Source: an uncultured bacterium
Lineage (GTDB): Bacteria; Fidelibacterota; Marinisomatia; Marinisomatales; UBA1611
NCBI GenBank assembly: GCA_965660855.1
Contig: CBFIBM010000001.1
Location: 256,001-320,000, forward strand
Length of the DNA stretch: 64,000 nt
Reading direction: 5' to 3'
Translations under genes and position numbers: made by a program
Part shown: piece after piece, positions 1-64,000 of the stretch
Layout of the letters: every line of letters starts with the position of its first letter
Position numbering within the stretch: position 1 is the stretch's first letter
Notes under the pieces: model-generated
Told to the model about the DNA's origin: nothing
The model's input: only the letters and a program-made list of their open reading frames with translations
The model's database searches: none

Positions 1-636
1 GTTATAGATCCTATCAAAGTTGAAATAATTAATTATCCTGAAAACCAAAAAGAAACTTTGAAAGCGATAAATAATCCTGAAAATGCAAATGCAGGAAAGA
101 GAGATATTCCATTTGGGAGAGAAATATTTATTGAGAGAAATGATTTTATTGAAAACCCACCCAAAAAGTTTTTTAGGTTAGGAGTTGGGAGAGAAGTAAG
201 ATTAAGATATGCATATTTTATTAAATGTGTAGATGTAGTAAAAGATGAAAATGGAAATATCCTCAAAATTAAATGTACATATGATCCTGAGACCTTAGGA
301 GGAAAAGCTCCTGATGGAAGAAAAGTAAAGGGAACAATTCATTGGGTAGATTGTAATAAATCAGTTGATGCTGAAATAAGATTATACGATCGACTTTTTT
401 CTATTGAAAATCCTAATAAAAAAGACAATTTTTTAGATGCATTAAATACAGATTCTTGTATAATTAAAGCAAACGCTAAATTAGAAATTTCAATGGAAAA
501 TCCAGAAGAGAAAACATACCAATTTGAAAGAAACGGTTATTTTAAACTAGATAAAAAATATTCAAATAAAGGGAAAAATGTTTTCATCAGAACAGTCTCG
601 CTTAGAGATTCATGGGCTAAATTAAAAAATAAATAA
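1..636 (+). CDS. glnS: Glutaminyl-tRNA synthetase, C-terminal anticodon-binding part (5' truncated by window edge)
   Basis: Frame is open from base 1. Motifs FFRLGVGREVRLRYAY, RKVKGTIHWV, AEIRLYDRLF, YQFERNGYF and RTVSLRDSW are typical of the GlnRS C-terminus. Confidence 0.93.
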   Translation, partial: VIDPIKVEIINYPENQKETLKAINNPENANAGKRDIPFGREIFIERNDFIENPPKKFFRLGVGREVRLRYAYFIKCVDVVKDENGNILKIKCTYDPETLGGKAPDGRKVKGTIHWVDCNKSVDAEIRLYDRLFSIENPNKKDNFLDALNTDSCIIKANAKLEISMENPEEKTYQFERNGYFKLDKKYSNKGKNVFIRTVSLRDSWAKLKNK

Positions 637-701
637 TGATCGAAAAAATCTTCTCATGATTTTAACTGGATTAAACTGTTTTTTTCCCCTAATTTGAATA
701 A

Positions 702-2021
702 ATGATTGAATTCTTTAGAATATCAAGATTAATAATGTTTTTATTAATAGTGCGGTTTATCTCAGCTGCTGAGCCCTACGTAATCATTTACTTATTACCG
801 TTTGATAATACTCAAAATGATCCTGCTTTAGAATGGATATCCCCAGGATTATCCGATATGACTAAGGAACAGATTAAAAGTATCTACGGAGTTAAAATAA
901 AATCAAAAGAAGATTTAGAGATTATAATGAATGACAGATCTTTAATGTTGCAGCAGCCACGAGGATCAAGGAATTTACTTTTGTTGGGGAAATATAACCG
1001 AAAGCTTGATAAAGTTCATGTTACGATTCAACTTGTTGATGTAGCTAATTGGGAAGAGTTAGGAAAAACACACACTACTGAAGTATATACCAGAATACCT
1101 TCATTGAATAAAAGCGTTGGTGCATCAGTTATCCAAATGATAGAACCTTTTTTGCCCAAACCTCCAAAAACAAAAATATCTCCATTCCCAATGTATGCTA
1201 AGCCAGAATTACAAGATCAAAGAAATCCTGTGTCAACCCAAGCAGAAAAACTTGCTTCGGGCCTAGACAAACAGATAGCAGAACTAGAAGCTTCAATGGA
1301 TTATTTATTAGGTGCAAGAGAACGAAGAAAAGAAAAACCAAAAGTAGATGTTCCCAGGTTTAAATCAGGTGAATGGACAATGGATTTTGATGTTGATCGT
1401 AAGCTTAAGGACAATCCTGAAAATAATTCTAATACACAAATGCTAAGCAATGTATTAGATCAGTTGTTGACTAATCCTTATGAAGTTGAATTACAACGTC
1501 CAGAATTTGACTATCAGAAGGATGACGAATTGTACATGACAGTTAGGTTTCCTATAATATACAGGTTAAAGGATAAGATCTTAAAAGATATGTTATCTAG
1601 TCTGCCTTATACTGGGCTGCAACAAGATGGATCACTTACTGTTTTCTATTTTGACAGAACAAAGTTTAATTTTCCACAAAATCATGTGGAGTCAATAGCA
1701 AATGGTGATTTCAGAATTATCCCTGTTCTGAGGATTTTTGATGAAAATAGAAATACTTTAATCTTGGTGGCTGATACTCCAGAAAAATACTGGCATTCTA
1801 GGTCAAGCGATAAGGTTTATTACGTACCCCAACATCAATTTTCACCTCTTATTGATTTTACGGTTGGCGGTTGGTCTATTCAAGTTGCTATGGAGACTGT
1901 AGAAATTCAAGCCGTTTATGAATTTATATTACCTGTAAGTGAAATGGAATCCCTCAGTAATATTAGTTTGAAATTCATAAAAGAGAATGATTTAAGAGCT
2001 TTTCTTGATCCAATCCTTTGA
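702..2021 (+). CDS. Exported hypothetical protein with TolB-N/CsgG-like N-terminal domain
   Basis: 439-aa ORF with a hydrophobic N-terminus. LLPFDNTQNDPALEWISPGLSDM resembles the 'VLPF.N......W...G..D' start of TolB_N/CsgG-like domains. Confidence 0.55.
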   Translation: MIEFFRISRLIMFLLIVRFISAAEPYVIIYLLPFDNTQNDPALEWISPGLSDMTKEQIKSIYGVKIKSKEDLEIIMNDRSLMLQQPRGSRNLLLLGKYNRKLDKVHVTIQLVDVANWEELGKTHTTEVYTRIPSLNKSVGASVIQMIEPFLPKPPKTKISPFPMYAKPELQDQRNPVSTQAEKLASGLDKQIAELEASMDYLLGARERRKEKPKVDVPRFKSGEWTMDFDVDRKLKDNPENNSNTQMLSNVLDQLLTNPYEVELQRPEFDYQKDDELYMTVRFPIIYRLKDKILKDMLSSLPYTGLQQDGSLTVFYFDRTKFNFPQNHVESIANGDFRIIPVLRIFDENRNTLILVADTPEKYWHSRSSDKVYYVPQHQFSPLIDFTVGGWSIQVAMETVEIQAVYEFILPVSEMESLSNISLKFIKENDLRAFLDPIL

Positions 2022-2097
2022 AAATATAGTTGTTAAAATAAGGATTTATTACTATTTTCGGGATATATTTATTTATTCTGTAAGTGTAGGATTTTAG

Positions 2098-3231
2098 ATG
2101 AAAATACTTTTGTTAATTTTATTGTTAATGTCAAAAATTCAAGGACAGAAACTAGATGCAATTGACATTAATTTAAGAAACCTTAATGATGTCTTAGAAA
2201 CTGCACAAAGATCTTCTCAAAAAGTATTTGTTGACGATTTTACAGGCCTTTTGTGACCATACTGTCCCTCTGCGAGTTTCGCAATTTCAGAAATGTTAGA
2301 TTTATATCCAGAAACTTTGATTAGTGTCGAGTGGCACAGCTCAGGTTTTACTCCAGGAAATTCAGATTTTGATATACCAGCATATTCTACCAGGGCAGCG
2401 TTGTACAATGTAGGAGGTATTCCTCATACTCAATGGAATGGCGTTGTTTCAACTGTTGGTGGGTATCCAAATGGTAACTGGCAAGCCTTTATTGGAGAAT
2501 TTACAAATACCTATAATAGTATGGTTGGAGAAGAAACTCCATACAATATTGACATAAACGGTTACGCGGGTAATACTGTGAATTACGATGTTACGATTTC
2601 AATGGATTCTGATATGAGTAGCTCAAACCAGAAAGTTGATGTCTTCCTTGCTGAAGATAATATATGGTCTTATTGGAGCGGCGCAAGTTCATATCATAAT
2701 GCAAGATTTGTAGCAAGGGAATGGCTTTCTTCGGAGTATCTGAGTATCAGCAGTGCCGGCCAGAGTGAAACTTTTTCTGGTTCATTTGAATACAATGGAA
2801 ATTGGAATAGTGATAGCCTTTTTTTAATTGCTATTGTTCAAAACTATTCATCAAAACAAATTTATCAAGCCTCAAAAGTTAATATAAATGATATGGATCC
2901 GGATATTGATGATGATGGTATTTTGAATAATACTGATAATTGTATTGAAGATTACAATCCTCAGCAAGAAGATATTGATAACGATCAAATAGGTGATGCT
3001 TGCGATCCATGTAATAATTTAATTTATACTCTAGGCAACCCAAATGGTGATACAAATATCAATGGAGATCCCCTCATTGACATCATGGATGTCTTAACCC
3101 TTGTAGATTATCTTGCATTTGATCAAAATGAAAATATTTGCCAGGAACCAACTCTAAATATAAATCAAGATAATCATGTTAATATCGTTGATGTAATAAA
3201 TCTTGTTCAACTGATTCTTAATGGTGCATAA
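2098..3231 (+). CDS. Putative selenoprotein: Omp28-like thioredoxin-fold exported protein (UxxC) with TSP3-like repeats and C-terminal dockerin-like domain
   Basis: ATG 2098 gives MKILLLILLLMSKIQGQ...KVFVDDFTGLL-TGA(2254-2256)-PYCPSASFAISE, continuing in frame into the 2293..3231 ORF. The motif matches the Omp28-type 'v.vedFTg.wC.yCP', and 'YNVGGIPH' is the cis-Pro loop. The tail has DIDDDGILNNTDNC..CDPC and duplicated D/N-x-N-x-D..I.D dockerin loops. Confidence 0.85.
2257..2290 (+). promoter_or_regulatory. Candidate bacterial SECIS hairpin
   Basis: TGCGA(2271-2275)-GTT-TCGCA(2279-2283) is a perfect stem with a G-first loop 19 nt after the in-frame TGA. Confidence 0.65.
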
Positions 3232-3733
3232 TTTCTTAATAAAACCACTATTAAAATTTGTTTTTTTTAGTTCAGTTTTCTTTTCTTTTGCTCTTGCAAA
3301 AAAAGTTCCTGATTTAAATATTAAACTTATTGATGGATCAAAGACTACAATTCTAGAGCTTGCAGAAGATGGTCCATTATTAATTGATTTTTGGGCAACT
3401 TGGTGTGTTCCATGCAAAAAAGTGATGAAACATTTAAATCAATTTCATCTAAAATATGATGATCAAAATTTTAAGGTTTTAATGATTAATACAGATAGTC
3501 CTAGGTCTTTTGGAAAAGTAAAATCATTTATAAGATCTCAAGATTATAAATTTTATGTAGGGTTAGATCCTAACCAAATTACAGCCAGAAAACTTGATGG
3601 ATTAGTTATGCCTACTCTTATTTTAGTTGATGCAGGTGGGGAAATAACTTGGAGACATCAAGGTTACTCACCAGGTGATGAAAAAGAAATTGAAAATCAG
3701 ATTGAATTATTACTAAGTAAAAATACTAAATGA
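3221..3733 (+). CDS. TlpA/ResA-family thiol:disulfide oxidoreductase (exported)
   Basis: Signal peptide, LIDFWATWCVPCKK motif and MPTLILVD cis-Pro loop. Confidence 0.9.
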   Translation: MVHNFLIKPLLKFVFFSSVFFSFALAKKVPDLNIKLIDGSKTTILELAEDGPLLIDFWATWCVPCKKVMKHLNQFHLKYDDQNFKVLMINTDSPRSFGKVKSFIRSQDYKFYVGLDPNQITARKLDGLVMPTLILVDAGGEITWRHQGYSPGDEKEIENQIELLLSKNTK

Positions 3734-5682
3734 TATCAAAATTATTTAGGCTTAGTAAGCTTATTTTTCTTTTATGTTTTTTAACAGCTCAAGACTTTAG
3801 TTATAACGCCTCTATTAATTCAAGTTTTGGAAATAGTTATGATTTTTATTCTTTTTCAGAAAATAGGATAAACATCAACTTATTTTACAATAACTTTCAA
3901 AGTTGGGTTCAATATGAATATTCAAACCCACCCGACGTAGGTTTTCCAATTAATGATATAAGAAAATTTCGATTTGAATATCAAAATAAAGCTTTAAATA
4001 TTAAACTTGGCGACATTTATGAAATTTGGGGTAGGGGTTTAGTTCTTAATCAATTCGATGATCAACTTTTAGATTTTGACAATGGAATAAGAGGACTTTT
4101 TATAAATTATGGTAAAGGTCCGTTTAGTTTAACACACATAAATGGTAATGCAAATTTATGGAGTTACGGTCTTGATTTAAGAAAACCATATTATAATGAT
4201 AAGCATAATGTTATAGCAAACAGACTCCTTTATGAAAAAGGTTCCACAGTATTAGGCTTGACACATTTGATTTCTAGTGAAGAGCATTCCAAGTTAAATT
4301 TAGATGTAGTAGATGTGGGGCATACAATTAAGGGTATTTACGGTGATTATTCTTCTAATAATTTTGATATTTTTTTAGAATATGTAGATAAGGTCTCAAT
4401 CTCTAAAAATATAGTTTCAAATAATTTTCCAAATGATACCCTCAAAACAGGGTATGGTTTATATGGTAATTTGAATTTTTACTTAGGATCTTGGGGTCTA
4501 ACTACCGAGTATAAAAATTATTCTTTTGATTCGTTTATTAGTGATAAAACTCCAGATGATTATGGAAATCAAATTCAATTTCAACAAATGCCAACTTTAG
4601 GTAAGGAGCATAATTCAACGCTACTTGGTAGACTTAGCCATTATTATAATTTTAATGATGAAAGAGGTGTACAGTATGAGTTAAATGGATCATTTATAGG
4701 ACTGTCAATTAACCTTCAATATGCTCATTTAAGTAGGAATGAACAATGGTTTTCACAAAATGGCCCGTTTTCTTGGACAAATAAGATTTTGAGATCAAAA
4801 TTACCTAGTACAAAAATTAATACTAACCCATACTATGAAAACTTCCAAGAATTAAGTGGCTATCTGTTTGAAGATAAACTCTTTTTTAAGATTGGCAGGG
4901 GAGCAAATAAAGAAGTTTTAGGAACAAATTGGTTTTTTAATGGGGTTCAAACAGACACCTCTTATAGTTTGAGTTTTGCTTATGATACAACCTATTCGCC
5001 ATATGCTCCTGATTATCCAATAATTACGGTTGATAGCCTATATGACACATCTTCTGTTAGTTATAATATAAAAGCAGAGAATTGGAGAGAGAGTCAATCT
5101 TTTACGATTCCTGTTGAATTAAATTATACTATGTCAAGTGGATACTCCTTCGGAGTTGGTTTTCAGTACCAGGAGAGAACTTTAAATGAAAAAAGAAAAG
5201 GAAATTCTCATTCATATAATGTTGGAAATTCAAAATGGAATTTAGTTAATCCAGATGATTCAGACTATAAATCTACTTTAATTATATCTCAACTCTCTAT
5301 AAATGGTAAACCTAGGAAAATCCAACATAATCGTCTATTATCATTTACTTTAAGTAAAGCGCAGAAATGGTCAGTTACTATTACACAAGATTGGACTGAT
5401 GCATATGAGGTCCAATCATCTGATCCTTATTATAATCCATTAGAGGCAATAGTATATGGTGATTTAAAATATTTTACTGGGAAAAGAAATAATGTTTCTC
5501 CTCCTTCATTTATTCAAAATAAATGGGTTTCGGCAGAAGTATCATATAACATTAATTCATCTCAAAAAGTTTCAATTTTTTATGGATCTATTCAAGGTGG
5601 CTTATTCTGTAATAATGGAATATGCAGAATTATACCTGCATTCAATGATGGTATAAAAGTTGGCTATTATTTCAGTTTATAA
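3730..5682 (+). CDS. DUF6029-like outer-membrane beta-barrel protein with C-terminal CxxGxC motif (copy 1)
   Basis: Signal peptide, GDIYEIWGRGLVLN, QQMPTLGKEH, and C-terminal GGLFCNNGICRIIPAFNDG..YYFSL. ATGA-coupled to the TlpA gene. Family recalled from motif, not searched. Confidence 0.7.
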   Translation: MISKLFRLSKLIFLLCFLTAQDFSYNASINSSFGNSYDFYSFSENRININLFYNNFQSWVQYEYSNPPDVGFPINDIRKFRFEYQNKALNIKLGDIYEIWGRGLVLNQFDDQLLDFDNGIRGLFINYGKGPFSLTHINGNANLWSYGLDLRKPYYNDKHNVIANRLLYEKGSTVLGLTHLISSEEHSKLNLDVVDVGHTIKGIYGDYSSNNFDIFLEYVDKVSISKNIVSNNFPNDTLKTGYGLYGNLNFYLGSWGLTTEYKNYSFDSFISDKTPDDYGNQIQFQQMPTLGKEHNSTLLGRLSHYYNFNDERGVQYELNGSFIGLSINLQYAHLSRNEQWFSQNGPFSWTNKILRSKLPSTKINTNPYYENFQELSGYLFEDKLFFKIGRGANKEVLGTNWFFNGVQTDTSYSLSFAYDTTYSPYAPDYPIITVDSLYDTSSVSYNIKAENWRESQSFTIPVELNYTMSSGYSFGVGFQYQERTLNEKRKGNSHSYNVGNSKWNLVNPDDSDYKSTLIISQLSINGKPRKIQHNRLLSFTLSKAQKWSVTITQDWTDAYEVQSSDPYYNPLEAIVYGDLKYFTGKRNNVSPPSFIQNKWVSAEVSYNINSSQKVSIFYGSIQGGLFCNNGICRIIPAFNDGIKVGYYFSL

Positions 5683-5760
5683 AACCATTAATTGTTTCTT
5701 TTTATTAATTATCTTTTGAATTTTTCAGTTCCAAAAGTATATCGTGATATTTAAAATTAT

Positions 5761-6645
5761 GTGAAGAATTATATCTTAAGCATTCCTTTAGCAAAATTAA
5801 TTTTTATTCTATCTATTATTTTATCAAATACTATTTATCCTCAAATAGATATAGGTTCAATATCTCCTAATTTCACTGCTCCTGTATGCGCAAACGGTGA
5901 TCTCGAGTTATTCAACTTGTACCAACAAACTAATGGCAGTTTTAATGGTGGTGATTATAAAGTAGTATGGATCAATTTATTTACTTCTTGGTGACCAAGT
6001 TGCCAAGTGGAGGCTCCACTATCAGAAGAAATATGGCAAGAATATTTAAGCGGAGGGGAAGAAAAATTAGTTGTTATGGCAGCTGGGTTTGATTGGCATC
6101 AGCCTTATAGCTGTGAAGAATGGTCAACTGCATTTGGTATAACATACCTAATGGTAGATGATACAAATAATGAAGCATGGAATATTTATGGTGATGGCTA
6201 TATTCCGCATAATGTAGTGTTAGATCATAACATGCAGGTTCTATATACAAGTTCAGGATTTAACTCAAATGAAATAAAAGATGCAATCGATCTCGGCCTA
6301 TCTTATGTTCCAAGAGATTTAGATTTAGATGGAATTAATGATAACATAGATAACTGTGATGATATTTATAATCCTAATCAAGAGGATGTTGATGTAGATG
6401 GCATCGGTGATTTATGTGATAATTGCGATAACTATAATGTATTTATTTCTGGAAATACTGATGGTGGTTTAGTAAATGGAATTCCCATTTTAGATATTTT
6501 TGATGTGTTGAACCTAGTTGATATTGTTTTATTGGATGAATCTGGTACCTGTAGATCTGATATCTCAGATTTGAATTCAGATAATAATATTAATATTATT
6601 GATGTGATATTTCTTGTACAGGGGTTGTTAAATGGTGAATTTTAA
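5761..6645 (+). CDS. Putative selenoprotein: exported redoxin (UxxC) + TSP3-like repeats + dockerin-like domain
   Basis: ORFs 5761..5994 and 6007..6645 are in the same frame and joined by a single TGA (5992-5994), reading INLFTSW-U-PSCQVEAP. Paralogues at 13932 and 15002 read FTSWCGFC and FTSWCAYC. Confidence 0.9.
5995..6039 (+). promoter_or_regulatory. Candidate bacterial SECIS hairpin
   Basis: AGTGGA(6006-6011)-GGC-TCCACT(6015-6020) stem with the loop 17 nt after the TGA. Possible lower stem TTGCCA(6000-6005)/TGGCAA(6034-6039). Confidence 0.7.
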
Positions 6646-6757
6646 ATTCAAAAACTTAGTTAAGATTTAAACAATAAAAAATATTACAATTTAACATTCA
6701 TAAATGTTGATGTTTTTAAAGATTTAGATTAGAATTTATATATATATTTCTACATTC

Positions 6758-9700
6758 ATGAATATTTTTAAAAAAATGACCTTCTTCCTTCTGTTTTTTT
6801 CCTTAATTAAAGGTCAAGGTGATTATTCATTTAAAAATATTTCAGTAGAAGATGGACTTGCTGAAAGTACTGTAAAGATAATCTATGAGTCAAAACAAGG
6901 TTTTTTATTTTTTGGAACTGAAAATGGTCTTGATATTTTTGATGGTTATAAATTTAAAAACTATCATATGGATTCATTCGATAATGAATCAATTCTTGGA
7001 AATAAAGTTTCAGCTATTTACGAATCAAGTAATAATTTGATCTGGGTAGGAAGTGAGCTAGGATTTAGTTCATTTAATCCTTCAACACAAAAATTCAAAA
7101 GACCGTCATTAAGTAATAATAATATTACAAATCCAGAAAAAATTACAGAAGATGAAAGTGGGAAAATCTGGATTAAAGAGGCTCAATCTAGCCGTTTATT
7201 TAAATATGATTTTAATAAAGATATTCTTGAATGTATTTCATGTGATCAAATGAGCATCCTTTTTAATCAAACCATAAATATTCTACACAAATCGAATAAA
7301 GGTGCTTTGTGGATTGGTACTGATAAAGGTCTTTATTTTTATGATATTAATGATAAATCTATCAGGCCGATTGAATCAAAATATTCCTTAAGCATTAATG
7401 AGCCATATTATATTACATCAATTGAAAATGGATCAGATTCCATTTTATGGATAGGAACAAAACAAGGTCTTATCAAAATTGAAGAAAATAATAAGAGTCA
7501 AATTAAGATTTTTAAGAATTCGGAGGTTGAAAATTCTATCGTTTCTAACAAGATAAATGATATTAAATGGGATAATCTTAGGAATGAGTTATGGATTTCT
7601 ACTGTGGATGGAATTTCAAAATATTCACCTGAACTAAATTCTTTTTCTAACATTCAAGTAGGTCCGTTTGCTAATAGCATAATAGAAAATGATGTTACGG
7701 ATATTTTGATTGCTGAAAAGTCTGGAACTTTATGGTTTAAAACCAGAAACCGCTTTGGAATAAATAGTTTTAAAGCAACATTCAATGAATTTGAGGGGCC
7801 GGATACTTCAATTATGCATTTTGAACATGATCCTATTGATCCATTTTCTATTGCTGACAATGATATAACAAATTTTATTGAGGATAGAGCTGGCCACGTC
7901 TGGATAGGAACACGACAAAATGGGATAAGCTTTTATTCATTTTTGAAGCCTAAATTCTCATTGCTTGAATATGATCAAGAAAATGAATGGGGCCTCAAAA
8001 GTAATAAGATTTATTCAATTACAACCGATTCTTATGGTATGATGTGGGTTGCAACAGGGTTTGGATTAGAAAATATTTCTTCGGATGGTATTAGAGATTT
8101 TGAATTTGAAAAATCTTTTATTGAATCCAACCATGTCATGGATTTAGAGTTAGTAAATGATCAATATTTATGGGCGGCAACTGAAAATGGAATTCTTAGA
8201 ATTGATGTATTATCAGAAGAAATTATTCGATTTAACACCTCTCAAAATGTTAATAAAAAAAGATTAATTTCTGATAATTTTATTAGAGACCTGCTTATAA
8301 CAAAAAATGGTTCTATTTGGGCGGGGACAAAATCAGGAATTACAATAATAGATACAGTTGATTTAAGTGCTGTCAGTTTTAGCTCAGATTTTACTGCTAG
8401 GGTATTATACCAAGACGAAAGTGAAAATATATGGATAGGAACAGATTATAATGGATTATATCAAATACCATATGAAATTATTTCTGATCTAAAAAAAGAA
8501 GATATTTTTGAAGTAGAGGGTCATGTTTTTGACTCAGAGTTTTCTGATGGTCTATCATCTTCACAAATAACCTCTATAACTCAAGATACGACTGGTGTTT
8601 TATGGGTTGGTACAGCTAGTGGTTTAAATAAGTATATTGAAAGTGAAGATACCTTCTATCATTATTTCATGAAAGATGGTCTACCTAGTAACTATATTAC
8701 GGGTGTTATTGTAGATCAAAGTAATAACCTGTGGATAAGCTCTAAGAACGGTATTTCTTTCTTTAATCAGAAAGACTCTTCTTTTATAAATTATGGGGTT
8801 TCCGATGGAATAGGGAATATTGATTTTCATCAACATTCTTTTGAAAAAAGTATTGATGGAAACATATATTTTGGTGGGCCAAAAGGAATAACTAAAGTAA
8901 ATCCCTCAAATTTACAATATAATGAATACAAACCTCCTTGTTCAATTCTACGCATTAAAAAAACACTTTATGATGGATCTATTACTGAAGTTTTTCCTCA
9001 AAAAAGTTCGAAACTAGAAATTCAAAAGATTAATATAAATCATAAAGTAAAATCATTCTCAATCGATTTTGTTGCTCTGAATTATCATAAAACTATAAAG
9101 AATGAATATAGATATAAACTTCAACCTTTTGATAGGAATTGGGTAGAATCGGGGAATATTAAATTTGCATCTTACAATAATTTAGGTAGAGGAGAGTATA
9201 CCTTTTTTGTGCAAGGATCTAACGATGATGGATTATGGAGTCAGTCTGCTGTTTTAGATTTTAAATTTATTCCTCATCCTCTTTTAAGTTATGGTGCTTT
9301 TGGAGTCTATCTTGCACTAATTATATTTGGTGTATACTGGCTAGTTAAACAAAGAATATTAAAACAGCAATCTGAGGCTGATGAAAAGAGAAGAGCCGAA
9401 GAATTAGAGCAAGCTCGGGAATTCCAGATGTCACTAATACCTCAAAATCCTCCTTCTATCAGCGGATTTGAATTTGCTTTGCATATGAAAACATCTACGG
9501 AGGTTGGTGGTGATTATTATGATTTTTTTCCTCAAAAAAATAATGTTCTTTATGTAGTTTGTGGTGACGCCACTGGGCACGGTTTAAATGCTGGTATGAT
9601 GGTTTCAATTACAAAAGCAGGATTATTCGGATCAGACTTTAGTAATCCAGGTATTACAACTACTAGGTTAAATCAAACAATAAAAGCTATTGATCTTGGA

Positions 9701-10105
9701 ACAACAAGGATGTCTTTGAATATGGCTAAGTTTGAAAATGAATCCTTTGAGTTTACATCAGCTGGTATGCCTCCTGCATATTTATTTCGTGGTGAAACAA
9801 AGGTTGTAGAGGAAATTTTAATTCCTGGTTTGCCTCTGGGGTCTATGAAAAATGCTACATTTGATTCTGAGATATTTGAATTTAAAATAGATGATGCGTT
9901 AATCTTAATTTCAGATGGACTTCCTGAATGTGTTGACCATAAAGATGAAATGTTAGATTATGATGCAGTAAAGAACTGTATTGAAAAAAATGGGCATAAA
10001 TCAGCAAATGGCATTAAAGATGCCTTGATAAAATTGGGTGATGACTGGATGGACGGTCTAATGAATGATGATGATATAACATTGGTAATTATAAAGAGGA
10101 AATAG
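6758..10105 (+). CDS. Membrane sensor: two-component-type beta-propeller repeats + Y_Y_Y domain + TM + SpoIIE/PP2C Ser/Thr phosphatase
   Basis: Repeated 'LWIGT..GL' propeller motifs, YRYKL..FD..W/ASYNNL.RGEYTF (Y_Y_Y), a TM near residue 850, then EVGGDYYDF, GDATGHG, LISDGL and DDDITLV PP2C motifs. Confidence 0.9.
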   Translation: MNIFKKMTFFLLFFSLIKGQGDYSFKNISVEDGLAESTVKIIYESKQGFLFFGTENGLDIFDGYKFKNYHMDSFDNESILGNKVSAIYESSNNLIWVGSELGFSSFNPSTQKFKRPSLSNNNITNPEKITEDESGKIWIKEAQSSRLFKYDFNKDILECISCDQMSILFNQTINILHKSNKGALWIGTDKGLYFYDINDKSIRPIESKYSLSINEPYYITSIENGSDSILWIGTKQGLIKIEENNKSQIKIFKNSEVENSIVSNKINDIKWDNLRNELWISTVDGISKYSPELNSFSNIQVGPFANSIIENDVTDILIAEKSGTLWFKTRNRFGINSFKATFNEFEGPDTSIMHFEHDPIDPFSIADNDITNFIEDRAGHVWIGTRQNGISFYSFLKPKFSLLEYDQENEWGLKSNKIYSITTDSYGMMWVATGFGLENISSDGIRDFEFEKSFIESNHVMDLELVNDQYLWAATENGILRIDVLSEEIIRFNTSQNVNKKRLISDNFIRDLLITKNGSIWAGTKSGITIIDTVDLSAVSFSSDFTARVLYQDESENIWIGTDYNGLYQIPYEIISDLKKEDIFEVEGHVFDSEFSDGLSSSQITSITQDTTGVLWVGTASGLNKYIESEDTFYHYFMKDGLPSNYITGVIVDQSNNLWISSKNGISFFNQKDSSFINYGVSDGIGNIDFHQHSFEKSIDGNIYFGGPKGITKVNPSNLQYNEYKPPCSILRIKKTLYDGSITEVFPQKSSKLEIQKININHKVKSFSIDFVALNYHKTIKNEYRYKLQPFDRNWVESGNIKFASYNNLGRGEYTFFVQGSNDDGLWSQSAVLDFKFIPHPLLSYGAFGVYLALIIFGVYWLVKQRILKQQSEADEKRRAEELEQAREFQMSLIPQNPPSISGFEFALHMKTSTEVGGDYYDFFPQKNNVLYVVCGDATGHGLNAGMMVSITKAGLFGSDFSNPGITTTRLNQTIKAIDLGTTRMSLNMAKFENESFEFTSAGMPPAYLFRGETKVVEEILIPGLPLGSMKNATFDSEIFEFKIDDALILISDGLPECVDHKDEMLDYDAVKNCIEKNGHKSANGIKDALIKLGDDWMDGLMNDDDITLVIIKRK

Positions 10106-10116
10106 GTTAAACTCTC

Positions 10117-10683
10117 ATGATAAAAAATACAATTAGAATAATCTATTTGCTTATGTTTCTTTCACTTGGATATTCTCAAGAAAAAATACCAAACTTGAGA
10201 CTTAAAATGTTGAATGGAAAATATGCAAAAGTAAATGATTTTTTAAAAGATGGACCAATGATTATAGATTTTTGGGCTACTTGGTGTGAGCCATGTAAGA
10301 AACAGATGAAATATCTTAATATATTTAATAATCATTTTAAGGAAACTGGATTTAAAGTACTTGCTGTTAACACTGATACACCTAAAAGTATGAGTAAGGT
10401 TAAATCTTATGTCAGAACAAAAAAGTTTGAGTTTGACGTTGCAGTGGACCCGAATAGTCAGGTTAAAAAGAAAATGAAGGTTTTGCAAATGCCTACAACT
10501 ATTTTAGTTGATAAAACTGGACAAATAGTTTTTAGACATCAAGGATATTTACCTGGCGATGAACATGATATTCTTCAAGCTATTTATGGTTTAATGGATA
10601 AAAACAATACTAGTTATGAAAAACTTGATTTGAATAAGAACAATAAAAAACAAATTAAATCCGGTGCTGAAGTTGATTTTTAA
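10117..10683 (+). CDS. TlpA/ResA-family thiol:disulfide oxidoreductase (copy 2)
   Basis: Signal peptide, IIDFWATWCEPCKK and MPTTILVD. Clear paralogue of 3221..3733. Confidence 0.9.
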   Translation: MIKNTIRIIYLLMFLSLGYSQEKIPNLRLKMLNGKYAKVNDFLKDGPMIIDFWATWCEPCKKQMKYLNIFNNHFKETGFKVLAVNTDTPKSMSKVKSYVRTKKFEFDVAVDPNSQVKKKMKVLQMPTTILVDKTGQIVFRHQGYLPGDEHDILQAIYGLMDKNNTSYEKLDLNKNNKKQIKSGAEVDF

Positions 10684-12946
10684 TAAGCAAATAATTGTAT
10701 CATTCATATTGATACTTAGTAATTCAGATTTATTTTCCCAAATAACAGCTGGTGGGAACTCTATTCTAAAATTTGGCGAGAGTAAAAATGAATTTCACTA
10801 TTCAGAGGTTTTGCTGAATATGAACTTATCAAATGATTATTTGGAGACTTGGTTTCAATTCGAATACAGCAAACCACCTGAGATTGGGATGAGTATTAAT
10901 GGTCTGAGAAAATTTAGGATTGACTATTCTGATGGCCCTTTCGAATTATCTGTTGGAGATATATATAAAATTTGGGGGAGGGGGTTAATATTGAACCAGT
11001 TTGATGATCAGGATGTAAATCTTGATAATGGTTATAGAGGATTAAGTTTCAGTATAATAAAAGATAACTATACCATTGATTTAATATCTGGAATTTCAAA
11101 TATACATAGAATTAGTCAAGATTACTGGCAAAATATAGATCAAGAATCAAGAAAGCCAAATCATTTATCAAAACATTCTATGTTTGGTAGTGATTTAGAG
11201 TTTTTTCAAGGACCTTTTTCTCTAGGTTTATCCTTTCTTCAAAGTAGAGAGAATCATCCCATCAATAATCCGATCACGATGATGGCAGATAGTATTAATG
11301 TAATTCATCGAATAAATGGTTTAAGAGCCGGATATGAAGGCGGGCGTCTCGCCTCCTACTTAGAATTATCTGGAAAAAATACGCTATTATCTCAATCCGA
11401 AAGTCAAATATATAAGGAAAATTTTAATCCTTATAATGGCTTCAGTCTTTTTGGAAATATTAATTATTATTTTCAAAGTCAGCTTCTAGACGGATGGTCA
11501 TTAACAATGGAGTATAAAAACTACAATACAACAAAATTAAATACATCAGATAAAGACAATTTTGTTAAAAATTATGATATGAATTTAATTTTTACTCAAC
11601 CCCCGACTGTTTTAAGGGAACATAGCAGTGTATTTTTAGCTAGACTTATTCCTCAGGTAAATTTCAGCGATGAAGTAGGTTATCAATTTTCTCTTGTTGG
11701 TCCTATTATGGGGATAGGGTATTTTACTCTCAACTATCAAGCCGCAAGTAGAACAAACTTATGGGGTAAAACATACCCAGATACTGTAAATGCTATATTA
11801 TCTACTAAATGGGAAAGTGATAGTGCAGTTACCGTATTGCCATTCAGTGAAAAATCCGGACTGCCATACAATGAACTTTATCTTGAAATGGAAGGTTACA
11901 TAAAAAATATTAGGTATCAATTTGGCTTTGGTATCACAAACAAAATACCTGAATATCATTCGTCGTATAATAGTGGAAAGAATGGTGTCTGGGATAATGG
12001 TGAAGCGTTTGATGATTTAAATGGCAATAATATTTATGATATTGGAGAAAATTTTACTGATCTTTACAGTATAGTAAATGAAAAAATTGATAATAAAACT
12101 GTTACAGCCATTACAATACCTTCTCTTCTAAATTATAATTTAGGAAATGGGTGGAGTATTGATTTAAAATATGAATTTCAAAAGATTAAAAGTGGTACAA
12201 AATATTATAATTCATTGTCCTCTGATGAAGTATTCTATGATAGTAATGGAAATGGTGTTTGGGATATTGCAGAGTTATTTGAAGATAGTAATGGTGATGG
12301 TATTTGGAACCAAGCTGAAGAGACATGGTATGATTTATGGCAAAGTGGTTTAATACCCGATGAACAATTATACTACTATGATACTGACGGCGATGGTTTA
12401 TTTTCGGAGGGAGAATATTTTACTGATGCTGATGGAAATGGCATGTGGAATTCATCAGAAAACTTAATTGATGAAGATGGTGATGGAATATGGGATGATT
12501 CAGAGTATTTGGAGGATCTAAATAATGATGGAGTCTGGACAAAAAGTGGAGTGTATGAAGATAGGTATCAATCTAATTTTTATTCAAATGATTCAAAAAG
12601 TGGGTTGAGTATTCCTGAAGATTTTCAAAATAATCATCTGATATCACTCGGAATAGGAAAATCGCCTTATTGGTCACTATCTTTAACGGTTGAATCAAGT
12701 TCAACCTATGAATATGGTCCATTAAAAAATAGTGTTGTTAATCCTCTAGAGAGTTTCTTAGGTAATATTATTGATTTAAATAATAAGTGGATTGCTTTAG
12801 AATTTATGGTGAATATAAATTCAAATACTAGGCTCGATTTAATGTACGGTACGCAAAGGGGAGGGATTATTTGCAGTAATGGAATTTGTAGGTATGTTGA
12901 ACCTTTCGATGATGGATTTAAATTAGCGTTATCAACAGTATTTTAA
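10664..12946 (+). CDS. DUF6029-like outer-membrane protein (copy 2) with inserted acidic DxxGxGxWD repeats
   Basis: Shares GDIYKIWGRGLILNQFDDQ, QPPTVLREH and C-terminal GGIICSNGICRYVEPFDDG with 3730..5682, and ends in Phe. Confidence 0.7.
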   Translation: MLKLIFNKQIIVSFILILSNSDLFSQITAGGNSILKFGESKNEFHYSEVLLNMNLSNDYLETWFQFEYSKPPEIGMSINGLRKFRIDYSDGPFELSVGDIYKIWGRGLILNQFDDQDVNLDNGYRGLSFSIIKDNYTIDLISGISNIHRISQDYWQNIDQESRKPNHLSKHSMFGSDLEFFQGPFSLGLSFLQSRENHPINNPITMMADSINVIHRINGLRAGYEGGRLASYLELSGKNTLLSQSESQIYKENFNPYNGFSLFGNINYYFQSQLLDGWSLTMEYKNYNTTKLNTSDKDNFVKNYDMNLIFTQPPTVLREHSSVFLARLIPQVNFSDEVGYQFSLVGPIMGIGYFTLNYQAASRTNLWGKTYPDTVNAILSTKWESDSAVTVLPFSEKSGLPYNELYLEMEGYIKNIRYQFGFGITNKIPEYHSSYNSGKNGVWDNGEAFDDLNGNNIYDIGENFTDLYSIVNEKIDNKTVTAITIPSLLNYNLGNGWSIDLKYEFQKIKSGTKYYNSLSSDEVFYDSNGNGVWDIAELFEDSNGDGIWNQAEETWYDLWQSGLIPDEQLYYYDTDGDGLFSEGEYFTDADGNGMWNSSENLIDEDGDGIWDDSEYLEDLNNDGVWTKSGVYEDRYQSNFYSNDSKSGLSIPEDFQNNHLISLGIGKSPYWSLSLTVESSSTYEYGPLKNSVVNPLESFLGNIIDLNNKWIALEFMVNINSNTRLDLMYGTQRGGIICSNGICRYVEPFDDGFKLALSTVF
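12238..12545 (+). repeat. Coding repeat: ~6 acidic D-x-[ND]-G-[DN]-G-x-W/F units (putative Ca-binding loops)
   Basis: DSNGNGVWD, DSNGDGIWN, DTDGDGLFS, DADGNGMWN, DEDGDGIWD, DLNNDGVWT. Confidence 0.8.
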
Positions 12947-13015
12947 TCTAGCTTTTAATGAAAAATATCAATAAATTGAAAATAATTACATAACTTCAAT
13001 TAAAACAAAACTTAC

Positions 13016-13909
13016 ATGAAAAAATTCATTTTAAAGTTTTTTATTTTATTTTCTATAACATTTCCCTCATTTGTTATATGTCAGGGTCAAATTATACAAG
13101 ATTTTTCCTACCCAATTTGTGCTAATGGTGATGGTGAAACAGTTTTAAATTTTTATGAATCATTCAACGGATCAGTAAACAATTGTGAGTATAAAGTAGT
13201 TCTTGCTACACTTTTCACCTCCTGGTGACCATCCTGTATGACGGAGGCTCCGGTTCTAGAAGAAATATTTAACACCTACAAAGATCAAGGATTAGAAGTT
13301 GTTGCATTTGGAGCCGACTGGTATCCTGATGGACCCTATACTTGTGAAGGGTGGGATCAACAATTTAATCTTTCTTACCCAATACTTGATTTTGAGACAG
13401 GATTAGAAAATTGGTATTGGGAGTCAGCTCCGTATGATTTATACCAGCCCGAGTTAGGTTGGGGGTTACCTTTTAATGTAATAATAAATCATGAGATGGA
13501 AGTTTTATGGGGTGCAGCAGCCAACTTTGAGGGTGATGTAATGGCTGAGGCTATAGGTGTTATTGAATCAGCTCTCCAAGCGTTGAATGAAGAATTTCCC
13601 GATGGTCCAGGGGATGATGATGGAGATGGAATAGCAAATGGTTGTGATCCTTGTCCAGAATCTCATTTACACCATCCTGGAAATTTTGATTTTTCTCAGG
13701 TTTATTCACATTTTGATAATGGTGCAGTCTTTGTACCATCTGTAGATATTTTTGATTTAATACTATTTTCAGATTATATAATGGATGGTGGCTACCTAAC
13801 TGATTGTATCTTAGAGGCGCACGATATTACCGGGGATGGTTATGTCAATCCTTTCGATGTTATAGCATTAGCTCAATTAATTCTTGGAAATGATTGGGGT
13901 TTAAATTAG
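13016..13909 (+). CDS. Putative selenoprotein: exported redoxin (UxxC) + short TSP3-like motif + dockerin-like domain
   Basis: ORFs 13016..13228 and 13238..13909 are in the same frame and joined by one TGA (13226-13228), reading ATLFTSW-U-PSCMTEAP. Homologous throughout to 5761..6645. Confidence 0.9.
13229..13260 (+). promoter_or_regulatory. Candidate bacterial SECIS hairpin
   Basis: CGGA(13242-13245)-GGC-TCCG(13249-13252), with the same GGC loop and 17-nt spacing as at 6006-6020. Confidence 0.65.
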
Positions 13910-13931
13910 CCTGATTATTTTCTTCTTATAA

Positions 13932-14855
13932 ATGAAATTATTTTATCATATTTTTCAGAAGAGTATTATTATTTTTGTTTTAATTTATACTTCTACCACT
14001 TCAGAAATGCAAGGTCAGGTAGCTGTAGGTGACACTATAAACCCTTCTCAATTAAGTTTACCAATTTGCGCTAATCAAGAACCCTTTGGCCCTTCAGAGC
14101 AATTTTTTGATATTTCGATTTATAATAACCCAGATCAAGATTCACAATCAAAAGTAATTTTACTTTCTATTTTTACATCATGGTGCGGATTTTGTCAAAC
14201 TGAAGCTACACACTTACAAGATTTACATACTGAATTTGCCGATGATGGATTGTTAGTTGTTTCAGCTGGAGGAGATTGGGGTTTTCCATATGATTGTGAG
14301 GGTTGGTCTAATGAATTTGATTTAAGTTATCCAATATTAGATTTTATGAATCCCTTTAATCCTAATTGGGGAGAAGCGCCATTAATGACCTATTTAGGAG
14401 TAGCTGCAATACCCTTTAATGTAATTATAGATCATAGGAACATAGTCTCAAATATTATAATAGGATATAATGAGGAAATATTGAACCTAGCTATTGAAGA
14501 TGCTCTTGAAGCAATGATTCAAGATAGTGATGGTGATGGAATTAATTCTGAAGCAGATAACTGTCCATCAATATTCAACCCAGGTCAATCTGATTTTGAC
14601 GGTGATGGCATAGGAGATGTCTGCGATGCTTGTGATAATCTTAATATATTTGTTAACGGAAATCTTAATGGTACATTAAATCTTGATCAAGAACCAACCA
14701 TTGATATTCTAGACTTATTGTTACTGGCCGACTTCCTTGAGGGATTACCAGATCAAAATATCTGTCATGAGGCTGCCTCTGATATTAATGAGGATTCTAA
14801 TATAAATTTACTTGATGTATTTTCACTTGCCTATCAAATTACTGGGCAAAATTAA
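13932..14855 (+). CDS. Exported redoxin (CxxC, Cys paralogue of the selenoproteins) + TSP3-like repeats + dockerin-like domain
   Basis: Signal peptide, PICAN, IFTSWCGFCQTEA, IPFNVIID, DSDGDGINSEADNCP..CDAC and a dockerin-like tail. Confidence 0.88.
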   Translation: MKLFYHIFQKSIIIFVLIYTSTTSEMQGQVAVGDTINPSQLSLPICANQEPFGPSEQFFDISIYNNPDQDSQSKVILLSIFTSWCGFCQTEATHLQDLHTEFADDGLLVVSAGGDWGFPYDCEGWSNEFDLSYPILDFMNPFNPNWGEAPLMTYLGVAAIPFNVIIDHRNIVSNIIIGYNEEILNLAIEDALEAMIQDSDGDGINSEADNCPSIFNPGQSDFDGDGIGDVCDACDNLNIFVNGNLNGTLNLDQEPTIDILDLLLLADFLEGLPDQNICHEAASDINEDSNINLLDVFSLAYQITGQN

Positions 14856-15001
14856 AATAGGATAAAGGCCTTGAGCAAAGTTATACTTTTATCGTTGGTT
14901 ATTTATTATCAAATTTTGAACCTATATAAAAAGGTATCTATTTTGTATAATCAGGTTCTATTTACAAAATTTTAACAAAAATTATTTTAAAAAGATCAGT
15001 T

Positions 15002-15916
15002 TTGTTAAAAAAAAATTTTAAAAAAATAAATTACCTCAAAGTATTTACAATACTTTTATTGCAATCATTATTATATAGTCAAATTGCAATTGGTGATACT
15101 GTCTTTAATCTGCAATTACCAATATGTGCTAATTCTGATCCTGATATTCACGAACAGCAATATTTTGATATAAATGATTATAATGGTTTTCCCGAAAGTA
15201 CTATCAGCCCAAGGGTAATTCTTCTTGCAATCTTTACTTCATGGTGTGCGTATTGTCAAACTGAAGCGTTCCTTTTAGAAGATTTACATGAGGAGTATAT
15301 TGATGATGGATTATTGGTCCTTTCTGCTGGTGGTGATTGGGGCTTCCCATATGATTGTAGTGGTTGGGCAAATTCATTTAATTTAACTCATCCAATATTA
15401 AATTTTATGACAACTAATGTGGAAAGTTGGGAAGATGCTCAATTGATAAACTATTTGGGAGTTGGTATTGTACCACATGCTGTTGTAATTGATCATCGAA
15501 ATATTCTTTCAAACACCATTGTGGGTTATAATCCTAATGCTTTGAATCAAGCTGTTGAAAGTGCGCTTGAAACAATGGCTCAAGACCTTGATGGTGATGG
15601 AGTTTTATTTGATGATGATAATTGTCCTTCAATTCATAACCCAGAACAAATAGATATTGACAATGATAACCTTGGTGATGAATGTGATTTATGTGATAAT
15701 CTTAATAATTTTGTAATTGGCAATCTAAATGGTACACTAGATCAATTTCAGCAAGCAACCATTGATATTTTTGATTTATTGTTATTAACTGATTTTTTAG
15801 ATAATTCTTACGAGAATAATGTATGCTCTAACGCTGTATCCGATATTAATGGTGATAATTCTATAGATCTAATTGACGTATTTACGCTTGCTTATATTAT
15901 TTCAGAACAAAATTAA
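15002..15916 (+). CDS. Exported redoxin (CxxC) + TSP3-like repeats + dockerin-like domain; tandem paralogue of 13932..14855
   Basis: TTG start, PICAN, IFTSWCAYCQTEA, shared SAGGDWGFPYDC, DLDGDGVLFDDDNCP..CDLC. Confidence 0.88.
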   Translation: MLKKNFKKINYLKVFTILLLQSLLYSQIAIGDTVFNLQLPICANSDPDIHEQQYFDINDYNGFPESTISPRVILLAIFTSWCAYCQTEAFLLEDLHEEYIDDGLLVLSAGGDWGFPYDCSGWANSFNLTHPILNFMTTNVESWEDAQLINYLGVGIVPHAVVIDHRNILSNTIVGYNPNALNQAVESALETMAQDLDGDGVLFDDDNCPSIHNPEQIDIDNDNLGDECDLCDNLNNFVIGNLNGTLDQFQQATIDIFDLLLLTDFLDNSYENNVCSNAVSDINGDNSIDLIDVFTLAYIISEQN

Positions 15917-15974
15917 AAAAAAATAAATTTTTTGAAAGGAAGTCTGTAATTTCAATCCTATTCAAAGAGTATAT

Positions 15975-16048
15975 GCGCCCGTAGCTCAACTGGATAGAGT
16001 GTCTGGCTACGGACCAGAAGGTTGGGGGTTCGAATCCTCCCGGGCGTA
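15975..16048 (+). tRNA. tRNA-Arg (anticodon ACG, read as ICG); CCA not encoded
   Basis: Acceptor GCGCCCG/CGGGCGT, D-arm TAGCTCAACTGGATAGAG, anticodon arm TCTGG-CTACGGA-CCAGA (ACG at 16009-16011), T-arm GGGGG-TTCGAAT-CCTCC. Confidence 0.97.
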
Positions 16049-16056
16049 CTGACGAC

Positions 16057-16091
16057 AAACCCTTCTTTTCAGAGGGGTTTTTTGTTTTTTT
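16057..16091 (+). terminator. Rho-independent terminator after tRNA-Arg
   Basis: AAACCCTTCT-TTTC-AGAGGGGTTT hairpin followed by a T-run. Confidence 0.85.
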
Positions 16092-16136
16092 GAAAGTGTA
16101 ATTTTGTGTAAATAAGATGCAGTAGACGGGATTAAG

Positions 16137-16157
16137 AATGTCCCAAAAATGTCCCAA
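16137..16157. repeat. Tandem direct repeat AATGTCCCAA x2 (possible integrase arm-type binding sites)
   Basis: Exact 10-mers at 16137-16146 and 16148-16157, abutting the stop codon of the integrase remnant. Confidence 0.55.
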
Positions 16158-16325
16158 TTACAACTGATTGATAATAGGGGATAGTTTATCTACATTAATA
16201 TGGACATATTGAGCAGTAACATCATCAGCCTTATGTCCTAATAGATATTTGGTATCCCACTTGGTAGCACCAAACTCTTTCAGGTGCGTAGAGAATGAAT
16301 CGCGAAGAGTATGCAAATCGCTATG
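16158..16325 (-). pseudogene. Tyrosine recombinase/integrase C-terminal remnant
   Basis: The minus strand reads HSDLHTLRDSFSTHLKEFGATKWDTKYLLGHKADDVTAQYVHINVDKLSPIINQL*, containing box II H-x-L-R, LLGH and the catalytic Y. No ATG in frame upstream before a stop. Confidence 0.85.
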
Positions 16326-16608
16326 AATTATATTTAATGTAGAATTTTTGTAATATTCATATCTTGAGTAATTTATTTTTTTTATAAAGTTTTTTAAATG
16401 AAAATAATCATTAATGATTATTCAATCTATTTACTTATTAATCTTGATTAATTCTTTTTCGTTTGCTCAGGAAACATGATTTATTTAAAATTTGCCATAA
16501 ACTGACTATTGAGCTTATATTCTAGTAGAGTAAAGTACTCACGAGGTAAGTGAAAAAGTTAAATAATTGAAGATCACACGGTGCGGTGTGTCTTATATGG
16601 AGTTCAAC

Positions 16609-17403
16609 ATGTCGAAAAGAATGAATAGTTCTATTCTTATTCGTGCAGTTCAAATTATAATTTGGACTAGCCTATTTCTACTTATTTTAACCCCCACATC
16701 CCTAATATATGGTCAGGATGCTGAAGATGATGTTGAAGAATATTTTGGAGATGATGATGAATATTTAGATGATGAAGAATACCTTGATGATGAAGAATAC
16801 CTTGATGATGATGAATATGACGATGAATATGACGATGAAGAATATGATGATGAAGAATATGACGATGAAGAATATGAGGATGAAGAATATGAGGATGAAA
16901 TTCTTGAGGATAGTGCTGAAAATTTAGGTTACACAATTGACCTCGCTCTCGGTTCACCGCGATTCACAAATAGAGTACTCATGGATTGGACTTCTGCAGT
17001 CGACCTTCGGGCAAGTGTAGAGTTTCCAATTTTAATGCAATTGCTTGGTGCAAATTTTAGATTTGGTGCTGAAGTTGGTTCTTTCAAGTTTGAGAATGCT
17101 ATTCCTAAAGAAGAGGCAGATGGAAGCCTCCTTCAATTAGGTGAGACAATAAGTGGCATTACTGCTATGGGTATTGTTTCGTTTCCAGCAGGACCGGGAA
17201 AAATTAAATTTGGTGCTGGTCTTGTAGGCTCTTCTCCAGGTTTTTCCATGGAAGCTTCATACGGTATACGCATAGGTGAAATGGTAGAGATAAGAGGTGG
17301 GATTAGATCTACAGAAGCATTAAATACGAAAACTTCTGAATCCAATGAACTTGGTAGGGCGGGTTGGATGGATGGACAAATTGTTTTAGGTGTAAACCTT
17401 TAA
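16609..17403 (+). CDS. Exported protein with long Asp/Glu/Tyr repeat and probable small beta-barrel C-terminus
   Basis: ATG 16609 is preceded by GGAG (the ORF track starts at TTG 16567). Signal peptide ending IYG-Q, an acidic tract, then amphipathic strands ending WMDGQIVLGVNL. Confidence 0.7.
   Translation: MSKRMNSSILIRAVQIIIWTSLFLLILTPTSLIYGQDAEDDVEEYFGDDDEYLDDEEYLDDEEYLDDDEYDDEYDDEEYDDEEYDDEEYEDEEYEDEILEDSAENLGYTIDLALGSPRFTNRVLMDWTSAVDLRASVEFPILMQLLGANFRFGAEVGSFKFENAIPKEEADGSLLQLGETISGITAMGIVSFPAGPGKIKFGAGLVGSSPGFSMEASYGIRIGEMVEIRGGIRSTEALNTKTSESNELGRAGWMDGQIVLGVNL
16750..16899 (+). repeat. Imperfect tandem repeat (18-nt then 12/15-nt units) encoding (DDEEYL)n(DDEEY)n
   Basis: GATGATGAAGAATACCTT-like units followed by GA[CTG]GATGAAGAATAT units. 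Confidence 0.9.
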
Positions 17404-17413
17404 AATCTAAACA

Positions 17414-20400
17414 ATGTATAAATCATATAATTCTAAGTATTTATCTGTCGTATTATTCCTGTTTTTTCAGTCGGGTTTGATATTTGGACAAGCTATTGAT
17501 TTTTATCCTGCTGGTCAAGTAGCAGATGGTGATAATATTTACAATATTAATTCAACAGTTGCAACTAATGGTCCTTTTTCTGGGTCAAATGCCGGTGGAG
17601 TATGGGTAACGGGATCAAGTCTTGAATACACTTCATGGGATGTTCAAATACAATTTGATGGTGGGGCGTTTACTACTATAAACGGTGATGGTTCAAATGA
17701 TGATAATGCCTCTGCTAATGGGCAAAGTTTTGGAAGTGCAACTGTTCGCCCAACTGCTGATGGTGATCTTAATATCTGGTTTAGTCATGCAGAGATTGCG
17801 GCCACCTCAGGTTATCCTGGAACTGTTGATGGGATTAACATCTCATTTAGAATAAGAAAAGTAAGTGATGGTAGTACATTACCAACTTCGCCACAAGATT
17901 ATGCCTTTGATTTAGTTGCTCCGACTCTTACTTCTGCCAGTATAGCTTCAGATAACGATAATACAAGTTGGGCTAAGTCTGGCGACAATATTACCATAAC
18001 GTTAACTGCACCAAGTGGAAGTGACGGAGAAAATTTAGGTACCTCAGATCAATGGTCAACATCAATTCAGGGTCTTGGTGCTTCTGTATCAGGTTCAGGG
18101 CTTGTTTGGACTGTCTCAGCAACTGTAAGTAGTCATCCGGAAGGGACTGTTTATTTTCAAATAACATATTACGATGCATATGAAAACCCAGGAACTGTAC
18201 TAACCGCTGTAGTGGGAAATACTTCACAAGTAATAATAGATAAGACTCCCCCTAATATTTCAGCTACAATTCTATCAGATGATAATACAAATAATACACA
18301 ATATTTAGCGACTACTGGTGACGACGTTACTTTAACAATTACTGCAACTGATGATGATGGAGGTGCAGAGATTATTCAAGTTCCAACCGTAACTATTGAC
18401 GGAAATACTCCTACTGGAAGTAATCTTTCTGTTCCAGCTAGTTCCTACACTGCTTACAGAACGATGCAAGCAGGTGATACGCAAGGAGATGTTGGCTTTG
18501 CAATTACTGGTATAAAAGATAGAGCCGGTAATACGGCTACCAATGTAACTGCTGTTACATCTGGTAGTAATGTTCGGTTTGATTCAGCTGTTCCAACAAT
18601 AAATTCTCTCACAGTTGCATCAAATAACGCCATTGCGAGTAATAAAGCTACCATAGGAGATGTTATAACTATTTCCTTTGCATCAACTGGTAATGAATCT
18701 TTACAAACTCCTGTTGTTACTATCGATGGTGAAGATGCGCTTGAGCAACAAAATGGGAATGCTTATACTTGGACAGCAACAAAAACAATGGATGCGGAAG
18801 ATACGGAGCGACTTACGCAGTTCTCATTGAATTTTAAAGATTTAGCTGCTAACAGTGGTACCGCTTTAGATCATGGTGATATTACAGCTGGTACACTTGT
18901 TGATTTTGACGCAACGCCTCCAACAATTAATTCGGAAACTGCTTCCACCACAAATTCCTACGATAACACGCTAGCAATTTTAAATCAGGTCATCTCTATT
19001 GATATTGTAAGTGCTGAAGAACTCTATAGTATTAAGGATGTTCTTATCGCAGGGAAAGCGGTAGCTGATCAAGTGACTGCAGCAACAAATGTAACAGATT
19101 GGACTATAAATCATGTAGTGGATGGTACGGAAGCGGATGGGTATGTTGGTTATTCTTACACAGCTGTTGATTTAGCTGGAAATGAGACAAATGTAGTTAA
19201 ATCAAGTAGTAGTATTCGTATCGATAACTCAAAACCAGTGCTAAATACAGTTACCATTATTTCAAATAATACAAATACTGCTTACGCAAAAATTGGTGAT
19301 GTTGCTACGATAAATATTGTTGCAAATGAGGCTCTCCGCATTAGCCCTGTTGTTTCGATTCAAGGGAGAACTGCGACTATCGCTGCTGCAGGAGATGGCA
19401 TCACCTTTACAGCAACTCATACCTTTGATAATACTGATACTGAAGGTCTCGTAGCTTTTCAAATTGATTTTGAAAATGCTTTTGGACTTGCTGGAGACAG
19501 AATTATTGATGATGGTACAGGTTCCACAACTAATAATGGCGCAACCGTAAGGTTTGATAGAACAGCTCCTACATTAAACCCTGTTACTGTAACATCAAAT
19601 AATAATAATTCTTCATATGCGAAAGTAGGTGATATTGTTACGTTATCTTTTACTTCTATTGAAGCGATTCAAGATCCACCAACAGTCGTTTTCCTAAGCA
19701 CACCGGGAGATAATCGAGCTGGGACTGTTTCTGGAAGTGGTACAAGTTGGAATGCAACATATACTATGCAAAACTCTGATACAGAGGGAGATGTTGATTT
19801 TTACATTGATTTTGTTGATATCGCGGGGAATACGGGTGTAAGAGAAACAAGTCTTTCATCTGGAAGTGAAATTATTTTTGATCGTGATATACCCGAACTC
19901 ACAACTGTAGATATATCCTCGAGTAATGCAAATCCAGCTCTATCAAAAGTTGGTGATGTTATAACCTTAGCTATTACTTCAGATGAAGATATTCAGATAC
20001 CGACTGTTACTATTGCAGGAACCACAATAGCTAGTGAAAATATTACCGGTAATGATGGTGAAAGAAACTTCACAGCTACATATACGATGCAAAGCTCAGA
20101 CAATACAACAGCTGCTATTGGTTTTACAATTGATTTTGCAGATCTTGCAAATAATTTAGGAACTCAAAAAACAGCTATAGTAAATGATGGAGATGGACTT
20201 GGAGTTGGTTTTGACAAACAGGCGCCAGGTTTAAATATTGTTACTATACTTTCGAATAATGATAATAGAGCAGGAACAGGAAATAAAACTGGTTTAGCAA
20301 TAGTAAATGATATCATCACTTTAAACTTTGAGTCAGACGAAGATTTAAAAACTGGAGTGACTCCGGCTGTCCTTATTGCGGGAAATGCTGCAACGGTTGT

Positions 20401-23400
20401 TCGTAATGCAAATAATGATTTTACTGCCACTTATCAAATGGCATCAGATGATGACACAGATGGAGCTAATATTACTATTTCTATTTCTAACCTTGTTGAC
20501 CCATCTGGGAATACTCCTGCTAGTGCAATAACAACAACTACTGATGGTTCGTATGTTAAATTTGATAAAACAAACCCAATCTTGGGTTCTATTACTATTG
20601 CATCTAATAATTTAAATAATACACTTGCTATCGAGGGTCAAGTTGTTACATTGACTTTTGCATCTAGTGAAGATATCGGAACACCAACTGTGAATATCTT
20701 GGGTGGTGCTGCTACAGTTACTAATGTTGCAGACTCAAGTAATTGGGTTGCCACAAAAACTGTTGGTGGCGCTGATAGCGAGGGTGTAGTAGGATTTAGT
20801 ATTGCTTATTCTGATAAGGCAGGAAATAACGGAACGACGAGAACTGATTTAACAGGCGGAGGTGATCCTGTTACTGTTGATCTAACAGTACCTCAAATTA
20901 CCAAAGCTTCTATAGCTACAAATAATTCCACAGGCGATGAATTATCGGTTCCTGGTGATGTCGTAACTCTTGAAATAGAGACCTCAGAGGCTATTCAGAC
21001 ACCGACTGTTACTATTGCCACACAAACAGCTACTGTAAGTCAAGGTGCAGATGCATTAACGTGGACAGCCACATACGCGATGACAACAAATGAATCAAAT
21101 GGAGCAGTTCCTTTCGCAATTGATTTTACGGATCTTTCCGGAAACCAAGGAAATGGTGGGGCTTCCTATACCGCCTTACTAAATGACGATGATGGAAACT
21201 CTGTCAGTTTTGATAAAACTCAGCCAGAGTTAGATTATGTAAATATACAATCAGATAATACTTTGCCTGCTTATGCTAGAGTTGGATCTGAAGTAACTTT
21301 AGGGTTCGAGTCTAACGAAGCATTAAGCTCATATGCTGTAACTATTAATGGAAATACAGTTGCAGTTTCTTATGATGCTGTTGCAGATAGATATAGCGCT
21401 GCATATACCTTAGTTGACGGAGATTCGGAAGGGGATGTTACGTTTACAATTGATTATACAGATTTAAATGGTTATCAGGGCGTTCAGCAAACGGAAACTT
21501 TAGATGATTCTAATGTAGAGTTTGATAAAACTCCTCCACAGATGGATGTACTCACTTATTCTTCAAATAATGCAAATATGACATCAATGGCAAAAGAAGG
21601 AGATGTTATTACTGTAAATCTTGAAGCGGATGAAAATTTACAATCTCCAACTATTACCCTAGCAGGAAATGCTAGCGGAACTCCAGTTGTTGGAGGTACA
21701 AATGCTATTTGGAGTTCGGCTTACACTGTTCCATCTCTGTCTGATGGTGTTGTTGCATTGCAAGTTGATTTTAAAGATTATGCAGGTAATTCTGGTACTA
21801 GGCAGGTTGCGCCGTTGACAGGATCTGCTGTGACCTATGATGGTACTGCTCCGACACTTGGAACAGTAACCTTTGTAAGTAATAATAGCTATTCAACTGC
21901 AAAAGCAAAATTATTTGATGAGGTAACTCTTACAATTGCTGCAGATGAAAGCATTCAAACACCAACTATTACAATTTCAGGGACTTCTATAACTCCAACG
22001 ATGGGACTAAATTCTGAAAATTGGGTTGCTACATACATTTTACAAGAATCCGACGCAGAAATAGATATTCCATTTACTGTAGATTTTAATGATTTAGCTG
22101 ATAACGCTGGAACTCAAGTAATTGCTACTACCGGTGGTGAGGTCGTTAATTATGATAATACAGCTCCTGTAACTACCGGACTTGTTGTTGATTTGAAAGA
22201 TGCATCGGACACAGGGTTATCAAATAGCGATAATATCACAACTGTTTTAACTCCTACATTTGAAATTCAAAATTTAACATCAGGTCCTGCTTCTGCGACA
22301 GGAGAGAAGTTAATTCTTAATATTAATGGCACGGACTATGATTCTCTGACAATCACTGTTAATGCAATGAGTATATCTGTCCCTGATGCAACCCCGCTTA
22401 CAAATAATGTACTTCCCTATACGGTGACAGCATATATAAGAGATCTTGCTGGTAATTTATCTCTTGCATCCACATCCTCTATTTCATTAACAATTGATAC
22501 TGAAGCACCATTAACAAATGCTGAAATAAATCTTGTTGATGGGTCAGACTCCGGATCTGATAATGCTGATAATATTACAAGTGACAATACGCCCACTTTA
22601 GAAGTGAATGGATTAGCTGATGGAGAGATTTATACTGTTATTGTTGAATATGATCTTGAAGGTGGTGCATCTGACCAAGTAGTTGTTAATGATCTTATGA
22701 GTCAAGCAGTAACGGATCAATTTACTACAACCGCATTAAGTGATGGGGTTTATACTTTTACGTATAAATTGGTAGATACAGCGGGAAATACTTCATTGGA
22801 AAGTGATCCTCTTGCAGTAACAATTGACCGAACACAACCTGCAATATCAAGCGCTCCTGATCTTGTTGATGTGTTTGATACAGGTACTCTAGATAGCGAT
22901 AATCTTACAAATCTCGAAAATCTTCAATTTAGTGTATCAAATTTAGTTGTGGGTGAAACCTTAACAATATATAACGATGCTGATGATAGTGTCTTAGGTA
23001 GCAAAACAATAACAGCAGTAACAGAGACTATTACGATAAATGGTTTTACGGAAGGTGCACATACTGTTTACGCACGACTAACAGATTTAGCAGGAAACCA
23101 GTGTGGTGAATCTGGAGCACTTAGTTTTACTGTAGATATAACTGCAATCGATGTTACTGGTATTACTCTCGATCTAAATACTGCAGATGACTCTGGTACT
23201 AGGTCTGATGACGATCTTACAAATATTAACACACCAACTTTTACATTAGCAACGGTCTCTATTAATGATATCGTACATCTTTACGCAGATGGCAGTTTAG
23301 TTGGTTCAGCAACTTCTATTGGATCATCAGTTGAGGTAACAAGTAGCACGCTAGTTGATAATCCGTATGAAATGAGTTTTACCGTGACAGATTATGCTGG

Positions 23401-26400
23401 AAATGTATCTCTTGTTTCAGGTAATACATTGGATATTACGATTGATACGACTCCATGGGGAACGTTAAAAGACCTTGTCTTAGTTACAGATACTGGCGTA
23501 GATAATGCAGACAATATTACCAATGATCAAACGCCTACATTTAATATTCCTTCTGATTTAGATTTTGCCGAATTAGATATGATTCGTCTATACAGGAATA
23601 ATGGTGTTTCAACGACTCTTATTCACTCTGAGAGAAAGTTAGCTTCTACAACTTCTCATAGTATTACTGTTCCTAATGCGTCTGCGCTTGGGGAAGGTAG
23701 TTATGATTTCAGATACGACATAGTGGACTATGCTGGGAATGTATCCTTAGCAACGAGTGCCTCTTTATCAATTACTATAGATGTAACGCCTCCACTATAT
23801 TCGCAAAATACTCCTGATTTAAGTGATAATACAGATACAGGAGGAGATTCATCAGACCCAACGGATCCTTTAACTATTGATAATTTAACAAATAGTTCAA
23901 CGCTTACGGTTACTCTAGGTGGGTATACAACAGGTGATTATGCTGTTTTAAGTTATTCCTATGGCGGCGTAATAACTGTAGTAGAAGATTATAGCTTAGT
24001 TGAAGCCGGTGATGCAGGAAGCAAGACGTTCTCATTTCCGCATGTTGGAGAAGGAACCTACTCAATACTTTCAAATGCATCTGATGCAGCAGGAAATCTT
24101 ACAGGAACTACAGCCTTAACTGTCACCGTTGATACCACCCCTCCAGATGCAAATCTAGTTGTATTAGATTTAGTAGATGGCTCTGATACTGGTGGTGATC
24201 CTTTAAATGGTTCTGATCCTTTAACTATTGATAATATTACAAATGATACTACTCCAGATATAACAATTTCTGGAGTCTCATCTCTGGATTCGGTTATTGT
24301 ACATAATAATGATGTTAATAACTCAGGAAAAGCTAGAGGGCTTCCAACTGGAACGACAATAACATTAACACAAGATTTTACATCTGCTGCAGATGCGCAA
24401 ATTAATATGCATGTAACCTTAAAAGATCTTGCTGGAAATGAATCCGTAGCTTCTCCTGTTCCCCTGGTTCTAACCTTAGATACTACTGCACCGCTTTCTG
24501 GAACAACTCCCACCTTGCCAGACTTAACGGATGCAACGGATACAGGAGAATATCCATCAGATAATAAAACATACCTACAAAATCCAAGTTTTGATTTAGA
24601 TCTAACAGGCGTCTTTGAAGCAGATAGTATTATTCTTTTTGCCCAAACAGGAATAATAAAATCTACAGTGGGACGTAGTATTAAAATTTTGAATGATCAA
24701 ACCGCATCCATTACAGTAGGTGAAGGTGGAGTAGCTGTTGGAACAAAATTAAGTGAAGCTAGTGATTATATTATAACCTATAAATTAAAGGATGCAGCAG
24801 GAAATATATCCTCTGAAAGTGCTCCTTTGAACCCATTGCATATTGATATCACTTACCCAGCTGTTCCTGGAAATCCAGATCTTGAATCTGCATATGATAC
24901 GGGGAAAAGTGATTCTGATAATATTACAAATGCATCAAATGTTTTTATTGATATGCCAGGGATTGAACCCGGTCTAATTGGAAAGCTCTATACCTTCTCT
25001 GATGTGGGAGATGATGGTATAGCTGGAACTGGAGATACTGGTGAAAATGATGGGATATTTAATTTTGAGGATTATGGTTTAGATGCTACACCTGGTACCA
25101 ATGATTTTGGTGAAGGGAATGGTGCATATGATGAAGGAGAAAACTCTGCAGAATCGCCTACAATCGTTGTTGCTGATTACAGCGGTGATAACCCTAACTT
25201 TGATAATTGGTTTTTAAATGATTGGGATCTTTCAGGAAATGACTCAGATTGTGGATGTTTAGATGGAACTCTTACTTATAATTACGAAACAGCTCCAAAT
25301 GATTCTGTAGCGATTGGTTTTTTTACAATTCATGAAGATTTAGTTGGTCATAGAAAACAGTCTTCTAATGCATTAATTATTCAAGCGGATAGAAAAATTC
25401 CATTACAATTAGCTACTGTGACTTATTCAGATGCTGATTTCTTAGTGAACTCTACTAATATTCTAAGGTATACTTTTACTTATCCAGAAGAATTAGATTC
25501 TAGTATTGAACCTCCAACTTTTGACCTGAGGTTCCCTACAGAAGCACCAACTTTAGAAAATCAACCATTGGTTTATTCTGGATCTAACAATGTATGGTAT
25601 TATGATTTAAACCTATCAGGTTATAGTGGCGAAAATGGTTTAATCATAGCTCAAAATCATTCAGCTCGTGATGTTGCAGGTAATTCAATTGTAGCACCTC
25701 TTTGGACAGATATAACAATTGATAATTTACCTGCGGAATTCACTCAGATATCACCAGATACAGGTTCATTCAATAATGTTTTGAATAATTTCTCCTGGAT
25801 CTTAAGTGAAGATTTAGATCCTGCGCAAACAAACGTTATCAATTTTTATCAAAACAATACTGTTGTCACGACTTACCCTCTTTCTGGAACTGAGCTTTTG
25901 GCTGGAATACGTGCAATTGGTGAATTGGGTATTGGTTTTTCTATTGCAGATGGAATGTACACTATATCTTTTGAGACAGTAGATGTTGTTGGGAATGTTG
26001 GAAAAGTAGATTTAGAAAATTACTCATATGATACAAAAAATCCTTCCGTTTCGATGAGCTACTCTAGAGAAGTAGTAACGGCTGATTCTATAGTAACAAT
26101 TACAGCTACCTTTGATGAACCTGTTAAGAGTTCTCCTGTAATTCACCTTACAGCGATGGATAGTTTGATTGCTGGTGCAAATCATATTGAAGCTGAAATG
26201 ACACTACCTGGCGGTTGCGAGTGTTTAGATAATAATGGAATTCTTATTCCTGAATGTGATCCTGCAATTGATGAAGCTACTTGCACAGATGTTAATGGAT
26301 TTAATGCAAATTGGGATCCTGATTACTTTGGTGTAGATGATAGTACTATTTGGATTTATCATTACACCGCCCCTGATATTGATGAAGTTAATTTAAGTAT

Positions 26401-29400
26401 TACCAATTCAGGTGTAGTTGATGTTTGGATAATTGCAAATGATTTAGCTGCAAATCCATTATATATGAATGATAATGCAGTAAATGGTACCACATCAGGA
26501 TATACAAATTCAAAACCTCTGTATGTTGATAACGATAAAACAATACCAACTTACAGTTATGTGAATCTTACAAATAGCTCCATAGTAGATGCAGCTGGTA
26601 ACCCAACTAATTATGCTGGTGCAGGTGGGGATATAATTGAAATTACCATTACTTTAAATCAGCCCATCTTAACTAATAATCCTATTCCAGAGCTGAGATA
26701 TTCCTATGGATCTGGTTCTGGAGATGGAATAAGTGATGTTACTTTCGTCTCTGTTGCTGATGTAGAAGATGGAATTGACCCTTCATCTATTGACCCCTTA
26801 ACTGAGGCTAATAGAATTTGGAAGTGGAATTTACTCATTCCTGATTTGCTGGAGTGGGATGGAGAAATAGATTTTAACTTATATGCTCGAGATTTAGCAA
26901 ATGTACTCATTTCAGATATAAATGAAGTAGATGATAAAAGTTTTATTGTAGATAATATTCATCCTGCTGATTTTCAAACTGGTACAGTTACTGTTGCTGG
27001 TGAAAATCCAGTACAGGGATATATAACAGGTTTTATAAATCAAATTAGTGTGGCTGTTCCAATTCCTACACAAGCTGAAGATCCTACAATTATTAACGGT
27101 GAAGTAAAAGTGGAGTTCTTTAATTTGAATAGGGGCGTTGATTGGGTTACCATTGGAACAAATTCAGACATCACAGAGGTAGGCGATTTAGTGTTCACTA
27201 GGAATTTAACAGATCTTTATGCAGTTATGACTCAAGATGTTGATATTATTACTGGTGATCAAATTTCTGTTCGTGCTAGTCTCATTGATCGTAATGGAAA
27301 TGTAACAATTGGATCTGAAAGTGCTATGCAAATGGCGTATGATCCAACTGCTCCTGTTATGGGTTCTATAACAGGTGGTAATTTTTCAGGTGAAAGTAGC
27401 CCTCAATATTCGAATGATTTAATTAATCTAGAATGGTCTGAGTTTCTTGAAAGTGATCCAGGTGAATCTGGTGTCCAGAAATACGAAATATTAATTCGAA
27501 AACTAGCAGACGGAGATTGTGATTGTCTTGACTCTGATGGAAATATTATTGCAGAATGTGAATCCACCGTTGATTATACTACCTGTGTTTCAGATGTTGA
27601 AGATGGTGGCTTTGCGAGTAACTGGTCTATTGAAGATATTGCTGATAGTGTACTTATCGATTGGACGGAAGTCTTACCGCCAACAACAAGTTTCTCCTAT
27701 GAACCTGTTTTAGAGCACAATAATAAGTATAGAGCTTTTGTTCGAGCTATAGATGTAGCAGGAAATATATCTTCTACGTTATCTTCCGAGATTTTATTTA
27801 GATTAAACTCTGCTCCAATTATATCATCTTTAGAATCTGCAATATTAAATGAGGATTTTTTCTGGTCGGATACGATAAAATTCACAGATCTTGATTTAAA
27901 TATCCAACAAAATGATCAATTTACGTTTGAAGTAATTACAACTCTTCAAGAAGGAGCAACAGCATTTTTAGAAGAGGGTGTAGCACAAGGTGGTAGTGTA
28001 TCTGAGATTATTTTCTCTGAATCAGCAGTGCCTCAAGATAATTTTTATAAAGGAAATGTCGTCACATTATTAGGTGGTGTTGAGGATAGTGTTAGGACAA
28101 TTTTAGACTATGATGGTACAACAAAGGTTGCTACTATATCAGAAGGGTTAAATGATTGGACTTCTCCACCAATACAGGGTTCTCAATATAAAATAACCAG
28201 AGGGTCCGTTTCGATAAATGCATATACACCAGAGGAAGGTGATTCAGGCATTGACAGGTATGCCATTTTATCTTGGAAACCAACACAAGTTGATGTAAAC
28301 AGCTATGATCTATCAATTAGAGTAAATGATGCATATAACCACGCTGACACATTACCGCTTGTATTAACCGTTCGACCTATCAATGACCCACCAGTATTTG
28401 TGATTGCTGACGATAATAAAACTATTGAATGGAGAGAAGACACTAGTTCTGTTTTGCCTGCTACACTGAATTTAAGTCGTTATATGTATGATGTTGATAA
28501 TGATATGACAAACGAAGATGAAATAAACTGGACTGCTATTATTTATGATACATCCCAAATTGATGAAGACTTTCCCTATGGACAAGTTTTTGTGAAACCA
28601 GGAACTCCAAAACATATACAAGCAAGGCTACTTAGAGATAATATAGGTTTTGACATTTATGATATGGATTCAAAAGGAAGCAATAAAATATCTAGACGTA
28701 CATTAGAATTGATGAATAGTTCTGTAGTAAATGATCCTCTAATTAATATTACATTTACTATGACTGCAGCGGACTCGACCATAGCTACATTTTTTAGTGC
28801 ACCTAACTATTACGGTTCCAATCACATGGTTGTATTTGAGGTATCTGATTTGGATGGTGCTGCAGCTCGTGACACAATTACAGTTAATGTATTACCGGAA
28901 AATGATCCACCTTTAATCACAACTCTTGAAAATGCATTCGTTGCTGAAAATGACTCAATTAATTTAGAATTTGGTTCTTTCACTACTGATATTGATGATA
29001 CATCATTGACATTTACAATTGAAGCATTCAGAGCAAATAGACAAACGGGCGAAGTCATTTTAAATGAAAGTGGTTTACCCATACCTCAGGATAGTATCAC
29101 TATATTTCCAAATACTTTTATTTCACATAATGTTGGTGACTCTGTTTTATTTATTCCAGATAAGCTCTGGTCTCATAAAGCCATTATTCAAGTTGTTGCT
29201 AGTGATGGGGTTTCTTCTGATACCTCAAGTTTTACACTTGATGTAGAAAGAGTTTTGCGCCCTCATTTAACTGTTGCTCTTATACAAAATACTGCTTTTA
29301 GTAGATTCTTGCAGGTCATTGTTACAGATACAGCCTCCAAAGCAACAAATATTTCTATGGAAATTCAAAATCAAGATATAGAAATAGATACAATAGCTGC

Positions 29401-30157
29401 CCACACATATGTTAGCGATCTAAGTTTTGAGTCCTCAGGAAATTACTCTGTTGATATTTTTGCAAATGCTTCTGTTGGTGATACTACAATCAATGAATAT
29501 TTTGCATTAGTTGCAGGTAAATCTGCCTCTAGATGGGTTGGACGTAGTTTTGACGGTAATTTTGGTGTTTCTGGAGATCCAGGTGCAGTAAGCCATGATC
29601 AACCATTTTTAATTGCTGATTCAACTTTGTTTATAAATAATTTTCATGATAGAGCATCTTATATTTTTGGAAATGAGGATATCTCATTTAATAAGGCAAT
29701 AGAAGTTAGGCTTCGTAGTAAAAGAGATGACTTAGCAATATATAGAAGAAAAAATGGAGTAGTCTGGGAAGAATTGCCCTCTATATCAATTGAAAATGAA
29801 ATTTTTACCTTAACAGAAAAAGCAGGTTATTTTAAATTGGGTCCAAAAACTTTAATTGTACCAGAAAAGACTAATATACACCAAAATTACCCGAACCCGT
29901 TTAATCCGACAACAAAGATAAGCTATGATATTGGCTTAATGGATGGGCTTAGTCAGAATGTCTCTATAGATGTATATAATCTACTTGGTCAGCATGTAAA
30001 ATCTCTTATCAGAGATATTGATCAAATAGGTCAATATACAATACAATGGGATGGTCAGGATTCTTTTGGTCAGCAAATGTCATCTGGTGTGTATTTTATC
30101 CAATTGAAAACAAAAACTGGAATAGTTAAAAATAAAAAAATGATGTTATTAAAATAA
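17414..30157 (+). CDS. Giant (4247 aa) secreted surface protein/adhesin: tandem bacterial Ig-like repeats, cadherin-like units, C-terminal FlgD-Ig/T9SS type A sorting domain
   Basis: Signal peptide, many repeats ending D-x-A-G-N, 'DL...DTG...DNITN..TP.F' Big-type repeats, INDPP/ENDPP cadherin-like ends, and HQNYPNPFNPTT...YNLLGQ..WDG...SSGVYF...KKMMLLK C-terminus. Confidence 0.88.
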   Translation: MYKSYNSKYLSVVLFLFFQSGLIFGQAIDFYPAGQVADGDNIYNINSTVATNGPFSGSNAGGVWVTGSSLEYTSWDVQIQFDGGAFTTINGDGSNDDNASANGQSFGSATVRPTADGDLNIWFSHAEIAATSGYPGTVDGINISFRIRKVSDGSTLPTSPQDYAFDLVAPTLTSASIASDNDNTSWAKSGDNITITLTAPSGSDGENLGTSDQWSTSIQGLGASVSGSGLVWTVSATVSSHPEGTVYFQITYYDAYENPGTVLTAVVGNTSQVIIDKTPPNISATILSDDNTNNTQYLATTGDDVTLTITATDDDGGAEIIQVPTVTIDGNTPTGSNLSVPASSYTAYRTMQAGDTQGDVGFAITGIKDRAGNTATNVTAVTSGSNVRFDSAVPTINSLTVASNNAIASNKATIGDVITISFASTGNESLQTPVVTIDGEDALEQQNGNAYTWTATKTMDAEDTERLTQFSLNFKDLAANSGTALDHGDITAGTLVDFDATPPTINSETASTTNSYDNTLAILNQVISIDIVSAEELYSIKDVLIAGKAVADQVTAATNVTDWTINHVVDGTEADGYVGYSYTAVDLAGNETNVVKSSSSIRIDNSKPVLNTVTIISNNTNTAYAKIGDVATINIVANEALRISPVVSIQGRTATIAAAGDGITFTATHTFDNTDTEGLVAFQIDFENAFGLAGDRIIDDGTGSTTNNGATVRFDRTAPTLNPVTVTSNNNNSSYAKVGDIVTLSFTSIEAIQDPPTVVFLSTPGDNRAGTVSGSGTSWNATYTMQNSDTEGDVDFYIDFVDIAGNTGVRETSLSSGSEIIFDRDIPELTTVDISSSNANPALSKVGDVITLAITSDEDIQIPTVTIAGTTIASENITGNDGERNFTATYTMQSSDNTTAAIGFTIDFADLANNLGTQKTAIVNDGDGLGVGFDKQAPGLNIVTILSNNDNRAGTGNKTGLAIVNDIITLNFESDEDLKTGVTPAVLIAGNAATVVRNANNDFTATYQMASDDDTDGANITISISNLVDPSGNTPASAITTTTDGSYVKFDKTNPILGSITIASNNLNNTLAIEGQVVTLTFASSEDIGTPTVNILGGAATVTNVADSSNWVATKTVGGADSEGVVGFSIAYSDKAGNNGTTRTDLTGGGDPVTVDLTVPQITKASIATNNSTGDELSVPGDVVTLEIETSEAIQTPTVTIATQTATVSQGADALTWTATYAMTTNESNGAVPFAIDFTDLSGNQGNGGASYTALLNDDDGNSVSFDKTQPELDYVNIQSDNTLPAYARVGSEVTLGFESNEALSSYAVTINGNTVAVSYDAVADRYSAAYTLVDGDSEGDVTFTIDYTDLNGYQGVQQTETLDDSNVEFDKTPPQMDVLTYSSNNANMTSMAKEGDVITVNLEADENLQSPTITLAGNASGTPVVGGTNAIWSSAYTVPSLSDGVVALQVDFKDYAGNSGTRQVAPLTGSAVTYDGTAPTLGTVTFVSNNSYSTAKAKLFDEVTLTIAADESIQTPTITISGTSITPTMGLNSENWVATYILQESDAEIDIPFTVDFNDLADNAGTQVIATTGGEVVNYDNTAPVTTGLVVDLKDASDTGLSNSDNITTVLTPTFEIQNLTSGPASATGEKLILNINGTDYDSLTITVNAMSISVPDATPLTNNVLPYTVTAYIRDLAGNLSLASTSSISLTIDTEAPLTNAEINLVDGSDSGSDNADNITSDNTPTLEVNGLADGEIYTVIVEYDLEGGASDQVVVNDLMSQAVTDQFTTTALSDGVYTFTYKLVDTAGNTSLESDPLAVTIDRTQPAISSAPDLVDVFDTGTLDSDNLTNLENLQFSVSNLVVGETLTIYNDADDSVLGSKTITAVTETITINGFTEGAHTVYARLTDLAGNQCGESGALSFTVDITAIDVTGITLDLNTADDSGTRSDDDLTNINTPTFTLATVSINDIVHLYADGSLVGSATSIGSSVEVTSSTLVDNPYEMSFTVTDYAGNVSLVSGNTLDITIDTTPWGTLKDLVLVTDTGVDNADNITNDQTPTFNIPSDLDFAELDMIRLYRNNGVSTTLIHSERKLASTTSHSITVPNASALGEGSYDFRYDIVDYAGNVSLATSASLSITIDVTPPLYSQNTPDLSDNTDTGGDSSDPTDPLTIDNLTNSSTLTVTLGGYTTGDYAVLSYSYGGVITVVEDYSLVEAGDAGSKTFSFPHVGEGTYSILSNASDAAGNLTGTTALTVTVDTTPPDANLVVLDLVDGSDTGGDPLNGSDPLTIDNITNDTTPDITISGVSSLDSVIVHNNDVNNSGKARGLPTGTTITLTQDFTSAADAQINMHVTLKDLAGNESVASPVPLVLTLDTTAPLSGTTPTLPDLTDATDTGEYPSDNKTYLQNPSFDLDLTGVFEADSIILFAQTGIIKSTVGRSIKILNDQTASITVGEGGVAVGTKLSEASDYIITYKLKDAAGNISSESAPLNPLHIDITYPAVPGNPDLESAYDTGKSDSDNITNASNVFIDMPGIEPGLIGKLYTFSDVGDDGIAGTGDTGENDGIFNFEDYGLDATPGTNDFGEGNGAYDEGENSAESPTIVVADYSGDNPNFDNWFLNDWDLSGNDSDCGCLDGTLTYNYETAPNDSVAIGFFTIHEDLVGHRKQSSNALIIQADRKIPLQLATVTYSDADFLVNSTNILRYTFTYPEELDSSIEPPTFDLRFPTEAPTLENQPLVYSGSNNVWYYDLNLSGYSGENGLIIAQNHSARDVAGNSIVAPLWTDITIDNLPAEFTQISPDTGSFNNVLNNFSWILSEDLDPAQTNVINFYQNNTVVTTYPLSGTELLAGIRAIGELGIGFSIADGMYTISFETVDVVGNVGKVDLENYSYDTKNPSVSMSYSREVVTADSIVTITATFDEPVKSSPVIHLTAMDSLIAGANHIEAEMTLPGGCECLDNNGILIPECDPAIDEATCTDVNGFNANWDPDYFGVDDSTIWIYHYTAPDIDEVNLSITNSGVVDVWIIANDLAANPLYMNDNAVNGTTSGYTNSKPLYVDNDKTIPTYSYVNLTNSSIVDAAGNPTNYAGAGGDIIEITITLNQPILTNNPIPELRYSYGSGSGDGISDVTFVSVADVEDGIDPSSIDPLTEANRIWKWNLLIPDLLEWDGEIDFNLYARDLANVLISDINEVDDKSFIVDNIHPADFQTGTVTVAGENPVQGYITGFINQISVAVPIPTQAEDPTIINGEVKVEFFNLNRGVDWVTIGTNSDITEVGDLVFTRNLTDLYAVMTQDVDIITGDQISVRASLIDRNGNVTIGSESAMQMAYDPTAPVMGSITGGNFSGESSPQYSNDLINLEWSEFLESDPGESGVQKYEILIRKLADGDCDCLDSDGNIIAECESTVDYTTCVSDVEDGGFASNWSIEDIADSVLIDWTEVLPPTTSFSYEPVLEHNNKYRAFVRAIDVAGNISSTLSSEILFRLNSAPIISSLESAILNEDFFWSDTIKFTDLDLNIQQNDQFTFEVITTLQEGATAFLEEGVAQGGSVSEIIFSESAVPQDNFYKGNVVTLLGGVEDSVRTILDYDGTTKVATISEGLNDWTSPPIQGSQYKITRGSVSINAYTPEEGDSGIDRYAILSWKPTQVDVNSYDLSIRVNDAYNHADTLPLVLTVRPINDPPVFVIADDNKTIEWREDTSSVLPATLNLSRYMYDVDNDMTNEDEINWTAIIYDTSQIDEDFPYGQVFVKPGTPKHIQARLLRDNIGFDIYDMDSKGSNKISRRTLELMNSSVVNDPLINITFTMTAADSTIATFFSAPNYYGSNHMVVFEVSDLDGAAARDTITVNVLPENDPPLITTLENAFVAENDSINLEFGSFTTDIDDTSLTFTIEAFRANRQTGEVILNESGLPIPQDSITIFPNTFISHNVGDSVLFIPDKLWSHKAIIQVVASDGVSSDTSSFTLDVERVLRPHLTVALIQNTAFSRFLQVIVTDTASKATNISMEIQNQDIEIDTIAAHTYVSDLSFESSGNYSVDIFANASVGDTTINEYFALVAGKSASRWVGRSFDGNFGVSGDPGAVSHDQPFLIADSTLFINNFHDRASYIFGNEDISFNKAIEVRLRSKRDDLAIYRRKNGVVWEELPSISIENEIFTLTEKAGYFKLGPKTLIVPEKTNIHQNYPNPFNPTTKISYDIGLMDGLSQNVSIDVYNLLGQHVKSLIRDIDQIGQYTIQWDGQDSFGQQMSSGVYFIQLKTKTGIVKNKKMMLLK

Positions 30158-30933
30158 TGAACCTTAAAAAATTAAAAATAAATCAAGTTATGTCGTTGTG
30201 TTTTATTTGTTTAATACTTCTAAATTGTAGAGGTGAGGTAATCGCGACAGATACAGATCTTTCAAGTTATGGATGGGCTTTATATGAAGATGGGGAATAT
30301 ATAGAAGCTCTTGATTGGTTTAAAGAATCCATAAAATCGGATTCAAATCATTATGATGCATATAATGGTGCTGGGTGGACAATGGGCCAATTGCGACAAG
30401 CAGATCAAGCGATTGATTATTTTAGTTCTTATCTGGAAAAGGATTCCTCAGATTTTCAGGATAAACTAGATTTTTATGCAGGATTAAGCTTTGGTTATAG
30501 CGCTGTTGGAAATGATGCTAAAGCTTTAGAATATGCTAAAACTTACTTTTTTGGTACTCAAAATTCAGATCTTGGTGACCCCAATTGGTGTTTTTGCCAT
30601 AAAACAGATATAAATATGTTGGATGTTAGATTAATTCTAGCAATATCAGAATTTAGATTAGGGTTATTTCAAAACTCGTTAATAACAATAAATGATACAT
30701 ATAATGAACTTGGGTATGCTGATGGTGATTCTTTAAAAAATGGTGAAGTTAAGGGTGTGAGAGAATTAAATGATGCATATCCACTTGAGTATGATGTTTC
30801 AACAATTTCTGGTCGTACATTTATGGCTAATCATCTTGAAATCTTACAAAGAAAATTAGCGAGTAGTAATGGTGAAAATAATTTAAGTTGTAATGAAAAT
30901 AATGGTTTAGGTGGAGGTTATTGCGACCAATAA
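30157..30933 (+). CDS. TPR-containing lipoprotein
   Basis: Lipobox-like LLNC and TPR pattern GWALYEDGEYIEALDWF...AYNGAGW. Start overlaps the stop of the giant gene. Confidence 0.7.
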   Translation: MNLKKLKINQVMSLCFICLILLNCRGEVIATDTDLSSYGWALYEDGEYIEALDWFKESIKSDSNHYDAYNGAGWTMGQLRQADQAIDYFSSYLEKDSSDFQDKLDFYAGLSFGYSAVGNDAKALEYAKTYFFGTQNSDLGDPNWCFCHKTDINMLDVRLILAISEFRLGLFQNSLITINDTYNELGYADGDSLKNGEVKGVRELNDAYPLEYDVSTISGRTFMANHLEILQRKLASSNGENNLSCNENNGLGGGYCDQ

Positions 30934-31411
30934 TTTATTGATTGAGTTATCCAAAACAGACTCAGAATGGATGGACTCTGCAATTAGAATGGCAGAAAAA
31001 GCATTCTCTAAAAGTGAAGTTCCTGTTGGTGCAGTAATTGTAAAAGATAACAAGATAATTGGTAGAGGAAGCAATCAGACTCAAGCTTTAAATGATCCCA
31101 CAGCGCACGCAGAAATTATAGCGATAACCGCAGCATCATCTTCTTTAAATGATTGGCGACTAAATGGCGCAAGTATTTATGTTACAAAAGAGCCATGTGC
31201 TATGTGCGCTGGAGCAATAATGAATGCTCGTTTATCTAATTTAATTTTTGGTGCTTATGATGATAAAAAAGGTTGCTGTGGTTCTCTTTATCAACTTTGT
31301 GGAGACTATAGATTGGATAGTAAAACATCTGTGAGAGGCGGAGTGAGGGAGGAAAGCTGTCAGCAATTATTGAAGGCTTTCTTTTCAAAAAAACGAAAGC
31401 CCTCAATATAG
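30911..31411 (+). CDS. tadA: tRNA adenosine(34) deaminase
   Basis: EVPVGAVIV, DPTAHAE, TKEPCAMCAGA and C-terminal LLKAFF. Start may be GTG 30911 or ATG 30971. Confidence 0.9.
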   Translation: MEVIATNNLLIELSKTDSEWMDSAIRMAEKAFSKSEVPVGAVIVKDNKIIGRGSNQTQALNDPTAHAEIIAITAASSSLNDWRLNGASIYVTKEPCAMCAGAIMNARLSNLIFGAYDDKKGCCGSLYQLCGDYRLDSKTSVRGGVREESCQQLLKAFFSKKRKPSI

Positions 31412-31427
31412 TATTTTTTTCTGGTAA

Positions 31428-31817
31428 TTAATTTTTAGTCAAAACAAATTTTTCTGATTCGAATTTCCCATTTTTTATATTACCTTCAATCTCTGCAACT
31501 CTCACAGCATTACAAAATCCATCCTTAGCATGTGAATTACCATGATCGTCAATGTTTGTACCTTTCACAGAAAATACATTTTCGTTAATTTTTATTGCAA
31601 GACTACAGTCTTTTTCATTTATCATTCCAAAATTACACATTCCGCAAGATGCTAGAGCTAGACCTTTTACTTTACCAGATTTGCTAACTGTTTTGATAAA
31701 ATCAGAGGAAGCAGCAGGGGCTGTAATTGATTTTTTTGATACTTTACAAGATGCACAGCCAGCATAAACGGTTTGTAATGTTAATAAAATAGAAAGACTG
31801 AGTATGAATTTTTTCAT
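31428..31817 (-). CDS. Small exported Cys/His-rich protein (DUF6370-like)
   Basis: AGGAG RBS upstream on the minus strand and a signal peptide. Motif ASCGMCNFGM..CSLAIKI..GTNIDDHGNSHAKDGFCN; family recalled, not searched. Confidence 0.7.
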   Translation of the reverse strand: MKKFILSLSILLTLQTVYAGCASCKVSKKSITAPAASSDFIKTVSKSGKVKGLALASCGMCNFGMINEKDCSLAIKINENVFSVKGTNIDDHGNSHAKDGFCNAVRVAEIEGNIKNGKFESEKFVLTKN

Positions 31818-32013
31818 TTAAAACTCCTATTAAATATATTGTTACACTAAAATTACAACAATAATTACCCTTTTGATGCACTAAAATAATATCAATGATA
31901 AATATTTTAAAAGATTATAAATTTAATTGACTCTGGTAATTCATCAGCGACGTTAAATTAAAAACTAGATTAGGACATCAATCAATATATTTTATTAAAT
32001 TAAGATTACTATT

Positions 32014-32205
32014 ATGGCAGCAACAGAATCACAAAGAGCAGAGTTGGAAGAATATTTAGAAACCATATTGGACTTGTATACAGAAGATGAATATGAAGAA
32101 ATGGTCGAGAATATTATCTATCAGTATTGCAAACGAAAGTTTGGCTGGGATAGAGATTATTCAGTAAAGTTATTTTATGAAATTGCGAATGGCAAAATTA
32201 ATTAA
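32014..32205 (+). CDS. Small acidic hypothetical protein
   Basis: 63-aa ORF with helical, protein-like composition, overlapping the next gene. Confidence 0.55.
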   Translation: MAATESQRAELEEYLETILDLYTEDEYEEMVENIIYQYCKRKFGWDRDYSVKLFYEIANGKIN

Positions 32206-33523
32206 ATTGCTTTTCTCTTTTAATAGAAATTATCAACTGATAAAGTTTTCTTCATCAGTTTTAACCTTCTTTATTTTCTCTTCATATCTGAATGCTAGCA
32301 AATTAGAGCTTGAGAAAGGGTTTTATGTTGGCTCTCTTTTAAACGATTCAATTGAAGTTGATGTTTCCGATAACAAAATTAACATAATATTTGAAGATAA
32401 ATCTAAACTTATTTTTAAAAAATCTGGTGAGGAGAAGTTCTTATTGGAAATAATCAAAGATGAAGCATTACTTAATCTCAATGTCATTGATGAGCAAAAT
32501 TTTCAAGTTAGTCAAAATAACCCATTTGAAGATTCATCTAATATTGTTCGCTATAAACTTTATAAAAAACCTGGAATATTAAACAAAATAATAGCAGCAT
32601 TGGTTACAAGTGCACTTTTATTTTCTGTATTCCAATTTTATCTTAAACTAAATAAAGTTTGGAAAAGAAGAAAAATATTAGAGGTTGCTAATAGTATTTC
32701 TATTGTTGCTTCCTTACTAGGTTTTGCTACTCTTGTTCCATTTTTATTAAACAGTATTCTTATCACAGCAGATTACCCATCTGCAGTCAAATATATTCTT
32801 GGACTCATTCTTGCAATTGCATTTTCTCTAATTAGTATGGGGTATTTTGTAGAAGAAAACCGTGGAGTTGGTTTTTTAACCTTATTGGGAAGAGCCCTAA
32901 AAACAGAAGGGAAAGAATCTGGTGACTTAATTTCAGATATGCTGAGACCAAAAGGTGCAACTAAAATCATTGATATATTAGTAAAACTTGCTGCTATTGA
33001 TGATGAAATCGCTCAAGAAGAAATTGATCTAATAAATCAATTTGCTTCAAAATGGGATATAAAAATTCCTGATCTAAAACCAGGTAAACCTGAAAAGGTA
33101 ACTAATCTTGTCGAATTAAAGTCTTTAGTACAATCTTATCTTAATGAGGGGCCGGATATTGAAGTTGCTGAAGGGTTGGTCGATCTAATTAATATGATGG
33201 CTGAAGCTGATGACGAGGTAACAAAAGAAGAAGCTATGGCAGTGGCTGAATTTACTGGAATGATTGCTCACTATGTTGGGTCAGAAAAAGGAGGGAGAAT
33301 GGATATGTATGAAGTAAATATCGTCCCTCAAGACGACAAGCAAATTGATGCTGTGAAAGAAATATTACCTGAATTAGAGGTTGTAGTTGATCGAGGTGGT
33401 AAGGTTTTTAAGATTGGAAAATATTTTTCTGAAGATTATGCTGAAGCTGTATGTGAAAAATATATAACCCTTGGTCTCTATTCGGTGACATCGAAAGTGA
33501 CTATCGATCTTAGTAATGAATAA
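32177..33523 (+). CDS. Membrane protein with C-terminal TerB-like domain
   Basis: Three or four TM segments, then two TerB-type motifs LAAIDDEIAQEE and MAEADDEVTKEE. Confidence 0.65.
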   Translation: MKLRMAKLIKLLFSFNRNYQLIKFSSSVLTFFIFSSYLNASKLELEKGFYVGSLLNDSIEVDVSDNKINIIFEDKSKLIFKKSGEEKFLLEIIKDEALLNLNVIDEQNFQVSQNNPFEDSSNIVRYKLYKKPGILNKIIAALVTSALLFSVFQFYLKLNKVWKRRKILEVANSISIVASLLGFATLVPFLLNSILITADYPSAVKYILGLILAIAFSLISMGYFVEENRGVGFLTLLGRALKTEGKESGDLISDMLRPKGATKIIDILVKLAAIDDEIAQEEIDLINQFASKWDIKIPDLKPGKPEKVTNLVELKSLVQSYLNEGPDIEVAEGLVDLINMMAEADDEVTKEEAMAVAEFTGMIAHYVGSEKGGRMDMYEVNIVPQDDKQIDAVKEILPELEVVVDRGGKVFKIGKYFSEDYAEAVCEKYITLGLYSVTSKVTIDLSNE

Positions 33524-33564
33524 TGAACATTTAATTGCCACTTTTTTCTAATACTTAAAACATA

Positions 33565-33876
33565 ATGCTTTACTTTCTTCTTGGTATTTTAGCTCCTGTA
33601 TTTTTAAACCTCATACATTTAGTTGTTGGTATATATATTGTAGTAAAGCGTGGATCAATTATTTCTCTTGGCTTTACAGGAATAGGTTTTTTAACGAAAA
33701 CAATAGGTATGTTGTTTCTTACGTGGTTGGGGGTTGGTTACTTTAAGCTTGATTTTAGAATATTTGTTCCGCTTTTGTCTTTTTTCTGGTTTTTTACTCA
33801 TGTTGTTGAGGCATTTATAATTCAGCATTATATGAAAAAGAATGAAAGTAAGCTAATAAAATCTATCCAGATATAA
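33565..33876 (+). CDS. Small membrane protein (3 TM)
   Basis: 103-aa hydrophobic ORF. Confidence 0.6.
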   Translation: MLYFLLGILAPVFLNLIHLVVGIYIVVKRGSIISLGFTGIGFLTKTIGMLFLTWLGVGYFKLDFRIFVPLLSFFWFFTHVVEAFIIQHYMKKNESKLIKSIQI

Positions 33877-34077
33877 ATTTTTAAATTATAGCAATAAATT
33901 CATTTTTAATTATATAATAGCTGAAGCAGATATTATAAAGCTATTTATCTATCTCAAGGTTTAAAATATTTTCTTTATACTTTTAAAATACCTTCCCTTC
34001 TAGTTAGTATATTTATTAAATGTAAATAATAAGGTCTATTAGTGCTAAATTAATATCAAATACTCAGGATATATAAT

Positions 34078-35322
34078 TTGGACAAAAATACTAAATACGA
34101 TTTAGTGGTTTATGGAGCTACAGGTTTTACAGGTAGACTTATAGTTGATTACATTATAAAAGAGTATGGTATAACTAATGATGATTTTAGTTGGGCGATA
34201 GCAGGGAGAAATAAAAACTCACTGTTTAAAATAAGAAAATTATATGAGTCTTCTAATCCTGAATCAAAAAATATTCCGATTATTCATGCTGATTGTGAAG
34301 ATTTTGATTCTTTGGATCAAATGGCTTCTTCATGTAGTATTATTATTTCAACAGTAGGTCCTTACTTGAAGTATGGATCTTATCTAGTCGAATCATGTGT
34401 TAAAAATAAGACGCATTATTGTGATTTAACTGGCGAAGTCCCATTTATAAGACAATCAATTCTTAAAAATGATTCAGAAGCAAAATTAAGTCAAGTAAAA
34501 GTAGTGCATTGTTGTGGTTTTGATTCATTGCCTTCGGACATTGGTGTTCAGATGTTACAATTAAGTTCGAAAAACAAATTTGATTTACCTTGTAATAATG
34601 TTACAACTTATGCATCGGCCAGAGGAGGATTAAGCGGCGGAACATTTTCAAGTATGATTAATATTTTCAATTATATGCAATCTAATCCAGATTTAAAGCA
34701 TATTTTTAAAAATCCATATTGCCTTGAAATTAATGAAAATAAACCTATATCTATTTCCAGAAAGAGTTTAAAAAGTATCATTTGGAATAAAGAAGAAAAT
34801 GGATGGTTATGTCCATTTATTATGTCTGGGATTAATAGCAGGGTAGTTTATAAAACAAATTCAATTTCTGGATATCAATATGGAACTGATTTTACATATT
34901 CAGAGGTTTCATTTTTTAAGAGGGGAATCTCGGGTTTTTTAAATGCATTTAAACTTTATTTAAGTTTAATTATTATAAGAATTGGTATGAGTGTTCCTCT
35001 GTTATTATCCTTGCTTCATTTGTTTTATATTCCTAAACCTGGCAATGGACCTAGTAAAAAAATAATGGAAAATGGATATTTTAAAATGAGAATAAAAGGA
35101 TATACATCCAATAAAGATATTTCTCAAGTGACGGTATATGGAAATAGTGACCCAGGGTATTCTGCTACTGCTAAAATGATTACAGAGTCAGCTCTTTCAA
35201 TTTTATTAAATGGAGATAAGATTAATAAGTCCTATGGTGTTCTTACACCTGCTTCAGCAATAGGTCCAACAGTAATAAATCGATTAAAAACAAAAGGAAT
35301 AACTTTCACAATCGATATTTAA
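34078..35322 (+). CDS. Saccharopine dehydrogenase-like / trans-acting enoyl reductase family oxidoreductase
   Basis: YDLVVYGATGFTG, AIAGRN, TVGPY, YCDLTGE, CGFDSLPSD, DPGYSATAKM. Confidence 0.9.
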   Translation: MDKNTKYDLVVYGATGFTGRLIVDYIIKEYGITNDDFSWAIAGRNKNSLFKIRKLYESSNPESKNIPIIHADCEDFDSLDQMASSCSIIISTVGPYLKYGSYLVESCVKNKTHYCDLTGEVPFIRQSILKNDSEAKLSQVKVVHCCGFDSLPSDIGVQMLQLSSKNKFDLPCNNVTTYASARGGLSGGTFSSMINIFNYMQSNPDLKHIFKNPYCLEINENKPISISRKSLKSIIWNKEENGWLCPFIMSGINSRVVYKTNSISGYQYGTDFTYSEVSFFKRGISGFLNAFKLYLSLIIIRIGMSVPLLLSLLHLFYIPKPGNGPSKKIMENGYFKMRIKGYTSNKDISQVTVYGNSDPGYSATAKMITESALSILLNGDKINKSYGVLTPASAIGPTVINRLKTKGITFTIDI

Positions 35323-35326
35323 TATT

Positions 35327-36757
35327 ATGATGAATTCCATTAGTATTTTTGAAATTTTTAAAATTGGTTTGGGACCATCGAGCTCTCATGCAATGGGTCC
35401 TTGGAATGCAGCAAAGGATTTTTTATATCAAATAAAACTTGATAAAAAGTCTTTAAAGTCAATAATAAATATAGATATAGTATTATATGGATCGTTGGCT
35501 AAGACGGGGTTTGGGCATGGAACAGATAAAGCTATAATGATGGGTTTATGTGGACATGATATTGAAAGATTTGATACTAGGGATTTAAATAATAATATTG
35601 AACAGATACAGAAATGTGGAAAAATAAATCTTTTAGGTGAACAAGAAATTCTATTTTCGCCAACTAAAAATATAATTTTCAATAAAAAAGATTCATCATA
35701 TGCTCATCCAAATATGATAAAATTTGAAGTACAATATTCTAATTCTACCACTTCATCGGAGACCTATTTTTCAATAGGTGGTGGATTCATTGAAAAAAAT
35801 AGTAAAAAGAATAATAAAGAAAAAGAAAAGGCTAAAATACCATACCCAGTTGAAACTGCATCAGACATGTTGCAATGGTGTGAATTAGAAAATAAAACTA
35901 TTGCTCAAATTTCTATAGAGAATGAATTAAAATGGAATAGTAAACTTGAAATTGACAACCGTATCGATCTTCTCTGGGAAATAATGCTATCCTCAATTTA
36001 TGAAGGATGCATTACCTCAGGAACCTTACCAGGTGGTTTGAATGTAGAGAGACGTGCGGCTAAACTTTGTTACGATTTATTGGGAACTAATGAGTTTAAT
36101 TCAAAACAAGAGTGGCTGGATATGATTCGCAATCAACCAAATGATATGGAAACGGTAATGAAATGGGTAAGTTGCTATGCACTAGCTGTAAATGAGGTGA
36201 ATGCTTCTTATGGTAAAATTGTAACTGCACCAACCAATGGCGCAGCTGGCGTTATTCCATCAGTTATACTTTATGATTATATTTTTAGAAAAAAGAATAA
36301 TCCAATAAATATAAGAGAATTTATTTTAGTAGCTGGTGAAATTGGGATGTTGTTTAAAAAAGGTGCGACTATTTCTGCAGCTGCTGGTGGATGCCAAGCA
36401 GAAATAGGGGTTTCAAGTGCAATGGCAGCGGGAGCACTGGCTAATTCTATGGGTGGAAATACTTATCAAGTATTAATGGCGGCTGAAATAGCAATGGAGC
36501 ATCATTTAGGATTGTCTTGTGATCCTATTGGTGGATTGGTTCAAATACCATGTATAGAGCGTAATACAATGGGTGCAATTAAAGCAATAACAGCAGCACA
36601 ATTATCATGTCATACAGATCCTAAAAATGCAAAAGTCTCTTTAGACGATGTTATTAAAACAATGTGGGAGACTTCAAAAGATATGTTGAGTAAATATAAA
36701 GAAACATCAGAAGGTGGACTTGCCTTGCAAATTTCAGTAAATCAGGCAGAATGTTAG
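35327..36757 (+). CDS. sdaA: L-serine ammonia-lyase (Fe-S, single chain)
   Basis: GPSSSHAMGP, TAPTNGAAG, GGCQAEIG, HHLGLSCDP, QIPCIERN, KYKETSEGGLA. Confidence 0.95.
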   Translation: MMNSISIFEIFKIGLGPSSSHAMGPWNAAKDFLYQIKLDKKSLKSIINIDIVLYGSLAKTGFGHGTDKAIMMGLCGHDIERFDTRDLNNNIEQIQKCGKINLLGEQEILFSPTKNIIFNKKDSSYAHPNMIKFEVQYSNSTTSSETYFSIGGGFIEKNSKKNNKEKEKAKIPYPVETASDMLQWCELENKTIAQISIENELKWNSKLEIDNRIDLLWEIMLSSIYEGCITSGTLPGGLNVERRAAKLCYDLLGTNEFNSKQEWLDMIRNQPNDMETVMKWVSCYALAVNEVNASYGKIVTAPTNGAAGVIPSVILYDYIFRKKNNPINIREFILVAGEIGMLFKKGATISAAAGGCQAEIGVSSAMAAGALANSMGGNTYQVLMAAEIAMEHHLGLSCDPIGGLVQIPCIERNTMGAIKAITAAQLSCHTDPKNAKVSLDDVIKTMWETSKDMLSKYKETSEGGLALQISVNQAEC

Positions 36758-36779
36758 TCTGATATTTTTTATCTAATCT

Positions 36780-38897
36780 TTGAAGATTAACTTAATAAAA
36801 TTAAGTATTTTACTTCTCCATTTGCTTGGTGCTCAAACAAAGCCTGTGAGTGGTTATGTAATAAATACATTGGGGAAGCCACTATCCAATGTTAATATTA
36901 CCTCAAACCCTTCAAAATCAGGTACTCAAACAGATCAAGATGGAAGATTCTATTTTTTAATTCCTGTTACGGATTCTCAATTACTATTTCAATATATTGG
37001 CTATGAAGATTCAAAAATAAATGTTGTTCTGTTTAAAAATAAATCGAAAATTATTTTGAAAGAAACAATAATAGAATTGGATTCTTTAGTTGTAGAAGAA
37101 AAAAAAATTAAACAATTCAATTCTGATAAAGAAAAAAATAGTGTTTTTTATATTGACTCAGAGGATTTGACAAAAAAAGGAGCAACTGATCTTGCAGATG
37201 GAATATACTTTGATCAATCTATCATACTAAATGAAACTATTACTGGTCAAAAAACAATATCTCTTCGCGGATCATCATCAAATGAACTTTCCATATTTTA
37301 TGATGGAATTCAAATAAATAGAATAGGCGATCCTATGATGGATTTATCAGTTTTCCCAACCTCAAGTATTAAAGGAATAGAAATTTTAAAAGGTTCTCAT
37401 GAAAGCGCAATATCATCCTCTGGGTCAATTAATCTTATTCCAAATGTAGTATTCGGAAATAACATTTCTTTAAAACAGCAATTTGGCACCTATGATTACG
37501 GTGGGTATGATGGGGTTGGCTCTTTATCATTTAGAAATATTTCTGCTAATTATGGTATATCTGAATCACAGTATTCACAATCATATACAGATACAACGAC
37601 TTCTGATATTAATACTTTAGTACAAAGGGATTATTTAAATGTCGGTTATAAAAATGGTGATAATTTGAATTTAAAACTTTTGACCTATAATCATAAAAAA
37701 TATTTTAATAATTACAGGAGTGAAGATTCGATAAGTTTTAAGTCGTATGCTTATATTTTTAAATTATCCCAATATAATTTATTACAAAGCAATATTTTTT
37801 TATATGGTATGTATCAAAATCAGGAAGGATTAGAAAACTTAAAGATACTCACTCGAAGTAAAGTTTCAGAAAATAGAGAATTTGGGTTTGAGCTTTTTAA
37901 AAAGATAAAAAATGCTGATATAAAAATTTCTTCTCAAGCTTCATTTCTAAAATTTGAATGGGATATTCCTGAAGGGAAAGTGGTAACTGAAAGACAGAAT
38001 TCAATTTTAACAGGGTCTTTTGAATTGAATAAACCAGATCAGGAAGATAAATTTATTTTAAAAGATTTAAAATTAGTTTTAAGTAATCATCGCATAACCG
38101 ATCAAACAGATACCTCGAAAAGCATAGAAATTCCATATCAATTTTGGGAAAATAATAATTTTCACTTCACGATGTCATTTATGAAAAAGACGGTTCAGAG
38201 GAGAATTTTCTATTACACAAACTTTACAACATCTTTTAGATCTCCAAGTTTGTATGAATCTTTAAGTAGTTATACAAATAACGTACTAAATACCACTGAA
38301 AAATTAGATCCGGAACAGAAATCAGCATTTGAATTAGGTTATAAAATAAATAGGAACCTTGAGGAGGGCGAAAGTTCTTATAATTTGAATACTTCTTTCT
38401 TTTTTTATAGTTATTTAAATAAAATGAAAAATATTATCATTTCAGGAACTCCATCTCAATTTATTGTTAACTCTGGTAAAGCAAAAATTTTTGGTTTTGA
38501 TGCAAAACTAAAATTAAATCCATCTGTTAATTGGATTGGGTTTCAATTTTTAATATCAAATTATTTTTACTCTGATCCATTATCTTTTCCATTGCAACCG
38601 GATAAGGTTTTTAAGAATATTATCACCTTAAATACGAAATGGATTAATATTGATCTAATAAATAGAAATGAGGGAAAGAAAGTATTGTCATCAATTTTAT
38701 CAGATGGAACCATTGTAGAAAATAGTCTGAAGCCAAATATAGGATTTGATTGTACTATCTTTAAAAAATTTAATTATAAGTTTTTAAAGTTTTCTATCAG
38801 TTTGAGTGGAAAAAATCTTTTATCCAAGGAAACATCAATCAGTGGAATATCTATTTATGATAAGAGATATTACTTTTCAATAAATGTTAAAATATAA
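36780..38897 (+). CDS. TonB-dependent receptor-like outer-membrane protein (CarboxypepD-reg-like N-terminus + plug + barrel)
   Basis: GTQTDQDGRF/FQYIGYE N-domain, ISLRGSSSNELSIFYDG and IEILKG plug motifs, FRSPSLYE, LDPEQK..ELG. Confidence 0.75.
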   Translation: MKINLIKLSILLLHLLGAQTKPVSGYVINTLGKPLSNVNITSNPSKSGTQTDQDGRFYFLIPVTDSQLLFQYIGYEDSKINVVLFKNKSKIILKETIIELDSLVVEEKKIKQFNSDKEKNSVFYIDSEDLTKKGATDLADGIYFDQSIILNETITGQKTISLRGSSSNELSIFYDGIQINRIGDPMMDLSVFPTSSIKGIEILKGSHESAISSSGSINLIPNVVFGNNISLKQQFGTYDYGGYDGVGSLSFRNISANYGISESQYSQSYTDTTTSDINTLVQRDYLNVGYKNGDNLNLKLLTYNHKKYFNNYRSEDSISFKSYAYIFKLSQYNLLQSNIFLYGMYQNQEGLENLKILTRSKVSENREFGFELFKKIKNADIKISSQASFLKFEWDIPEGKVVTERQNSILTGSFELNKPDQEDKFILKDLKLVLSNHRITDQTDTSKSIEIPYQFWENNNFHFTMSFMKKTVQRRIFYYTNFTTSFRSPSLYESLSSYTNNVLNTTEKLDPEQKSAFELGYKINRNLEEGESSYNLNTSFFFYSYLNKMKNIIISGTPSQFIVNSGKAKIFGFDAKLKLNPSVNWIGFQFLISNYFYSDPLSFPLQPDKVFKNIITLNTKWINIDLINRNEGKKVLSSILSDGTIVENSLKPNIGFDCTIFKKFNYKFLKFSISLSGKNLLSKETSISGISIYDKRYYFSINVKI

Positions 38898-39741
38898 AAT
38901 AGTAATATTTCTAAAAATTTTAATGACTTTTGGATGCACTAGTAATCCTTTTTGGGATGACTTTAATCGTAAGGATAACGTATTAAAAGGGCAGGTTATC
39001 ACAATTGGTTCGAATTTTCAACATCCAGTTTTAGTTTGGGATGATTATTCAATGCGTTTAAAAGAAACTGATAGTCTTGGTTTTTTTTCATTAGACCTCA
39101 ACAATATCTATGGTGATCTTCAATCTGTATCAGGACAATTAAAAATCTATTTTTATACTTTAAATTATAATTTAGACTCAGCGATAGTAATTCTTGCTGG
39201 GGGGTATCTATCTAAAAATCAATTAGACTTCAATCAGGATGGTGTTTTAACCAAAGTTATTGAGTTAAACAAAAAAATAAACGTTGAAATGAATTCTTTG
39301 AATAATGAATTAAATATTTATGATACAATCCGAATTCAGTATAATATAGAAGTCATTGAACCAATAACTATTAAATCTTACAAGTTTAGTGATCAATATA
39401 CTAGTAACGAATCTGGTTTGTTTTTTTCAAACCTTGAAACAAATAAGAGCACTAAATATAATCATTCAAGTTTAAATGAGGATGGTATTTTGATCGAACA
39501 TCAACTAAAATATACAGATTACAATGCCAAGGGTAATTATCAATGGAATTATTTAATTCCCTATGAGAATCTATCCCTTGAACCCGGTATTTATACCATA
39601 AAACCCTATTATGTAATTATTGATAAATTTTTAGATCGCTTCTATCCTAAAATGGATAAAGAAGTATATTCATTTGAATATGATGAAAGTTATTTGAATA
39701 TCCCCTCTGACATTAAAGCTGATACTATTATTATTAATTAA
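38884..39741 (+). CDS. Hypothetical lipoprotein
   Basis: Lipobox-like TFGC; overlaps the upstream gene. Confidence 0.6.
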   Translation: MLKYKIVIFLKILMTFGCTSNPFWDDFNRKDNVLKGQVITIGSNFQHPVLVWDDYSMRLKETDSLGFFSLDLNNIYGDLQSVSGQLKIYFYTLNYNLDSAIVILAGGYLSKNQLDFNQDGVLTKVIELNKKINVEMNSLNNELNIYDTIRIQYNIEVIEPITIKSYKFSDQYTSNESGLFFSNLETNKSTKYNHSSLNEDGILIEHQLKYTDYNAKGNYQWNYLIPYENLSLEPGIYTIKPYYVIIDKFLDRFYPKMDKEVYSFEYDESYLNIPSDIKADTIIIN

Positions 39742-39828
39742 AAAAATAGAAGATTTTAATTTCTAGAGTTAAAAAAGTTAAACTAACTTAAACAATAATA
39801 TTTTACAATTAATGGAGCATTTGATGCT

Positions 39829-40155
39829 ATGTCAAACAACGTACATGAGTTTAACGATACTAATTTTGAAACCGATGTTGAAAATTCTGATTTACCTGTT
39901 TTAATTGATTTTTGGGCTACATGGTGTGGTCCTTGTAAAGCAATCGCTCCTATCATTGAGGAAATTGCTGGTGATTTTGAAGGTAAAGTAAAAGTAGGCA
40001 AAGTTGATGTCGATAAAAATCAAAATACAGCCATGAAATTTGGCGTAAGAAGTATCCCTACACTTTTAGTTATTAAAAATGGGGAAGTAGTAAATCAATT
40101 AGTCGGTGCTGTTCCTAAAAGTAATATCACTGATATTTTAAATGAAGTTTTATAA
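39829..40155 (+). CDS. trxA: Thioredoxin
   Basis: DFWATWCGPCK and SIPTLL. Confidence 0.97.
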   Translation: MSNNVHEFNDTNFETDVENSDLPVLIDFWATWCGPCKAIAPIIEEIAGDFEGKVKVGKVDVDKNQNTAMKFGVRSIPTLLVIKNGEVVNQLVGAVPKSNITDILNEVL

Positions 40156-40179
40156 ATAATACAATAAACATGAAGGACA

Positions 40180-41100
40180 ATGAAGCGAAAATCAATCATT
40201 ATTGGCTCTGGACCAGCCGGATTAACGGCAGCGATTTACTTAGCTAGAGCAAACTTAAATCCATTGGTATTTGAGGGTTCGCAACCAGGTGGACAATTGA
40301 CGATTACAACGGATGTCGAAAACTACCCAGGGTTTCCAGATGGAATAATGGGTCCAGACATGATGGATGAGTTTAGAAAACAAGCTAAAAAATTTGGAGC
40401 GGAATGTCAATATCAAACTGTTGATAAAGTCAATCTATCAGGTCCAACTTTTGAAGTATTTTCTAATGATCAAAAATATTTCGCTGAATCAATTATTATC
40501 TCTACAGGGGCCTCCGCTAGGCTACTAGGTCTTAAATCTGAATCTGAATTAATGGGAAATGGAGTTTCTGCGTGTGCTACTTGTGATGGCTTTTTTTTTA
40601 AAGATAAAGAAGTTATTGTAGTAGGTGGAGGGGATTCTGCAATGGAAGAAGCATCTTTTTTAACTAAATTTGCTTCAGAAGTGACAATAGTTCACAGAAG
40701 AGAAGAATTCAGAGCCTCCAAAATAATGGTAGACAGAGCTCTATCTAATCCTAAAATTAAAGTCTCCTATAATTCTTCTGTGAAAGATATTATAGGAACT
40801 AAAGAAGCAGGAGTTAACTCTGTTTTAATTGAAGATACAATTACAAAAAAGGTTACAGAAAAAAAATGTGATGGTATTTTTATGGCAATAGGACATATAC
40901 CCAATACACAACTTTTTGAAGGTGTTGTAGACTTAGATAATGCTGGATATATAATTACAAAGCCAGATTCTACACATACTAATATTGAAGGTGTATTTGC
41001 ATGCGGTGACGTTCAAGATCATACATATAGGCAAGCTGTAACTGCAGCGGGTTCTGGGTGTATGGCGGCTTTAGATGCAGAGAGGTGGTTAGAGACTTAA
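40180..41100 (+). CDS. trxB: Thioredoxin-disulfide reductase
   Basis: [45 protein letters not shown]. Confidence 0.97.
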
Positions 41101-41150
41101 TAATTTGATTTTTTCTTGTTCCTAATGGTTTAATACCTAAAGGTAAATAA

Positions 41151-41912
41151 ATGAATCAAACAAAAAGACTTATATTTAAGTTGAGAGGTTTAGAAAAGTC
41201 CCTTGGTAATGAAAACTTTTTGAAAATAAGTAAGTTGGAAGTACATCCTGGTACCATTTATGGTATTGTCGGTACTGTAGGAAGTGGTAAAACAACTTTA
41301 TTAAATATTTTATCTGGTGTTACTTCTCAAACTAGTGGTGCTATGCTCTATGATAATCATCCATATAAGAAAAATTGGTTTGGAAAGTTAAATCCAAATG
41401 ATGATGTTTATTATTCAAAAAATAATAAATTAATAAAATCTAATAAATCGGTTTCTTCTTTTATAAAAAAATACTTTAAAAAAAAGCAAAATACCCTTAA
41501 AAAACGTTATTTTAACGATGGTAGTTTCAAATCTTTATGGTCAAGAAAAATTAGTGATATTTCATCAGCAGAATTGAATTGGTTAGGTACTGTTTTAGCT
41601 TGTGAAGAAGATCCAAGAGTTATGCTCATCGATGATTATGGTATTTTTTTCAGTAGTGACATGGAAAAAGATTTTAGAAATAAAATTTTGAAAATGAATC
41701 GCACCCTTGGAACGACAATAATACTTAGCTCTCCCAGTGATCAGTTTTTAAAACATTTTGTTTCGGTTCTAGTCTATTTAGATCATGGACATATATCAAA
41801 AATAAGACCTGGAATTTCAAGAAAACCAAATCGAAATAATAGGAAAAATAGATCTAATAACTATATCAAAAATTCAAAGAATAAACGCGGACACAAAAAA
41901 AATAAACAGTAA
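41151..41912 (+). CDS. ABC-ATPase-like protein with degenerate signature/Walker B and basic tail
   Basis: Walker A GTVGSGKTT is intact; ISSAE replaces LSGG[QE] and MLIDDYG replaces LLDEP. K/R/N-rich C-terminus. Confidence 0.7.
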   Translation: MNQTKRLIFKLRGLEKSLGNENFLKISKLEVHPGTIYGIVGTVGSGKTTLLNILSGVTSQTSGAMLYDNHPYKKNWFGKLNPNDDVYYSKNNKLIKSNKSVSSFIKKYFKKKQNTLKKRYFNDGSFKSLWSRKISDISSAELNWLGTVLACEEDPRVMLIDDYGIFFSSDMEKDFRNKILKMNRTLGTTIILSSPSDQFLKHFVSVLVYLDHGHISKIRPGISRKPNRNNRKNRSNNYIKNSKNKRGHKKNKQ

Positions 41913-41953
41913 TTCTTATTTTGCTAATTATTAATAATGAAATTTAAAGATTT

Positions 41954-43579
41954 ATGAAAATCAATTGTGTTTTTAAATCAATTGTGTTTTCAATCTGTTA
42001 TCTGTATTCACAACCAGATTCTCGCTTCAGGCCATTCGATTGGGTTCTTTATCATGGATCTGGAATAATTAATTCAATTTCCGAGGGATATAACTATGTT
42101 TATGTAGGTACTGAAAATGGTGGTTTGAAAAGATTTAATACATTTAGTTTGAATTTTGATGAGCCGATAACAATGGCCCAAGGTTTAAAAAGCAATAAAA
42201 TAAATGCAGTTCATTTCGATAAAGAAATGGGCTGTCTATGGGCTGCAACACCTAAGTTTTTAAATTATAGTTTTTCTCGTGAAGGTAATTGGTTCTCCAT
42301 CAGTTTAGAATCTTTAGGCTTAAGCAGGTACGAAAAAATAAAAAAAATTGGTTCTTCTACAGGTCATATTTGGTTAAAACTCAATTCCTCCTATATAAAG
42401 TTAAATCATACAAATGGATTCTTGATAGGCACTTATTCTAAACCTGATGAATTATCCATTGATTGGAGTAGTGGTCCTGTATCTTTTGATGCTAAAATTA
42501 AAAAAATATTATTGGAATTCTCATTTTCAGAAGGATGGTTATTTTTAGATAATAGTTTGATTGATAAGCTTGGTAGAAAATTTGATATAACGACATACTT
42601 CCATGCAAGACATGGAAATATCTTTCTGGGTTTAGAAAATGGAATTTTCTTCTATGGAACAGACGTTATGCAAATTTTTAATCCAATAAATCCTGATATT
42701 AATAATTTTGATATTTCAGCACTAGGAAATTTTGAAGATGAATTATTTTTAGGAAGTATTGATTATATTAATTCAAAATCAATTACGCAAATAGATACAT
42801 GGAATGAAAATAAAATATCATTCGACTTTGAAGAAACAATTAACATGACTCCTTTGCCTGTCTTTTCAATAAATGCTTCGAAAAATGAGCTTTGGGTTGG
42901 CGGGGAAGATCTAATGTTATTTTATGATAGAAAAAAAGATTTTTGGCGTACGTTTGGTTTAGAAACTGGGATGCCTTCCGGAAAGATTTTAGATATTAAT
43001 GTTGACAGCTCGTATGTTTGGATAGCTACATCTAGTGGACTAAGTAGAATGTCACGCAAAGATAAAAAAAATGATCTAGTTGGTTTTGAATATTTATTTT
43101 CTGGTATGCCAGTATATCAAGTTAAAAGCCAAAAAAATTTTTTATGGATTGGGGCGTGGTCTGGTATTTATTTATACTCTAAATTATCTCCCCAATTAAA
43201 AAATGGAATGGAGATAGGACAAAGATATTTTGATCAAAAAATTACTCATGTAACAGCCATTAAAGTATCCGATGACTTTGTTTATATTGTGGGTGACCTA
43301 GGTATCGTTAAATATGATTTTGAGTCTTCGGTTTGGGATTTGATATTTAATGCGGGAGTATATAAAAATAAAATGGTTTATAGTATTGATATAAATGGAA
43401 ATAATATTTTTATTGGAACCTCTGATGGAATTACAAAAATAAATGAAAAAACTGGTTTTGTTAAGGAATTTAATTTTCCATTTTTAGAACAGGTTAATGA
43501 TATAATAATTATTGATAATTATCTTTGGGCCGGAACAAATAGCGGACTTATAAAATTTAAATGGAAAACGAGTTTATGA
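41954..43579 (+). CDS. Exported beta-propeller repeat protein
   Basis: Signal peptide and repeated [VL]W[IV][GA]T..G[LI] motifs. Confidence 0.7.
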   Translation: MKINCVFKSIVFSICYLYSQPDSRFRPFDWVLYHGSGIINSISEGYNYVYVGTENGGLKRFNTFSLNFDEPITMAQGLKSNKINAVHFDKEMGCLWAATPKFLNYSFSREGNWFSISLESLGLSRYEKIKKIGSSTGHIWLKLNSSYIKLNHTNGFLIGTYSKPDELSIDWSSGPVSFDAKIKKILLEFSFSEGWLFLDNSLIDKLGRKFDITTYFHARHGNIFLGLENGIFFYGTDVMQIFNPINPDINNFDISALGNFEDELFLGSIDYINSKSITQIDTWNENKISFDFEETINMTPLPVFSINASKNELWVGGEDLMLFYDRKKDFWRTFGLETGMPSGKILDINVDSSYVWIATSSGLSRMSRKDKKNDLVGFEYLFSGMPVYQVKSQKNFLWIGAWSGIYLYSKLSPQLKNGMEIGQRYFDQKITHVTAIKVSDDFVYIVGDLGIVKYDFESSVWDLIFNAGVYKNKMVYSIDINGNNIFIGTSDGITKINEKTGFVKEFNFPFLEQVNDIIIIDNYLWAGTNSGLIKFKWKTSL

Positions 43580-44838
43580 GAACTATTTTACTAGTTATAT
43601 CCTTTCTTATTTTTATCAATGACACTATTCTTGCGCAAAACTTCAATTCAAAAAGCAAAAGAAAAAATAGTGTTGAAAAATATATTCTAGCGCCATTTGT
43701 AGAAGCGATTCATGAAGACTCAATTAAAATAGTTACCTTTGCAGAAATACCATATAGTTCACTACAATTTATTAAAAAAGGGACTAATTATATTGCAAAA
43801 TATCAAGTTACGATTTCACTTAAGCGTAAAAAGGGTGATAATATTTATAATAAGGTCTGGATTGATTCGATGGTGGTTCAAAGTTACGATGATTCTAGAT
43901 CAGTTTTTAAAAATTCAAAGCATCAATTTTCTGTTAATGTAAAAAATAATGGACATTATATCATTACATGTGAGTTGCAGGATTTAGATACTCGAAAAAA
44001 AGGTGTTTTAATAAAGGAAGTTGATTTACGTAAGTTTAGTAAAAAGCCTAATATCCTTAAACCTATATTTTTACTTGACCTTCAAGGTGATTGGGGGTTT
44101 GAAAAAGATAAAATACCAACTAAAGGAATTAGAGTTAGAGAAGTTGGTTTAGGAGTTGATATAATTCTTAATGGGTTTATAAATAGAACTGCGTATGAAA
44201 TTAATTTGTATGTCACTAATAATGAGTCAATGGATAGTTTAATTTATCATATGCTTGGTAATGGAAAAGATGGTTACTTTAATCATTCAGTCTTTGTTCC
44301 TTCAAAATATCTAGAAAATATAAAAAACAATTTCAAGGTATCAATAAAACAGGATGGTAAAGAGATTGATAGAGAATTTGTATTTGGTACGTTTAAATCA
44401 GGTATTGCTAGCTCGATAAATGATATTGATAATGCAATTAAGCAGATGAAATATCTTCTTTCAAAGGAAGAAGCTGATATGTTTAAATCTAAAAATAAAT
44501 TTGAACGTGAAGAATTGTTCAACCAAATCTGGAAAAAATTAGATCCAACACCTGAAAGTGATTATAATGAATTGATGGAAGAATATTTTAAAAGAGTAGA
44601 TTATACAAATGAACACTTTGATGGCTGGCAACCAGGTTGGAAGACAGATAGAGGGATGATTTATATCCTTTTTGGTGCTCCAGATCAAATCAATAGGTAT
44701 AATTCAACAAATAACATGAATAAAACTCGTCAAATATGGTATTATCAAAAAATAGCAAAAGAGTTCTCTTTTATTGACCAGAATGGGTTTGGAGACTACA
44801 GGCTCGAAAATCAATTTTTAACTAATTGGAATTTCTAA
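43576..44838 (+). CDS. GWxTD domain-containing exported protein
   Basis: WKKLDPTP...NELMEEYFKRV...PGWKTDRGMIYILFGAPD. ATG 43576 overlaps the upstream TGA (ORF track starts at 43561). Confidence 0.85.
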   Translation: MRTILLVISFLIFINDTILAQNFNSKSKRKNSVEKYILAPFVEAIHEDSIKIVTFAEIPYSSLQFIKKGTNYIAKYQVTISLKRKKGDNIYNKVWIDSMVVQSYDDSRSVFKNSKHQFSVNVKNNGHYIITCELQDLDTRKKGVLIKEVDLRKFSKKPNILKPIFLLDLQGDWGFEKDKIPTKGIRVREVGLGVDIILNGFINRTAYEINLYVTNNESMDSLIYHMLGNGKDGYFNHSVFVPSKYLENIKNNFKVSIKQDGKEIDREFVFGTFKSGIASSINDIDNAIKQMKYLLSKEEADMFKSKNKFEREELFNQIWKKLDPTPESDYNELMEEYFKRVDYTNEHFDGWQPGWKTDRGMIYILFGAPDQINRYNSTNNMNKTRQIWYYQKIAKEFSFIDQNGFGDYRLENQFLTNWNF

Positions 44839-44899
44839 TTTTAAGTAATTTATTTAAACAAAATATTACTTAAATTCTCGTAATCATAAGATATTTTAT

Positions 44900-45925
44900 A
44901 TGGCATCAACAAATTTTTTAAATCTCATAAATTGGATCTCTGGAGATGTAGCTATTGACCTTGGTACAGCAAATACTTTGATATGGTTAAAAGGCCGTGG
45001 AATTGTTGTTAATGAACCTTCGATAGTTACTAGAAATGTTCACGATGATACAATAGTTGCCGTAGGTGATGAGGCAAAAGCAATGTTAGGTAAAACTCAT
45101 AGAGAGCTTGAAACAATAAGACCCTTGCAAGATGGTGTTATTGCTGACTTCAAAATGACAGATGGCATGCTTCAGGGGTTTATCCGAAAAATTAATTTAA
45201 ATCGCTTAGCAAGGCCTAGAATGGTTATTTGCGTTCCTTCAGGTGTTACCGAAGTTGAACGAAGAGCAGTTAAAGATTCTGGTGAGAGAGCGAATGCGAG
45301 AGAGGTCTATTTGATAGAGGAACCTGTGGCGGCAGCAATTGGAATAGGGCTAGATATAAGTAAGCCAATTGGAAATATAATAGTAGACATTGGAGGAGGC
45401 ACTACTGAAATAGCTGTCATATCTTTAAATGGTGTTGTAACTAAAGAGACTATAAGAATTGCCGGCGATGAAATGGATGAGGCTGTATTGCAATGGTTTA
45501 GAAACGAACATAAACTTGAAATAGGTCTTGGAATGAGTGAGAAAATCAAGAAGACTGTTGGGTCAGCAATGAAAATGAAATCTGCAGATATTGCAGTCAA
45601 GGGACGTGACTTGGTTTCTGGAATACCCAAAACAATCGAGGTTTCCTCAGATGAGGTTCGTCAAGCACTAAAAGATCCAGTAAATCAAATTGTAGAAGCT
45701 GTAAAAAGATGTCTTGAGCAAACACCTCCGGAACTAGCTGCTGATATTTTAGAGAGAGGTATTATTCTAGCTGGAGGAGGTAGTCTTTTAAAAGGAATTG
45801 ACCAAATAATTAGAGAAAGAACAAACGTACCCGTTAATGTATCTGAGGATCCATTACTTTCAGTTGTGAAGGGGACAGGCATGGTTTTAGAGAATTTAAA
45901 AAAATACGAAGCTGTCTTATTATAG
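44900..45925 (+). CDS. mreB: Rod shape-determining protein MreB
   Basis: AIDLGTANT, RPLQDGVIADF, DIGGGTTE, LAGGGSLL. Confidence 0.97.
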   Translation: MASTNFLNLINWISGDVAIDLGTANTLIWLKGRGIVVNEPSIVTRNVHDDTIVAVGDEAKAMLGKTHRELETIRPLQDGVIADFKMTDGMLQGFIRKINLNRLARPRMVICVPSGVTEVERRAVKDSGERANAREVYLIEEPVAAAIGIGLDISKPIGNIIVDIGGGTTEIAVISLNGVVTKETIRIAGDEMDEAVLQWFRNEHKLEIGLGMSEKIKKTVGSAMKMKSADIAVKGRDLVSGIPKTIEVSSDEVRQALKDPVNQIVEAVKRCLEQTPPELAADILERGIILAGGGSLLKGIDQIIRERTNVPVNVSEDPLLSVVKGTGMVLENLKKYEAVLL

Positions 45926-45931
45926 AGGTAT

Positions 45932-46732
45932 ATGTACGGATTTTATCTTGTCATTGTTCGAAATAAAGATCATTTTTTATTTTTCCTAGCTTTAGTAATA
46001 TCATTATTACTCCTCTTAAGTAATGAAAATCCAAAAATGGGTGTTATAAGGGGAAAATCATCCGAGCTAATATCTTTTATCTCCTCTCCTGTAACATTTA
46101 TAAAGTCCTTAATGTATTTAGAAAAAAAGTCACAAGAGTTAAGAGAAAAAAATATCAAATTGACATTGAAAGTTGAGGCTATGTCAAACTTAAAAAATGA
46201 AAATATTGAATTACTCCGTATGCTCAACTATAAAAATCGTATGAATATATCTATGAAGCCTGCAAGAGTTGTAAATAAAGGTTTGCAACCTAACCTTTTG
46301 TCGATGGTTATTGATGCTGGTCTTCAAAATGGAATAAAAAAAAATCAAGCTGTTTTAACGCCATTAGGAGTTATTGGTAAAACTGTAGAAGTAGGAGAAA
46401 AAGCTTCTATTGTGCAATTAATTACAGACTCCAATTATAGACTAAGTGTTCGAATATTACCAAGTGGTGCAACTGGTATTCTAAGATTTTTAAAAGATGG
46501 TTTTGCTCAAATAAGAGAAGTCCAAAAAAATGTAAGTGTAAATATAGGCGATAAAGTTATTACTTCGGGTTTTAGTGATATTTATCCTCAAGGTTTACCT
46601 GTTGGTTCCGTATCAAGTGTATTGGATGATCGTGGTAGTTTTCAAAAAGTTGTTAATATACAATTACCAAATGATATGAATTCATTCCAAAATGTTTTTG
46701 TAATTATTGAGAATATAGATGAAATGGACTGA
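45932..46732 (+). CDS. mreC: Rod shape-determining protein MreC
   Basis: N-terminal TM, coiled coil, GDKVITSG...YPQGLPVG; follows mreB. Confidence 0.93.
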   Translation: MYGFYLVIVRNKDHFLFFLALVISLLLLLSNENPKMGVIRGKSSELISFISSPVTFIKSLMYLEKKSQELREKNIKLTLKVEAMSNLKNENIELLRMLNYKNRMNISMKPARVVNKGLQPNLLSMVIDAGLQNGIKKNQAVLTPLGVIGKTVEVGEKASIVQLITDSNYRLSVRILPSGATGILRFLKDGFAQIREVQKNVSVNIGDKVITSGFSDIYPQGLPVGSVSSVLDDRGSFQKVVNIQLPNDMNSFQNVFVIIENIDEMD

Positions 46733-47210
46733 TTATTTTCTTCCATGCGTTTTGGTATGGGTATCGCAGCTTTTATTTATTGATTTATTCGCAATAGGTA
46801 CAATTAGGCCTGATTTTTTATTAATTTTAATTCTTTATTTTTCAATTAGTAATGGTCGATTTACAGGAACGGCTCTTGGTTTTTCAATGGGTCTATTAGT
46901 AGATATTTCGGGTTCAGCTATTTTTTTTGGTTTATCACCATTGACTTATACAATTACTGGATATATCGCAGGTAATTTAAAAGGTTTATATCACAACATA
47001 AGCCCAATATATTTTATGATATTTTGGTTATTAATACTATTTTTTCATTTTTTCATTTTTTGCATTGTCCTCTATCAGGATATTTGGATTATAAATAAAA
47101 GTATGTTTTTTGCACGGTGGATTGGTACATCAATTTATACAATTTTATTTATTATGATTTTACAATTTTTATACCCTTTTAATAAATTGAAAAATGTTAA
47201 AAGCAGATAA
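46719..47210 (+). CDS. mreD: Rod shape-determining protein MreD
   Basis: Hydrophobic; RPDFLLI..GF..GLLVD; position in the operon. Confidence 0.88.
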   Translation: MKWTDYFLPCVLVWVSQLLFIDLFAIGTIRPDFLLILILYFSISNGRFTGTALGFSMGLLVDISGSAIFFGLSPLTYTITGYIAGNLKGLYHNISPIYFMIFWLLILFFHFFIFCIVLYQDIWIINKSMFFARWIGTSIYTILFIMILQFLYPFNKLKNVKSR

Positions 47211-48960
47211 CTTAGTATCTTTTAAACAATATTTTTTTGTTGTAGTAGTTACTTGGAGTTTAATATTTATTCTTATCCTAAGATATTTCCAATTACAAAT
47301 TTTAGGCTATGACCAATACTCAAAGAAAGCAAATACAAACCGAATCAGAAAAGTTACTTTATCTGCCCCAAGAGGGTTGATATTAGATAGAAATAGACAA
47401 ATTTTAGTAGACAATCAGCCTACTTATATACTAAATACAATACCTGGTGAATTAAAAAATAAAAAAAAGACATTCAATTCAATTTACAAAACAATTGGAA
47501 TTGATACATTATTAGTTGAAAAAAATTATAAAAAATATTTTAGAGGTAAATTTATTCCAACCAGGTTAGCAAAGGATTTATCTTTTGTTCAAATTTCGAA
47601 GCTAGAGGAAAACAGAACTGACCTAAGAGGTTTATATTATCAACAATTTCCAGAAAGATATTTTCCCTCTGAAGCTAGATCTTCACATATTTTGGGCTAT
47701 GTAAAAGAAGTAGATAGAGAAATTAGAAATTCCCTTAAGGAACAAGATGATTACGAATTAGGAGATATTATTGGTTGGAGTGGTTTAGAGAAGAGCTATG
47801 AAGATTATTTAAAAGGAAAAAGAGGTGTTCAATTTTATCAAGTTGATGCATATGGAAGAGAGGCAGGGCTCATAGAGGATCTTAATCCCATATTACCAGA
47901 ACCAGGACAAAATATTTTAACAACCATTGATATTGATATTCAAAAAGTTATTGAAAAGCTGATGGTAGGTAAAAAAGGGGTAGTACTTGTTGGTATTCCA
48001 GAAACTGGCGAGATACTTGGTGCTGTAAGTGCACCAGATTTTGAACCTGATTTATTCACTGGTAGAATCTCTTCAAATGACTGGGGAGTCGTAATCAATG
48101 ATCCTGATAGGCCTTTGGTAAATAGATTTAATACAGGCTTGTACCCTCCTGGATCAATAATGAAAATGATTACTGAATTAGCTTTGCTACAAAACTCTGA
48201 GTTTGATCCAAATAAACCCTATAATTGTGAAGGCTCCTACCAGTTTGGAGATAGAGTATTTGGTTGTTGGAGTATTGAAGGGCATGGGGAAGTTGATCTT
48301 ACAAATGCTATCAGTCAGTCTTGTGATATATATTTTTATAAAACAATTAATAATTATGACTTAGATATATTATCAGAATTATTTAGTTCATTTGGTTTTG
48401 GAAACCCTGTAGGAATTGATATAGAAGGAGAATTAAAAGGTTTGATTCCAACTGTGGATTATATGAATAATCGATATGGAAAATCTGGTTGGAGTAAGGG
48501 CGCGCTATTAAATTTTTGTATTGGACAAGGAGAGATTTTAGTAACACCTATGCAAGTTTTTAATTATACTAATATTTTAGCTACCAAAGGAAAGTCCTTT
48601 CGACCTCATTTTGTAAAATTAAATGCATCAGTTCATAATAAATCCATGGACATAGAACCTAAACATTGGAATAGAATTGTTTCTGACATGGAACAGGTGG
48701 TTATGAATTCTAGCGGTACGGGTAAAAGTGCAAATCCATTGATTAAAAATCTTAAGGTTTTTGGTAAAACTGGAACTGCCGAAAATCCACATGGTAATGA
48801 TCATGCCTGGTTTATTGGATGGATGGAGAAATATGATAAAAAATTTTCAGTTGTTGTTTTACATGAAAATGGTGGTTCAGGTGGAAGTATTGCTGCTCCT
48901 GTTGCAAAAAATATTTTTACTGAGTTGAACAAACTTGTTGTAAAAAGAGACCAAATATGA
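47194..48960 (+). CDS. mrdA: Penicillin-binding protein 2
   Basis: APRGLILDRN, YPPGSIMK (SxxK), SCD, GKTGTAE. Confidence 0.93.
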   Translation: MLKADNLVSFKQYFFVVVVTWSLIFILILRYFQLQILGYDQYSKKANTNRIRKVTLSAPRGLILDRNRQILVDNQPTYILNTIPGELKNKKKTFNSIYKTIGIDTLLVEKNYKKYFRGKFIPTRLAKDLSFVQISKLEENRTDLRGLYYQQFPERYFPSEARSSHILGYVKEVDREIRNSLKEQDDYELGDIIGWSGLEKSYEDYLKGKRGVQFYQVDAYGREAGLIEDLNPILPEPGQNILTTIDIDIQKVIEKLMVGKKGVVLVGIPETGEILGAVSAPDFEPDLFTGRISSNDWGVVINDPDRPLVNRFNTGLYPPGSIMKMITELALLQNSEFDPNKPYNCEGSYQFGDRVFGCWSIEGHGEVDLTNAISQSCDIYFYKTINNYDLDILSELFSSFGFGNPVGIDIEGELKGLIPTVDYMNNRYGKSGWSKGALLNFCIGQGEILVTPMQVFNYTNILATKGKSFRPHFVKLNASVHNKSMDIEPKHWNRIVSDMEQVVMNSSGTGKSANPLIKNLKVFGKTGTAENPHGNDHAWFIGWMEKYDKKFSVVVLHENGGSGGSIAAPVAKNIFTELNKLVVKRDQI

Positions 48961-50186
48961 TTCAAAACAAAAATTTTTCGTACTCTGAGTTACCATTTAA
49001 AATAATATGGTCTGTATTATTTTTATCTTTTATTGGACTAGTTATTCTTTATAGCATATCTCAGAACTATGAAGGTCCCGTTTCATCAAACCCATTTATA
49101 AAACAATTAATGTTTTTAATACCTGCTTTGATATTTGCATTCTTTTTTATACATCTACCAAGGTATACCATACATAAATATTCATATGCTTTTTATTTTA
49201 TTGGAATATTTATTGTTATTATTCCATTTTTTAGTAGTCCACATGCTGGAACCCATAGATGGATAAATATAGGATTACCTTTTTCAATTCAGCCATCTGA
49301 GTTTGCAAAAATATTTACAACAATTGCACTTGCAAGGTATCTATCTGATAATACGTTGCATATGAAAAAGTTTACATCCGTTATTCTTCCAATTGGCCTA
49401 GCATTAATTCCTACAATAATTGTATTAAACCAACCAGATTTAGGAACTTCTATCGTAATGATGACACCAATTTTACCTATGTTATACTGGGCTGGTGCAA
49501 GACCTTTTTATTTGTTTTTAATGTTGGCACCTATATTTAGTATGCTTACGGCTTTTAATACCTTAGTTTTTAGCATATGGGCTTTATTTTTGGGTTTATT
49601 CATAGTTATGGCAAGACCTGTTTTATTTATTTCATTAATATTATTTTTCGGAAATATTTTCTTAGGCCTACTTTCCCCATTAGTATGGAATTCGCTGTCC
49701 ACATATCAACAAAATAGAATTTTAACCTTCATTAATCCTGAAAAAGATCCCTTGGGTGCAGCATATCAAATTATACAAAGTAAAACAGCTATTGGATCTG
49801 GTGGTTTATTTGGAAAAGGTTGGGGAGAGGGTACTCAAACACACTTGAAGTTCCTTCCAGTTCAAGAATCTGATTTCATATTATCCGTGCTTGGTGAAGA
49901 AATGGGTTTTGTATTAATCCTTGCTGTATTACTAACCGTAGGATTTATGATATCCCAAATCTTAAAAAGCTCTTTTGAGTCCAAAGATAGGTTCTCCAGC
50001 TTAGCTCTTATTGGAATTGCTACTATTCTTTTAGCTCATGTTTTTGTTAATACTGCGATGACTGTAGGCCTTATTCCGGTTAAAGGTTTGCCTTTTCCTT
50101 TCATTTCCGCTGGTGGATCTTTTTTGTTTACTTCTTTTATCATGATAGGCTTGGTTTCAAAACTTTCAATTAATTATACAGATTGA
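48957..50186 (+). CDS. rodA: SEDS peptidoglycan polymerase RodA
   Basis: IQPSEFAK, QPDLGT, QSKTAIGSGG, GLPFPFISAGGS. Confidence 0.95.
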   Translation: MIQNKNFSYSELPFKIIWSVLFLSFIGLVILYSISQNYEGPVSSNPFIKQLMFLIPALIFAFFFIHLPRYTIHKYSYAFYFIGIFIVIIPFFSSPHAGTHRWINIGLPFSIQPSEFAKIFTTIALARYLSDNTLHMKKFTSVILPIGLALIPTIIVLNQPDLGTSIVMMTPILPMLYWAGARPFYLFLMLAPIFSMLTAFNTLVFSIWALFLGLFIVMARPVLFISLILFFGNIFLGLLSPLVWNSLSTYQQNRILTFINPEKDPLGAAYQIIQSKTAIGSGGLFGKGWGEGTQTHLKFLPVQESDFILSVLGEEMGFVLILAVLLTVGFMISQILKSSFESKDRFSSLALIGIATILLAHVFVNTAMTVGLIPVKGLPFPFISAGGSFLFTSFIMIGLVSKLSINYTD

Positions 50187-50258
50187 TAAACTTATTTGAT
50201 GAACATCTCTATGGAGATAAATTCAAATATTATAAATAGGAGGTTTTTCGTATTTACA

Positions 50259-51077
50259 ATGAATAATTATAAATGTTTTTTTCAAATAATCCCATTTTTC
50301 CTACTTTTAATAAGTGTCTCCTTTGGTCAAACAAAAGATTCGTCCAGAGAACTCAAGCGATTAAATGCTAAAATAGATAGAGTCAGGGTTATGGTTGACT
50401 CACTAGAGCTAGATAATCAGATTCTTCTTCCTGAATTGATGAGTGCATTTAAACAAGCAGTGAAAAGTAAAGCTCAGCAAGATTCGATAACCTTAGTTCT
50501 TTTAAAAAGAATCAATACCCTTAGTAATAAAATTTCAAAACTTGAAAACCAATCAAGATACATGGATAGTACAAGTCTTGAAATTTTCAACAAACTTGTA
50601 CTTGTTGATAATAAAATTGTCACACTAACCAATAGTTATAATGAAATGGCTAAATTGAAATCAGGAAACCCAATATCATCAGAGCCAAAATTTAATAGTG
50701 CAGAATATAAAAATACTTACATGGAGAGTTTGTCGCATTTTCAAAATCAAGAGTTTGCAGATGCTATAATAGGTTTTGAGAAATTAGTTTCTGCTGATGC
50801 TACAAATGACCTTGCAGATAATAGTCAATACTGGCTTGCTGAGTGTTTTTACTCCCAAAAAGATTTTAAGCGTGCCATCATTGAATTCGAAAAAGTCTTT
50901 ACCTATGCAGGAACAGATAAAGATGACGACGCTCAATTGAAGATTGGTTTATCTTACCAAAGTATCGGTAATGTAAATAAAGCTAAAGAAGAATTTCAAA
51001 GACTAGTCGATTATTTTCCTGGAAGTGAATACTATCCAAAAGCTAAAGAAGCACTTAAACAACTTTCCCTAAACTAG
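50259..51077 (+). CDS. CpoB/YbgF-like periplasmic coiled-coil + TPR protein
   Basis: Signal peptide, coiled coil, LADNSQYWLAE, DDAQLKIG, LVDYFPGS. Start chosen after AGGAGG (ORF track starts at 50196). Confidence 0.75.
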   Translation: MNNYKCFFQIIPFFLLLISVSFGQTKDSSRELKRLNAKIDRVRVMVDSLELDNQILLPELMSAFKQAVKSKAQQDSITLVLLKRINTLSNKISKLENQSRYMDSTSLEIFNKLVLVDNKIVTLTNSYNEMAKLKSGNPISSEPKFNSAEYKNTYMESLSHFQNQEFADAIIGFEKLVSADATNDLADNSQYWLAECFYSQKDFKRAIIEFEKVFTYAGTDKDDDAQLKIGLSYQSIGNVNKAKEEFQRLVDYFPGSEYYPKAKEALKQLSLN

Positions 51078-51094
51078 AATACCCACGGACTAAA

Positions 51095-51925
51095 ATGTCA
51101 AAAAAACTTTATTTTCTAACAACGGAAATCATTCCATTTGCTGATGTGTCCTCTTTAGCACAGTTCTCAACAAAAATTCCCTTAGCGTTACAAGAAAAAG
51201 GGCATGATATTAGGACTATCATCCCAAAATATGGATATGTTAGCGAAAGAAAGTATATCTTGCGAGAGGTGATTAGATTAAGAGAAATCCCCTTTGAATT
51301 TAATGGCGAAGAGAGAATTGCAAGTGCTAAGAGCGCGTTTATACCTAAAACAAGAGTTCAAGTTTATTTTTTAGAGGATGAAGAATGGTTTAAACCGCTA
51401 ACAAATTTAATTTATAAAGCAAAAAATGGCAGAGTTTTGGCGGATAATGGTCAACGATATGCATACTTTGCAAAAGCTGTATTGAGTACTTTGCCACATT
51501 TATTTTGGTCACCGGATATATTTATTTGTAATGGATGGCAAAGTGCTATGGTTCCAGGGATGTTTAATAGGCACTTTGAAGGTATTAGTGATTTCTATAA
51601 TGACATAAAAACTATAATGATTATTCATGATTTAGATGAGTATTCTACCGTTTCTCGCAATGATTTAGAAAAAGCTGAATTACCAGTGCATAAATCACTA
51701 AAAGGTGATGATTTAGATCTTTATGATGTTGCATCTTATGAGGTTGATGCAATTATAATTATGGATAAACCTTCAAAATGTATTTCAAAAACCTTGCTTA
51801 AGCAGCAAGGTTTAAAAGCTAATAAAAGTAAAGTTTCAGTTCTTAGCTATTCTGATGATGAATTTCCTAACTATTTAGAATTAGGAAATGAAGTTGAAGA
51901 AGTTTTAAAGAAACTTTCAGAATAA
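51095..51925 (+). CDS. Glycogen/starch synthase N-terminal (Glyco_transf_5) domain-only protein
   Basis: EIIPF, GHDIRTIIPKYG, EVIRL, QVYFL, DNGQR..YF, PDIFICNGWQSA. No C-terminal GT-B domain. Confidence 0.8.
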   Translation: MSKKLYFLTTEIIPFADVSSLAQFSTKIPLALQEKGHDIRTIIPKYGYVSERKYILREVIRLREIPFEFNGEERIASAKSAFIPKTRVQVYFLEDEEWFKPLTNLIYKAKNGRVLADNGQRYAYFAKAVLSTLPHLFWSPDIFICNGWQSAMVPGMFNRHFEGISDFYNDIKTIMIIHDLDEYSTVSRNDLEKAELPVHKSLKGDDLDLYDVASYEVDAIIIMDKPSKCISKTLLKQQGLKANKSKVSVLSYSDDEFPNYLELGNEVEEVLKKLSE

Positions 51926-51942
51926 AATTTAGTTATTAAAAT

Positions 51943-53175
51943 ATGAAAGTAATTTGTTTTAATTGGCTATTAAGTCTATCCTTTATATTTCTAACAATAT
52001 TAAGTTTGAATTGTTCTGATGATCCTGTCTTGTCATCGCTTGATAATTCGTTACTTCAATTGGATACACTCTCCATCAGTAGTATTGATATTGAAAATTA
52101 TACGGTATACCCTAATATTGGTCTTAATAGTAAGTTATATTTAGGAACAAAAAATCATATAGAGGCCCCATATATCTTTATAAAAATGACTAACCCGAGT
52201 CCTGTTAATTACTGGGATATATTAAATGATACCAATGTAACTATAGATAGTATTAGGTTTATGGTATTCTCTGAAGATAGCACCTTAAGTGAAAACTCTT
52301 TTCCTAACTTGTATTATTCTCCAGATTCACATTTCAATGAAAACACTAGTACTTATCTAGATTTTGAAAACTTTTCATTTCCAAATTGGTTAGATATAGG
52401 CGCACCTTCATTAATAGAAGAGCTTGATGACTCTAGTAACTTTATTAATGCTAAACTAGTTTGGTCCTTGGATAGCTTTAAAACTGCATTCTATGATACG
52501 TTAGATTCAAATTTTACAAGAACTTTTGGAATGCAATTTCCTTCATCTGATTCAAATTTCATTCAATTATATAGCGAAGAGGCAGGGTATCAAACCACAG
52601 ATCCAAAAGTTCTTATTTATTATCGATTTGAAACAATAAGTAATGATACTATCTTATTGGATACAACCTTTAGGACTATTTATTCTGCAAGCGATATCTC
52701 TATAATCAAATTAAATCAGAATTTGGTTGATACTACTAAAATTTGTATCAGTAATGGACTAGGACAAAGAGCAAAAGTTTATGCTTCAATTTCTGGTGAA
52801 TTACTTCCTAGCGGATCTCTGGTAAAATCTGCAAATTTAATCTTACCGATAGATAGTATAAAAAGTGAAATTAACTATAGATTAATACTAGATCCAATTA
52901 AGATTGATTCATCTAATTCTGATCCTTATAATATTTATCTAGAAGACCCGTATGAATCGTATGGCTTCCCATACAGAATCTCAAATTTGACAACAGATTC
53001 TACTTTTACTGTCTCAATTAAAGAATATATACAAAATCTGTTACTTGATAACGTTAGTAGCTTAGGATTTAAAATTATTGCAGATGAAAATAATGACCCT
53101 TTTGAATCTACCTGGCTAAAAATTTCTGAAAATACCATTAAACCTAAAATAAAAATTATTTATGTTAAAAATTAA
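51943..53175 (+). CDS. Lipoprotein (DUF4270-like by context)
   Basis: Lipobox SLNC-SDD, internally repeated 'S.E....PK..IYY' ends, and a position after the short glgA-like gene as in Bacteroidota. Confidence 0.55.
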   Translation: MKVICFNWLLSLSFIFLTILSLNCSDDPVLSSLDNSLLQLDTLSISSIDIENYTVYPNIGLNSKLYLGTKNHIEAPYIFIKMTNPSPVNYWDILNDTNVTIDSIRFMVFSEDSTLSENSFPNLYYSPDSHFNENTSTYLDFENFSFPNWLDIGAPSLIEELDDSSNFINAKLVWSLDSFKTAFYDTLDSNFTRTFGMQFPSSDSNFIQLYSEEAGYQTTDPKVLIYYRFETISNDTILLDTTFRTIYSASDISIIKLNQNLVDTTKICISNGLGQRAKVYASISGELLPSGSLVKSANLILPIDSIKSEINYRLILDPIKIDSSNSDPYNIYLEDPYESYGFPYRISNLTTDSTFTVSIKEYIQNLLLDNVSSLGFKIIADENNDPFESTWLKISENTIKPKIKIIYVKN

Positions 53176-54433
53176 TTTTCTTTTCTTTTTAATATTTTTC
53201 TTTAACTTTGTTTTAAGTCAAGGTATTACTAATGGATTTGGGGTTGGAAGTCTTTCTTCATTTAATGGAGCATATAATGCAACAGCCGGGTTGACTGAAT
53301 TAGTACCTTCCTTTCAAAAAGGGGTTTCTGTAACGAATCCAATAACTTGGAAAAACTTAAGGTTTACTTACTTATCAGTGTCATACGGATACTCTATTGC
53401 AAATTTGAATAATTCATTAGCGATTAATGAATTTTCAAATTTATCAAATATTTCATGGATAATACCGATAAAATCAAAGACAGCCATTGGATTATCATTA
53501 TCTCCTTACAGCAATCAAAAAATTAATGTAGCATCAAAAGATACATTAATTTTTTCAGCTTTTGATGATACTTTGAAAACAAGCAATAAAATAGAAAGGT
53601 ACGGTGGAATAATGTCATTTAAAGTTGGTGGATCTAGACAAGTCAGCGATAAACTAACATTTGGGACTCAATTTAACTTTTTATTTGGATCCAGTAGATA
53701 TGATGAAATAATACAGTTTGATTTTAGTCCTTCAGTTGTAATAAATACACGACATAGGTACACTGGACTCTTAAATGCTAATTATTTAGGTTTTAAATTC
53801 AATGAAAAACTTAATTTTTATGGGAAATATTCTTTTCCATTAAACGCCCTAAACGTAGCAGTTCTTAGTAGACCAATATATGAAGATGTAAATGGAAATA
53901 ACTATCATGATTATTCAACTCAGCAGGATTTTCCGCACCCTGATAGTGTCATTGTTTCTAATGAGGATAGGCTAGATGGAATACACAAGCCTACTGAATA
54001 TCTATTTGCAATTGAGTATAAATTGAATAATAGGTCATTTATATCTACTGAAATTATTCAATTTAATGATTTTGGAAATTATAATCTTATTAAAGTTCCA
54101 ATGAATAATTCAATTTCTAAACTGGATATTCAAAGGCTTCAGCTTATCCGTTTTAGTGATGAATTGAGTTTAAAATTCATTGATAAATTTATTTCTAGAA
54201 TTGGAGTGCAAATGAAAACTGTAGTTTTAGATAAAAACCAATCAGAAATAAAAGAGAGGTCTGTATCTCTTGGTTTTGGGTTCAAGTTTAAAAAAATGGG
54301 AAATCAGATTGATCTTAATTATTATTTTGGAAATAGAGTTTATAAAAACATTCAAAATGAAGAAATCTTTCAACAATTTCAGCTGAGTACCAGCCTTGCT
54401 GATTTATGGTTTGTAAAAAGGAGACAGAAATAA
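53162..54433 (+). CDS. Outer-membrane beta-barrel protein (FadL/OmpP1-like)
   Basis: Signal peptide, FGVG, NP..W, amphipathic strands, SLGFGF, C-terminal WFVKRR. Confidence 0.6.
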   Translation: MLKINFLFFLIFFFNFVLSQGITNGFGVGSLSSFNGAYNATAGLTELVPSFQKGVSVTNPITWKNLRFTYLSVSYGYSIANLNNSLAINEFSNLSNISWIIPIKSKTAIGLSLSPYSNQKINVASKDTLIFSAFDDTLKTSNKIERYGGIMSFKVGGSRQVSDKLTFGTQFNFLFGSSRYDEIIQFDFSPSVVINTRHRYTGLLNANYLGFKFNEKLNFYGKYSFPLNALNVAVLSRPIYEDVNGNNYHDYSTQQDFPHPDSVIVSNEDRLDGIHKPTEYLFAIEYKLNNRSFISTEIIQFNDFGNYNLIKVPMNNSISKLDIQRLQLIRFSDELSLKFIDKFISRIGVQMKTVVLDKNQSEIKERSVSLGFGFKFKKMGNQIDLNYYFGNRVYKNIQNEEIFQQFQLSTSLADLWFVKRRQK

Positions 54434-54434
54434 A

Positions 54435-55709
54435 ATGAATTTGAAAAAGGTAGTAATAACAATTTTTGGGATAACAATGATCTACATGTGTGTCCCTCCA
54501 GATGAAGGTTCAAGTCAATCTGCTGCAGATAAAGCAAAGTTAGATTCTTTAAGAAAAGTACGTTGCCCAAGATTAATGAGCAGCGCTGCAGAATATTATA
54601 GAAATAGAGATTGGAAACAAACCGTTAGAATATACAAGGAAATTACCTCACTTAATTGTGATGAATGGAACCCTATATATGCACCACCCCAAGAAATTTA
54701 TCAATACTATGCGATTGCTTATGAGCAGATGGGAAGGTTTGATAGCTCTGAATATGTTTTACTTGATGGTTTACAAAAATTGCCTAACAATGTGGAGCTA
54801 AGAAAAAGGCTAGCATATTCATTTAAAAAACAAGGAAAGTTTGATCAAGAGATTATTGAATATGAAAGAATGATCGAAATGGCCCCTAACGATTTAGCTG
54901 TGATGAATGATTTATCTAAACTTTACAAAGAATATAATCGTTTTGATGATCAGATTTTTGTTCTTGAAAAAATTCTTAAACTTGATGGAAATAATGAAAT
55001 AGCACAGAGTGAATTAGCAATGGCATTCGAATCCAGCGGTAGGGATCCATTGGATGTTTACAGAAAAAGATATGATGATAACCCTGATAACCTTAGCTAT
55101 GGTCTAGATTACGCTGATAGGTTAATACAGGTGGACCGTCAAGAAGATGCGATTCCAATATTAACTGAAGTTATCAATCAAGACCCTAGTAGTAAACTTG
55201 CCTACAGGAGGCTGGGTGAAGCTAACAAATCAATTGATCAATTAAAAAAAGCAGCTTCTGCATATGAAGAATTATTCAAAATTGATCCTAGAGACATTAG
55301 AGTTGCGATAAGTATCTCTGATATATACCTTGATGATAATGATTATAGACTAGCTCTCAAATGGGCAGATAAAGCTTCTAACTTAGATAACTCATCTGGA
55401 GATGGTTATGGTCAAAAAGGAAAAGTCTATTACTATGGGTGGGAAAATTTCAGACAAAATCCTTTTACAATTGATGATCGTATTGTTGCGAAATTAGCAT
55501 TTGATTATTTTATTAAAGCGGAGAAAAAAGGATTTAATGGTTATTCTAAAAGTTCTTGGCTTGATGAAAATGCAAAAGATATTTTGTACGGAAAAGCTCA
55601 GTGGTTTATGGCAACCGATAAGGTGAAAAGAACAAGGAGTATATCGACTTCAACCGCCAATTATGATTGGGTAACCGAATCTTTAAAAGCTGAGAGCAAC
55701 TGGAAATAA
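54435..55709 (+). CDS. TPR-repeat (lipo)protein
   Basis: Short signal ending YMC, followed by multiple TPR-like helix pairs. Confidence 0.75.
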
Positions 55710-55713
55710 TAAT

Positions 55714-57003
55714 ATGTCTTACATTAAAAAATCTGACCCTGAGTTATTTGATATTTTAGAGCAAGAGCTAAATCGTGAAGAGAGCACTATTGAATTAATT
55801 GCTTCTGAAAATTTTACCAGCCAAGCTATTATGGAAATGACAGGTGGTGTAATGACAAATAAATATGCAGAAGGTTATCCAGGGAAAAGATATTATGGTG
55901 GTTGTGAAGTAGTGGATCAAGCTGAGAATATTGCCAGAGATCGGTTAAAAACCTTGTTTAATGCTGAATATGTTAATGTTCAACCTCATTCTGGATCTCA
56001 AGCAAACATGGCAGTTTTTATGACCTTCTTAAGCCCAGGTGATACAGTTTTAGGGTTAGACTTAGCTCATGGAGGCCATCTTACTCATGGTAGTCATGTC
56101 AATTTTTCGGGTCAATTATATAATTTCATTTCGTATCATGTTGATAAAGACACTGGTAGAGTAGATTTTAATGAGGTAAAAAAATTAGCTAAAGAAAATA
56201 AACCTAAATTAATAATTTGTGGTGGTAGTGCATATCCAAGGTTCGTGGAGTTTGAAAACTTTAGGGAAATCGCAAATGAAGTAAATGCATTTTTAATGGC
56301 TGATGTTGCTCATCCAAGTGGGCTAATTGCTGGAGGAGTACATCCTTCTCCAATCCCTCATTGTGATGTTGTAACTAGTACAACACATAAAACTCTCCGC
56401 GGTCCAAGAGGTGGTATTATTATGATGGGAAAAGATTTTGAAAACCCTTGGGGAAAAATTGCTCCTAAATCCGGAAGAGTAAAACAAGTATCTGAATTGT
56501 TGGATACTACAGTAATGCCTGGAATACAAGGTGGGCCATTAATGCATGTTATAGCCGCAAAAGCAATTGCTTTTGGTGAAGCCTTAAAGCCTGATTTTAA
56601 AGTTTACACTAAAAATGTTGTAGAAAACGCAAAAATAATGTCAGAAGAATTTATCAAAATGGGCTATAATTTAGTTTCTGGTGGAACAGATACTCATGTT
56701 ATGCTTATTGATCTTTCGAATAAGCATATTAATGGTAAACAAGCTGAGATTGCACTTGGAAATGCTGGAATTGCTTTAAATAAAAATATGGTTCCTTTTG
56801 ATACCAGGAGTCCTTTTGTAACTAGTGGTATTCGAATCGGAACTCCTGCAATTACTACGAGAGGGATGGGTAAAGATGAAATGAAACAAATTACTTCTTG
56901 GATAGATTTAGTTATTAAAAATCCTGAAAATGAAACTATTTTAAAATCTGTAAAAAAAGATGTGAACTCCCTCTGTCAAAACTTTCAAATTTATCATCAT
57001 TAA
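55714..57003 (+). CDS. glyA: Serine hydroxymethyltransferase
   Basis: [42 protein letters not shown]. Confidence 0.98.
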
Positions 57004-57019
57004 ATCATTTTAGAATAAG

Positions 57020-57859
57020 ATGAAGATGAACTCTTATCATTATATCTTGTTTCTTTTTTTAATTGTTAGCTGCTCACCGACAAAAGTTTTAATAAAACAT
57101 GATAAGATATTATCTTTTTATTTTGAAAATAAAATTTCAATGGTAGATAAAAAGAAAAATAAAACCAAAATAGATAAAAATTCTTTGTTAAAATTAAATG
57201 TGGAGTATGGTTTTGGTGTTTTGATGGAAAAAAGCGATAGAATTATCTTTGAGGATTATTCTGAGGGATTAAAAAGTTATAAAAAAGCAAAAGAGTATTT
57301 TGGCCATGCTAGAATTATTGGAATAGAATTGCTATCTGAAAAATATAGTTCTTTTGACAAATGGCTATTAGGTGATGTTGAAATAGAATTTGAACAAAAA
57401 GATGTTGAAAATCTTTATTGGCTTATGGCTGCATATTCAGGTTCTATCTCATCAAGTAGAGGTGACCCTTTTGAATTAATAAATATCCCTGTCGTTGAAA
57501 AGCTTTTACAAACATGTATGAAATTAGATTCTGATTGGAATAATGGAGCATTATATAGTGCTTTGATGAGTTATACATCTATAAGAACAGATTTGAATGA
57601 AGAAAATAAAATAGATACTATAACTTTTTATTTCAATAAGGCATTAACTTATTCAGATAGTCTAGATGCTAGCTTATATGTTAGTTATTCCGAACTTGTT
57701 CACAAACCTAACTTAGAAAAAGAGCTTTTTTTAGAAAAACTAAATATAGCTAAAAGAATAAAAGTAGTGAAAAAAAATAGATATTATTTAACTAATTTCA
57801 TCGCACAAAAAAGAGCAAGATGGTTAATTTCTAATATAGATGAATATTTTTTAGATTAA
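57020..57859 (+). CDS. TRAP transporter TatT-like lipoprotein
   Basis: Lipobox IVSC, helical, LYW..A..G..I and N.IAQKRARWL C-terminus; directly upstream of dctP. Confidence 0.75.
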   Translation: MKMNSYHYILFLFLIVSCSPTKVLIKHDKILSFYFENKISMVDKKKNKTKIDKNSLLKLNVEYGFGVLMEKSDRIIFEDYSEGLKSYKKAKEYFGHARIIGIELLSEKYSSFDKWLLGDVEIEFEQKDVENLYWLMAAYSGSISSSRGDPFELINIPVVEKLLQTCMKLDSDWNNGALYSALMSYTSIRTDLNEENKIDTITFYFNKALTYSDSLDASLYVSYSELVHKPNLEKELFLEKLNIAKRIKVVKKNRYYLTNFIAQKRARWLISNIDEYFLD

Positions 57860-57902
57860 CTGCGATATTTTTAATTTTATTTTTTAAACTACATAAAAAG
57901 AT

Positions 57903-58877
57903 ATGAGAAAGTATATATCAATATTTTTAATTCTGTCATCATTAACATACGGTAGAAAAATTATCGTAAAAATGGCAACCCTTGCACCAAAAGGAACAGA
58001 CTGGCATGGAATGCTAATTGAGATGGGTCAGGAGTGGAAAAAAATTACAAAAGGAAAAGTTCAATTAAAAATTTATCCTGGTGGCATTATTGGTGATGAA
58101 AGGGATATGGTTCGAAAAATGAGGATTGGTCAGATTCATGCGGCAGGTATTACAGCTGAAGGTCTTTCTGAAATTACTCCGGAATTTGGTGGGTATTTTG
58201 TACCATTAGCTTATCAGTCAACCAGTGATGTAAAAAGTGTTACAGATGCTCTTATGCCTCAGTTTAATGAGGGTCTTAACAAAAGTGGTTTTAAAATGCT
58301 TCATCTTGGAGAAGTGGGATGGGTATACTGGTTCTCAAAATTTACTATTAAAGAACCTGACGACCTTAGAAAAATGAAATTTTTTACTTGGGCTGGTGAT
58401 TTTAAATGGGAACAAGCTTGGAAAAAAGCAGGCTTTAACCCGGTTGCGCTTGCTTCAACTGATATTATTTCAAGTTTACAAACTGGTCTTATAAATACTA
58501 TACCTACCATGCCCATTTACGCTCTTGCACAACAATCATTTGGAATTGCAAATCAAATGCTTAACTTAAAATGGGGTGTGTTAATGGCTGGTATTGTGAT
58601 TGATCTAGATACATGGAATAGAATCCCAGAAAAATATCATGGTGACTTAATTAAAGTTGTAAATAATATTCAAACTAAATATAGTACGTTGAATTTAGAT
58701 TCAGAAAAAAAAGCAATTTCTGCAATGCAAAAATATGGTTTGACTGTTCATGAAATTAGTGATTCACAAAAATCAAAATGGTTTAAAGAAGTAGATAAAA
58801 TTGAGCCACTTCTTCGAGGTTCAATAATTCCTGAAAATATCTATGACACTGTAATAAAATTGACAAATAAGCAGTAA
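57903..58877 (+). CDS. dctP: TRAP transporter substrate-binding protein (DctP/TatP type)
   Basis: KMATLAPKGTDW, YPGGIIGDE..MVRKMRIGQ, SLQTGLI. Confidence 0.88.
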   Translation: MRKYISIFLILSSLTYGRKIIVKMATLAPKGTDWHGMLIEMGQEWKKITKGKVQLKIYPGGIIGDERDMVRKMRIGQIHAAGITAEGLSEITPEFGGYFVPLAYQSTSDVKSVTDALMPQFNEGLNKSGFKMLHLGEVGWVYWFSKFTIKEPDDLRKMKFFTWAGDFKWEQAWKKAGFNPVALASTDIISSLQTGLINTIPTMPIYALAQQSFGIANQMLNLKWGVLMAGIVIDLDTWNRIPEKYHGDLIKVVNNIQTKYSTLNLDSEKKAISAMQKYGLTVHEISDSQKSKWFKEVDKIEPLLRGSIIPENIYDTVIKLTNKQ

Positions 58878-58883
58878 AATATT

Positions 58884-60692
58884 TTGGTTCTTAAACCTTT
58901 TCAGATTTTAAAAGATTCATATCTCAAGTTTGAAATTATTTTGACCATTATTATTCTTTTTGGTATGGTCTTTCTTCCATTTATAGAAACTTTCACAAGA
59001 TTATTTAATCTCCCTAACATTCCAGCCTCTCAAGTATTAGTTCAGCATTTTACCTTATGGATTGCATTTCTTGGTGCAATAATTGCAACTAGAGATAATA
59101 ATTTACTGGCATTAACCAGATCTTCTATATTTTCAAAACAAGAAAGTTTTGATATTGGAAATAAAATAGCTCAATTAACAACATTTCTTGTTTTAATATC
59201 CTTAGCTTATGGAAGCTATGAACTGTTAAGAATTGAATTAACTGACTCAATAAATATCGCGCCGATGATCCCTAGGTGGTTTGCGCAAATAATTATGCCA
59301 TTGGGTTTTTTAATTATTGCATTAATTATTTTCATGAAGAGTTTCGAAGAATATATTTATAAAATATTAGCTTTCGTTATTTTGATTTTATTTTCGAATA
59401 ATTTTTTTATTGAATCGTTTATTGAACCTCTTCCAGTTAGATTGTTGGGCTTCTTAATTATTATGTTCTCCATCATAAAAGGCGCTCCTATTTTTATTGG
59501 ATTAGGCGGATTAGCAGTTCTCTTTTTTTGGTATGATTTTACTCCTATTGCTGCAATACCAGCTGAAGCTTATAGAATTGTGGTTTCTCCAACATTACCT
59601 ACCATACCACTATTTACTTTTGCAGGGTACCTTCTTGCAGAGAGTAATACTTCAGAGAGATTAGTGAAGGTTTTTAGAACTACATTTGGATGGATTCCCG
59701 GAGGAACACCTGTTGTAATTGTTTTCTTGTGTGGGTTTTTCAGTGCCTTAACTGGTGGATCTGGAGTAACAATTTTAGCCTTAGGAGGTTTATTAGTTCC
59801 CTTACTAATTAAAGAGGGTTATAGTAAATCATTTTCTATAGGGTTAATTACAGTTTCAGGAGCAATTGGACTATTATTCCCTCCAAGTTTGCCAGTAATT
59901 ATTTACGGTATCACGGCTGGAATTTCAATAAAAAATATTTTCATTGCAGGACTCATTCCAGGGTTTATATTAATCGCTCTAGTTTCAAGCTGGGCAATTT
60001 TTCAAGGAAAAAATCAAAATGTAATTAGAAATAGTTTCAATCTTAAAAAATCATTAACAGTATGTTGGGAAACTAAGTGGGAGCTAATTATTCCGGTAAT
60101 GATTTTAATGGGTATATTCGGAGGTTATTCTACATTAGTAGAAACGGCGTCGATTACTGTTCTTTATATTCTTTTTATTGAAATATTTATTTTAAAGGAC
60201 CTTAATGTTGAAGATCTTCCTAAAATTATTAGAGAATGTTCAAGCTTAATTGGAGGAGTTTTAATCATCCTTGGTATTGCGATGGGCCTTACTAGTTATT
60301 TGATAGATGCACAGATTCCACTAATTCTCCTGGAAAAAGCAAAAATTTTAATCAAGTCAAAATTTTTATTCTTACTTTTATTAAATGTTTTTCTTTTAAT
60401 TGTTGGTTGCCTTATGGATATCTTTTCTGCAATTATTGTTATAGTACCATTGATTGCTCCACTAGGAATACATTTTGGCATTGACCCAATACATTTGGCA
60501 ATTATTATTATAGCTAATTTAGAATTAGGTTTTTTAACTCCACCTGTTGGAATGAATTTATTCCTCGCAGCGTATCGCTTTAATGAGGATATGCCAACAA
60601 TTTATAAAGCGACATTGCCATTTTTTCTTGTAAAACTCTTTGTAGTTATTTTAATCACTTATTTACCATTTTTAACTTTATCTTTTTTTTAA
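58884..60692 (+). CDS. TRAP transporter fused small+large permease (DctQM)
   Basis: N-terminal DctQ-like 4 TM, then IPLFTFAG, GLLFPPSLP, GFLTPPVGMNLF. Confidence 0.9.
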   Translation: MVLKPFQILKDSYLKFEIILTIIILFGMVFLPFIETFTRLFNLPNIPASQVLVQHFTLWIAFLGAIIATRDNNLLALTRSSIFSKQESFDIGNKIAQLTTFLVLISLAYGSYELLRIELTDSINIAPMIPRWFAQIIMPLGFLIIALIIFMKSFEEYIYKILAFVILILFSNNFFIESFIEPLPVRLLGFLIIMFSIIKGAPIFIGLGGLAVLFFWYDFTPIAAIPAEAYRIVVSPTLPTIPLFTFAGYLLAESNTSERLVKVFRTTFGWIPGGTPVVIVFLCGFFSALTGGSGVTILALGGLLVPLLIKEGYSKSFSIGLITVSGAIGLLFPPSLPVIIYGITAGISIKNIFIAGLIPGFILIALVSSWAIFQGKNQNVIRNSFNLKKSLTVCWETKWELIIPVMILMGIFGGYSTLVETASITVLYILFIEIFILKDLNVEDLPKIIRECSSLIGGVLIILGIAMGLTSYLIDAQIPLILLEKAKILIKSKFLFLLLLNVFLLIVGCLMDIFSAIIVIVPLIAPLGIHFGIDPIHLAIIIIANLELGFLTPPVGMNLFLAAYRFNEDMPTIYKATLPFFLVKLFVVILITYLPFLTLSFF

Positions 60693-60848
60693 GGCAACTT
60701 AAATTATAAGACATTAAATAGTTGAACTTCTCGATTTTTAATATATATATTATATAAATAATTAACAGGACAAAGATATACCTATAACGATATCAGTTTG
60801 CAAGGGTGCTAGCTAAAAAATTATAAAATAGAATTAGGAGTTATTTTA

Positions 60849-62240
60849 ATGAAACGTTTAGGTATAATGTTATCTATGCTGATAACTATTTATAATCCAA
60901 CTTTCTCTCAAAGTGAAGCAGGAGCTATATTTCTTTTGATTGCACCAGGAGCAAGGGCAGGTGGAATGGGAGAGGCTCAAGTTGCAGTTGCAAATGATGC
61001 ATATGCTAGTTATTGGAATCCTGCTGGATTGGGTTTTCTTGAAGGGCAAGAATTAGCCTTAATGCATGTAAATTGGTTACCTGGTCTAGCAGATGATTTA
61101 TATTATGAATTTTTTGCATTTAGGAAAAAATACCCTACCCTTGGGACTTTAGGTGGCCATCTTATATTTTTAAATTTGGGAGAGCAGATTAGGACTAGTG
61201 AAACAGGAGATGAGCTAGGTACTTTTACCAGTTATATGACTGCATTTTCTTTATCTTATTCCGCTTTAATTTCTAGTACTCAATCGTTTGGTGTAAATAC
61301 TAAAATTTCATATCAACATCTTGTTGAAATTGGAGCAGGTGCAGAAAAAGGAAAAGGTACATCTATTGACTTTGGTTTTGATTTGGGTTATATGCATAAA
61401 GAATGGCTTATACCAAATTTAACTTTGGGACTCAATTTATCAAACCTGGGTCCAAAAGTATCTTTTATTGATCCTGATCAAGCTGATCCTCAACCAACAA
61501 ACCTCAGTATAGGGTTCAATTATGCAGCAATTAATAGTGAATTTAATAAACTAAATATTGTCTATGATGTTGATAAATTATTGGTTTCGTCTTACCCAGA
61601 TATGGATTGGGATGGAGATGGTTATATAGGGGGATTTGATGAAGATGGAAATGAGAGCCCATATAATGATTATAATTCTGATGGACAGATTGAAATAGCT
61701 CATACTGATCCTATTTATAAAGCCCTTTTAACCTCATGGGTTAACGATTGGATTCTTGGAGGTGATATTGACTATGGGTCTTCTAGTCCTGGTAATGGAG
61801 ACGGTATAATTGGTGGCTATGATTGGATTGATGGTAATGGTGATGGAAATATTGATGGCACTAAATGGTATGATTCAAATAGTAACAATGATGTTGACCC
61901 AGGGGAAGGAGAAATGGTTTTAACTGATGGTCAACCAGGAGATGAAGGTTGGGGTAAATATAATGAATATGGTATCAAAGAAAAAGGGAATGCTAAAGAT
62001 AGAAAGTTATCTGATGAATTAGATCGTTTAGTACACAATATAGGTATGGAATATTGGTATGGAGAATATTTTGCAATAAGATCAGGTTTTTATTATGATA
62101 AAACTGGAAAAATAAGTAACCCTACATTTGGAATTGGTTTGAGATTTTCTGGGTATGGTTTTGATTTTGGGTACACATATGGTGAAACTGGACACCCACT
62201 AACCAATACAATGCGTTTTTCATTGAACATGGAATTCTAA
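60849..62240 (+). CDS. porV: PorV-family outer-membrane protein with large acidic insertions
   Basis: AGGAG RBS, FLLIAPGARAGGMGE..AVANDAYASYWNPAGL, HPLTNTMRFSL C-terminus. Confidence 0.8.
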   Translation: MKRLGIMLSMLITIYNPTFSQSEAGAIFLLIAPGARAGGMGEAQVAVANDAYASYWNPAGLGFLEGQELALMHVNWLPGLADDLYYEFFAFRKKYPTLGTLGGHLIFLNLGEQIRTSETGDELGTFTSYMTAFSLSYSALISSTQSFGVNTKISYQHLVEIGAGAEKGKGTSIDFGFDLGYMHKEWLIPNLTLGLNLSNLGPKVSFIDPDQADPQPTNLSIGFNYAAINSEFNKLNIVYDVDKLLVSSYPDMDWDGDGYIGGFDEDGNESPYNDYNSDGQIEIAHTDPIYKALLTSWVNDWILGGDIDYGSSSPGNGDGIIGGYDWIDGNGDGNIDGTKWYDSNSNNDVDPGEGEMVLTDGQPGDEGWGKYNEYGIKEKGNAKDRKLSDELDRLVHNIGMEYWYGEYFAIRSGFYYDKTGKISNPTFGIGLRFSGYGFDFGYTYGETGHPLTNTMRFSLNMEF

Positions 62241-62252
62241 TCTATTTATTTA

Positions 62253-64000
62253 ATGCCTATTCTGATCAATTTAATTAGATCAATAATTTTACTTTTTTTA
62301 TTATCTTCATCCATAAAAACCGAAATAATAGATGAGATTCGGATTTGTGCGCTAAGAGTTTCTTTTAAAGAAGATTCATTACAAAGTACAACTGGAGATG
62401 GATCTTTTTTAAAAGAAAATTTAGGTATTGATTGTGGAGCTTATACTATCGATCCTCCACCTCATGATAAATCTTATTTTCAATCCCAGCTTATAGCAGT
62501 AAATAATTACTTTCGATCGGTTTCCTATGGAAATTTTGGTATAAATTTAAATGAATCAACTGTCTATCCAATAGGCAAAGATGATTCATTTATTTTGCCT
62601 AATAAAATGAACTATTACAATCCTTATGATAGCACAGAAGTTCAAGAAAAGTTAATAACTGATTTATTTTATGATGCATTATCCATCGCTGATTCTAATG
62701 GGATAAATTTTGAAAATTATGATTTAATCGTCGTTTTCCATGCTGGTATTGGACAAGATTTTTCATTACCATTTTTAGACCCAACACCAGAGGATATTCC
62801 TTCAACATATATTGATCAAAAAATGATCGAAAAGAATTTTAATGTATCTTCCTTTGAGATTGGTAATGCTCAAATTTCTGAAGGAATATTATTACCTGAG
62901 AGTCAAAATCATTTATTATATGATGTGGCAGAGTCTATGTTTTTAGATGCAAATGAACCATGTGAATATCAGTATGGTTTAACAGGAACATTTGCATTAA
63001 TGATAGGATTTGCAGTTGGTTTACCTCCAATGTGGAACATAGATACAGGAGAGAGCGGTATTGGAGTATTTGGTTTAATGGATCAGGGCTCTAATAATGG
63101 AAGAGGTATTATTCCAGCTCCACCTAATGCATGGACAAGAATTTATAGTGGTTGGGAAGTACCAATTACAACTGAATACCCAGACACTATTTTCCTTCCA
63201 TCAAGATCCGAGAATAAAGTTGTAAAAATTCCTATAAATAACAATGAATATTTTTTAATTGAAAACAGAAATAATAAAGTAGGCAATAAATATAGTTTAG
63301 ATTCAATCAGAGTATTAATGTCCAGTGATAATAATTATCCCCCTTATATAGAAGTCTTAATTGATTCTATTGGAATAAATAGAGATACAAATAATGTGAT
63401 AACATCAATTCCTAATTATGATATTGGACTTCCAGCGTCTGGTTTACTCATATGGCATATTAATGATGAGATTATTAATTCCAAAATTGAAAATTTTTCT
63501 ATTAACAAAGATCTTTCTAATCTTGGAGTTGATCTAGAGGAGGCTGATGGAGCACAAGATATTGGTTTTGAATCTGTCTTTGTATTTAATGATGTATCTT
63601 CAGGTTATTTTGGTGATGTATGGTTTAACGGTAATTCTCAGTATGAGTTGGCAAATTTTGAGATGAAAGGTATAAAGCCAAAATTTAGTTTTTCAACTAT
63701 ACCATCTACCATTTCCAGTAATGGTTCTGATAGTTTTATTGTAATTGAAAATATTTCTGCTCCAAAAGATACGATGGATTTTATAATAACTAATTCTTTG
63801 ATAGAAAATAACTTTCCGGATTATGAAGCTCATATTCTTTCTGTTTATGATTTAAATGCAGATGGATTTAATGAATATTTAGGTGGTCAAGACTCTTTAT
63901 TTATAGGAAGTATTACTAATAATAGTAAAAAAAAATTTCACAATATAATTGAAGATGATCTCGATGTGACAGTTACTGAAAATAATAATATTTTAGAAAT
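62253..64000 (+). CDS. Secreted M6 (immune inhibitor A-like) metallopeptidase homologue, 3' truncated by window edge; zinc motif degenerate
   Basis: Not in the ORF track (no stop within the window). Translation from ATG 62253 gives YFRSVSYG, VVFHAG.GQD, GLMDQGSNN, AWTR..GW, EYFLIENR, GLLIWHI and VDLEEADG, followed later by FG-GAP-like DLNADGFNE. Confidence 0.8.
   Translation, partial: MPILINLIRSIILLFLLSSSIKTEIIDEIRICALRVSFKEDSLQSTTGDGSFLKENLGIDCGAYTIDPPPHDKSYFQSQLIAVNNYFRSVSYGNFGINLNESTVYPIGKDDSFILPNKMNYYNPYDSTEVQEKLITDLFYDALSIADSNGINFENYDLIVVFHAGIGQDFSLPFLDPTPEDIPSTYIDQKMIEKNFNVSSFEIGNAQISEGILLPESQNHLLYDVAESMFLDANEPCEYQYGLTGTFALMIGFAVGLPPMWNIDTGESGIGVFGLMDQGSNNGRGIIPAPPNAWTRIYSGWEVPITTEYPDTIFLPSRSENKVVKIPINNNEYFLIENRNNKVGNKYSLDSIRVLMSSDNNYPPYIEVLIDSIGINRDTNNVITSIPNYDIGLPASGLLIWHINDEIINSKIENFSINKDLSNLGVDLEEADGAQDIGFESVFVFNDVSSGYFGDVWFNGNSQYELANFEMKGIKPKFSFSTIPSTISSNGSDSFIVIENISAPKDTMDFIITNSLIENNFPDYEAHILSVYDLNADGFNEYLGGQDSLFIGSITNNSKKKFHNIIEDDLDVTVTENNNILE

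Follow-up and report, generated by a model that had tools for sequence, protein, structure and literature searches.

Ten co-oriented genes on the plus strand occupy positions 2098–15916 of the window, by which we mean the whole 64,000-nucleotide stretch of DNA analyzed here. The initial annotation had described UxxC, CxxC, TlpA and barrel proteins together with a sensor phosphatase, and all of these were recovered with identical coordinates (Table 1). The cluster is composed of two tandem copies of an envelope module that is conserved in FCB-group bacteria, with g2 and g3 overlapping by 4 nt.

Table 1 Features of the duplicated module in window coordinates.
Feature	Position	Strand	Description
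orf0	702..2021	+	exported 439-aa protein, no family; eleventh gene belonging to the conserved unit
g1	2098..3231	+	Omp28-related selenoprotein (GOS_C), motif UPYC
Sec codon of g1 (2254-2256) and SECIS-like hairpin (2271-2283, loop GUU)	2254..2283	+	
g2	3221..3733	+	exported TlpA/ResA-like reductase, WCVPC
g3	3730..5682	+	DUF6029 outer-membrane barrel, ...GGLFCNNGICR...
Hairpin codons G623-G624-x-x-C627-x-x-G630-x-C632 of g3	5596..5628	+	
g4	5761..6645	+	ResA-like redoxin selenoprotein, WUPSC, TSP3 + dockerin-like tail; Sec codon 5992-5994; hairpin 6000-6025
g5	6758..10105	+	sensor: Reg_prop propellers, Y_Y_Y, one membrane helix, PP2C (SpoIIE) phosphatase
g6	10117..10683	+	second TlpA/ResA-like reductase, WCEPC
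g7	10664..12946	+	second DUF6029 barrel, 760 aa, ...GGIICSNGICR...
g8	13016..13909	+	ResA-like redoxin selenoprotein, WUPSC; Sec codon 13226-13228; hairpin 13234-13259
g9	13932..14855	+	Cys paralogue, WCGFC, TSP3 + dockerin-like tail
g10	15002..15916	+	Cys paralogue, WCAYC, TSP3 + dockerin-like tail

Gene families and conservation of the module

Re-translation with TGA read as selenocysteine and searches against Pfam and NCBIfam supported the domain calls, with TSP_3 and Dockerin_1 remaining below the Pfam cut-offs in the window (16–22 bits). The g1 product matches the Omp28_seleno model NF045500 over profile positions 4–377 of 377 (562.6 bits, cut-off 200) and Omp28 (PF11551) with 27.3 bits; besides the Omp28 domain it has a signal peptide, a thioredoxin-like N-domain carrying UPYC, a type 3 thrombospondin repeat and a tail resembling dockerin. 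Redoxin/AhpC-TSA families score above their cut-offs in g2 (Redoxin 70.9 bits, AhpC-TSA 65.7 bits), g6 (AhpC-TSA 85.2 bits, Redoxin 80.1 bits) and g4 (Redoxin 31 bits; ResA structures match at E 5e-5), and barely above them in g8 and g9. Scores of g2 and g6 lie below the cut-offs of both the TlpA model NF047696 (56.5 and 65.9 bits, cut-off 230) and the ResA model NF002854 (66.8 and 97.1 bits, cut-off 170), and judged by sequence the two are members of the wider Redoxin/AhpC-TSA family with a WCxPC motif. The best solved match of the TlpA family profile is 2m72 (E 7e-34), and ResA and TlpA structures also match. A full-length DsbD, which the initial annotation had proposed to look for along with CcdA, is encoded elsewhere in the genome.

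The sensor g5 scores above cut-off for Reg_prop (135.6 bits), SpoIIE (91.4 bits) and Y_Y_Y (51.6 bits). Homologues occupy the same place in the relative loci L064 and L082, and the position between two modules is kept only in the family of the window. Upstream of the ten genes, orf0 has no Pfam or NCBIfam match; a homologue precedes TlpA in about half of 40 loci and is conserved within the order, with no invariant Cys in an alignment of 17 sequences. In the AF2 model of orf0 (pLDDT 77), residues 25–155 match TolB, PelC and CsgG at Z 9.8–10.4 (VIA), the N-domain resembling TolB-N, PelC, CsgG and LptE, and the atlas points to FlgO/CsgG/LpoB at 0.87.

DUF6029 was found in 103 of the 201 genomes of the phylum. 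In Marinimicrobia, the TlpA gene lies directly upstream of the barrel gene and in the same orientation in 30/30 short and 39/40 long loci, and in Ignavibacteria/Bacteroidota MAGs it adjoins the barrel gene in 72 of 73 testable loci. The barrel is usually followed by a thioredoxin-fold CxxC/UxxC protein, which in relatives has either a T9SS tail or a start typical of lipoproteins. Of 75 Ignavibacteria/Bacteroidota loci, 60 have an Omp28-like gene downstream and 14 have no redoxin gene after the barrel; at L119, for example, unrelated genes follow. TlpA, barrel and redoxin are found together in two phyla, and the TlpA/DUF6029/Omp28 neighbourhood that the initial annotation had named for Bacteroidota is real. 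In P. gingivalis, PorA (PG2172), Omp28 (PG2173) and a thioredoxin-domain protein (PG2175) have consecutive locus tags. The Omp28-like profile matches the PG2173 Omp28 structure 2r2c (E 1.1e-5) and HBP35 5y1a (E 3.7e-5), the latter described as a T9SS cargo with thioredoxin activity (PMC2907840). Omp28, PG2175 and HBP35 of P. gingivalis are Cys forms for which no role in a common system was found in the literature searched, and the same search returned no paper on the function of the TlpA-barrel-redoxin trio.

Selenocysteine and sorting signals of the redoxins

An in-frame TGA forms the first position of the UxxC motif in g1, g4 and g8. Under translation table 11, g1 is truncated to 2293–3231, g4 is split into 5761–5994 and 6007–6645, and g8 into 13016–13228 and 13238–13909, confirming the expectation that gene callers would mishandle all three. 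TGA also serves as an ordinary stop in the same DNA, ending g2 at 3731–3733 and the upstream gene at 2019–2021, and the three in-frame TGAs are therefore context-specific. The selenocysteine machinery, whose absence the initial annotation had regarded as decisive against its proposal, was found in this 84%-complete genome, with tRNA-Sec (63.3 bits), SelA (422.9 bits), SelB (303.4 bits) and SelD (388.9 bits) all above their family cut-offs. The selD gene itself carries an in-frame TGA.

Single-sequence folds after each TGA are no better than shuffles (z 0.07, −0.06 and 1.47), which would suit real stops in pseudogenes or split genes of a decaying cluster, and Rfam gave no match for the post-TGA hairpins. 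Such decay is nevertheless hardly credible in a genome with complete Sec machinery and with a curated selenoprotein model matching g1 end to end. The TGAs align with Cys of the paralogues g9 and g10 and of Cys homologues, and among 38 related genes this first redox position is U in 28 and C in 10, with conserved sequence on both sides. The hairpins after the TGAs, which overlap conserved codons, are likewise conserved and show compensatory changes: in g1, a 5-bp stem is kept in 11 homologues with compensatory changes in 4 of 5 pairs, and conserved short hairpins follow the TGA in g4 and g8, loops GUU and GGC occurring among the three Sec genes.

The three selenoproteins are not new: g1 corresponds to GOS_C (2008), with which a 2026 review table equates NF045500, and the WUPSC redoxins are consistent with the “Prx-like” UxxC class of the GOS catalogue. 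The 2008 GOS paper reports 74 Sec sequences that combine a Trx-like fold with UxxC, and by class description g4 and g8 agree with the pfam00578/pfam08534 UxxC classes in its Table 2. The earlier view that the system would be missed in normal annotation holds insofar as the Sec genes are split, but not for g1, which has a curated NCBIfam model, nor for the families, catalogued since 2008. The novelty lies in the system and not in the three selenoproteins; the window contributes tandem copies with a sensor phosphatase, redoxins that have lost their secretion tail, and a complex modelled in silico.

The redoxins had also been proposed to reside at the surface, tethered by dockerins. Thrombospondin repeats match solved thrombospondins at E 1e-10 to 1e-14, and a dockerin-like tail is present in g8 as well; dockerin PF00404 scores 16.5–17.6 bits in the window (cut-off 22.9), compared with 29.4 and 30.1 bits in two relatives. 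Cohesin, considered as the partner for such tethering, failed: the sole cohesin match in the genome reaches 22.2 bits alone and 25.1 bits (cut-off 24.1) only with its in-frame neighbours, and in relatives Pfam gave no match for the domain beside the dockerin.

Surface location finds support in relatives through a T9SS tail or a lipoprotein start, but not for the five redoxins of the window. Por_Secre_tail (PF18962) is absent from g1, g4, g8, g9 and g10, and none of them has a lipobox, so that they may stay periplasmic. Seven redoxins of the two sister genomes also lack the T9SS tail, export signals being kept there and in the window, and for g4 the sister genomes hold a 509–511-aa form carrying the secretion tail. 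Por_Secre_tail scores above cut-off in all 17 tested relatives, our own tail HMM matches 29 of 38 barrel-adjacent redoxins, and 17 short Ignavibacteria forms start as lipoproteins (“...SC-ESND”). SprA was found in the genome; a query joining middle domain and tail gave 73 matches spread over the genome, mostly to its tail part.

The DUF6029 barrel, its cysteine hairpin and a predicted plug

PF19494 (DUF6029), a family with ~2,050 cluster representatives at E up to 0.001, matches g3 with 87.3 and g7 with 75 bits (cut-off 27). The AF2 structure of g3 (pLDDT 84, pTM 0.83) shows a perfect alternation of short and long turns and models as a usher-like pore of 24 strands, a topology counted from secondary structure and not from a membrane-embedded model. 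Fold matches include FimD (Z 18.8), PapC (Z 17.7) and MtrB (Z 13.8, aligning 417 residues) (VIA), and the Foldseek list is filled with 22-strand TonB-dependent transporters (E down to 4.7e-10, TM about 0.4). The second barrel, g7, contains inserted acidic DxDGDG-type repeats, keeps the hairpin as GGIICSNGIC and has an orthologue of 753 aa in L064.

Both outer-membrane proteins had been said to end in CxxGxC; the motif is present but not terminal, lying 19–24 residues before the C-terminus in g3. Residues G623, G624, C627, G630 and C632 are invariant in 37/37 sequences, and no other motif of the barrel is as conserved as the hairpin. CxxGxC occurs in 127 of 146 family representatives and is absent from 19, many of them short fragments, and 23 of 36 barrels contain only these two Cys. 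The pair could be purely structural, and a buried structural disulfide had been named beforehand as the observation that would speak against a relay. Because it is invariant and the hairpin residue N629 touches TlpA in the predicted complex, the pair does not resemble an ordinary variable-loop disulfide.

Modelling of TlpA with the barrel, as the initial annotation had suggested, returned a complex with ipSAE values of 0.78, 0.80 and 0.77 in three runs, which share at least 84% of contacts with a partner pLDDT of at least 84; the best control reached 0.00, and two unrelated proteins of like size scored 0.00. Of 157 solved complexes 116 reach the score mark, as do 2 of 215 mismatched pairs; these counts are only rough because our own alignments were used. 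Complex models can put a small protein into an empty barrel. TlpA is predicted to plug the periplasmic mouth, contacting the periplasmic turns around most of the rim, the lumen loops 97–109 and 288–295 and the hairpin, with its own W61-C62-V63 inside the interface. N629 is the only hairpin residue listed as touching TlpA, C627 and C632 not being among them. The barrel interface is slightly more conserved than the rest of the barrel (1.99 versus 1.65 bits, p 2.7e-4), and on the TlpA side interface residues show no higher conservation (p 0.22).

A possible thiol relay and its alternatives

Our best reading of the locus, at a probability of about 0.4, is that reducing equivalents are relayed over the outer membrane. 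The path from TlpA through the CxxGxC of the barrel to surface redoxins had been proposed in the initial annotation; its gene set and the invariance of the Cys stood, and from synteny and models we infer the transfer itself, including the existence and direction of electron flow. DsbD would presumably keep the TlpA-type reductase (g2, g6) reduced, which would plug the g3 or g7 barrel at its periplasmic mouth. The last extracellular loop of the barrel may fold into the lumen as a hairpin bearing the only invariant Cys of the family (CxxGxC) and there meet the CxxC-bearing side of TlpA. The CxxC/UxxC thioredoxin-fold proteins encoded beside the barrel (g1, g4, g8–g10) would be the terminal redoxins. 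Thiol/disulfide (selenol/selenenylsulfide) exchange would run from DsbD via TlpA and the hairpin of the barrel to the redoxin at the surface and would maintain redox enzymes outside the outer membrane in their reduced state. Selenocysteine has replaced the attacking Cys in most terminal redoxins of Marinimicrobia. We infer a surface position for the tail-less redoxins of the window, and likewise the final substrate, for which disulfides in extracellular protein or surface oxidants are a guess. More tentatively, we propose that a TlpA-plugged 24-strand barrel relaying reducing equivalents via its Cys hairpin to surface Cys/Sec redoxins could be the first thiol-based outer-membrane conduit, FCB-wide and including Porphyromonas.

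Several observations count against a relay: the redoxins of the window, having neither T9SS tail nor lipobox, could be reduced by a periplasmic TlpA without the barrel, no redoxin follows the barrel in 14 of 75 Ignavibacteria/Bacteroidota loci, and the best fold matches of the barrel, protein-translocating ushers, fit a transport role equally. The barrel might be a translocation pore or anchor for the neighbouring redoxins, with TlpA serving as a plug that can be removed, or as a chaperone, and keeping their Cys/Sec site or the hairpin gate reduced while they pass. FimD and PapC are usher pores passing folded proteins, the modelled TlpA occupies the periplasmic mouth, the tail-less redoxins (five in the window, seven in the sisters) need another route if they are surface-bound, and the consecutive P. 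gingivalis tags suggest that PorA neighbours Omp28 and PG2175. We consider this unlikely, because the T9SS tail, present in all tested relatives and in 29 of 38 redoxins overall, already explains export, other redoxins are lipoproteins, neither a usher sequence family nor an energy source is in evidence, and a plain pore needs neither an invariant redox-type Cys pair nor a strictly coupled reductase.

Coupling confined to the periplasm is a similarly doubtful explanation, in which TlpA would reduce the redoxins or the barrel Cys once, before export or folding, the barrel disulfide would be structural, and the barrel would be a porin or Wzi-like glycan anchor with no reducing power crossing the outer membrane. 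TlpA/ResA/CcmG proteins normally act on periplasmic targets. The redoxins of the window carry no surface-sorting tag, TlpA and barrel occur without an adjacent redoxin in those 14 of 75 loci, and one study mentions an HHpred link of DUF6029 to the Wzi barrel (PMC9603273). Strict TlpA-barrel adjacency over two phyla and a strong prediction of a complex in which the CxxC side looks into the lumen would, however, be unexpected for a one-off chaperone, and a structural disulfide in an outer loop would not usually lie in the most conserved motif of the barrel. Less probable again is a thiol-exchange uptake gate comparable to a surface lipoprotein with a plugged TonB-dependent transporter, where a surface CxxC/UxxC protein would hand a captured thiol-reactive nutrient or toxic species (such as a disulfide, polysulfide, selenium compound or soft metal) via the hairpin to TlpA. 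All three parts do bear Cys/Sec sites, the plug-in-barrel layout is like that of 22-strand TonB-dependent transporters, and the arrangement of surface lipoprotein and barrel matches BtuG/BtuB and SusD/SusC; yet no ligand-binding family, TonB box or inner-membrane transporter is conserved in the unit, a TM near 0.4 reflects only a big barrel, and TlpA-type proteins are known to act as reductases and not as carriers.

We know of no haem- and shuttle-free route for reducing power to the Gram-negative exterior, nor of a reductant for the surface thioredoxin-like HBP35 and Omp28. If true, the thiol relay would be a new class of outer-membrane machine and the first thiol-based redox conduit over the bacterial outer membrane, a protein-thiol counterpart of the haem-based MtrCAB, and would supply DUF6029 and the selenoprotein GOS_C, long an orphan, with a function. 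Marinimicrobia (SAR406) are among the most abundant uncultured phyla of the ocean, and their selenium demand would be tied to cell-surface chemistry, explaining the selenium spent on exported proteins. Should the relay prove wrong, a barrel plugged by a reductase and retained across phyla would still be an as yet unstudied complex of the envelope, open to tests in cultivable carriers.

Among known systems, the ushers FimD and PapC (PDB 3ohn, 2vqi) are the best structural matches, being 24-strand barrels with a lumen plug. The DUF6029 barrel differs in having no usher family match in Pfam and no N- or C-terminal usher domains, the cluster contains no pilin or chaperone genes, and the predicted plug is a separate thioredoxin-fold protein. 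With MtrCAB (PDB 6r2q) the module shares a large barrel, a periplasm-inserted redox protein and a surface redox protein encoded side by side, an analogy of layout only: no sequence relationship exists, haems and CXXCH are absent, none of the ten proteins matches a cytochrome family, and the carriers proposed here are Cys/Sec pairs. The GOS_C and “Prx-like” catalogues list single short-read proteins and give their function as not known; gene context, barrel, TlpA and secretion tags are added here. Exported thioredoxin-fold WCxPC proteins are common to the module and the pathways from DsbD/CcdA to TlpA/ResA/CcmG, with DsbD in the genome; the known pathways end at periplasmic apocytochromes and copper centres, whereas here the reductase is tied to a barrel and to surface-sorted redoxins.

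Gene content and selenocysteine decoding of the cluster

The window, part of a SAR406/Marinimicrobia genome (81 contigs totalling 2.09 Mb, with 84% completeness), was analyzed by translation and by family scans against Pfam and NCBIfam, which confirmed the observation in the initial annotation of ten redox-cluster genes, here termed g1 to g10. Genes g2 and g6 encode TlpA/ResA-like redoxins with a WCxPC motif, g3 and g7 DUF6029 outer-membrane barrels (87.3 and 75 bits vs a cut-off of 27), and g5 a Reg_prop/Y_Y_Y sensor joined to a SpoIIE PP2C domain. The remaining five genes encode redoxins, with g4, g8, g9 and g10 being ResA-like and g1 spanning the full NCBIfam family NF045500 "Omp28-related selenoprotein" (562.6 bits vs 200). 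Thrombospondin type 3 repeats are present in the tails of all five (phmmer to thrombospondin structures, E 1e-10 to 1e-14), together with a dockerin-like duplicated calcium loop that scores below the Pfam cut-off in the window and above it in relatives. The window stands out by the tandem duplication with its PP2C sensor, by an expanded set of five redoxins, and by dockerin-like modules kept where the secretion tail has been lost; g5 and the tandem duplication were seen again only in L064 and L082, the two sampled genomes of the same family. The acidic repeats of g7 could form a calcium-dependent docking site. A g7-type, repeat-bearing barrel of 753 aa in L064 adjoins tail-less dockerin redoxins. 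On its 3' side the cluster is followed by a tRNA-Arg and then by a giant Ig-like protein, which nothing in relatives connected with the redox module; the protein encoded at 16567-17403 had no Pfam or NCBIfam match.

Coordinates and sequence features of the cluster, its surroundings and related loci (G000, the window's genome; other L-numbers, sampled loci)
Feature	Position	Description
g1 to g10	2098-15916 (+)	Ten genes in one orientation, overlapping or with short gaps
orf0	702-2021	
g1		TGA read as U gives 377 aa, ...GLLUPYCPS...
g4		TGA read as U gives 294 aa, ...FTSWUPSCQ...
g8		TGA read as U gives 297 aa, ...FTSWUPSCM...
g9, g10		Paralogues with FTSWCGFCQ and FTSWCAYCQ where g4/g8 have U
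g7	10664-12946	~Residues 440-640: ~150 extra residues with acidic DxDGDG/DxNGNG repeats, at positions of g3 extracellular loops
tRNA-Arg	15975-16049	
Repeat protein	16567-17403 (+)	278 aa; signal sequence, long D/E/Y repeat run (EEYLDDEEY...), Gly-rich C-terminal half
Ig-like protein	17414-30157 (+)	4247 aa; repeated Ig-like modules, T9SS-type end (...NYPNPFNPTT...GVYFIQLKT...KMMLLK)
selD (L016)	G000:C19:7427-8353	One in-frame TGA
T9SS cargo (L048)	G000:C2:67462-70788	C-terminus: dockerin-like module, ~130-residue domain, secretion tail
Tail frame (L181)	G000:C1:124379-124750	TSP3/dockerin-like tail, 103.8 bits to NF045500 tail part
Omp28-like frame (L186)	G000:C1:351544-352263	Weak match
Periplasmic turns of g3 touched by TlpA (complex model)	Residues 171-172, 208-215, 247-260, 317-326, 382-387, 463-473, 542-548, 607-613	

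As had been proposed, gene calling with the standard table 11 splits or truncates the Sec genes g1, g4 and g8. Both g2 and the upstream gene end at TGA, used there as an ordinary stop, and because TGA thus also serves as a plain stop within the cluster, the genetic code is not reassigned. A search for Sec machinery elsewhere in the genome recovered all of tRNA-Sec (63.3 bits), adjacent SelA and SelB genes, and SelD, the selenophosphate synthetase, which by its own in-frame codon is predicted to be a selenoprotein itself. Among 38 related genes beside DUF6029 barrels in other Marinimicrobia, the redox position is TGA in 28 and Cys in 10. Alignments of the Omp28-like type (11 sequences) display a 5-bp hairpin at +18 to +30 after TGA with loop GUU and compensatory changes in 4/5 pairs, and those of the ResA-like type (14 sequences) a 4-bp hairpin (+17 to +27, loop GGC) extended by a lower stem. 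These SECIS-like hairpins coincide with conserved codons, and single-sequence folds 3' of each TGA were not significant (z near 0 or positive); for these reasons the putative SECIS elements, backed by alignments alone, are counted as supportive only. An Rfam scan of bases 1-20000 returned only the tRNA-Arg and no SECIS family. Collectively, the in-frame TGA of g1, g4 and g8 almost certainly encodes selenocysteine. The three selenoproteins are real but not new, their families being already catalogued: NF045500 is tabulated as "Hypothetical protein GOS_C" with UxxC in the available part of a 2026 review (PMC13188914), and the accessible text of the 2008 GOS paper (PMC2398784) lists GOS_C with 74 Sec sequences, a fold like that of Trx, and no function known, as well as UxxC families termed "Prx-like" that belong to pfam00578 and pfam08534, into which the WUPSC redoxins g4 and g8 would fit.

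A conserved TlpA-DUF6029 module and the sorting of its redoxin

DUF6029 was identified in 103 of the 201 genomes sampled across the phylum and, counting high-quality genomes alone, in 86 of 140; the only two copies of the window's genome both lie in the cluster. A TlpA gene sits directly 5' of DUF6029 on the same strand in 30/30 Marinimicrobia loci examined with 1.5-kb flanks and in 39/40 examined with up to 20 kb, the fortieth being a locus whose barrel was detected by Pfam and missed by blast. At least one Omp28-like or ResA-like redoxin gene lies beside the barrel in 26/40 loci, nearly always just 3'. A barrel-profile protein search returned Marinimicrobia-type matches only. Outside the phylum, a scan with an alignment of nine other DUF6029 family representatives yielded 80 loci in MAGs bearing the labels Ignavibacteria, Melioribacter, Chitinophagales and Bacteroidota, one of the named carriers being Ignavibacterium album. 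There TlpA is adjacent 5' in 72 of the 73 loci with sufficient upstream DNA (952 nt away in the remaining one), an Omp28-like gene is adjacent 3' of the barrel in 60/75, and the third protein of Ignavibacteria and Bacteroidota loci nearly always has Cys at the redox position (58 with Cys, one with Sec). In L119 the genes 3' of the barrel are unrelated to the module. Hence the neighbourhood whose conservation across Marinimicrobia/FCB genomes the initial annotation had suggested testing, TlpA plus barrel plus redoxin, recurs in Marinimicrobia, Ignavibacteria and Bacteroidota. Since TlpA and barrel are constant and the redoxin is not always present, the pair forms the fixed core and the redoxin a frequent third part. 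We conclude that the gene module is real and deeply conserved. In the genus labelled g7 (unrelated to gene g7; G024, G035, G043, G071 and others), with genomes of 0.8-1.1 Mb, the pair is kept in 7 of 13 sampled genomes, which suggests that it is not dispensable baggage in tiny Marinimicrobia genomes.

A homologue of orf0 precedes TlpA in 16/40 loci by gene calls and 18/40 by tblastn map, mostly in the window's order, and orf0 therefore belongs to the conserved unit. It matches no Pfam or NCBIfam family, and the homologue alignment contains no conserved Cys. The fold predicted for its N-domain resembles TolB-N, PelC, CsgG and LptE (Z ~10), proteins seated beneath outer-membrane barrels, a likeness that we take as only a lead.

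The third component, a thioredoxin-fold CxxC/UxxC redoxin encoded beside the barrel, carries signals for surface sorting in relatives. Por_Secre_tail scored above cut-off in 17/17 relatives' redoxins run against Pfam, an HMM built from these tails found them in 29/38 Marinimicrobia redoxins, and about half of the Ignavibacteria/Bacteroidota redoxins have ends like those of cargo of type IX secretion (T9SS), for which the window's genome encodes SprA. Another 17 short Ignavibacteria Omp28-like CxxC forms open with a lipoprotein signal "...SC-ESND...", near-fixed as ...(Y/S/T/L)SC-ESND(N/G/S)P... in L161, L153, L143, L158, L147, L154 and 11 others. The acidic residues after the lipid-bearing Cys presumably resemble the surface-export signal of Bacteroidota lipoproteins. 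As this start differs from the T9SS-tailed forms elsewhere, one component appears to use two alternative sorting routes, and tails and lipoprotein starts together indicate that relatives direct it to the external side of the outer membrane. None of g1, g4, g8, g9 and g10 carries a secretion tail according to Pfam and the tail HMM. Seven further tail-less Sec forms, with TSP3 and dockerin-like modules kept, all come from the two sister genomes. Outside the cluster, frames L181 and L186 may represent further redoxins of its kind.

Relatives' redoxins show the order dockerin-like module, ~130-residue domain, secretion tail; the same C-terminus, typical of T9SS cargo in the phylum, recurs at many places in the window's genome. 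A 210-residue query of middle domain plus tail gave 73 matches in the window's genome, mostly to the tail part. For the tethering of the redoxins by dockerins that was initially proposed, no cohesin partner was found in the genome. The only cohesin match scored 22.2 bits alone, reached 25.1 against a cut-off of 24.1 only with frame neighbours, and was not reproduced on scanning 705 residues of that protein (L048). Of three ~130-residue domains run against Pfam, two returned no rows and the third two chance-level rows (E 0.05 and 0.14). With support from neither the genome match nor this domain, the cohesin candidate was dropped; a cohesin-like middle domain is only a guess.

Barrel architecture and the predicted TlpA-barrel complex

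Thirty-seven aligned barrels (mean column identity 25%) share 12 invariant columns, five of which form GG-x-x-C-x-x-G-x-C, and 23/36 barrels have no Cys besides this pair. In the wider family, which counts about 2,050 cluster representatives (E up to 0.001), the motif is found in 127/146 representatives, many of the 19 lacking it being short fragments. The AF2 model of g3 (pLDDT 84.1, pTM 0.83) comprises 24 transmembrane strands by hand count, with 2-4-residue turns alternating with 5-44-residue loops, an alternation by which the Cys hairpin (624-635) falls within the final loop on the extracellular side. In VIA-align the top ranks went to two 24-strand ushers, FimD (359 residues aligned at rmsd 4.4, Z 18.8) and PapC (Z 17.7), with MtrB at Z 13.8 and Wzi not among the 50 best matches listed; Foldseek returned generic large barrels only (TM ~0.4), and the barrel sequence had no meaningful match among solved structures. 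In the literature found, DUF6029 is mentioned only in passing, in the available part of PMC9603273, which proposes a polysaccharide porin from HHpred likeness to Wzi.

Prediction of g3 residues 21-650 with g2 residues 25-170 gave ipSAE scores of 0.78, 0.80 and 0.77 in three runs sharing at least 84% of contacts, with partner pLDDT of at least 84. The controls, two unrelated proteins of about the same size as the partner and an unrelated protein in place of the first chain, all scored 0.00. The score mark is met by 116/157 solved complexes and 2/215 mismatches, a rough guide given that our own alignments were used here. We know of no comparable complex, so that recall from solved structures is unlikely. 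The prediction supports binding of TlpA g2 to barrel g3. In the model, TlpA touches the ends of the N- and C-terminal strands, most periplasmic turns, and the lumen loops 97-109 (conserved WGRGL motif) and 288-295, using W61-C62-V63 of its active site and the family-specific segments 93-108 and 144-156. These contacts would seat TlpA within the periplasmic mouth of the barrel, its CxxC side turned to the lumen. The proposed contact with the CxxGxC segment is borne out in the model for N629, between the two hairpin cysteines, but neither C627 nor C632 is itself listed as a contact. Conservation at the barrel interface modestly exceeds that of the remaining residues (p 2.7e-4); at the TlpA interface it does not (p 0.22).

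A possible thiol/disulfide relay and its relation to known systems

These components could constitute a thiol/disulfide exchange chain across the outer membrane, leading from DsbD via TlpA and the barrel hairpin to a surface CxxC/UxxC redoxin. DsbD, which the initial annotation had suggested to look for, is encoded on another contig at full length, comprising the N-domain, the membrane domain and a thioredoxin domain, and a further ResA-like redoxin comes after it. The relay is the simplest account because it uses all conserved features, i.e. a strictly coupled reductase, a barrel with a Cys pair in a lumen loop as its best-kept motif, surface-sorted CxxC/UxxC partners and DsbD. We regard it as plausible, with a probability of roughly 0.4 and in-silico support for its first step only.

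The tail-less state of the window's redoxins would also fit a barrel acting as an usher-like pore dedicated to export or anchoring, which we consider unlikely, at the same level as a purely periplasmic coupling of the components. A thiol-exchange uptake gate appears somewhat less probable than either, and decay of the cluster is very improbable. Compared with these, the trans-outer-membrane relay remains our preferred reading.

No study of what the module does turned up in the literature searches; subscription-only papers and supplements could hold one. The novelty is the module, functionally unstudied in the literature found, and not the catalogued selenoproteins. Among solved structures, the TlpA-family profile best matches 2m72, an "uncharacterized thioredoxin-like protein" (E 7e-34), and the Omp28-like profile matches 2r2c Omp28 (E 1.1e-5) and 5y1a HBP35 (E 3.7e-5). 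In P. gingivalis, the available text of a 2026 proteome study (PMC13744359) lists PG2172 (PorA), PG2173 (Omp28) and a thioredoxin-domain protein in outer-membrane vesicles, PG2175.

Follow-up and report, generated by a model that had tools for sequence, protein, structure and literature searches.

A read-through gene of marine Marinimicrobia encoding a member of the Omp28-related selenoprotein family NF045500

Positions 2098–3231 of the window (the whole stretch of DNA analysed, 64 kb in length) very probably form one gene, which encodes a secreted selenoprotein of the family NF045500 from marine Marinimicrobia/Neomarinimicrobiota. Its true product is a protein of 377 aa that carries a leader and a selenocysteine (Sec) active site, and not the 312-aa fragment that is returned by plain gene callers. 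The gene is real and correctly read, and it is also already known. The initial annotation described it as hidden, which holds in so far as plain ORF callers miss it, but a curated NCBI model exists for the family, and its description as GOS_C dates from 2008, so what is offered here is the correction of an annotation rather than a discovery. To the known family we add modest detail: its lineage, a small candidate Sec insertion (SECIS) hairpin supported by covariation, a strong structural likeness of the predicted fold to HBP35, and a conserved DUF6029 neighbour.

Reading frame and gene extent

From the ATG at 2098 the frame meets an in-frame TGA at 2254–2256 and the next stop, a TAA, at 3229–3231. 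Read through, it gives 377 aa with U53 inside the sequence FTGLL-U-PYC, in agreement with the read-through that the initial annotation proposed. Under translation table 11 the frame falls instead into two ORFs, the first of which (2098..2256, 52 aa, MKILLLILLLMSKIQGQ...) stops at this TGA, while the second (2293..3231, 312 aa) starts at an ATG corresponding to Met 66 and has neither the leader nor the redox motif. Likewise as proposed, the N-terminus is extended by a hydrophobic leader, which can be seen in the sequence and at the start of 17 of 17 aligned relatives. Residues 1–52 contain no Cys and hence no lipobox, and the leader looks like a substrate of signal peptidase I. The features of the gene are collected in Table 1.

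Table 1. Features of the NF045500 gene, in window coordinates, with the basis for each.
Feature	Positions	Strand	Basis
Complete selenoprotein gene (predicted)	2098..3231	+	377 codons and TAA; TGA 2254–2256 read as Sec
Probable Sec-type signal peptide, residues 1–16 (MKILLLILLLMSKIQG)	2098..2145	+	Read from the sequence; cleavage site putative
Thioredoxin-fold domain, ~residues 40–146	2215..2535	+	AlphaFold model; in the fold comparison thioredoxins align over model residues 40–146, Z 7.1–8.4
Selenocysteine codon, U53 (predicted)	2254..2256	+	TGA column in relatives; Cys in distant homologues; contigs unchanged
U-P-Y-C redox motif	2254..2265	+	C53(U), C56 and P57 invariant in alignment A2
Candidate bacterial SECIS	2271..2283	+	5-bp stem 2271–2275/2279–2283, GUU loop 2276–2278; RNAalifold
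Omp28-type beta-sandwich, ~residues 147–266	2536..2895	+	Weak Pfam match; fold matches to 2r2c and 5y1a
Thrombospondin type 3 (TSP3) calcium-binding repeats, ~residues 267–323	2896..3066	+	phmmer against PDB
Dockerin-like C-terminal module, two loop-helix units, ~residues 312–377	3031..3228	+	Model helices

Upstream of the TGA, the protein sequence (ASRSSQKVFVEDFTGL) is conserved in all relatives. Over the 26 codons that precede the TGA, dN is lower than dS in all 19 computable pairs of the 25 listed, although these figures are rough because synonymous sites are saturated, with dS not computable in the remaining six pairs. The initial annotation had named a lack of purifying selection upstream of the TGA as a possible refutation.

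Family membership and relatives

The read-through protein matches the NCBIfam model NF045500 ('Omp28-related selenoprotein') with 562.6 bits against a cut-off of 200, and the match is end to end, with residues 6–375 placed on profile positions 4–377 of 377. When the whole genome was searched with the same model, the gene scored 556.1 bits with one TGA inside. NF045500 is the 'hypothetical protein GOS_C' of a 2026 review (PMC13188914), and GOS_C is a UxxC selenoprotein family of Trx-like fold that was predicted in 2008 from an ocean-metagenome survey (Zhang and Gladyshev; PMC2398784). The window protein shares with NF045500/GOS_C the single Sec in a UxxC motif, a predicted Trx-like fold and a candidate hairpin downstream of the UGA, and both are marine. 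Judged by its sequence, the gene is a member of this family, and nothing sets it apart from the others.

Record titles place the NF045500 matches in Marinimicrobia/Neomarinimicrobiota. In the literature searched, on Omp28 selenoproteins (for which no paper turned up) and on selenoproteins of Marinimicrobia/SAR406, no paper was found that places GOS_C in this phylum; one article (PMC5029168) includes SAR406 genomes in a table, and GOS_C is absent from its text. In metagenome-derived protein sets this family, although predicted in 2008, continues to be mis-called. What the public collections contain is the 312-aa form: of the 120 best matches listed, 119 extend over no more than 86% of the query. 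The single full-length entry among them (P0014) shows W in the TGA column, where the TGA has been read as Trp in the manner of genetic code 4.

Among 201 sampled genomes of the phylum, 12 hold an NF045500 match above the cut-off, and these give 20 matches in total. Exactly one in-frame TGA is found in 19 of the 20, and the 20th begins at profile position 53, at the end of its DNA. In all 19 full-length relatives, which come from 11 genomes, U stands at the identical column, and a DNA pattern that itself includes the TGA recovered 61 further sites with the same TGA from other public genomes. More distant homologues have either Cys (GTGTWCxYC, FTSTTCGPC) or Sec (FTATWUPYC) at this position. The TGA sits, as had been claimed, at the first position of a redox CxxC, and the TGA/Cys exchange that had been suggested as a check at the homologous column is present. 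A peptide-pattern scan of the genome contigs, built from alignment A2 with C at the Sec position, returned no loci; genes that carry the TGA fall outside such a pattern.

Decoding of the in-frame TGA

The same genome encodes the complete Sec machinery, with a tRNA-Sec (63.3 bits, anticodon tca), selB (at G000:C16:35003–36850, 303 bits), selA (494 bits) and selD (389 bits), all four of them above curated cut-offs; selD has a single in-frame TGA of its own. The genome's own SelA, SelB, SelD and tRNA-Sec would then decode the TGA at 2254–2256, which is predicted to be a Sec codon, as selenocysteine.

A small conserved hairpin probably directs this decoding. Its stem begins 14 nt after the TGA and its GUU loop 20 nt after the UGA. 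SECIS searches usually ask for a loop lying 16–37 nt downstream of the UGA, with G as one of its first bases. RNAalifold kept exactly these five pairs, with 95 of 95 cells paired across 19 sequences, and compensatory changes are seen in two of the pairs: pair 27–39 is CG in 14 sequences, UA in three and UG in two, and pair 30–36 is GC in 11 and AU in eight. At the 61 further sites, pair 30–36 is GC in 45 and AU in 16, with none broken, while pair 27–39 is paired in 60 of 61; 60 of the loops read GUU and the remaining one GUC. The two covarying pairs largely split two clades, so the number of independent events may be small, and the stem overlaps the codons of the conserved residues S-A-S-F-A. 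Folding of the single sequence was no better than that of shuffles (z 0.33 for 2248–2320; z −0.76 for 2254–2300), hence the case for the hairpin lies in the alignment. A search of the whole window against Rfam at gathering thresholds gave no SECIS family and one tRNA only.

Three other readings of the TGA have to be weighed against selenocysteine. Were it a true stop, the product would be the 312-aa protein from the ATG at 2293, and the upstream 52-codon ORF would be separate or non-coding. The 312-aa form is indeed what public collections hold, and other TGAs of the window act as ordinary stops; but such a protein would lose its leader and redox motif, and the conservation of the upstream stretch with dN < dS, the Cys that replaces the TGA in distant homologues, the complete Sec machinery, and a curated family model that spans the TGA all speak against it, which leaves a true stop very improbable. 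Still less credible is a reassignment of TGA throughout the genome to Trp or Gly (code 4 or 25), for which the W of entry P0014 could be cited. Long ORFs in the window end in TGA, among them 702..2021 and 3221..3733, the latter with a stop that overlaps the following ATG at 3730 (ATGA, 3730–3733). With TGA read through in all frames of the window, the only TGAs deep inside a long open frame and adjoining xxC were those at 2254–2256, 5992–5994 and 13226–13228, and the remaining listed TGAs lay close to frame ends or in frames opposite called genes; internal TGAs in the long frames of called genes are thus limited to three UxxC sites. The presence of tRNA-Sec, selA, selB and selD, and of Cys rather than Trp or Gly at the homologous column, tells against reassignment in the same way.

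A sequencing or assembly error, or a pseudogene, can be given hardly any weight either. The assembly is incomplete (84% complete, in 81 contigs), which would favour an error, but the same TGA recurs in the 19 relatives and the 61 further sites, and 2254–2256 is unchanged in the contigs of three RNA libraries and of one DNA run. One of these contigs, of 720 nt and from an RNA library, spans 2092–2811. Upstream of the TGA an RNA-library contig carries variants at 2125 and 2217, both T>C and both synonymous in this frame. Contigs of this type may include DNA, and transcript ends are not visible in them. At least half of the sampled words of the stretch are present in 19 runs from several studies. 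The sequencing error that the initial annotation had named as a possible refutation was looked for in these contigs and none was found at the TGA. Selenocysteine thus remains the reading that we carry forward.

Predicted fold and domain architecture

The AlphaFold model, which was built from an 18-sequence alignment, has a mean pLDDT of 83.5, with residues 13–38 below 50. In the model the U-P-Y-C motif falls between a strand (43–49) and a helix (56–69), which would place Sec first in U-x-x-C, where helix 1 of a thioredoxin fold begins, and a G107-I108-P109 loop (2416–2424) is invariant in 18 sequences. The protein is accordingly predicted to share the arrangement of the thioredoxin superfamily, in which strand 1 is followed by a CxxC-type motif that opens helix 1 and is faced by a conserved Pro loop. 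On its sequence, the Pfam and NCBIfam models of thioredoxin type give barely any signal (E 0.004–0.02). Other thioredoxin-fold selenoproteins (Trx-like, Prx-like, Redoxin, TlpA-like) likewise have Sec as the first residue of UxxC where helix 1 begins, but unlike in these oxidoreductases, the Trx domain of the window protein is fused to an Omp28-type sandwich.

The evidence for that sandwich comes from profiles and from the fold. Pfam Omp28 (PF11551) matches residues 133–264 with 27.3 bits, below its cut-off of 34.9, and NF033782 (Omp28) scores 44.9 bits, below its cut-off of 150; together the weak Omp28 profile matches cover residues 37–264. The beta-sandwich of PDB 2r2c, an Omp28 domain, aligns with the window protein at Z 9.5. 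As the protein is below both cut-offs and is without a lipobox, it does not belong to the Omp28 lipoprotein family proper.

By a wide margin, the best fold match is HBP35 of P. gingivalis (PDB 5y1a), in which the thioredoxin fold and the beta-sandwich are both alike (Z 23.8, rmsd 3.0 over 220 residues, against Z 8 for the next unrelated rows). The alignment spans model residues 36–267 and chain residues 10–254, at a sequence identity of 16%. HBP35 was missed by phmmer on the PDB sequences and came up in the fold comparison alone. In the window protein the Trx domain would pack against the Omp28-type sandwich as it does in HBP35, followed by the TSP3 repeats and the dockerin-like tail. Both proteins are exported, for the window protein by prediction. 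HBP35 is described as having a C-terminal surface-attachment domain, and longer NF045500 members end in a type IX secretion system (T9SS) sorting domain. The window protein differs from HBP35 in the Sec of its motif, in its TSP3 repeats and dockerin-like tail, and in having no T9SS domain.

With regard to the C-terminal part, phmmer matches residues 267–323 to thrombospondin-2 (E 1.8e-10, in four stretches) and to COMP (E 2e-10). Pfam TSP_3 (PF02412) scores 16.6 bits on the window protein, below its cut-off of 25, and matches 13 of 18 family members. The tail beyond has model helices at 329–341, 349–353 and 363–374. Dockerin_1 (PF00404) gave no match on window residues 255–377 at E up to 10; it matches four of 18 family members (best E 6e-12), and on the homologous segment it matches three of five relatives at 14.1–20.6 bits, below its cut-off of 22.9. 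Of the Omp28-TSP3-dockerin architecture given in the initial annotation, the Omp28-like middle domain and the TSP3 repeats stand, whereas the dockerin assignment is the less secure part and is kept here as dockerin-like.

NF045500 members differ in how they end, either with the dockerin-like module alone or with this module, a further domain and the T9SS sorting domain on a single chain. In the longer relatives the sorting domain (TIGR04183) scores 35.6–42.5 bits against a cut-off of 23, and 78 TIGR04183 domains above the cut-off are found in this genome. The tail is not confined to the family: NF045500 profile positions ~240–377 match other ORFs of the genome, and Redoxin paralogues with Sec and with Cys have the same TSP3 and dockerin-like tail. 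When the protein's own genome was searched for cohesin domains, a single hit came out as borderline, with 22.2 bits by itself and 25.1 together with its neighbours where the cut-off is 24.1; the cohesin-like candidate protein lies at G000:C2. Complex predictions of this cohesin-like domain (residues 1030–1165 of the L122 ORF) with tail residues 305–377, which were run without controls, scored 0.18 and 0.16, where the mark is 0.32, and tip the question of binding neither way.

Possible function and neighbouring genes

The motif and the fold, and these only, suggest a role as a selenol/thiol-disulfide oxidoreductase that would act outside the cytoplasm, secreted or at the cell surface, with the tail holding it there; we rate the chances of this role as about even. 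HBP35 is described by its authors as a protein that binds hemin and has thioredoxin activity, and this makes ligand binding an alternative: Sec would be inserted, and the main job of the protein would be to bind a surface ligand such as heme or a metal, as in HBP35, and not to exchange disulfides. The prominence of HBP35 among the structural matches favours this, as does its description as a hemin binder that has a thioredoxin motif and also a domain for attachment to the surface. A gene for a DUF6029 protein (650 aa), which adjoins the family gene in nine of 11 loci, may be counted on the same side. A common fold does not amount to a common ligand, though, particularly at 16% identity, and the window protein has both UxxC and the invariant G-I-P loop, which are marks of redox-active thioredoxin folds. 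Its locus neighbours also include TlpA/ResA-like thiol-disulfide oxidoreductases. On balance we regard ligand binding as the main job as rather unlikely, and prefer the oxidoreductase role.

More speculatively, and with a similarly low expectation, the gene could be part of an undescribed, conserved, selenium-dependent redox system at the cell surface of Marinimicrobia. Such a system would comprise the HBP35-like Sec protein, the DUF6029 protein (possibly an outer-membrane barrel), the TlpA-like oxidoreductases, and the Sec and Cys Redoxin paralogues with their common TSP3 and dockerin-like tail; through this tail the short forms would dock to T9SS-anchored proteins that bear cohesin-like modules, for which the protein at G000:C2 is a candidate. 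The lineage, the hairpin, the likeness to HBP35 and the DUF6029 neighbour together offer a starting point for the question of how these abundant ocean bacteria use selenium outside the cytoplasm.

The ORF upstream of the gene (702–2021, 439 aa) has no Pfam or NCBIfam match. Some of the sampled genomes carry four to six NF045500 paralogues each. Two further Sec genes lie in the window itself, at 5761–6645 and 13016–13909, and both are Redoxin/TlpA-like with the motif W-U-PSC, so that Sec use at this locus spans two protein families, as the initial annotation had recognised.

A selenoprotein gene of a known family

The forward-strand gene at 2098–3231 is very probably a genuine selenoprotein gene, read rightly in the initial annotation, and a member of a family that is already known. 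Under table 11 it falls into two ORFs of one frame, 2098..2256 (52 aa, with TGA 2254–2256 as its stop) and 2293..3231 (312 aa). With the TGA read as selenocysteine (Sec, U), the frame is open from the ATG at 2098 through the TAA at 3229–3231, and translation of these 377 residues confirms the hydrophobic N-terminal leader (MKILLLILLLMSKIQG) and the TGA in a UxxC motif that had been proposed, U53 lying within FTGLL-U-PYC. When TGA was read through across the whole window, only three lay deep in long frames of the plus strand, the strand of the called genes, each before xxC (2254–2256, 5992–5994 and 13226–13228); the remaining listed TGAs were close to frame ends or in frames opposite genes. Elsewhere TGA is a normal stop, terminating ORFs 702..2021 and 3221..3733, in the latter overlapping the following ATG. 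Among the 120 best listed database hits, 119 reach no more than 86% query coverage; in the sole full-length entry the TGA column reads W. The gene form missed by plain ORF callers is real and widespread.

The read-through protein matches NF045500, the NCBIfam profile 'Omp28-related selenoprotein', end to end, with residues 6–375 on profile positions 4–377 of 377 (562.6 bits, cut-off 200; E 5.1e-169), and shows all testable features of this family. As GOS_C, the family is among the seven selenoprotein families newly reported from Global Ocean Sampling data (Zhang and Gladyshev, 2008; PMC2398784). The Omp28 lipoprotein family proper was ruled out, since its scores are below the cut-offs (Pfam Omp28 27.3 against 34.9; NCBIfam NF033782 44.9 against 150) and there is no lipobox. 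The one other Pfam match, TSP_3, is also below cut-off (16.6 against 25). As the family, its Sec and its thioredoxin-like nature are published and curated, the finding itself is known; the small additions concern lineage, hairpin covariation, likeness to HBP35 and linkage to DUF6029. A literature search returned no paper stating any of these four, although supplementary files lay outside it and could hold such data.

Evidence for Sec at codon 53

The initial annotation had tied its reading to a TGA free of sequencing error, to purifying selection upstream of it and to Cys or TGA at the same column in homologues, and the data agree with it on each count. The stretch is present in 20 of the 24 runs listed (19 with at least half its sampled words; six on record as RNA), and no run differs at 2254–2256. 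One RNA-library contig (2092–2811) spans both ATG and TGA, and its two differences 5′ of the TGA (2125 T>C, 2217 T>C) leave the amino acids of the proposed frame unchanged; RNA-library contigs may contain DNA, and neither ends nor strand are shown by them. Contigs of two other RNA libraries begin at 2227 and 2232, fewer than 31 letters 5′ of the TGA, and were therefore not counted as bridging it. A DNA contig spans the whole stretch, and may be the source of the assembly itself. At the protein level, the 26 codons 5′ of the TGA are conserved (ASRSSQKVFVEDFTGL): among the closest 25 of 60 comparisons, dN (0.28–0.58) was below dS in all 19 computable pairs, a rough measure because synonymous sites are saturated.

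A search with NF045500 of 201 genomes sampled from the phylum gave matches at E ≤0.001 in 101, mostly via the shared tail, and 20 matches over the cut-off in 12. Exactly one in-frame TGA is found in 19 of these 20; the other, in genome G177, begins at profile position 53, where its available DNA ends. The 19 extracted genes (the window's, six paralogues in G137, four in G193 and one each in eight further genomes) all have U at the same column, in the motif F-[TS]-G-x-x-U-[PT]-[YT]-C. Twelve distant matches have Cys there in eight (GTGTWCxYC in loci L051–L054, FTGTWCGWC, FTSSTCGPC, FTSTTCGPC) and Sec in four (FTATWUGYC, FTEAWUPYC, FTATWUPYC, FTNANUPSC). The motifs of L051–L054 and of locus L034, which are outside the motif filter of the alignment, were taken from raw translations.

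A sister group scores about 170–188 bits, slightly under the cut-off of 200, with the motif TSTT-U-[GP][PS]-C (NETUPSC in L034). Its loci L030–L038 (genomes G200, G063, G185, G111, G067, G012, G170, G186 and G127) match the profile only from about position 74–138 onward, and PGAP-style naming may therefore miss them as selenoproteins. L030, the one member scanned, has a C-terminal T9SS sorting domain. Many further distant sub-cut-off matches (profile about 37–280), which belong to other orders and classes within the phylum, have one in-frame TGA in open frames of 800–900 aa (e.g. G039:C22, G051:C11, G003:C36, G197:C26); the four inspected read F-T-x-x-x-U-x-x-C, so larger multidomain proteins also carry the Sec thioredoxin-Omp28 unit. 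Copy number varies: four of the six G137 paralogues (contigs C52, C59) lie within about 7.5 kb of one contig, those of G193 are on contigs C57, C61, C67 and C84, several records of a public-genome DNA-pattern scan are also expanded, and the window's genome has a single copy.

That genome (2.09 Mb, 81 contigs, 84% complete) encodes tRNA-Sec (63.3 bits, cut-off 47, anticodon tca) and, all over their cut-offs, selB (303.4 bits), selA (494.2) and selD (388.9). The selD gene (G000:C19:7427–8353) has one in-frame TGA of its own, and its selenophosphate synthetase probably contains Sec.

A candidate SECIS hairpin

The 84-nt stretches round the TGA give a gap-free alignment of the 19 genes, from which RNAalifold retains a single five-pair helix, 2271–2275 with 2279–2283, closed by the loop GUU (2276–2278). 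Standard pairs occupy 95 of 95 cells, while the pairs vary at alignment columns 27–39 (CG 14, UA 3, UG 2), 30–36 (GC 11, AU 8) and 29–37 (CG 15, UG 4). A manually added sixth pair, 26–40, does not form in most sequences; scored over all six pairs, covariation and the share of paired cells are higher than in any of 500 shuffles or any slid register. A degenerate DNA pattern with columns 27, 30 and 39 left free retrieved 59 stretches with 61 distinct sites from GTDB representative genomes. Pair 30–36 is GC in 45 and AU in 16 and never broken, its two states largely tracking two clades and thus possibly reflecting few independent events; 27–39 is paired at 60 of 61 (CG 43, UA 13, UG 2, GC 1, AU 1, AG 1), and the loop is GUU at 60 and GUC at one. 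The variation falls on the third bases of Ser, Ala, Phe and Ala codons, and the coupling is therefore not explained by the protein. In single-sequence folding, hairpin stability alone was no better than that of shuffles, and Rfam at gathering thresholds gave no SECIS match. On this comparative pattern, 2271–2283 is a SECIS candidate. By record title, 26 of the 59 stretches are from Candidatus Marinimicrobia or Neomarinimicrobiota, with one each from 'Ignavibacteria' and 'FCB group'.

Fold and possible function

An AlphaFold model from an 18-sequence alignment (mean pLDDT 83.5, pTM 0.67; pLDDT below 50 for residues 13–38) places U53 between strand 43–49 and helix 56–69. G107-I108-P109, invariant in the family alignment, is the counterpart of the thioredoxin Pro loop. 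Thioredoxins themselves match the model (Foldseek E about 6e-4 to 1e-3; VIA-align Z 7.1–8.4 over residues 40–146), and these features suggest a selenol/thiol oxidoreductase, with a roughly even chance of being right. The main alternative would be ligand binding like that of HBP35, the Porphyromonas gingivalis hemin-binding protein with a thioredoxin motif (PMC2907840), whose structure 5y1a aligns over 220 residues (model 36–267; Foldseek E 3.5e-12, Z 23.8, rmsd 3.0). Other matches are 2axo, Agrobacterium tumefaciens protein AGR_C_4864 (E 1.8e-9, Z 19.6), and the Omp28 domain 2r2c (E 3.4e-4, Z 9.5).

The protein had been described as Omp28-TSP3-dockerin, of which the Omp28 fold (2r2c) and the TSP3 part stand, residues 267–323 resembling thrombospondin type 3 calcium-binding repeats (thrombospondin-2, E 1.8e-10). 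The dockerin part is less certain: the C-terminal ~65 residues form loop-helix units, and Pfam Dockerin_1 has no match on the window protein's tail. It matches four of 18 family members and, below cut-off, the homologous tail segment in three of five relatives. Longer members (592–597 aa) have an extra domain followed by a T9SS type A sorting domain; in one 374-aa member the T9SS domain replaces the tail. Over-cut-off T9SS sorting domains number 78 in the window's genome. The product would thus seem to be exported and probably held at the surface.

A 1257-aa protein of the same genome (G000:C2:65806–69579; locus L122, 107–3880) has three modules at its end: a dockerin-like segment, a domain with a borderline cohesin score (22.2 bits) and a T9SS sorting domain. 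The longer selenoprotein relatives also have a further domain between dockerin-like segment and T9SS, similar by eye; the Pfam scan of family members listed no Cohesin match for them.

Gene neighbourhood

Features at and around the selenoprotein gene (window positions)
Position	Feature	Remarks
1–636	Glu/Gln-tRNA synthetase, C-terminus	
702–2021	439-aa protein, hydrophobic leader, no Pfam/NCBIfam match	directly 5′ of selenoprotein gene
2098–3231	Omp28-related selenoprotein gene	+ strand
3221–3733	TlpA/ResA-like protein	WCVPC
3730–5682	DUF6029 protein, 650 aa	Pfam 87.3 bits
5761–6645	Sec Redoxin-like protein, W-U-PSC	TGA 5992–5994; TSP3 and dockerin-like tail
6758–10105	sensor with SpoIIE phosphatase domain	
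10117–10683	second TlpA-like gene	
10664–12946	760-aa ORF	resembles 3730–5682 by eye only
13016–13909	third Sec gene, W-U-PSC	TGA 13226–13228; TSP3 and dockerin-like tail
13932–14855	Cys paralogue, SW-C-GFC	same TSP3 and dockerin-like tail
15002–15916	Cys paralogue, SW-C-AYC	same TSP3 and dockerin-like tail

A homologue of the DUF6029 gene adjoins the family's gene in nine of 11 loci of other genomes (L018–L028), and the unit [TlpA-like]-[large DUF6029-kind protein]-[Sec redoxin] seems to occur twice in the window. Sec use here does span two protein families, as initially suggested, the other two Sec genes both being Redoxin/TlpA-like (LFTSW-U-PSC). As two Cys paralogues directly follow the third Sec gene, Sec/Cys pairs adjoin within one locus. 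The two closest genomes (L018, L019) keep the 439-aa ORF in its position, at 70–74% identity. A GC-rich hairpin lies 3′ of TGA 5992, and relatives L039–L042 keep the U.

Follow-up and report, generated by a model that had tools for sequence, protein, structure and literature searches.

How thioredoxin-like proteins exposed on the bacterial surface, such as HBP35 and the marine Omp28-related selenoproteins, stay reduced outside the periplasm is a question to which we know of no answer. The question bears on a stretch of 64,000 nucleotides from an uncultured Marinisomatales bacterium (contig CBFIBM010000001.1, positions 256,001 to 320,000; hereafter the window), in which two genes for outer-membrane barrels, each preceded by the gene for a TlpA/ResA-like thioredoxin, lie among genes for selenoproteins and their Cys paralogues (Table 1). 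Both barrels carry a cysteine pair close to the C-terminus, in which the original prediction saw a mobile dithiol loop of the barrel lumen that shuttles reducing equivalents across the outer membrane.

Table 1. Barrel modules and adjoining redoxin genes, in window coordinates.
Feature	Position	Strand	Basis
Omp28-related selenoprotein, likely surface partner, module 1 (377 aa; TGA 2254 = U53 in U-P-Y-C56; TSP3/dockerin-like tail)	2098..3231	+	NF045500 461.5 bits
TlpA/ResA-like periplasmic thioredoxin 1 (170 aa; signal peptide; W61-C62-V-P-C65)	3221..3733	+	Redoxin 70.9 bits, AhpC-TSA 65.7 bits
DUF6029 outer-membrane barrel 1 (P0001; 650 aa; 24 strands predicted)	3730..5682	+	PF19494 87.3 bits; AlphaFold2
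GGLFCNNGICR = C627-x4-C632 hairpin, barrel 1 (model strands 624-628, 631-635; between barrel strands 23 and 24)	5596..5628	+	Translation, Cys count, alignment, model
Redoxin-type selenoprotein directly downstream of barrel 1 (S-W-U78-P-S-C; TGA 5992; TSP3/dockerin-like tail)	5761..6645	+	
TlpA/ResA-like thioredoxin 2 (188 aa; W-C57-E-P-C60)	10117..10683	+	AhpC-TSA 85.2 bits, Redoxin 80.1 bits
DUF6029 barrel 2 (P0002; 760 aa) with repeat-rich loop insertion	10664..12946	+	PF19494 75.0 bits
GGIICSNGICR = C737-x4-C742 hairpin, barrel 2	12860..12892	+	Translation, Cys count
Redoxin-type selenoprotein directly downstream of barrel 2 (S-W-U71-P-S-C; TGA 13226; dockerin-like tail)	13016..13909	+	
Cys paralogue of tailed redoxins (S-W-C-G-F-C)	13932..14855	+	
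Second Cys paralogue of tailed redoxins (S-W-C-A-Y-C)	15002..15916	+	

The codons of C627 and C632 in barrel 1 are found at 5608 and 5623, and the one further cysteine of this protein, C16, lies inside the signal peptide; barrel 2 holds C737 (codon at 12872) and C742 (12887) and no other cysteine. Translation and cysteine counts thus match the claim that these are the only cysteines of the mature barrels, and GG-x-x-C-x-x-G-x-C can be read in both proteins, as had been proposed. The paralogues are indeed quite diverged (31–35% identity), both lie above the gathering cut-off (27 bits) of PF19494 (DUF6029), which is the sole match in a Pfam scan of either protein, and a profile search of the genome returned these two copies only. 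Family-wide conservation of the pair, on which the original prediction depended, is borne out: C-x4-C is located within the last 70 residues of 92 of the 94 full-length representatives at 50% identity (proteins of at least 480 aa, 56 shorter representatives being excluded), and the remaining two (P0125 and P0140) lack the family's C-terminal tail, apparently being cut short at this end. GG..C..G.C is present in all 122 barrel proteins considered, namely P0001, P0002, and 120 close homologues among the matches listed. At the level of sequence, this frequency lies far beyond chance. C627, C632, G619, G624, and G630 are invariant in alignment A1 (94 rows, mean column identity 18%), which only restates the count of 92 in 94 because the rows, consisting of the 92 motif-bearing representatives plus P0001 and P0002, were picked for carrying the motif. 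Among all 10-residue blocks, residues 621–630 show the highest conservation in the family (score 0.69), and a search for a naturally Cys-less DUF6029 member as a contrast found none. Judging by these alignments, the C-x4-C pair is the hallmark of DUF6029 proteins.

AlphaFold2 models barrel 1 (pLDDT 88.7, pTM 0.87) with 24 long strands, the first at residue 23 and the last at 649, and with no extra domains; DUF6029 proteins are predicted to be 24-stranded outer-membrane barrels. The best structural matches of the model are the equally 24-stranded ushers FimD (VIA-align Z 16.1, rmsd 4.3, 359 residues aligned) and PapC (Z 15.0). Membership in the usher family was rejected: a Pfam match to ushers is absent, and the barrel has neither a plug domain nor periplasmic domains at its N- or C-terminus; at 9–10% sequence identity, the likeness concerns barrel size, not family. 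The 50 structural matches listed by VIA-align include AlgE (Z 13.3) and do not include Wzi. The AlgE match would suit the suggestion made for DUF6029 by Saidi et al. (2022) of a Wzi-related polysaccharide export porin with incidental cysteines, as would the HHpred similarity to DUF6029 noted in that study for some Wzi-barrel-like hits near OPX genes (PMC9603273). However, the single Poly_export (PF02563) match of the genome lies at C1:37087, some 220 kb away from the window barrels, no OPX-like cluster occurs among the conserved neighbours at 78 loci, and the invariant cysteines and the obligatory TlpA would be left unexplained; we consider such a porin extremely improbable.

In the model, the two cysteines straddle a short hairpin with an NG turn, which extends from the outer ends of strands 23 and 24 and dips into the lumen, in agreement with the proposed position of the motif just ahead of the last β-strand. 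A disulfide at this site might merely rigidify a lumen-closing hairpin, with TlpA acting as a folding catalyst (oxidase, isomerase, or holdase) or as a permanent plug like LptE in LptD, perhaps through a mixed-disulfide tether, and with electrons going no further. The C-x-N-G-x-C geometry, with G630 invariant and N at position 629 in 65 of the 94 rows of A1, is consistent with such a structural role. Nevertheless, it would be unusual for three phyla to keep a family-specific thioredoxin for one structural disulfide, and TlpA/ResA-type proteins are, to our knowledge, reductases in the systems studied so far.

A same-strand TlpA-like ORF is found upstream of the barrel gene in all 29 Marinisomatota loci and in 78 of 80 loci from Ignavibacteria, Bacteroidota, and Rhodothermia, the two exceptions beginning at a contig edge; L010 is the sole locus where it is not directly adjacent, lying about 1 kb upstream. 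With ORF starts set by the first-start rule, 28 of 71 TlpA–barrel pairs overlap by 4 nt and 66 are within 36 nt, and both motifs reside on one strand, 1.6–2.8 kb apart, in 95 of 109 loci. In the window, each barrel gene overlaps its upstream TlpA gene, as originally described: an ATGA at 3730–3733 is common to the TlpA1 stop and the barrel 1 start, and TlpA2 runs 20 nt into barrel 2 if the GTG start is correct. For barrel 2, this GTG at 10664 is an uncertain choice of start codon. Gene order thus supports the TlpA gene as a constant, often translationally coupled partner of the barrel. Both TlpA-like proteins (44% identical) pass the Pfam Redoxin and AhpC-TSA cut-offs and show export signals, the signal peptide being an ordinary one without a lipobox. 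Assignments to ResA proper (NF002854, cut-off 170 bits; 66.8 and 97.1 bits for the two proteins) and to TlpA proper (NF047696, cut-off 230 bits; 56.5 and 65.9 bits) were rejected, and the barrel-linked thioredoxins form a distinct subfamily that is neither. Their profile matches the uncharacterised thioredoxin-like PDB entry 2m72 best (E 1.3e-30), with ResA next, and they retain the WCxPC motif and cis-proline of ResA, TlpA, and 2m72, W61, C62, C65, and cis-Pro P131 being invariant across 60 rows. The subfamily differs in a D-S-P-K-S..K-V-K-S-Y segment that is two residues longer and in a C-terminal G-Y-x-P-G-D-E motif; both are partly echoed in 2m72 (QKVK, GY..G.E), are not aligned in ResA, and fall within the predicted barrel interface.

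Structure prediction of the TlpA–barrel complex gave ipSAE values of 0.78, 0.76, and 0.77, versus 0.01 for the best of 3 controls, with 142–151 contacts, a partner pLDDT of 84–85, and at least 90% of the contacts agreeing between runs; of 157 solved complexes, 116 reach this mark, as do 2 of 215 mismatched pairs, counts that apply only approximately here since own alignments were used. TlpA is predicted to sit within the periplasmic half of the barrel with its active site toward the outer half, its CxxC face being held against a pair of conserved loops in the lumen and against the tip of the hairpin with the two cysteines. The predicted interface comprises 11 of the 12 periplasmic strand-end regions and residues 97–110, 288–295, and 629 on the barrel, the last being the only hairpin residue named, and residues 60–63, including the CxxC cysteine C62, together with V129 next to cis-Pro131 on TlpA. 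The outer half of the lumen seems to be closed by loops 97–110 and 288–295 and by the hairpin. Concerning the position of the loop relative to the lumen, the model places the hairpin tip (629) inside and in touch with TlpA. The originally proposed lumenal dithiol loop is sustained in part, in its predicted lumen placement and TlpA contact via 629 and in the surface-targeted thioredoxin-fold partners encoded alongside; its mobility, its cycling between dithiol and disulfide, and its shuttling of electrons would be further steps, the last of which is weighed below.

Several readings of this arrangement can be compared. In LptD–LptE, a very large outer-membrane barrel likewise holds a small periplasm-derived protein in its lumen and contains functionally important disulfides, while LptE, a lipoprotein, carries out no redox chemistry and LptD combines 26 strands with a jellyroll domain; the likeness is one of plug and barrel without a sequence relation, the plug here being a thioredoxin and its arrangement predicted. 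A plug in a barrel would also suit a purely structural disulfide. With TlpA modelled in the lumen and its active site toward the outer half, it could further be imagined that the barrel delivers TlpA to the cell surface, or exposes it there, as a displayed thioredoxin, the hairpin cysteines being merely its resting partner, but the ordinary signal peptide lacking a lipobox and the seemingly closed outer half of the lumen make this very improbable. A redox-gated channel, in which docked TlpA would reduce the hairpin disulfide, free the lumenal loops, and open the 24-strand pore for import or export, accords with the usher-like pore size and with a predicted TlpA-contacting surface that combines the hairpin with the two loops of highest conservation. 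It is nonetheless improbable, given that conserved genes for transport, substrate binding, or catabolism are lacking beside the pair at the 78 loci analysed.

An Omp28-like CxxC domain is encoded downstream of the barrel in 61 of 73 loci (loci with at least 900 nt of downstream sequence), the other 12 showing no Omp28-like gene within 6 kb, and beyond TlpA and this third gene no cluster of neighbours occurs in more than 16 of the 78 loci. The CxxC is invariant in 47 rows, which were picked for carrying it. The third-gene proteins possess a type IX sorting domain in most loci; tails point to type IX secretion in Ignavibacteria and Bacteroidota and are dockerin-like on the UxxC selenoproteins of the window, whose genome encodes the type IX translocon SprA. 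For the selenoprotein gene of module 1, reading the in-frame TGA at the U-x-x-C site yields the full-length protein with U53, and the part after the TGA by itself exceeds the NF045500 cut-off for Omp28-related selenoproteins (200 bits). Its model shows a thioredoxin-like fold plus a β-sandwich, with HBP35 (5y1a) as the best match (Foldseek E 1.7e-12); HBP35 and the Omp28 family (2r2c) share this domain combination and the CxxC; in contrast to HBP35, the window copy has a selenocysteine, and a TSP3/dockerin-like tail replaces the type IX tail. HBP35 is described as a cell-surface protein with in vitro thioredoxin activity (PMC2907840). That the TlpA–barrel pair is universal and the third gene is not speaks for a structural disulfide, whereas the third gene, where present, is itself a surface-aimed CxxC/UxxC protein, which speaks against it; overall, we regard the structural explanation as unlikely, if worth keeping in mind.

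The reading we prefer, tentatively but as one that may well be correct, is that TlpA and barrel form a dedicated site of thiol-disulfide exchange, from which reductant may be passed on to surface redoxins. Each barrel is produced alongside a periplasmic TlpA/ResA-type thioredoxin of its own, which is predicted to insert plug-like into the periplasmic half, and the hairpin dithiol/disulfide would be reserved for redox exchange with the TlpA CxxC, by analogy with the all-β C103-x5-C109 site of nDsbD acting on CcmG. In this system, immunoglobulin-fold nDsbD (Cys103-x5-Cys109) donates to CcmG and DsbC, and the DsbD relay carries reducing power through the membrane (PMC3137068). Like nDsbD, the barrel has a non-CxxC cysteine pair in an all-β setting and a thioredoxin-fold partner, CcmG being of the TlpA/ResA type; unlike DsbD, which acts in the inner membrane via an α-helical domain, P0001 is a β-barrel carrying C-x4-C on a hairpin tip. 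Membership in the DsbD/CcdA family was rejected, neither P0001 nor P0002 matching DsbD_TM (PF02683), and the comparison concerns the working mode, not family membership. A DsbD_TM (PF02683) protein is encoded by the genome on contig C2, away from the window barrels. This DsbD would keep TlpA reduced, and the barrel cysteines would hand reducing equivalents on to the co-encoded surface thioredoxin-fold proteins. Whether DUF6029 plus TlpA constitutes in this way an outer-membrane counterpart of DsbD, with a complete chain from DsbD via the TlpA plug and the C-x4-C hairpin to the surface, is doubtful, though conceivable.

Several observations count against an exchange site. Disulfides that bridge a two-residue NG turn are well-known structural staples, the barrel pair does not have the CxxC-at-helix setting, and a buried thioredoxin with its active site up would be hard for DsbD to re-reduce unless it cycled on and off. 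Moreover, an Omp28-like gene is missing within 6 kb from the 12 loci mentioned above, no TlpA–barrel fusion was found among 150 representatives, co-variation of the CxxC dipeptide with hairpin residues yielded nothing informative, and the predicted interface names a single hairpin residue. Still, the invariant pair together with a dedicated thioredoxin predicted in the lumen suggests thiol chemistry inside the outer membrane that has not been described before, and a search for a published description of the TlpA–barrel module found none. A barrel whose cysteine hairpin is invariant and whose lumen is predicted to house a thioredoxin would offer a concrete, testable route for reducing surface proteins, and a redox enzyme plugged into a barrel would be a new architecture in outer-membrane biology. 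If an exchange site does pass reductant outward, it would represent the first relay based on thiols to span a bacterial outer membrane and would act as the power supply for surface selenoprotein redoxins in marine SAR406 and for HBP35/Omp28-type proteins in Bacteroidota. A conservative reading is useful as well, because it gives a Pfam domain of unknown function its first functional context. The module is found in Marinisomatota, in Ignavibacteria, and in metagenome-assembled genomes labelled Bacteroidota, Rhodothermaceae, and Balneolia.

The two outer-membrane barrels of the AT-rich window (32% G+C), barrel 1 (P0001) and barrel 2 (P0002), match the Pfam family DUF6029 (PF19494) well over its cut-off and constitute the only DUF6029 copies in the 2.09-Mb assembly; the named relatives of the window proteins come from Candidatus Marinimicrobia (SAR406). 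Translation places the C-terminal cysteine codons where the original prediction had located them, at 5608 and 5623 in P0001 and at 12872 and 12887 in P0002, and a cysteine count confirms that these pairs are the sole cysteines of the mature proteins, one additional residue, C16, lying inside the P0001 signal peptide. The paralogues are as diverged as had been described (31–35% identity), and each gene does overlap that of the thioredoxin upstream: TlpA1 and barrel 1 have an ATGA at 3730–3733 in common, and TlpA2 and barrel 2 overlap by 20 nt if the GTG start at 10664 is right.

Coordinates of the barrel and thioredoxin genes and of the features around them (window positions)
Feature	Position	Strand	Description
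Flanking ORF	702-2021	+	439 aa; hydrophobic N-terminus; no Pfam match
Omp28-related selenoprotein	2098-3231	+	NF045500, 461.5 bits; TGA 2254 = U53 in U-P-Y-C; directly upstream of TlpA1
TlpA1	3221-3733		TlpA/ResA-like thioredoxin
P0001, barrel 1	3730-5682	+	650 aa; C-terminus ...SIQGGLFCNNGICRIIPAFNDGIKVGYYFSL
Redoxin-type selenoprotein	5761-6645	+	S-W-U-P-S-C, TGA 5992; TSP3/dockerin-like tail; downstream of barrel 1
Reg_prop/SpoIIE protein	6758-10105	+	1115 aa; Reg_prop beta-propeller repeats, Y_Y_Y domain, SpoIIE/PP2C phosphatase domain
TlpA2	10117-10683		TlpA/ResA-like thioredoxin
P0002, barrel 2	10664-12946	+	760 aa; C-terminus ...TQRGGIICSNGICRYVEPFDDGFKLALSTVF
P0002 loop insertion	12185-12598		residues about 508-645
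Redoxin-type selenoprotein	13016-13909	+	S-W-U-P-S-C, TGA 13226; TSP3/dockerin-like tail; downstream of barrel 2
AhpC/Redoxin-like Cys paralogue	13932-14855	+	S-W-C-G-F-C; TSP3/dockerin-like tail
AhpC/Redoxin-like Cys paralogue	15002-15916	+	S-W-C-A-Y-C; TSP3/dockerin-like tail
Flanking ORF	16567-17403	+	278 aa; no Pfam match
Giant ORF	17414-30157	+	4247 aa; seven matched Big_13 Ig-like stretches; C-terminal type IX sorting domain

A loop insertion distinguishes barrel 2 from barrel 1, with a smaller stretch of this kind near residues 437–470. The insertion is rich in acidic D/N-x-D/N-G-D/N-G-x-W repeats (NGNGVWD, NGDGIWN, DGDGLFS, DGNGMWN, DGDGIWD, NNDGVWT), which by sequence look like calcium-binding loops, and may serve as a docking surface for the adjacent TSP3/dockerin-tailed redoxins.

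The cysteine hairpin is invariant in the DUF6029 family. A GG..C..G.C. pattern is found in 122/122 barrel proteins, namely P0001, P0002 and 120 listed close homologues. Scanned without a profile, 1.84 billion representatives yielded 490 relatives at E ≤ 0.001, of which 150 were listed; once 56 listed fragments of <480 aa had been excluded, 92 of the 94 listed representatives of at least 480 aa had C-x4-C within their last 70 residues, and the cysteine pair is thus kept family-wide, as the original prediction requires. The two without the motif, P0125 and P0140, have no family C-terminal tail and appear C-terminally shortened. In the 94-row family alignment, which combines the 92 motif-bearing representatives with P0001 and P0002 and is hence motif-selected, mean column identity is 18% and only ten columns are invariant, including G619, G624, C627, G630, and C632 (P0001 numbering). 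Residues 621–630 form the best-conserved ten-residue block (0.69), followed by 101–110 (0.66), and the consensus reads Y-G-S-[EQ]-[RK]-G-G-x-x-C-[STA]-[NGS]-G-[IV]-C-[RA]-x-x-x-P-F-x-G. Exactly two cysteines occur past residue 30 in 65 of the 94 rows.

The upstream thioredoxin is an obligatory partner of the barrel and is often translationally coupled to it. Eighty loci were found via a 15-row subgroup alignment and are therefore the closest relatives of that subgroup rather than a random family sample; they belong to Ignavibacteria, Melioribacteraceae, Balneolia, Rhodothermaceae, and MAGs labelled Bacteroidota. In 78 of them a TlpA-like ORF precedes the barrel gene in the same orientation, at a distance of about 1 kb in one case (L010); the remaining two loci, L066 and L072, start at a contig edge. 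For the 71 pairs in which both ORFs were called, a 4-nt overlap was counted in 28 and a position within 36 nt in 66, figures that are approximate owing to a first-start rule. Within Marinisomatota, the window's phylum, DUF6029 occurs in 68/151 genomes searched (51 of the 95 high-quality ones), and an upstream, same-strand TlpA-like match accompanies the barrel in 29/29 loci fetched. At locus L110 the barrel was missed by tblastn, yet thioredoxin and barrel motifs are both present, 1853 nt apart. No TlpA–barrel fusion was seen among the 150 listed of the 490 relatives.

W-C-x-x-C is present in 72/75 barrel-linked thioredoxins of the 80 subgroup-derived loci. These proteins score far under the ResA and TlpA cut-offs of NCBIfam, and their closest solved relative by profile is PDB 2m72, followed by ResA. 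They bear a lengthened D-S-P-K-S..K-V-K-S-Y segment and a C-terminal G-Y-x-P-G-D-E motif, which are unaligned in ResA and only partially echoed in 2m72. Co-variation between the CxxC dipeptide and hairpin residues gave no usable signal in 96 motif pairs from 95 loci because the differences track kinship. The thioredoxins have an ordinary signal peptide and no lipobox; that TlpA is displayed at the cell surface is very improbable.

An AlphaFold2 model of barrel 1 built on the family alignment (mean pLDDT 88.7, pTM 0.87) has 24 long strands, whose order, together with the contact list of the complex described below, was used to deduce the topology. Alternate strand connections comprise 2–4 residues (54–55, 86–88, 130–131, 171–172, 209–211, 253–254, 323–324, 380–383, 468–471, 544–546, and 610–611) and the others are longer, save the three-residue first one. 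In the model, this is the usual pattern of periplasmic turns and extracellular loops, with both termini in the periplasm. The cysteines are modelled on a short hairpin (strands 624–628 and 631–635, turn N629-G630) between strand 23 (612–621) and strand 24 (638–649), and the hairpin therefore projects from these two final strands at their outer ends. Searching the PDB by sequence with P0001 gave no related solved structure, its one chance match having an E of 0.011, and Foldseek against the PDB returned generic large barrels only (TM 0.3–0.45). In an exhaustive VIA-align comparison the 24-stranded usher pores ranked top (FimD, Z 16.1, rmsd 4.3 over 359 residues; PapC, Z 15.0). In contrast to these chaperone-usher pores, barrel 1 lacks the usher sequence signature, the plug domain, and the extra periplasmic domain, and the likeness is therefore one of size only.

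Complex prediction with barrel 1 residues 22–650 (family alignment) and TlpA1 residues 27–170 (TlpA alignment) supports binding of TlpA1 to barrel 1. Three runs gave an ipSAE of 0.78, 0.76, and 0.77 versus 0.01 for the best of three controls, with 142–151 contacts, a partner pLDDT of 84–85, and at least 90% contact agreement between runs; this mark is reached by 116/157 solved complexes and 2/215 mismatched pairs, a calibration that is only rough here since own alignments were used. No solved complex of a thioredoxin inside a barrel is known, so it seems unlikely that the prediction reproduces an existing structure. The barrel side of the predicted interface consists of the N-terminus (22–30), the C-terminus (647 and 649), and every short turn other than 130–131, ten out of 11. 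In the model the barrel wall therefore encloses TlpA1 at the periplasmic mouth, a position that agrees independently with the topology of the monomer model. The interface also takes in 97–110 and 288–295, where two long "outer" loops are conserved, and the hairpin tip at residue 629; these would therefore fold down into the lumen as the ceiling of a TlpA1-filled cavity. On the TlpA1 side it includes T60-W61-C62-V63, V129 beside cis-Pro131, and the subfamily-specific segments 93–108 and 144–156, so that in the model the active-site face is directed at the hairpin. Of the original prediction of a mobile dithiol loop in the lumen that shuttles reducing equivalents, the part upheld by the predicted interface is the lumenal placement, with the hairpin tip facing TlpA1. 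A redox-gated channel would be an improbable reading of this arrangement.

Motif, gene linkage, and modelled plug together suggest that TlpA may have the hairpin pair as its cognate partner in thiol-disulfide exchange, with the thioredoxin acting as a plug whose CxxC lies against the tip of the hairpin. A precedent for such an all-beta protein serving thioredoxin-fold partners through a non-CxxC cysteine pair is nDsbD, an immunoglobulin fold whose Cys103-x5-Cys109 pair reduces CcmG and DsbC (PMC3137068). We tentatively favor a hairpin that exchanges with TlpA and probably delivers onward. The most economical full pathway would run from DsbD via TlpA and the barrel hairpin to surface CxxC/UxxC proteins; a complete trans-membrane relay of this kind is doubtful. 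In the main rival explanation, which we consider rather unlikely, the hairpin disulfide is a structural staple and TlpA serves as a permanent plug or as a folding factor reserved for the barrel.

In a literature search of main texts, neither the cysteine motif nor the TlpA–DUF6029 pair nor the trio with a third partner was found described; the search gave nothing on TlpA and outer-membrane beta-barrel thiol chemistry in Bacteroidetes, and no work joining Omp28 with a selenoprotein. For PG_2174 of Porphyromonas gingivalis it yielded an entry in a vesicle proteome. DUF6029 was named only in the context of polysaccharide export (OPX), where Saidi et al. 2022 suggested such a role from HHpred similarity to Wzi-like barrels (PMC9603273); polysaccharide export is without synteny support at the loci examined, however, and appears extremely improbable. 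No counterpart has been described for an outer-membrane barrel that combines an invariant cysteine hairpin with a redox enzyme predicted in its interior, and the function given here is a proposal.

A third partner, with a thioredoxin fold and targeted to the cell surface, often accompanies the pair. Counted by the N-terminal domain alone, an Omp28-family domain lies downstream of the barrel in 61 of the 73 loci whose sequence extends 900 nt or more past the barrel gene; in 58 of the 61 it begins no more than 400 nt away, in the same orientation. Twelve loci (L036, L043, L050, L051, L053, L060, L069, L073, L075, L079, L082, L084) have no Omp28-like gene within 6 kb, the TlpA–barrel pair being present in all of them; here the third partner may be dispensable, or its gene may lie at another place in the genome. 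The N-terminal CxxC of the Omp28-like partners is invariant in 47 rows selected for its presence, and in most loci these proteins also carry a type IX secretion sorting domain. An initial neighbor cluster of these genes was rejected, unrelated type IX cargo having been merged in via the common sorting domain. A member of a 547-aa neighbor cluster is the gene immediately downstream in nine loci.

The window's equivalent of this third partner, the Omp28-related selenoprotein, is modelled with a thioredoxin-like fold (pLDDT 73 overall, >90 in much of the core, <50 in the tail), in which strand 43–50 is followed by U53-x-x-C56 at the start of helix 56–69 and then by a beta-sandwich. In structural comparison it comes closest to HBP35 of Porphyromonas gingivalis (5y1a, E 1.7e-12), with 2axo and Omp28 (2r2c) next; HBP35 is described as located at the cell surface and as active as a thioredoxin in vitro (PMC2907840). 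Genes for a DsbD_TM protein and for SprA, the type IX translocon (G000:C60), are likewise present in the genome. The four tailed AhpC/Redoxin-like proteins form a paralogous array, both selenoproteins of which are truncated by standard ORF calling. Between the first selenoprotein redoxin and TlpA2 sits the gene for the Reg_prop/SpoIIE protein, a possible regulator of the second module, and the giant ORF just downstream of the redox cluster is a predicted surface protein.

Follow-up and report, generated by a model that had tools for sequence, protein, structure and literature searches.

A predicted selenocysteine-containing ResA/TlpA-type redoxin with a candidate SECIS-like hairpin in an uncultured member of the Fidelibacterota

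The closest described sequences to the gene studied here are those collected as '#Prx-like 1' in Dataset S1 of a survey of predicted selenoproteins in the ocean metagenome (GOS) (Zhang and Gladyshev 2008, PLoS Genet, PMC2398784), a group to which Table 2 of that paper assigns a UxxC motif and Pfam family 00578. Judged by eye, Prx-like 1 reads such as JCVI_READ_1018099 carry the same W-U-P-S-C-Q-V-E-A-P string, the same upstream P-x-C-x-N-G and the same kind of Asp-rich, dockerin-like tail as our gene, and two others, JCVI_READ_1096619 and 1011732, match the other two Sec paralogues of the genome, also by eye (PMC2398784). The published group is heterogeneous and also includes W-U-P-Y-C and other types (PMC2398784); its UxxC motif is present in our product. 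Given these orthologues in Dataset S1, the family has been known as a predicted selenoprotein since 2008, and the novelty that the earlier note, made from the DNA letters alone, attached to the selenoprotein was overrated (PMC2398784). In the accessible parts of PMC5029168 and of a 2026 review (PMC13188914), the group is called 'Prx-like thiol:disulfide oxidoreductase' and is predicted with high confidence; the names 'Marinimicrobia' and 'Fidelibacterota' do not occur in that part of the review. Nowhere in the literature did we come across an account of this redoxin family's tail, of its gene neighbourhood or of its spread across the phylum.

Further described relatives are ResA, TlpA and CcmG (DsbE), with which the redoxin has in common the fold, the W-C-x-x-C-x-x-E-x-P spacing and predicted export; a DsbD-type membrane supplier of reductant is also encoded at another locus of the genome. 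It differs from these proteins in that Sec replaces the first Cys, and in having a further conserved pair of Cys residues (C43 and C118) and a tail of 110 residues. The NCBIfam ResA model NF002854 gave 33.9 bits against a cut-off of 170, so the redoxin is not a ResA orthologue; TIGR00385 gave 18.4 bits against 123, and neither of these curated cut-offs was reached. Nothing that we saw links the redoxin to the maturation of cytochrome c. Over its last 140 residues it matches positions 239-377 of NF045500, the model of Omp28-related selenoproteins, with 97.8 bits, which is below the cut-off of 200 for that model; the N-terminal catalytic domain is unrelated and the two have only the tail module in common. 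Another ResA-like selenoprotein family, NF041054 ('ResA-like WAxxUGC motif-containing protein'), has a different motif; it did not match the redoxin and reached 15.6 bits (E=0.0076, cut-off 300) with a paralogue.

The window analysed here is a 64,000-nt stretch of one contig of the genome, and its relevant features are listed in Table 1. The list of open reading frames divides the locus into a 77-aa ORF (5761-5994), which ends in the TGA at 5992-5994, and a 212-aa ORF (6007-6645) in the same frame; after the TGA, nothing but CCA AGT TGC CAA (5995-6006) lies between them. This layout, described in the earlier note, is plain from both the sequence and the ORF list. With TGA read as U, the frame yields 294 residues and places U78 within F-T-S-W-U-P-S-C. 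We consider, with a probability of roughly 0.93, that 5761-6645 is one gene for an exported ResA/TlpA-type oxidoreductase whose UGA is decoded as Sec by way of SelB and tRNA-Sec. Sec insertion at UGA 5992, which is predicted from sequence, is itself very probable. The selenoprotein reading proposed at the outset has gained support from the Sec/Cys alignment, from a covarying hairpin and from the Sec machinery of the genome.

Table 1. Features of the redoxin locus and its surroundings, in window coordinates.
Feature	Position	Strand	Basis or remark
True Omp28-related selenoprotein (NF045500)	2098..3231		562.5 bits; U-P-Y-C motif; 2.5 kb upstream
TlpA/ResA-like Cys redoxin (W-C-V-P-C)	3221..3733	+	Overlaps the start of the DUF6029 gene by 4 nt
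DUF6029 gene, predicted large outer-membrane beta-barrel	3730..5682	+	Invariant C-x-N-G-x-C-R loop towards the C-terminus; adjoins 5761-6645 on its upstream side
Whole predicted selenoprotein gene	5761..6645	+	294 codons and TAA stop, GTG start; full-length orthologues keep one frame and have one TGA
Predicted N-terminal signal or anchor, residues 1-26	5761..5838	+	Hydrophobic N-terminus; lone helix 10-22 ahead of the fold (AlphaFold)
ResA/TlpA-like thioredoxin-fold domain, about residues 32-182	5854..6306	+	Pfam Redoxin, Foldseek, profile search
TGA predicted to be read as selenocysteine (U78)	5992..5994	+	Frame, paralogue alignment, conservation in related genomes
U-P-S-C redox motif (TGA CCA AGT TGC)	5992..6003	+	Between strand 68-75 and helix 79-97 (model)
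SECIS-like hairpin, AGUGGA-GGC-UCCACU	6006..6020	+	6 pairs, GGC loop, stem from 11 nt past the TGA; MFE, covariation
Thrombospondin type-3-like Asp-rich repeats of calcium-binding type, about residues 186-235	6316..6465	+	Profile match to COMP/thrombospondin type-3, E=2.4e-36
Dockerin-like helical tail, about residues 240-294	6478..6642	+	Sub-cut-off Dockerin_1 in paralogues; helices 246-258, 265-269 and 279-291; NF045500 tail
Second TlpA/ResA-like Cys redoxin (W-C-E-P-C)	10117..10683	+	Domain searches
Second DUF6029 barrel gene	10664..12946	+	Directly upstream of the second Sec paralogue, 13016-13909
Second Sec paralogue	13016..13909	+	TGA 13226-13228, same W-U-P-S-C motif, hairpin core 13242-13252
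Cys paralogue	13932..14855	+	TGC at the U78-equivalent codon, no hairpin
Cys paralogue	15002..15916	+	TGT at the U78-equivalent codon, no hairpin

As had been claimed, the joined 294-aa protein aligns end to end with the Cys paralogues at 13932 (TGC) and 15002 (TGT). The fourth member of the set, at 13016-13909, is a second Sec form with the same W-U-P-S-C around its TGA (13226-13228). The multiple alignment of the four, proposed as a check in the earlier note, runs from end to end at 36-39% identity with invariant columns at W77, position 78 and C81, and U stands opposite Cys. Six Cys forms from related genomes place Cys there as well, making eight together with the two of the window, all with TGC or TGT. 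An in-frame UGA aligned with Cys in homologues, as expected of a bacterial selenoprotein, is therefore found here.

The ORF list would also suit two separate genes, with a stop at TGA 5992 and a restart at GTG 6007; their products would be an exported peptide of 77 aa and a cytoplasmic protein of 212 aa. Public gene calls point the same way: among the 120 relatives listed, 111 cover no more than 72% of the query and most of these are 212-215 aa long. The start is not conserved: of 33 distinct orthologous sites, only 8 have GTG at the codon equivalent to 6007, and 25 have ACG, TCG, GCG or GGG there. Independent initiation at this codon, which the earlier note had named as one outcome that would overturn its reading, is thereby disfavoured. 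The part upstream of the TGA is itself conserved, with C43, N45 and W77 invariant in orthologues and always in the same frame, and the split would cut the thioredoxin fold at its active site, leaving the downstream part without the first strands and without a signal peptide. We regard two genes as highly improbable. With one gene at 5761-6645, the active site is missing or wrong in the public records, given that, among the 120 relatives listed, 111 are cut short at the TGA and the other nine carry W there. An abundant marine protein family is affected, and the practical point is an annotation correction; the value of the locus lies in that correction together with the neighbourhood and phage leads described below.

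Among 54 genomes of the same family, 46 contain a match to the redoxin. By hand count, 57 of the 65 matches in these 54 genomes that span residue 78 have one in-frame TGA, and the remaining eight have none. Every locus that was fetched has the TGA at the W-x-x-x-C site (38 motif matches, representing 33 distinct sites). In a sample of the whole phylum, 83 of 251 genomes had a match, and the 115 matches comprised 70 with one TGA, one with two, one with TAG and 43 with no stop (hand count), where the stops are counted per match, wherever they fall in it, and are not tied to residue 78. Sequence is conserved as coding, in a single frame, on both sides of the UGA across species, and the TGA persists in orthologues down to about 45% protein identity. 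A TGA lies only one base from TGC and TGT, and Cys paralogues adjoin the gene, so a nonsense mutation of a Cys codon, or an assembly error, could in principle have produced it. Dozens of genomes have this same TGA, as do 11 of 13 viral-contig loci, and assemblies made independently in several studies contain it too; both halves of the gene are still under constraint. This conservation excludes mutation or error for practical purposes, which makes it the least probable of the readings considered.

The stretch that includes the TGA was found in sequencing runs from 13 studies. An independent DNA contig spans 5600-6504 with one change, at 6080, and a 305-nt contig from an RNA library spans 5749-6053, across the TGA; given possible DNA carry-over, and given that contigs cannot show translation, the latter lends the single gene weak support. 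In two RNA-library runs (X17 and X18), the parts of the gene that were detected lie away from the TGA. A scan of the sequence found 83 promoter-like sites where 84.5 were expected, and for terminator-like sites it found 6 where 5.5 were expected, figures that are uninformative on operon structure.

The genome is a binned assembly of 2.09 Mb in 81 contigs, 84% complete, with 31% G+C. It encodes a tRNA-Sec (63.3 bits, cut-off 47; called tRNA-SeC with anticodon TCA by ARAGORN), SelA (422.9 bits), a 629-aa frame containing the SelB-specific winged-helix domain, and SelD (388.9 bits), whose gene itself has one in-frame TGA. These four genes lie on contigs of the bin other than that of the window. 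An absence of selB or selC, which the earlier note had held to be fatal to its proposal, is accordingly not what the genome shows. Here 148 of 897 long frames terminate in TGA, and the median number of open codons beyond it is four, which indicates an ordinary stop codon and no change of the genetic code.

In a further reading, Trp, Cys or Gly would be inserted at the UGA, by near-cognate suppression or by a lineage-wide code change. Nine database relatives, all full length, are recorded with W at the position of U78, which could be taken to favour this reading. Their same E-A-P context makes gene calling in the style of translation table 4 the best explanation; they are cases of TGA translated as Trp by a pipeline and no evidence for a Cys or Trp form. 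Apart from the ordinary use of TGA as a stop, the site is the catalytic Cys of a CxxC, and a dedicated hairpin and a complete selA/B/C/D set accompany it. We consider read-through by another amino acid very improbable, if a shade less so than two genes.

At least ten confident selenoprotein genes are present in the 2.09 Mb. They were retained for a recognisable family motif from a loose genome-wide scan for U-containing frames, which returned 230 candidates, mostly noise. By the six-gene threshold for selenoprotein-rich genomes given in the accessible part of PMC5029168, the host genome would count as selenoprotein-rich; the selenoprotein-rich phyla named in that part are only Deltaproteobacteria, Clostridia and Synergistetes (PMC5029168). 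The surroundings of the genome's third Sec paralogue, and those of two of its TlpA-like Sec genes, were inspected and showed nothing of note.

Downstream of the TGA, the earlier note had pointed to a hairpin, and one is indeed conserved and covarying over the 33 distinct sites, in Sec forms only. In Sec forms its core, GGAGGCUCC, begins 11-13 nt past the TGA, and the 33 sites have in common TGA-N6-TGY-N5-GGAGGCTCC. The 9-mer GGAGGCTCC occurs six times on both strands of this 2.09-Mb, 31% G+C genome, and three of these copies lie exactly 17 nt past a W-TGA-x-x-TGY site; given this rarity and spacing, the pairing of the U motif with GGAGGCTCC is beyond chance. Pairs 18/26 and 19/25 are G-C in all 33 sites; at 20/24, one site has G-U and the other 32 have A-U. 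Pair 17/27 varies (C-G in 21 sites, U-A in eight, G-C in two and unpaired in two), and viral-contig copies add A-U and U-G. It couples the second base of a variable codon (V/T/S/A/G) with the wobble base of a Pro codon, a coupling that protein selection alone would not yield. The covariation score was 0.297, compared with 0.114 in shuffles, none of 500 shuffles matched it, and slid registers gave at most 0.099. Local folding energies range from -3.3 to -12.3 kcal/mol in Sec forms and from 0 to -3.8 kcal/mol in the eight Cys forms, all eight of which lack the hairpin.

The conserved stem is short, with 4-6 pairs; RNAalifold retains four pairs at -3.37 kcal/mol, and of the outer pairs, 15/29 fails to form in 9 of the 33 sites and 16/28 in 13. 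Folding of the single sequence over 60 nt past the TGA gave a non-significant z of -1.36, matched by 22 of 200 shuffles, and the minimum-energy fold at the paralogue's TGA 13226 omits the hairpin (z = +0.77). The stem-loop sits inside the codons of conserved residues that follow the active site, and part of its sequence conservation is not driven by RNA, given that E84 and P86 also occur in ResA, for protein reasons. An extended lower stem (UUGCCA with UGGCAA) can be drawn for this gene only; it was dropped, as orthologues lack it. In the fdhF-type SECIS of Escherichia coli, the stem-loop lies about 11 nt past the UGA and the apical-loop G about 20-23 nt downstream. Compared with it, the hairpin here is much shorter and stands in a fixed E-A-P coding context; by analogy it is a candidate element. 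In the mechanism that we propose, the stem-loop at 6006-6020 (core GGAGGCUCC, GGC loop) would direct decoding of UGA 5992-5994 as Sec: SelB with Sec-tRNA would bind the stem-loop 11 nt downstream, and Sec would be inserted at UGA 5992. The adjacent Sec and Cys paralogues, the former with the hairpin and the latter lacking it, offer a compact natural comparison for studying the minimal needs of a bacterial SECIS.

The AlphaFold model of the protein, built with 35 sequences, has a mean pLDDT of 87.7 and places U78 between strand 68-75 and helix 79-97. Such a junction of strand and helix is the usual place of CxxC in the thioredoxin fold. The fold is thus that of a thioredoxin with a WCxxC site at the start of helix 1, U replacing the first Cys. 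The best solved structures in Foldseek were ResA, DsbE and TlpA-type chains (TM about 0.8 by target length, E about 3e-10), and a profile search returned ResA 4nmu (E=1.1e-14), which has the same W-C-x-x-C-x-x-E-x-P spacing. The hydrophobic N-terminus suggests that the product is exported. The Pfam TSP_3 match of the Asp-rich region is below its cut-off. The enzyme is probably anchored to the cell envelope or surface by these type-3 repeats together with the dockerin-like tail, a location read from the domains. In many orthologues, of about 500 aa, the C-terminus is formed by the type-IX-secretion sorting domain PF18962, which is absent from the 5761-6645 product and its nearest relatives. The redoxin tail may be what Figure S1 of the 2008 survey labels 'Unknown_3' (PMC2398784).

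The U78 selenolate, as the N-terminal residue of the WCxxC motif, would act as the nucleophile and C81 would resolve the intermediate; on oxidation, U78 and C81 would become joined by a selenenylsulfide. Electrons would probably flow from DsbD to the TlpA-like protein and on to the Sec redoxin, a route that we infer, as we do the substrate. A Sec protein of this kind could instead be a thiol peroxidase, similar to a peroxiredoxin. The product matches Pfam Redoxin (PF08534, 31 bits, cut-off 26.6) and falls just under the cut-off of AhpC-TSA (PF00578, 25.0 against 26), and the family received the name 'Prx-like' in the 2008 survey (PMC2398784). The peroxiredoxins Bcp and AhpE are among the lower structural matches, and a Thr stands three residues before U78. 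The peroxidatic motif is given as PxxxTxxU in the accessible part of PMC13188914, and the position seven residues before U78, where PxxxTxxC/U has its Pro, holds none. The best matches in sequence and structure are ResA, DsbE and TlpA rather than peroxiredoxins, the W-C-x-x-C-x-x-E-x-P signature is ResA-like, and the neighbouring genes are TlpA-like reductases. Given Sec insertion, we therefore place a disulfide reductase ahead as the rather likely activity; a peroxidase is unlikely, though it remains a serious contender.

The gene order TlpA-like redoxin, DUF6029 gene overlapping its end, Sec redoxin occurs twice in the window, and the two DUF6029 genes involved are the only two found in the genome. 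Of 34 loci, which include the window's own and are not all independent, 23 have the C-terminal motif of DUF6029 a short way upstream of the redoxin. By their coordinates, adjacent DUF6029 and redoxin genes recur in other families and classes of the phylum. In the phylum sample, DUF6029 was present in 73 of the 83 genomes with the redoxin and in 61 of the 168 without it, a hand count over genomes that are kin and not independent. We found no published description of the TlpA-like/DUF6029/redoxin cassette or of viral-contig copies.

DUF6029 has been likened to the Wzi barrel by HHpred, according to the accessible part of PMC9603273. Our model of the protein (pLDDT 73.4) is a large beta-barrel with a generic Foldseek likeness to 22-strand TonB-dependent barrels (TM 0.35-0.4). 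Confidence in the modelled Cys loop (621-639) is low, so the model gives no functional lead, and a search of a protein atlas with the DUF6029 protein returned only its own family. We offer as a speculative suggestion, doubtful on present evidence, that a dedicated module of the envelope acts through the redoxin and is made up of a TlpA-like periplasmic reductase, a plug-less DUF6029 barrel and at least one tailed redoxin of Sec or Cys type. In such a module, the DUF6029 barrel might export or dock a selenol enzyme displayed at the surface by its calcium-binding, dockerin-like tail, or relay reducing power to it. In seven further loci, an Omp28-type Sec gene lies immediately upstream of the redoxin instead.

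The genome from which the window was taken (G000) encodes at least 10 confident selenoprotein genes, distributed over contigs C1, C5 and C19. They comprise three tailed redoxins, an Omp28-related selenoprotein, SelD and five further genes, whose names (Prx-like 2, two TlpA-like, Trx-like 3 and UshA-like) were assigned by motif resemblance to the 2008 dataset (Dataset S1, Zhang and Gladyshev) and should be regarded as putative. The Omp28-related protein matched NF045500 ('Omp28-related selenoprotein', NCBIfam) over its full length with 562.5 bits (cut-off 200), and its U lies within a U-P-Y-C motif. It shares with the tailed redoxins a thrombospondin/dockerin-like tail and, as with the tailed redoxin gene, its coding sequence was broken up by the ORF list. 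A UGCGA-GUU-UCGCA hairpin was spotted by eye 3' of its TGA.

Selenoprotein genes of G000 and the gene between the two cassettes (TlpA-like gene, DUF6029 barrel gene and Sec redoxin)
Feature	Location	Strand	Remarks
Omp28-related selenoprotein gene	window, 2098-3231	+	Third selenoprotein gene of the window; TGA 2254-2256; NF045500 match
Gene for 1115-aa protein between the cassettes	window, 6758-10105		Beta-propeller sensor repeats (Reg_prop, Y_Y_Y) and SpoIIE/PP2C phosphatase domain
Tailed redoxin, third copy	C1:123938-124750		
TlpA-like W-U-x-x-C genes (two)	C1:178995-180700		Family name putative; motif likeness to 2008 dataset
'Prx-like 2' type selenoprotein gene	C1:355608-356825		Family name putative; motif likeness to 2008 dataset
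UshA-like C-G-U gene	C5:19659-20849		Family name putative; motif likeness to 2008 dataset
'Trx-like 3' type selenoprotein gene	C5:42298-43326		Family name putative; motif likeness to 2008 dataset

Within the cassettes, the TlpA-like genes at 3221-3733 and 10117-10683 extend into the adjoining DUF6029 gene, the first by 4 nt and the second by 20 nt, at its 5' end. Their products and those of the C1 TlpA-like genes, Cys and Sec forms alike, have a short C-terminus of the type [I/V]-D-F. Both DUF6029 barrels (3730-5682 and 10664-12946) carry an invariant C-x-N-G-x-C-R loop, located about 20 residues from the C-terminal aromatic residue, and one loop of the 760-aa copy contains a series of Asp/Gly-rich D-x-N/D-G-D/N-G-x-W repeats.

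A fourth copy of the hairpin-core 9-mer GGAGGCTCC was found at C1:188233 (minus strand), 12 nt downstream of a TGA; the reading frame of this TGA closes after 15 codons, and the copy is probably a chance occurrence. Among the public relatives of the main redoxin, nine entries (P0039-P0041, P0046, P0064, P0065, P0067, P0068 and P0076) have W in place of Sec (W-W-P-S-C); the source pipeline evidently rendered the TGA as a Trp codon. Thirteen related loci came from viral contigs (IMG/VR; L066-L076), and 11 of them encode the Sec form and share its hairpin core. The DUF6029 motif was absent within 2 kb around these viral loci; in one of them, L067, located on a 131-kb contig, the redoxin gene has a class II ribonucleotide reductase gene on one side and a family B DNA polymerase gene on the other.
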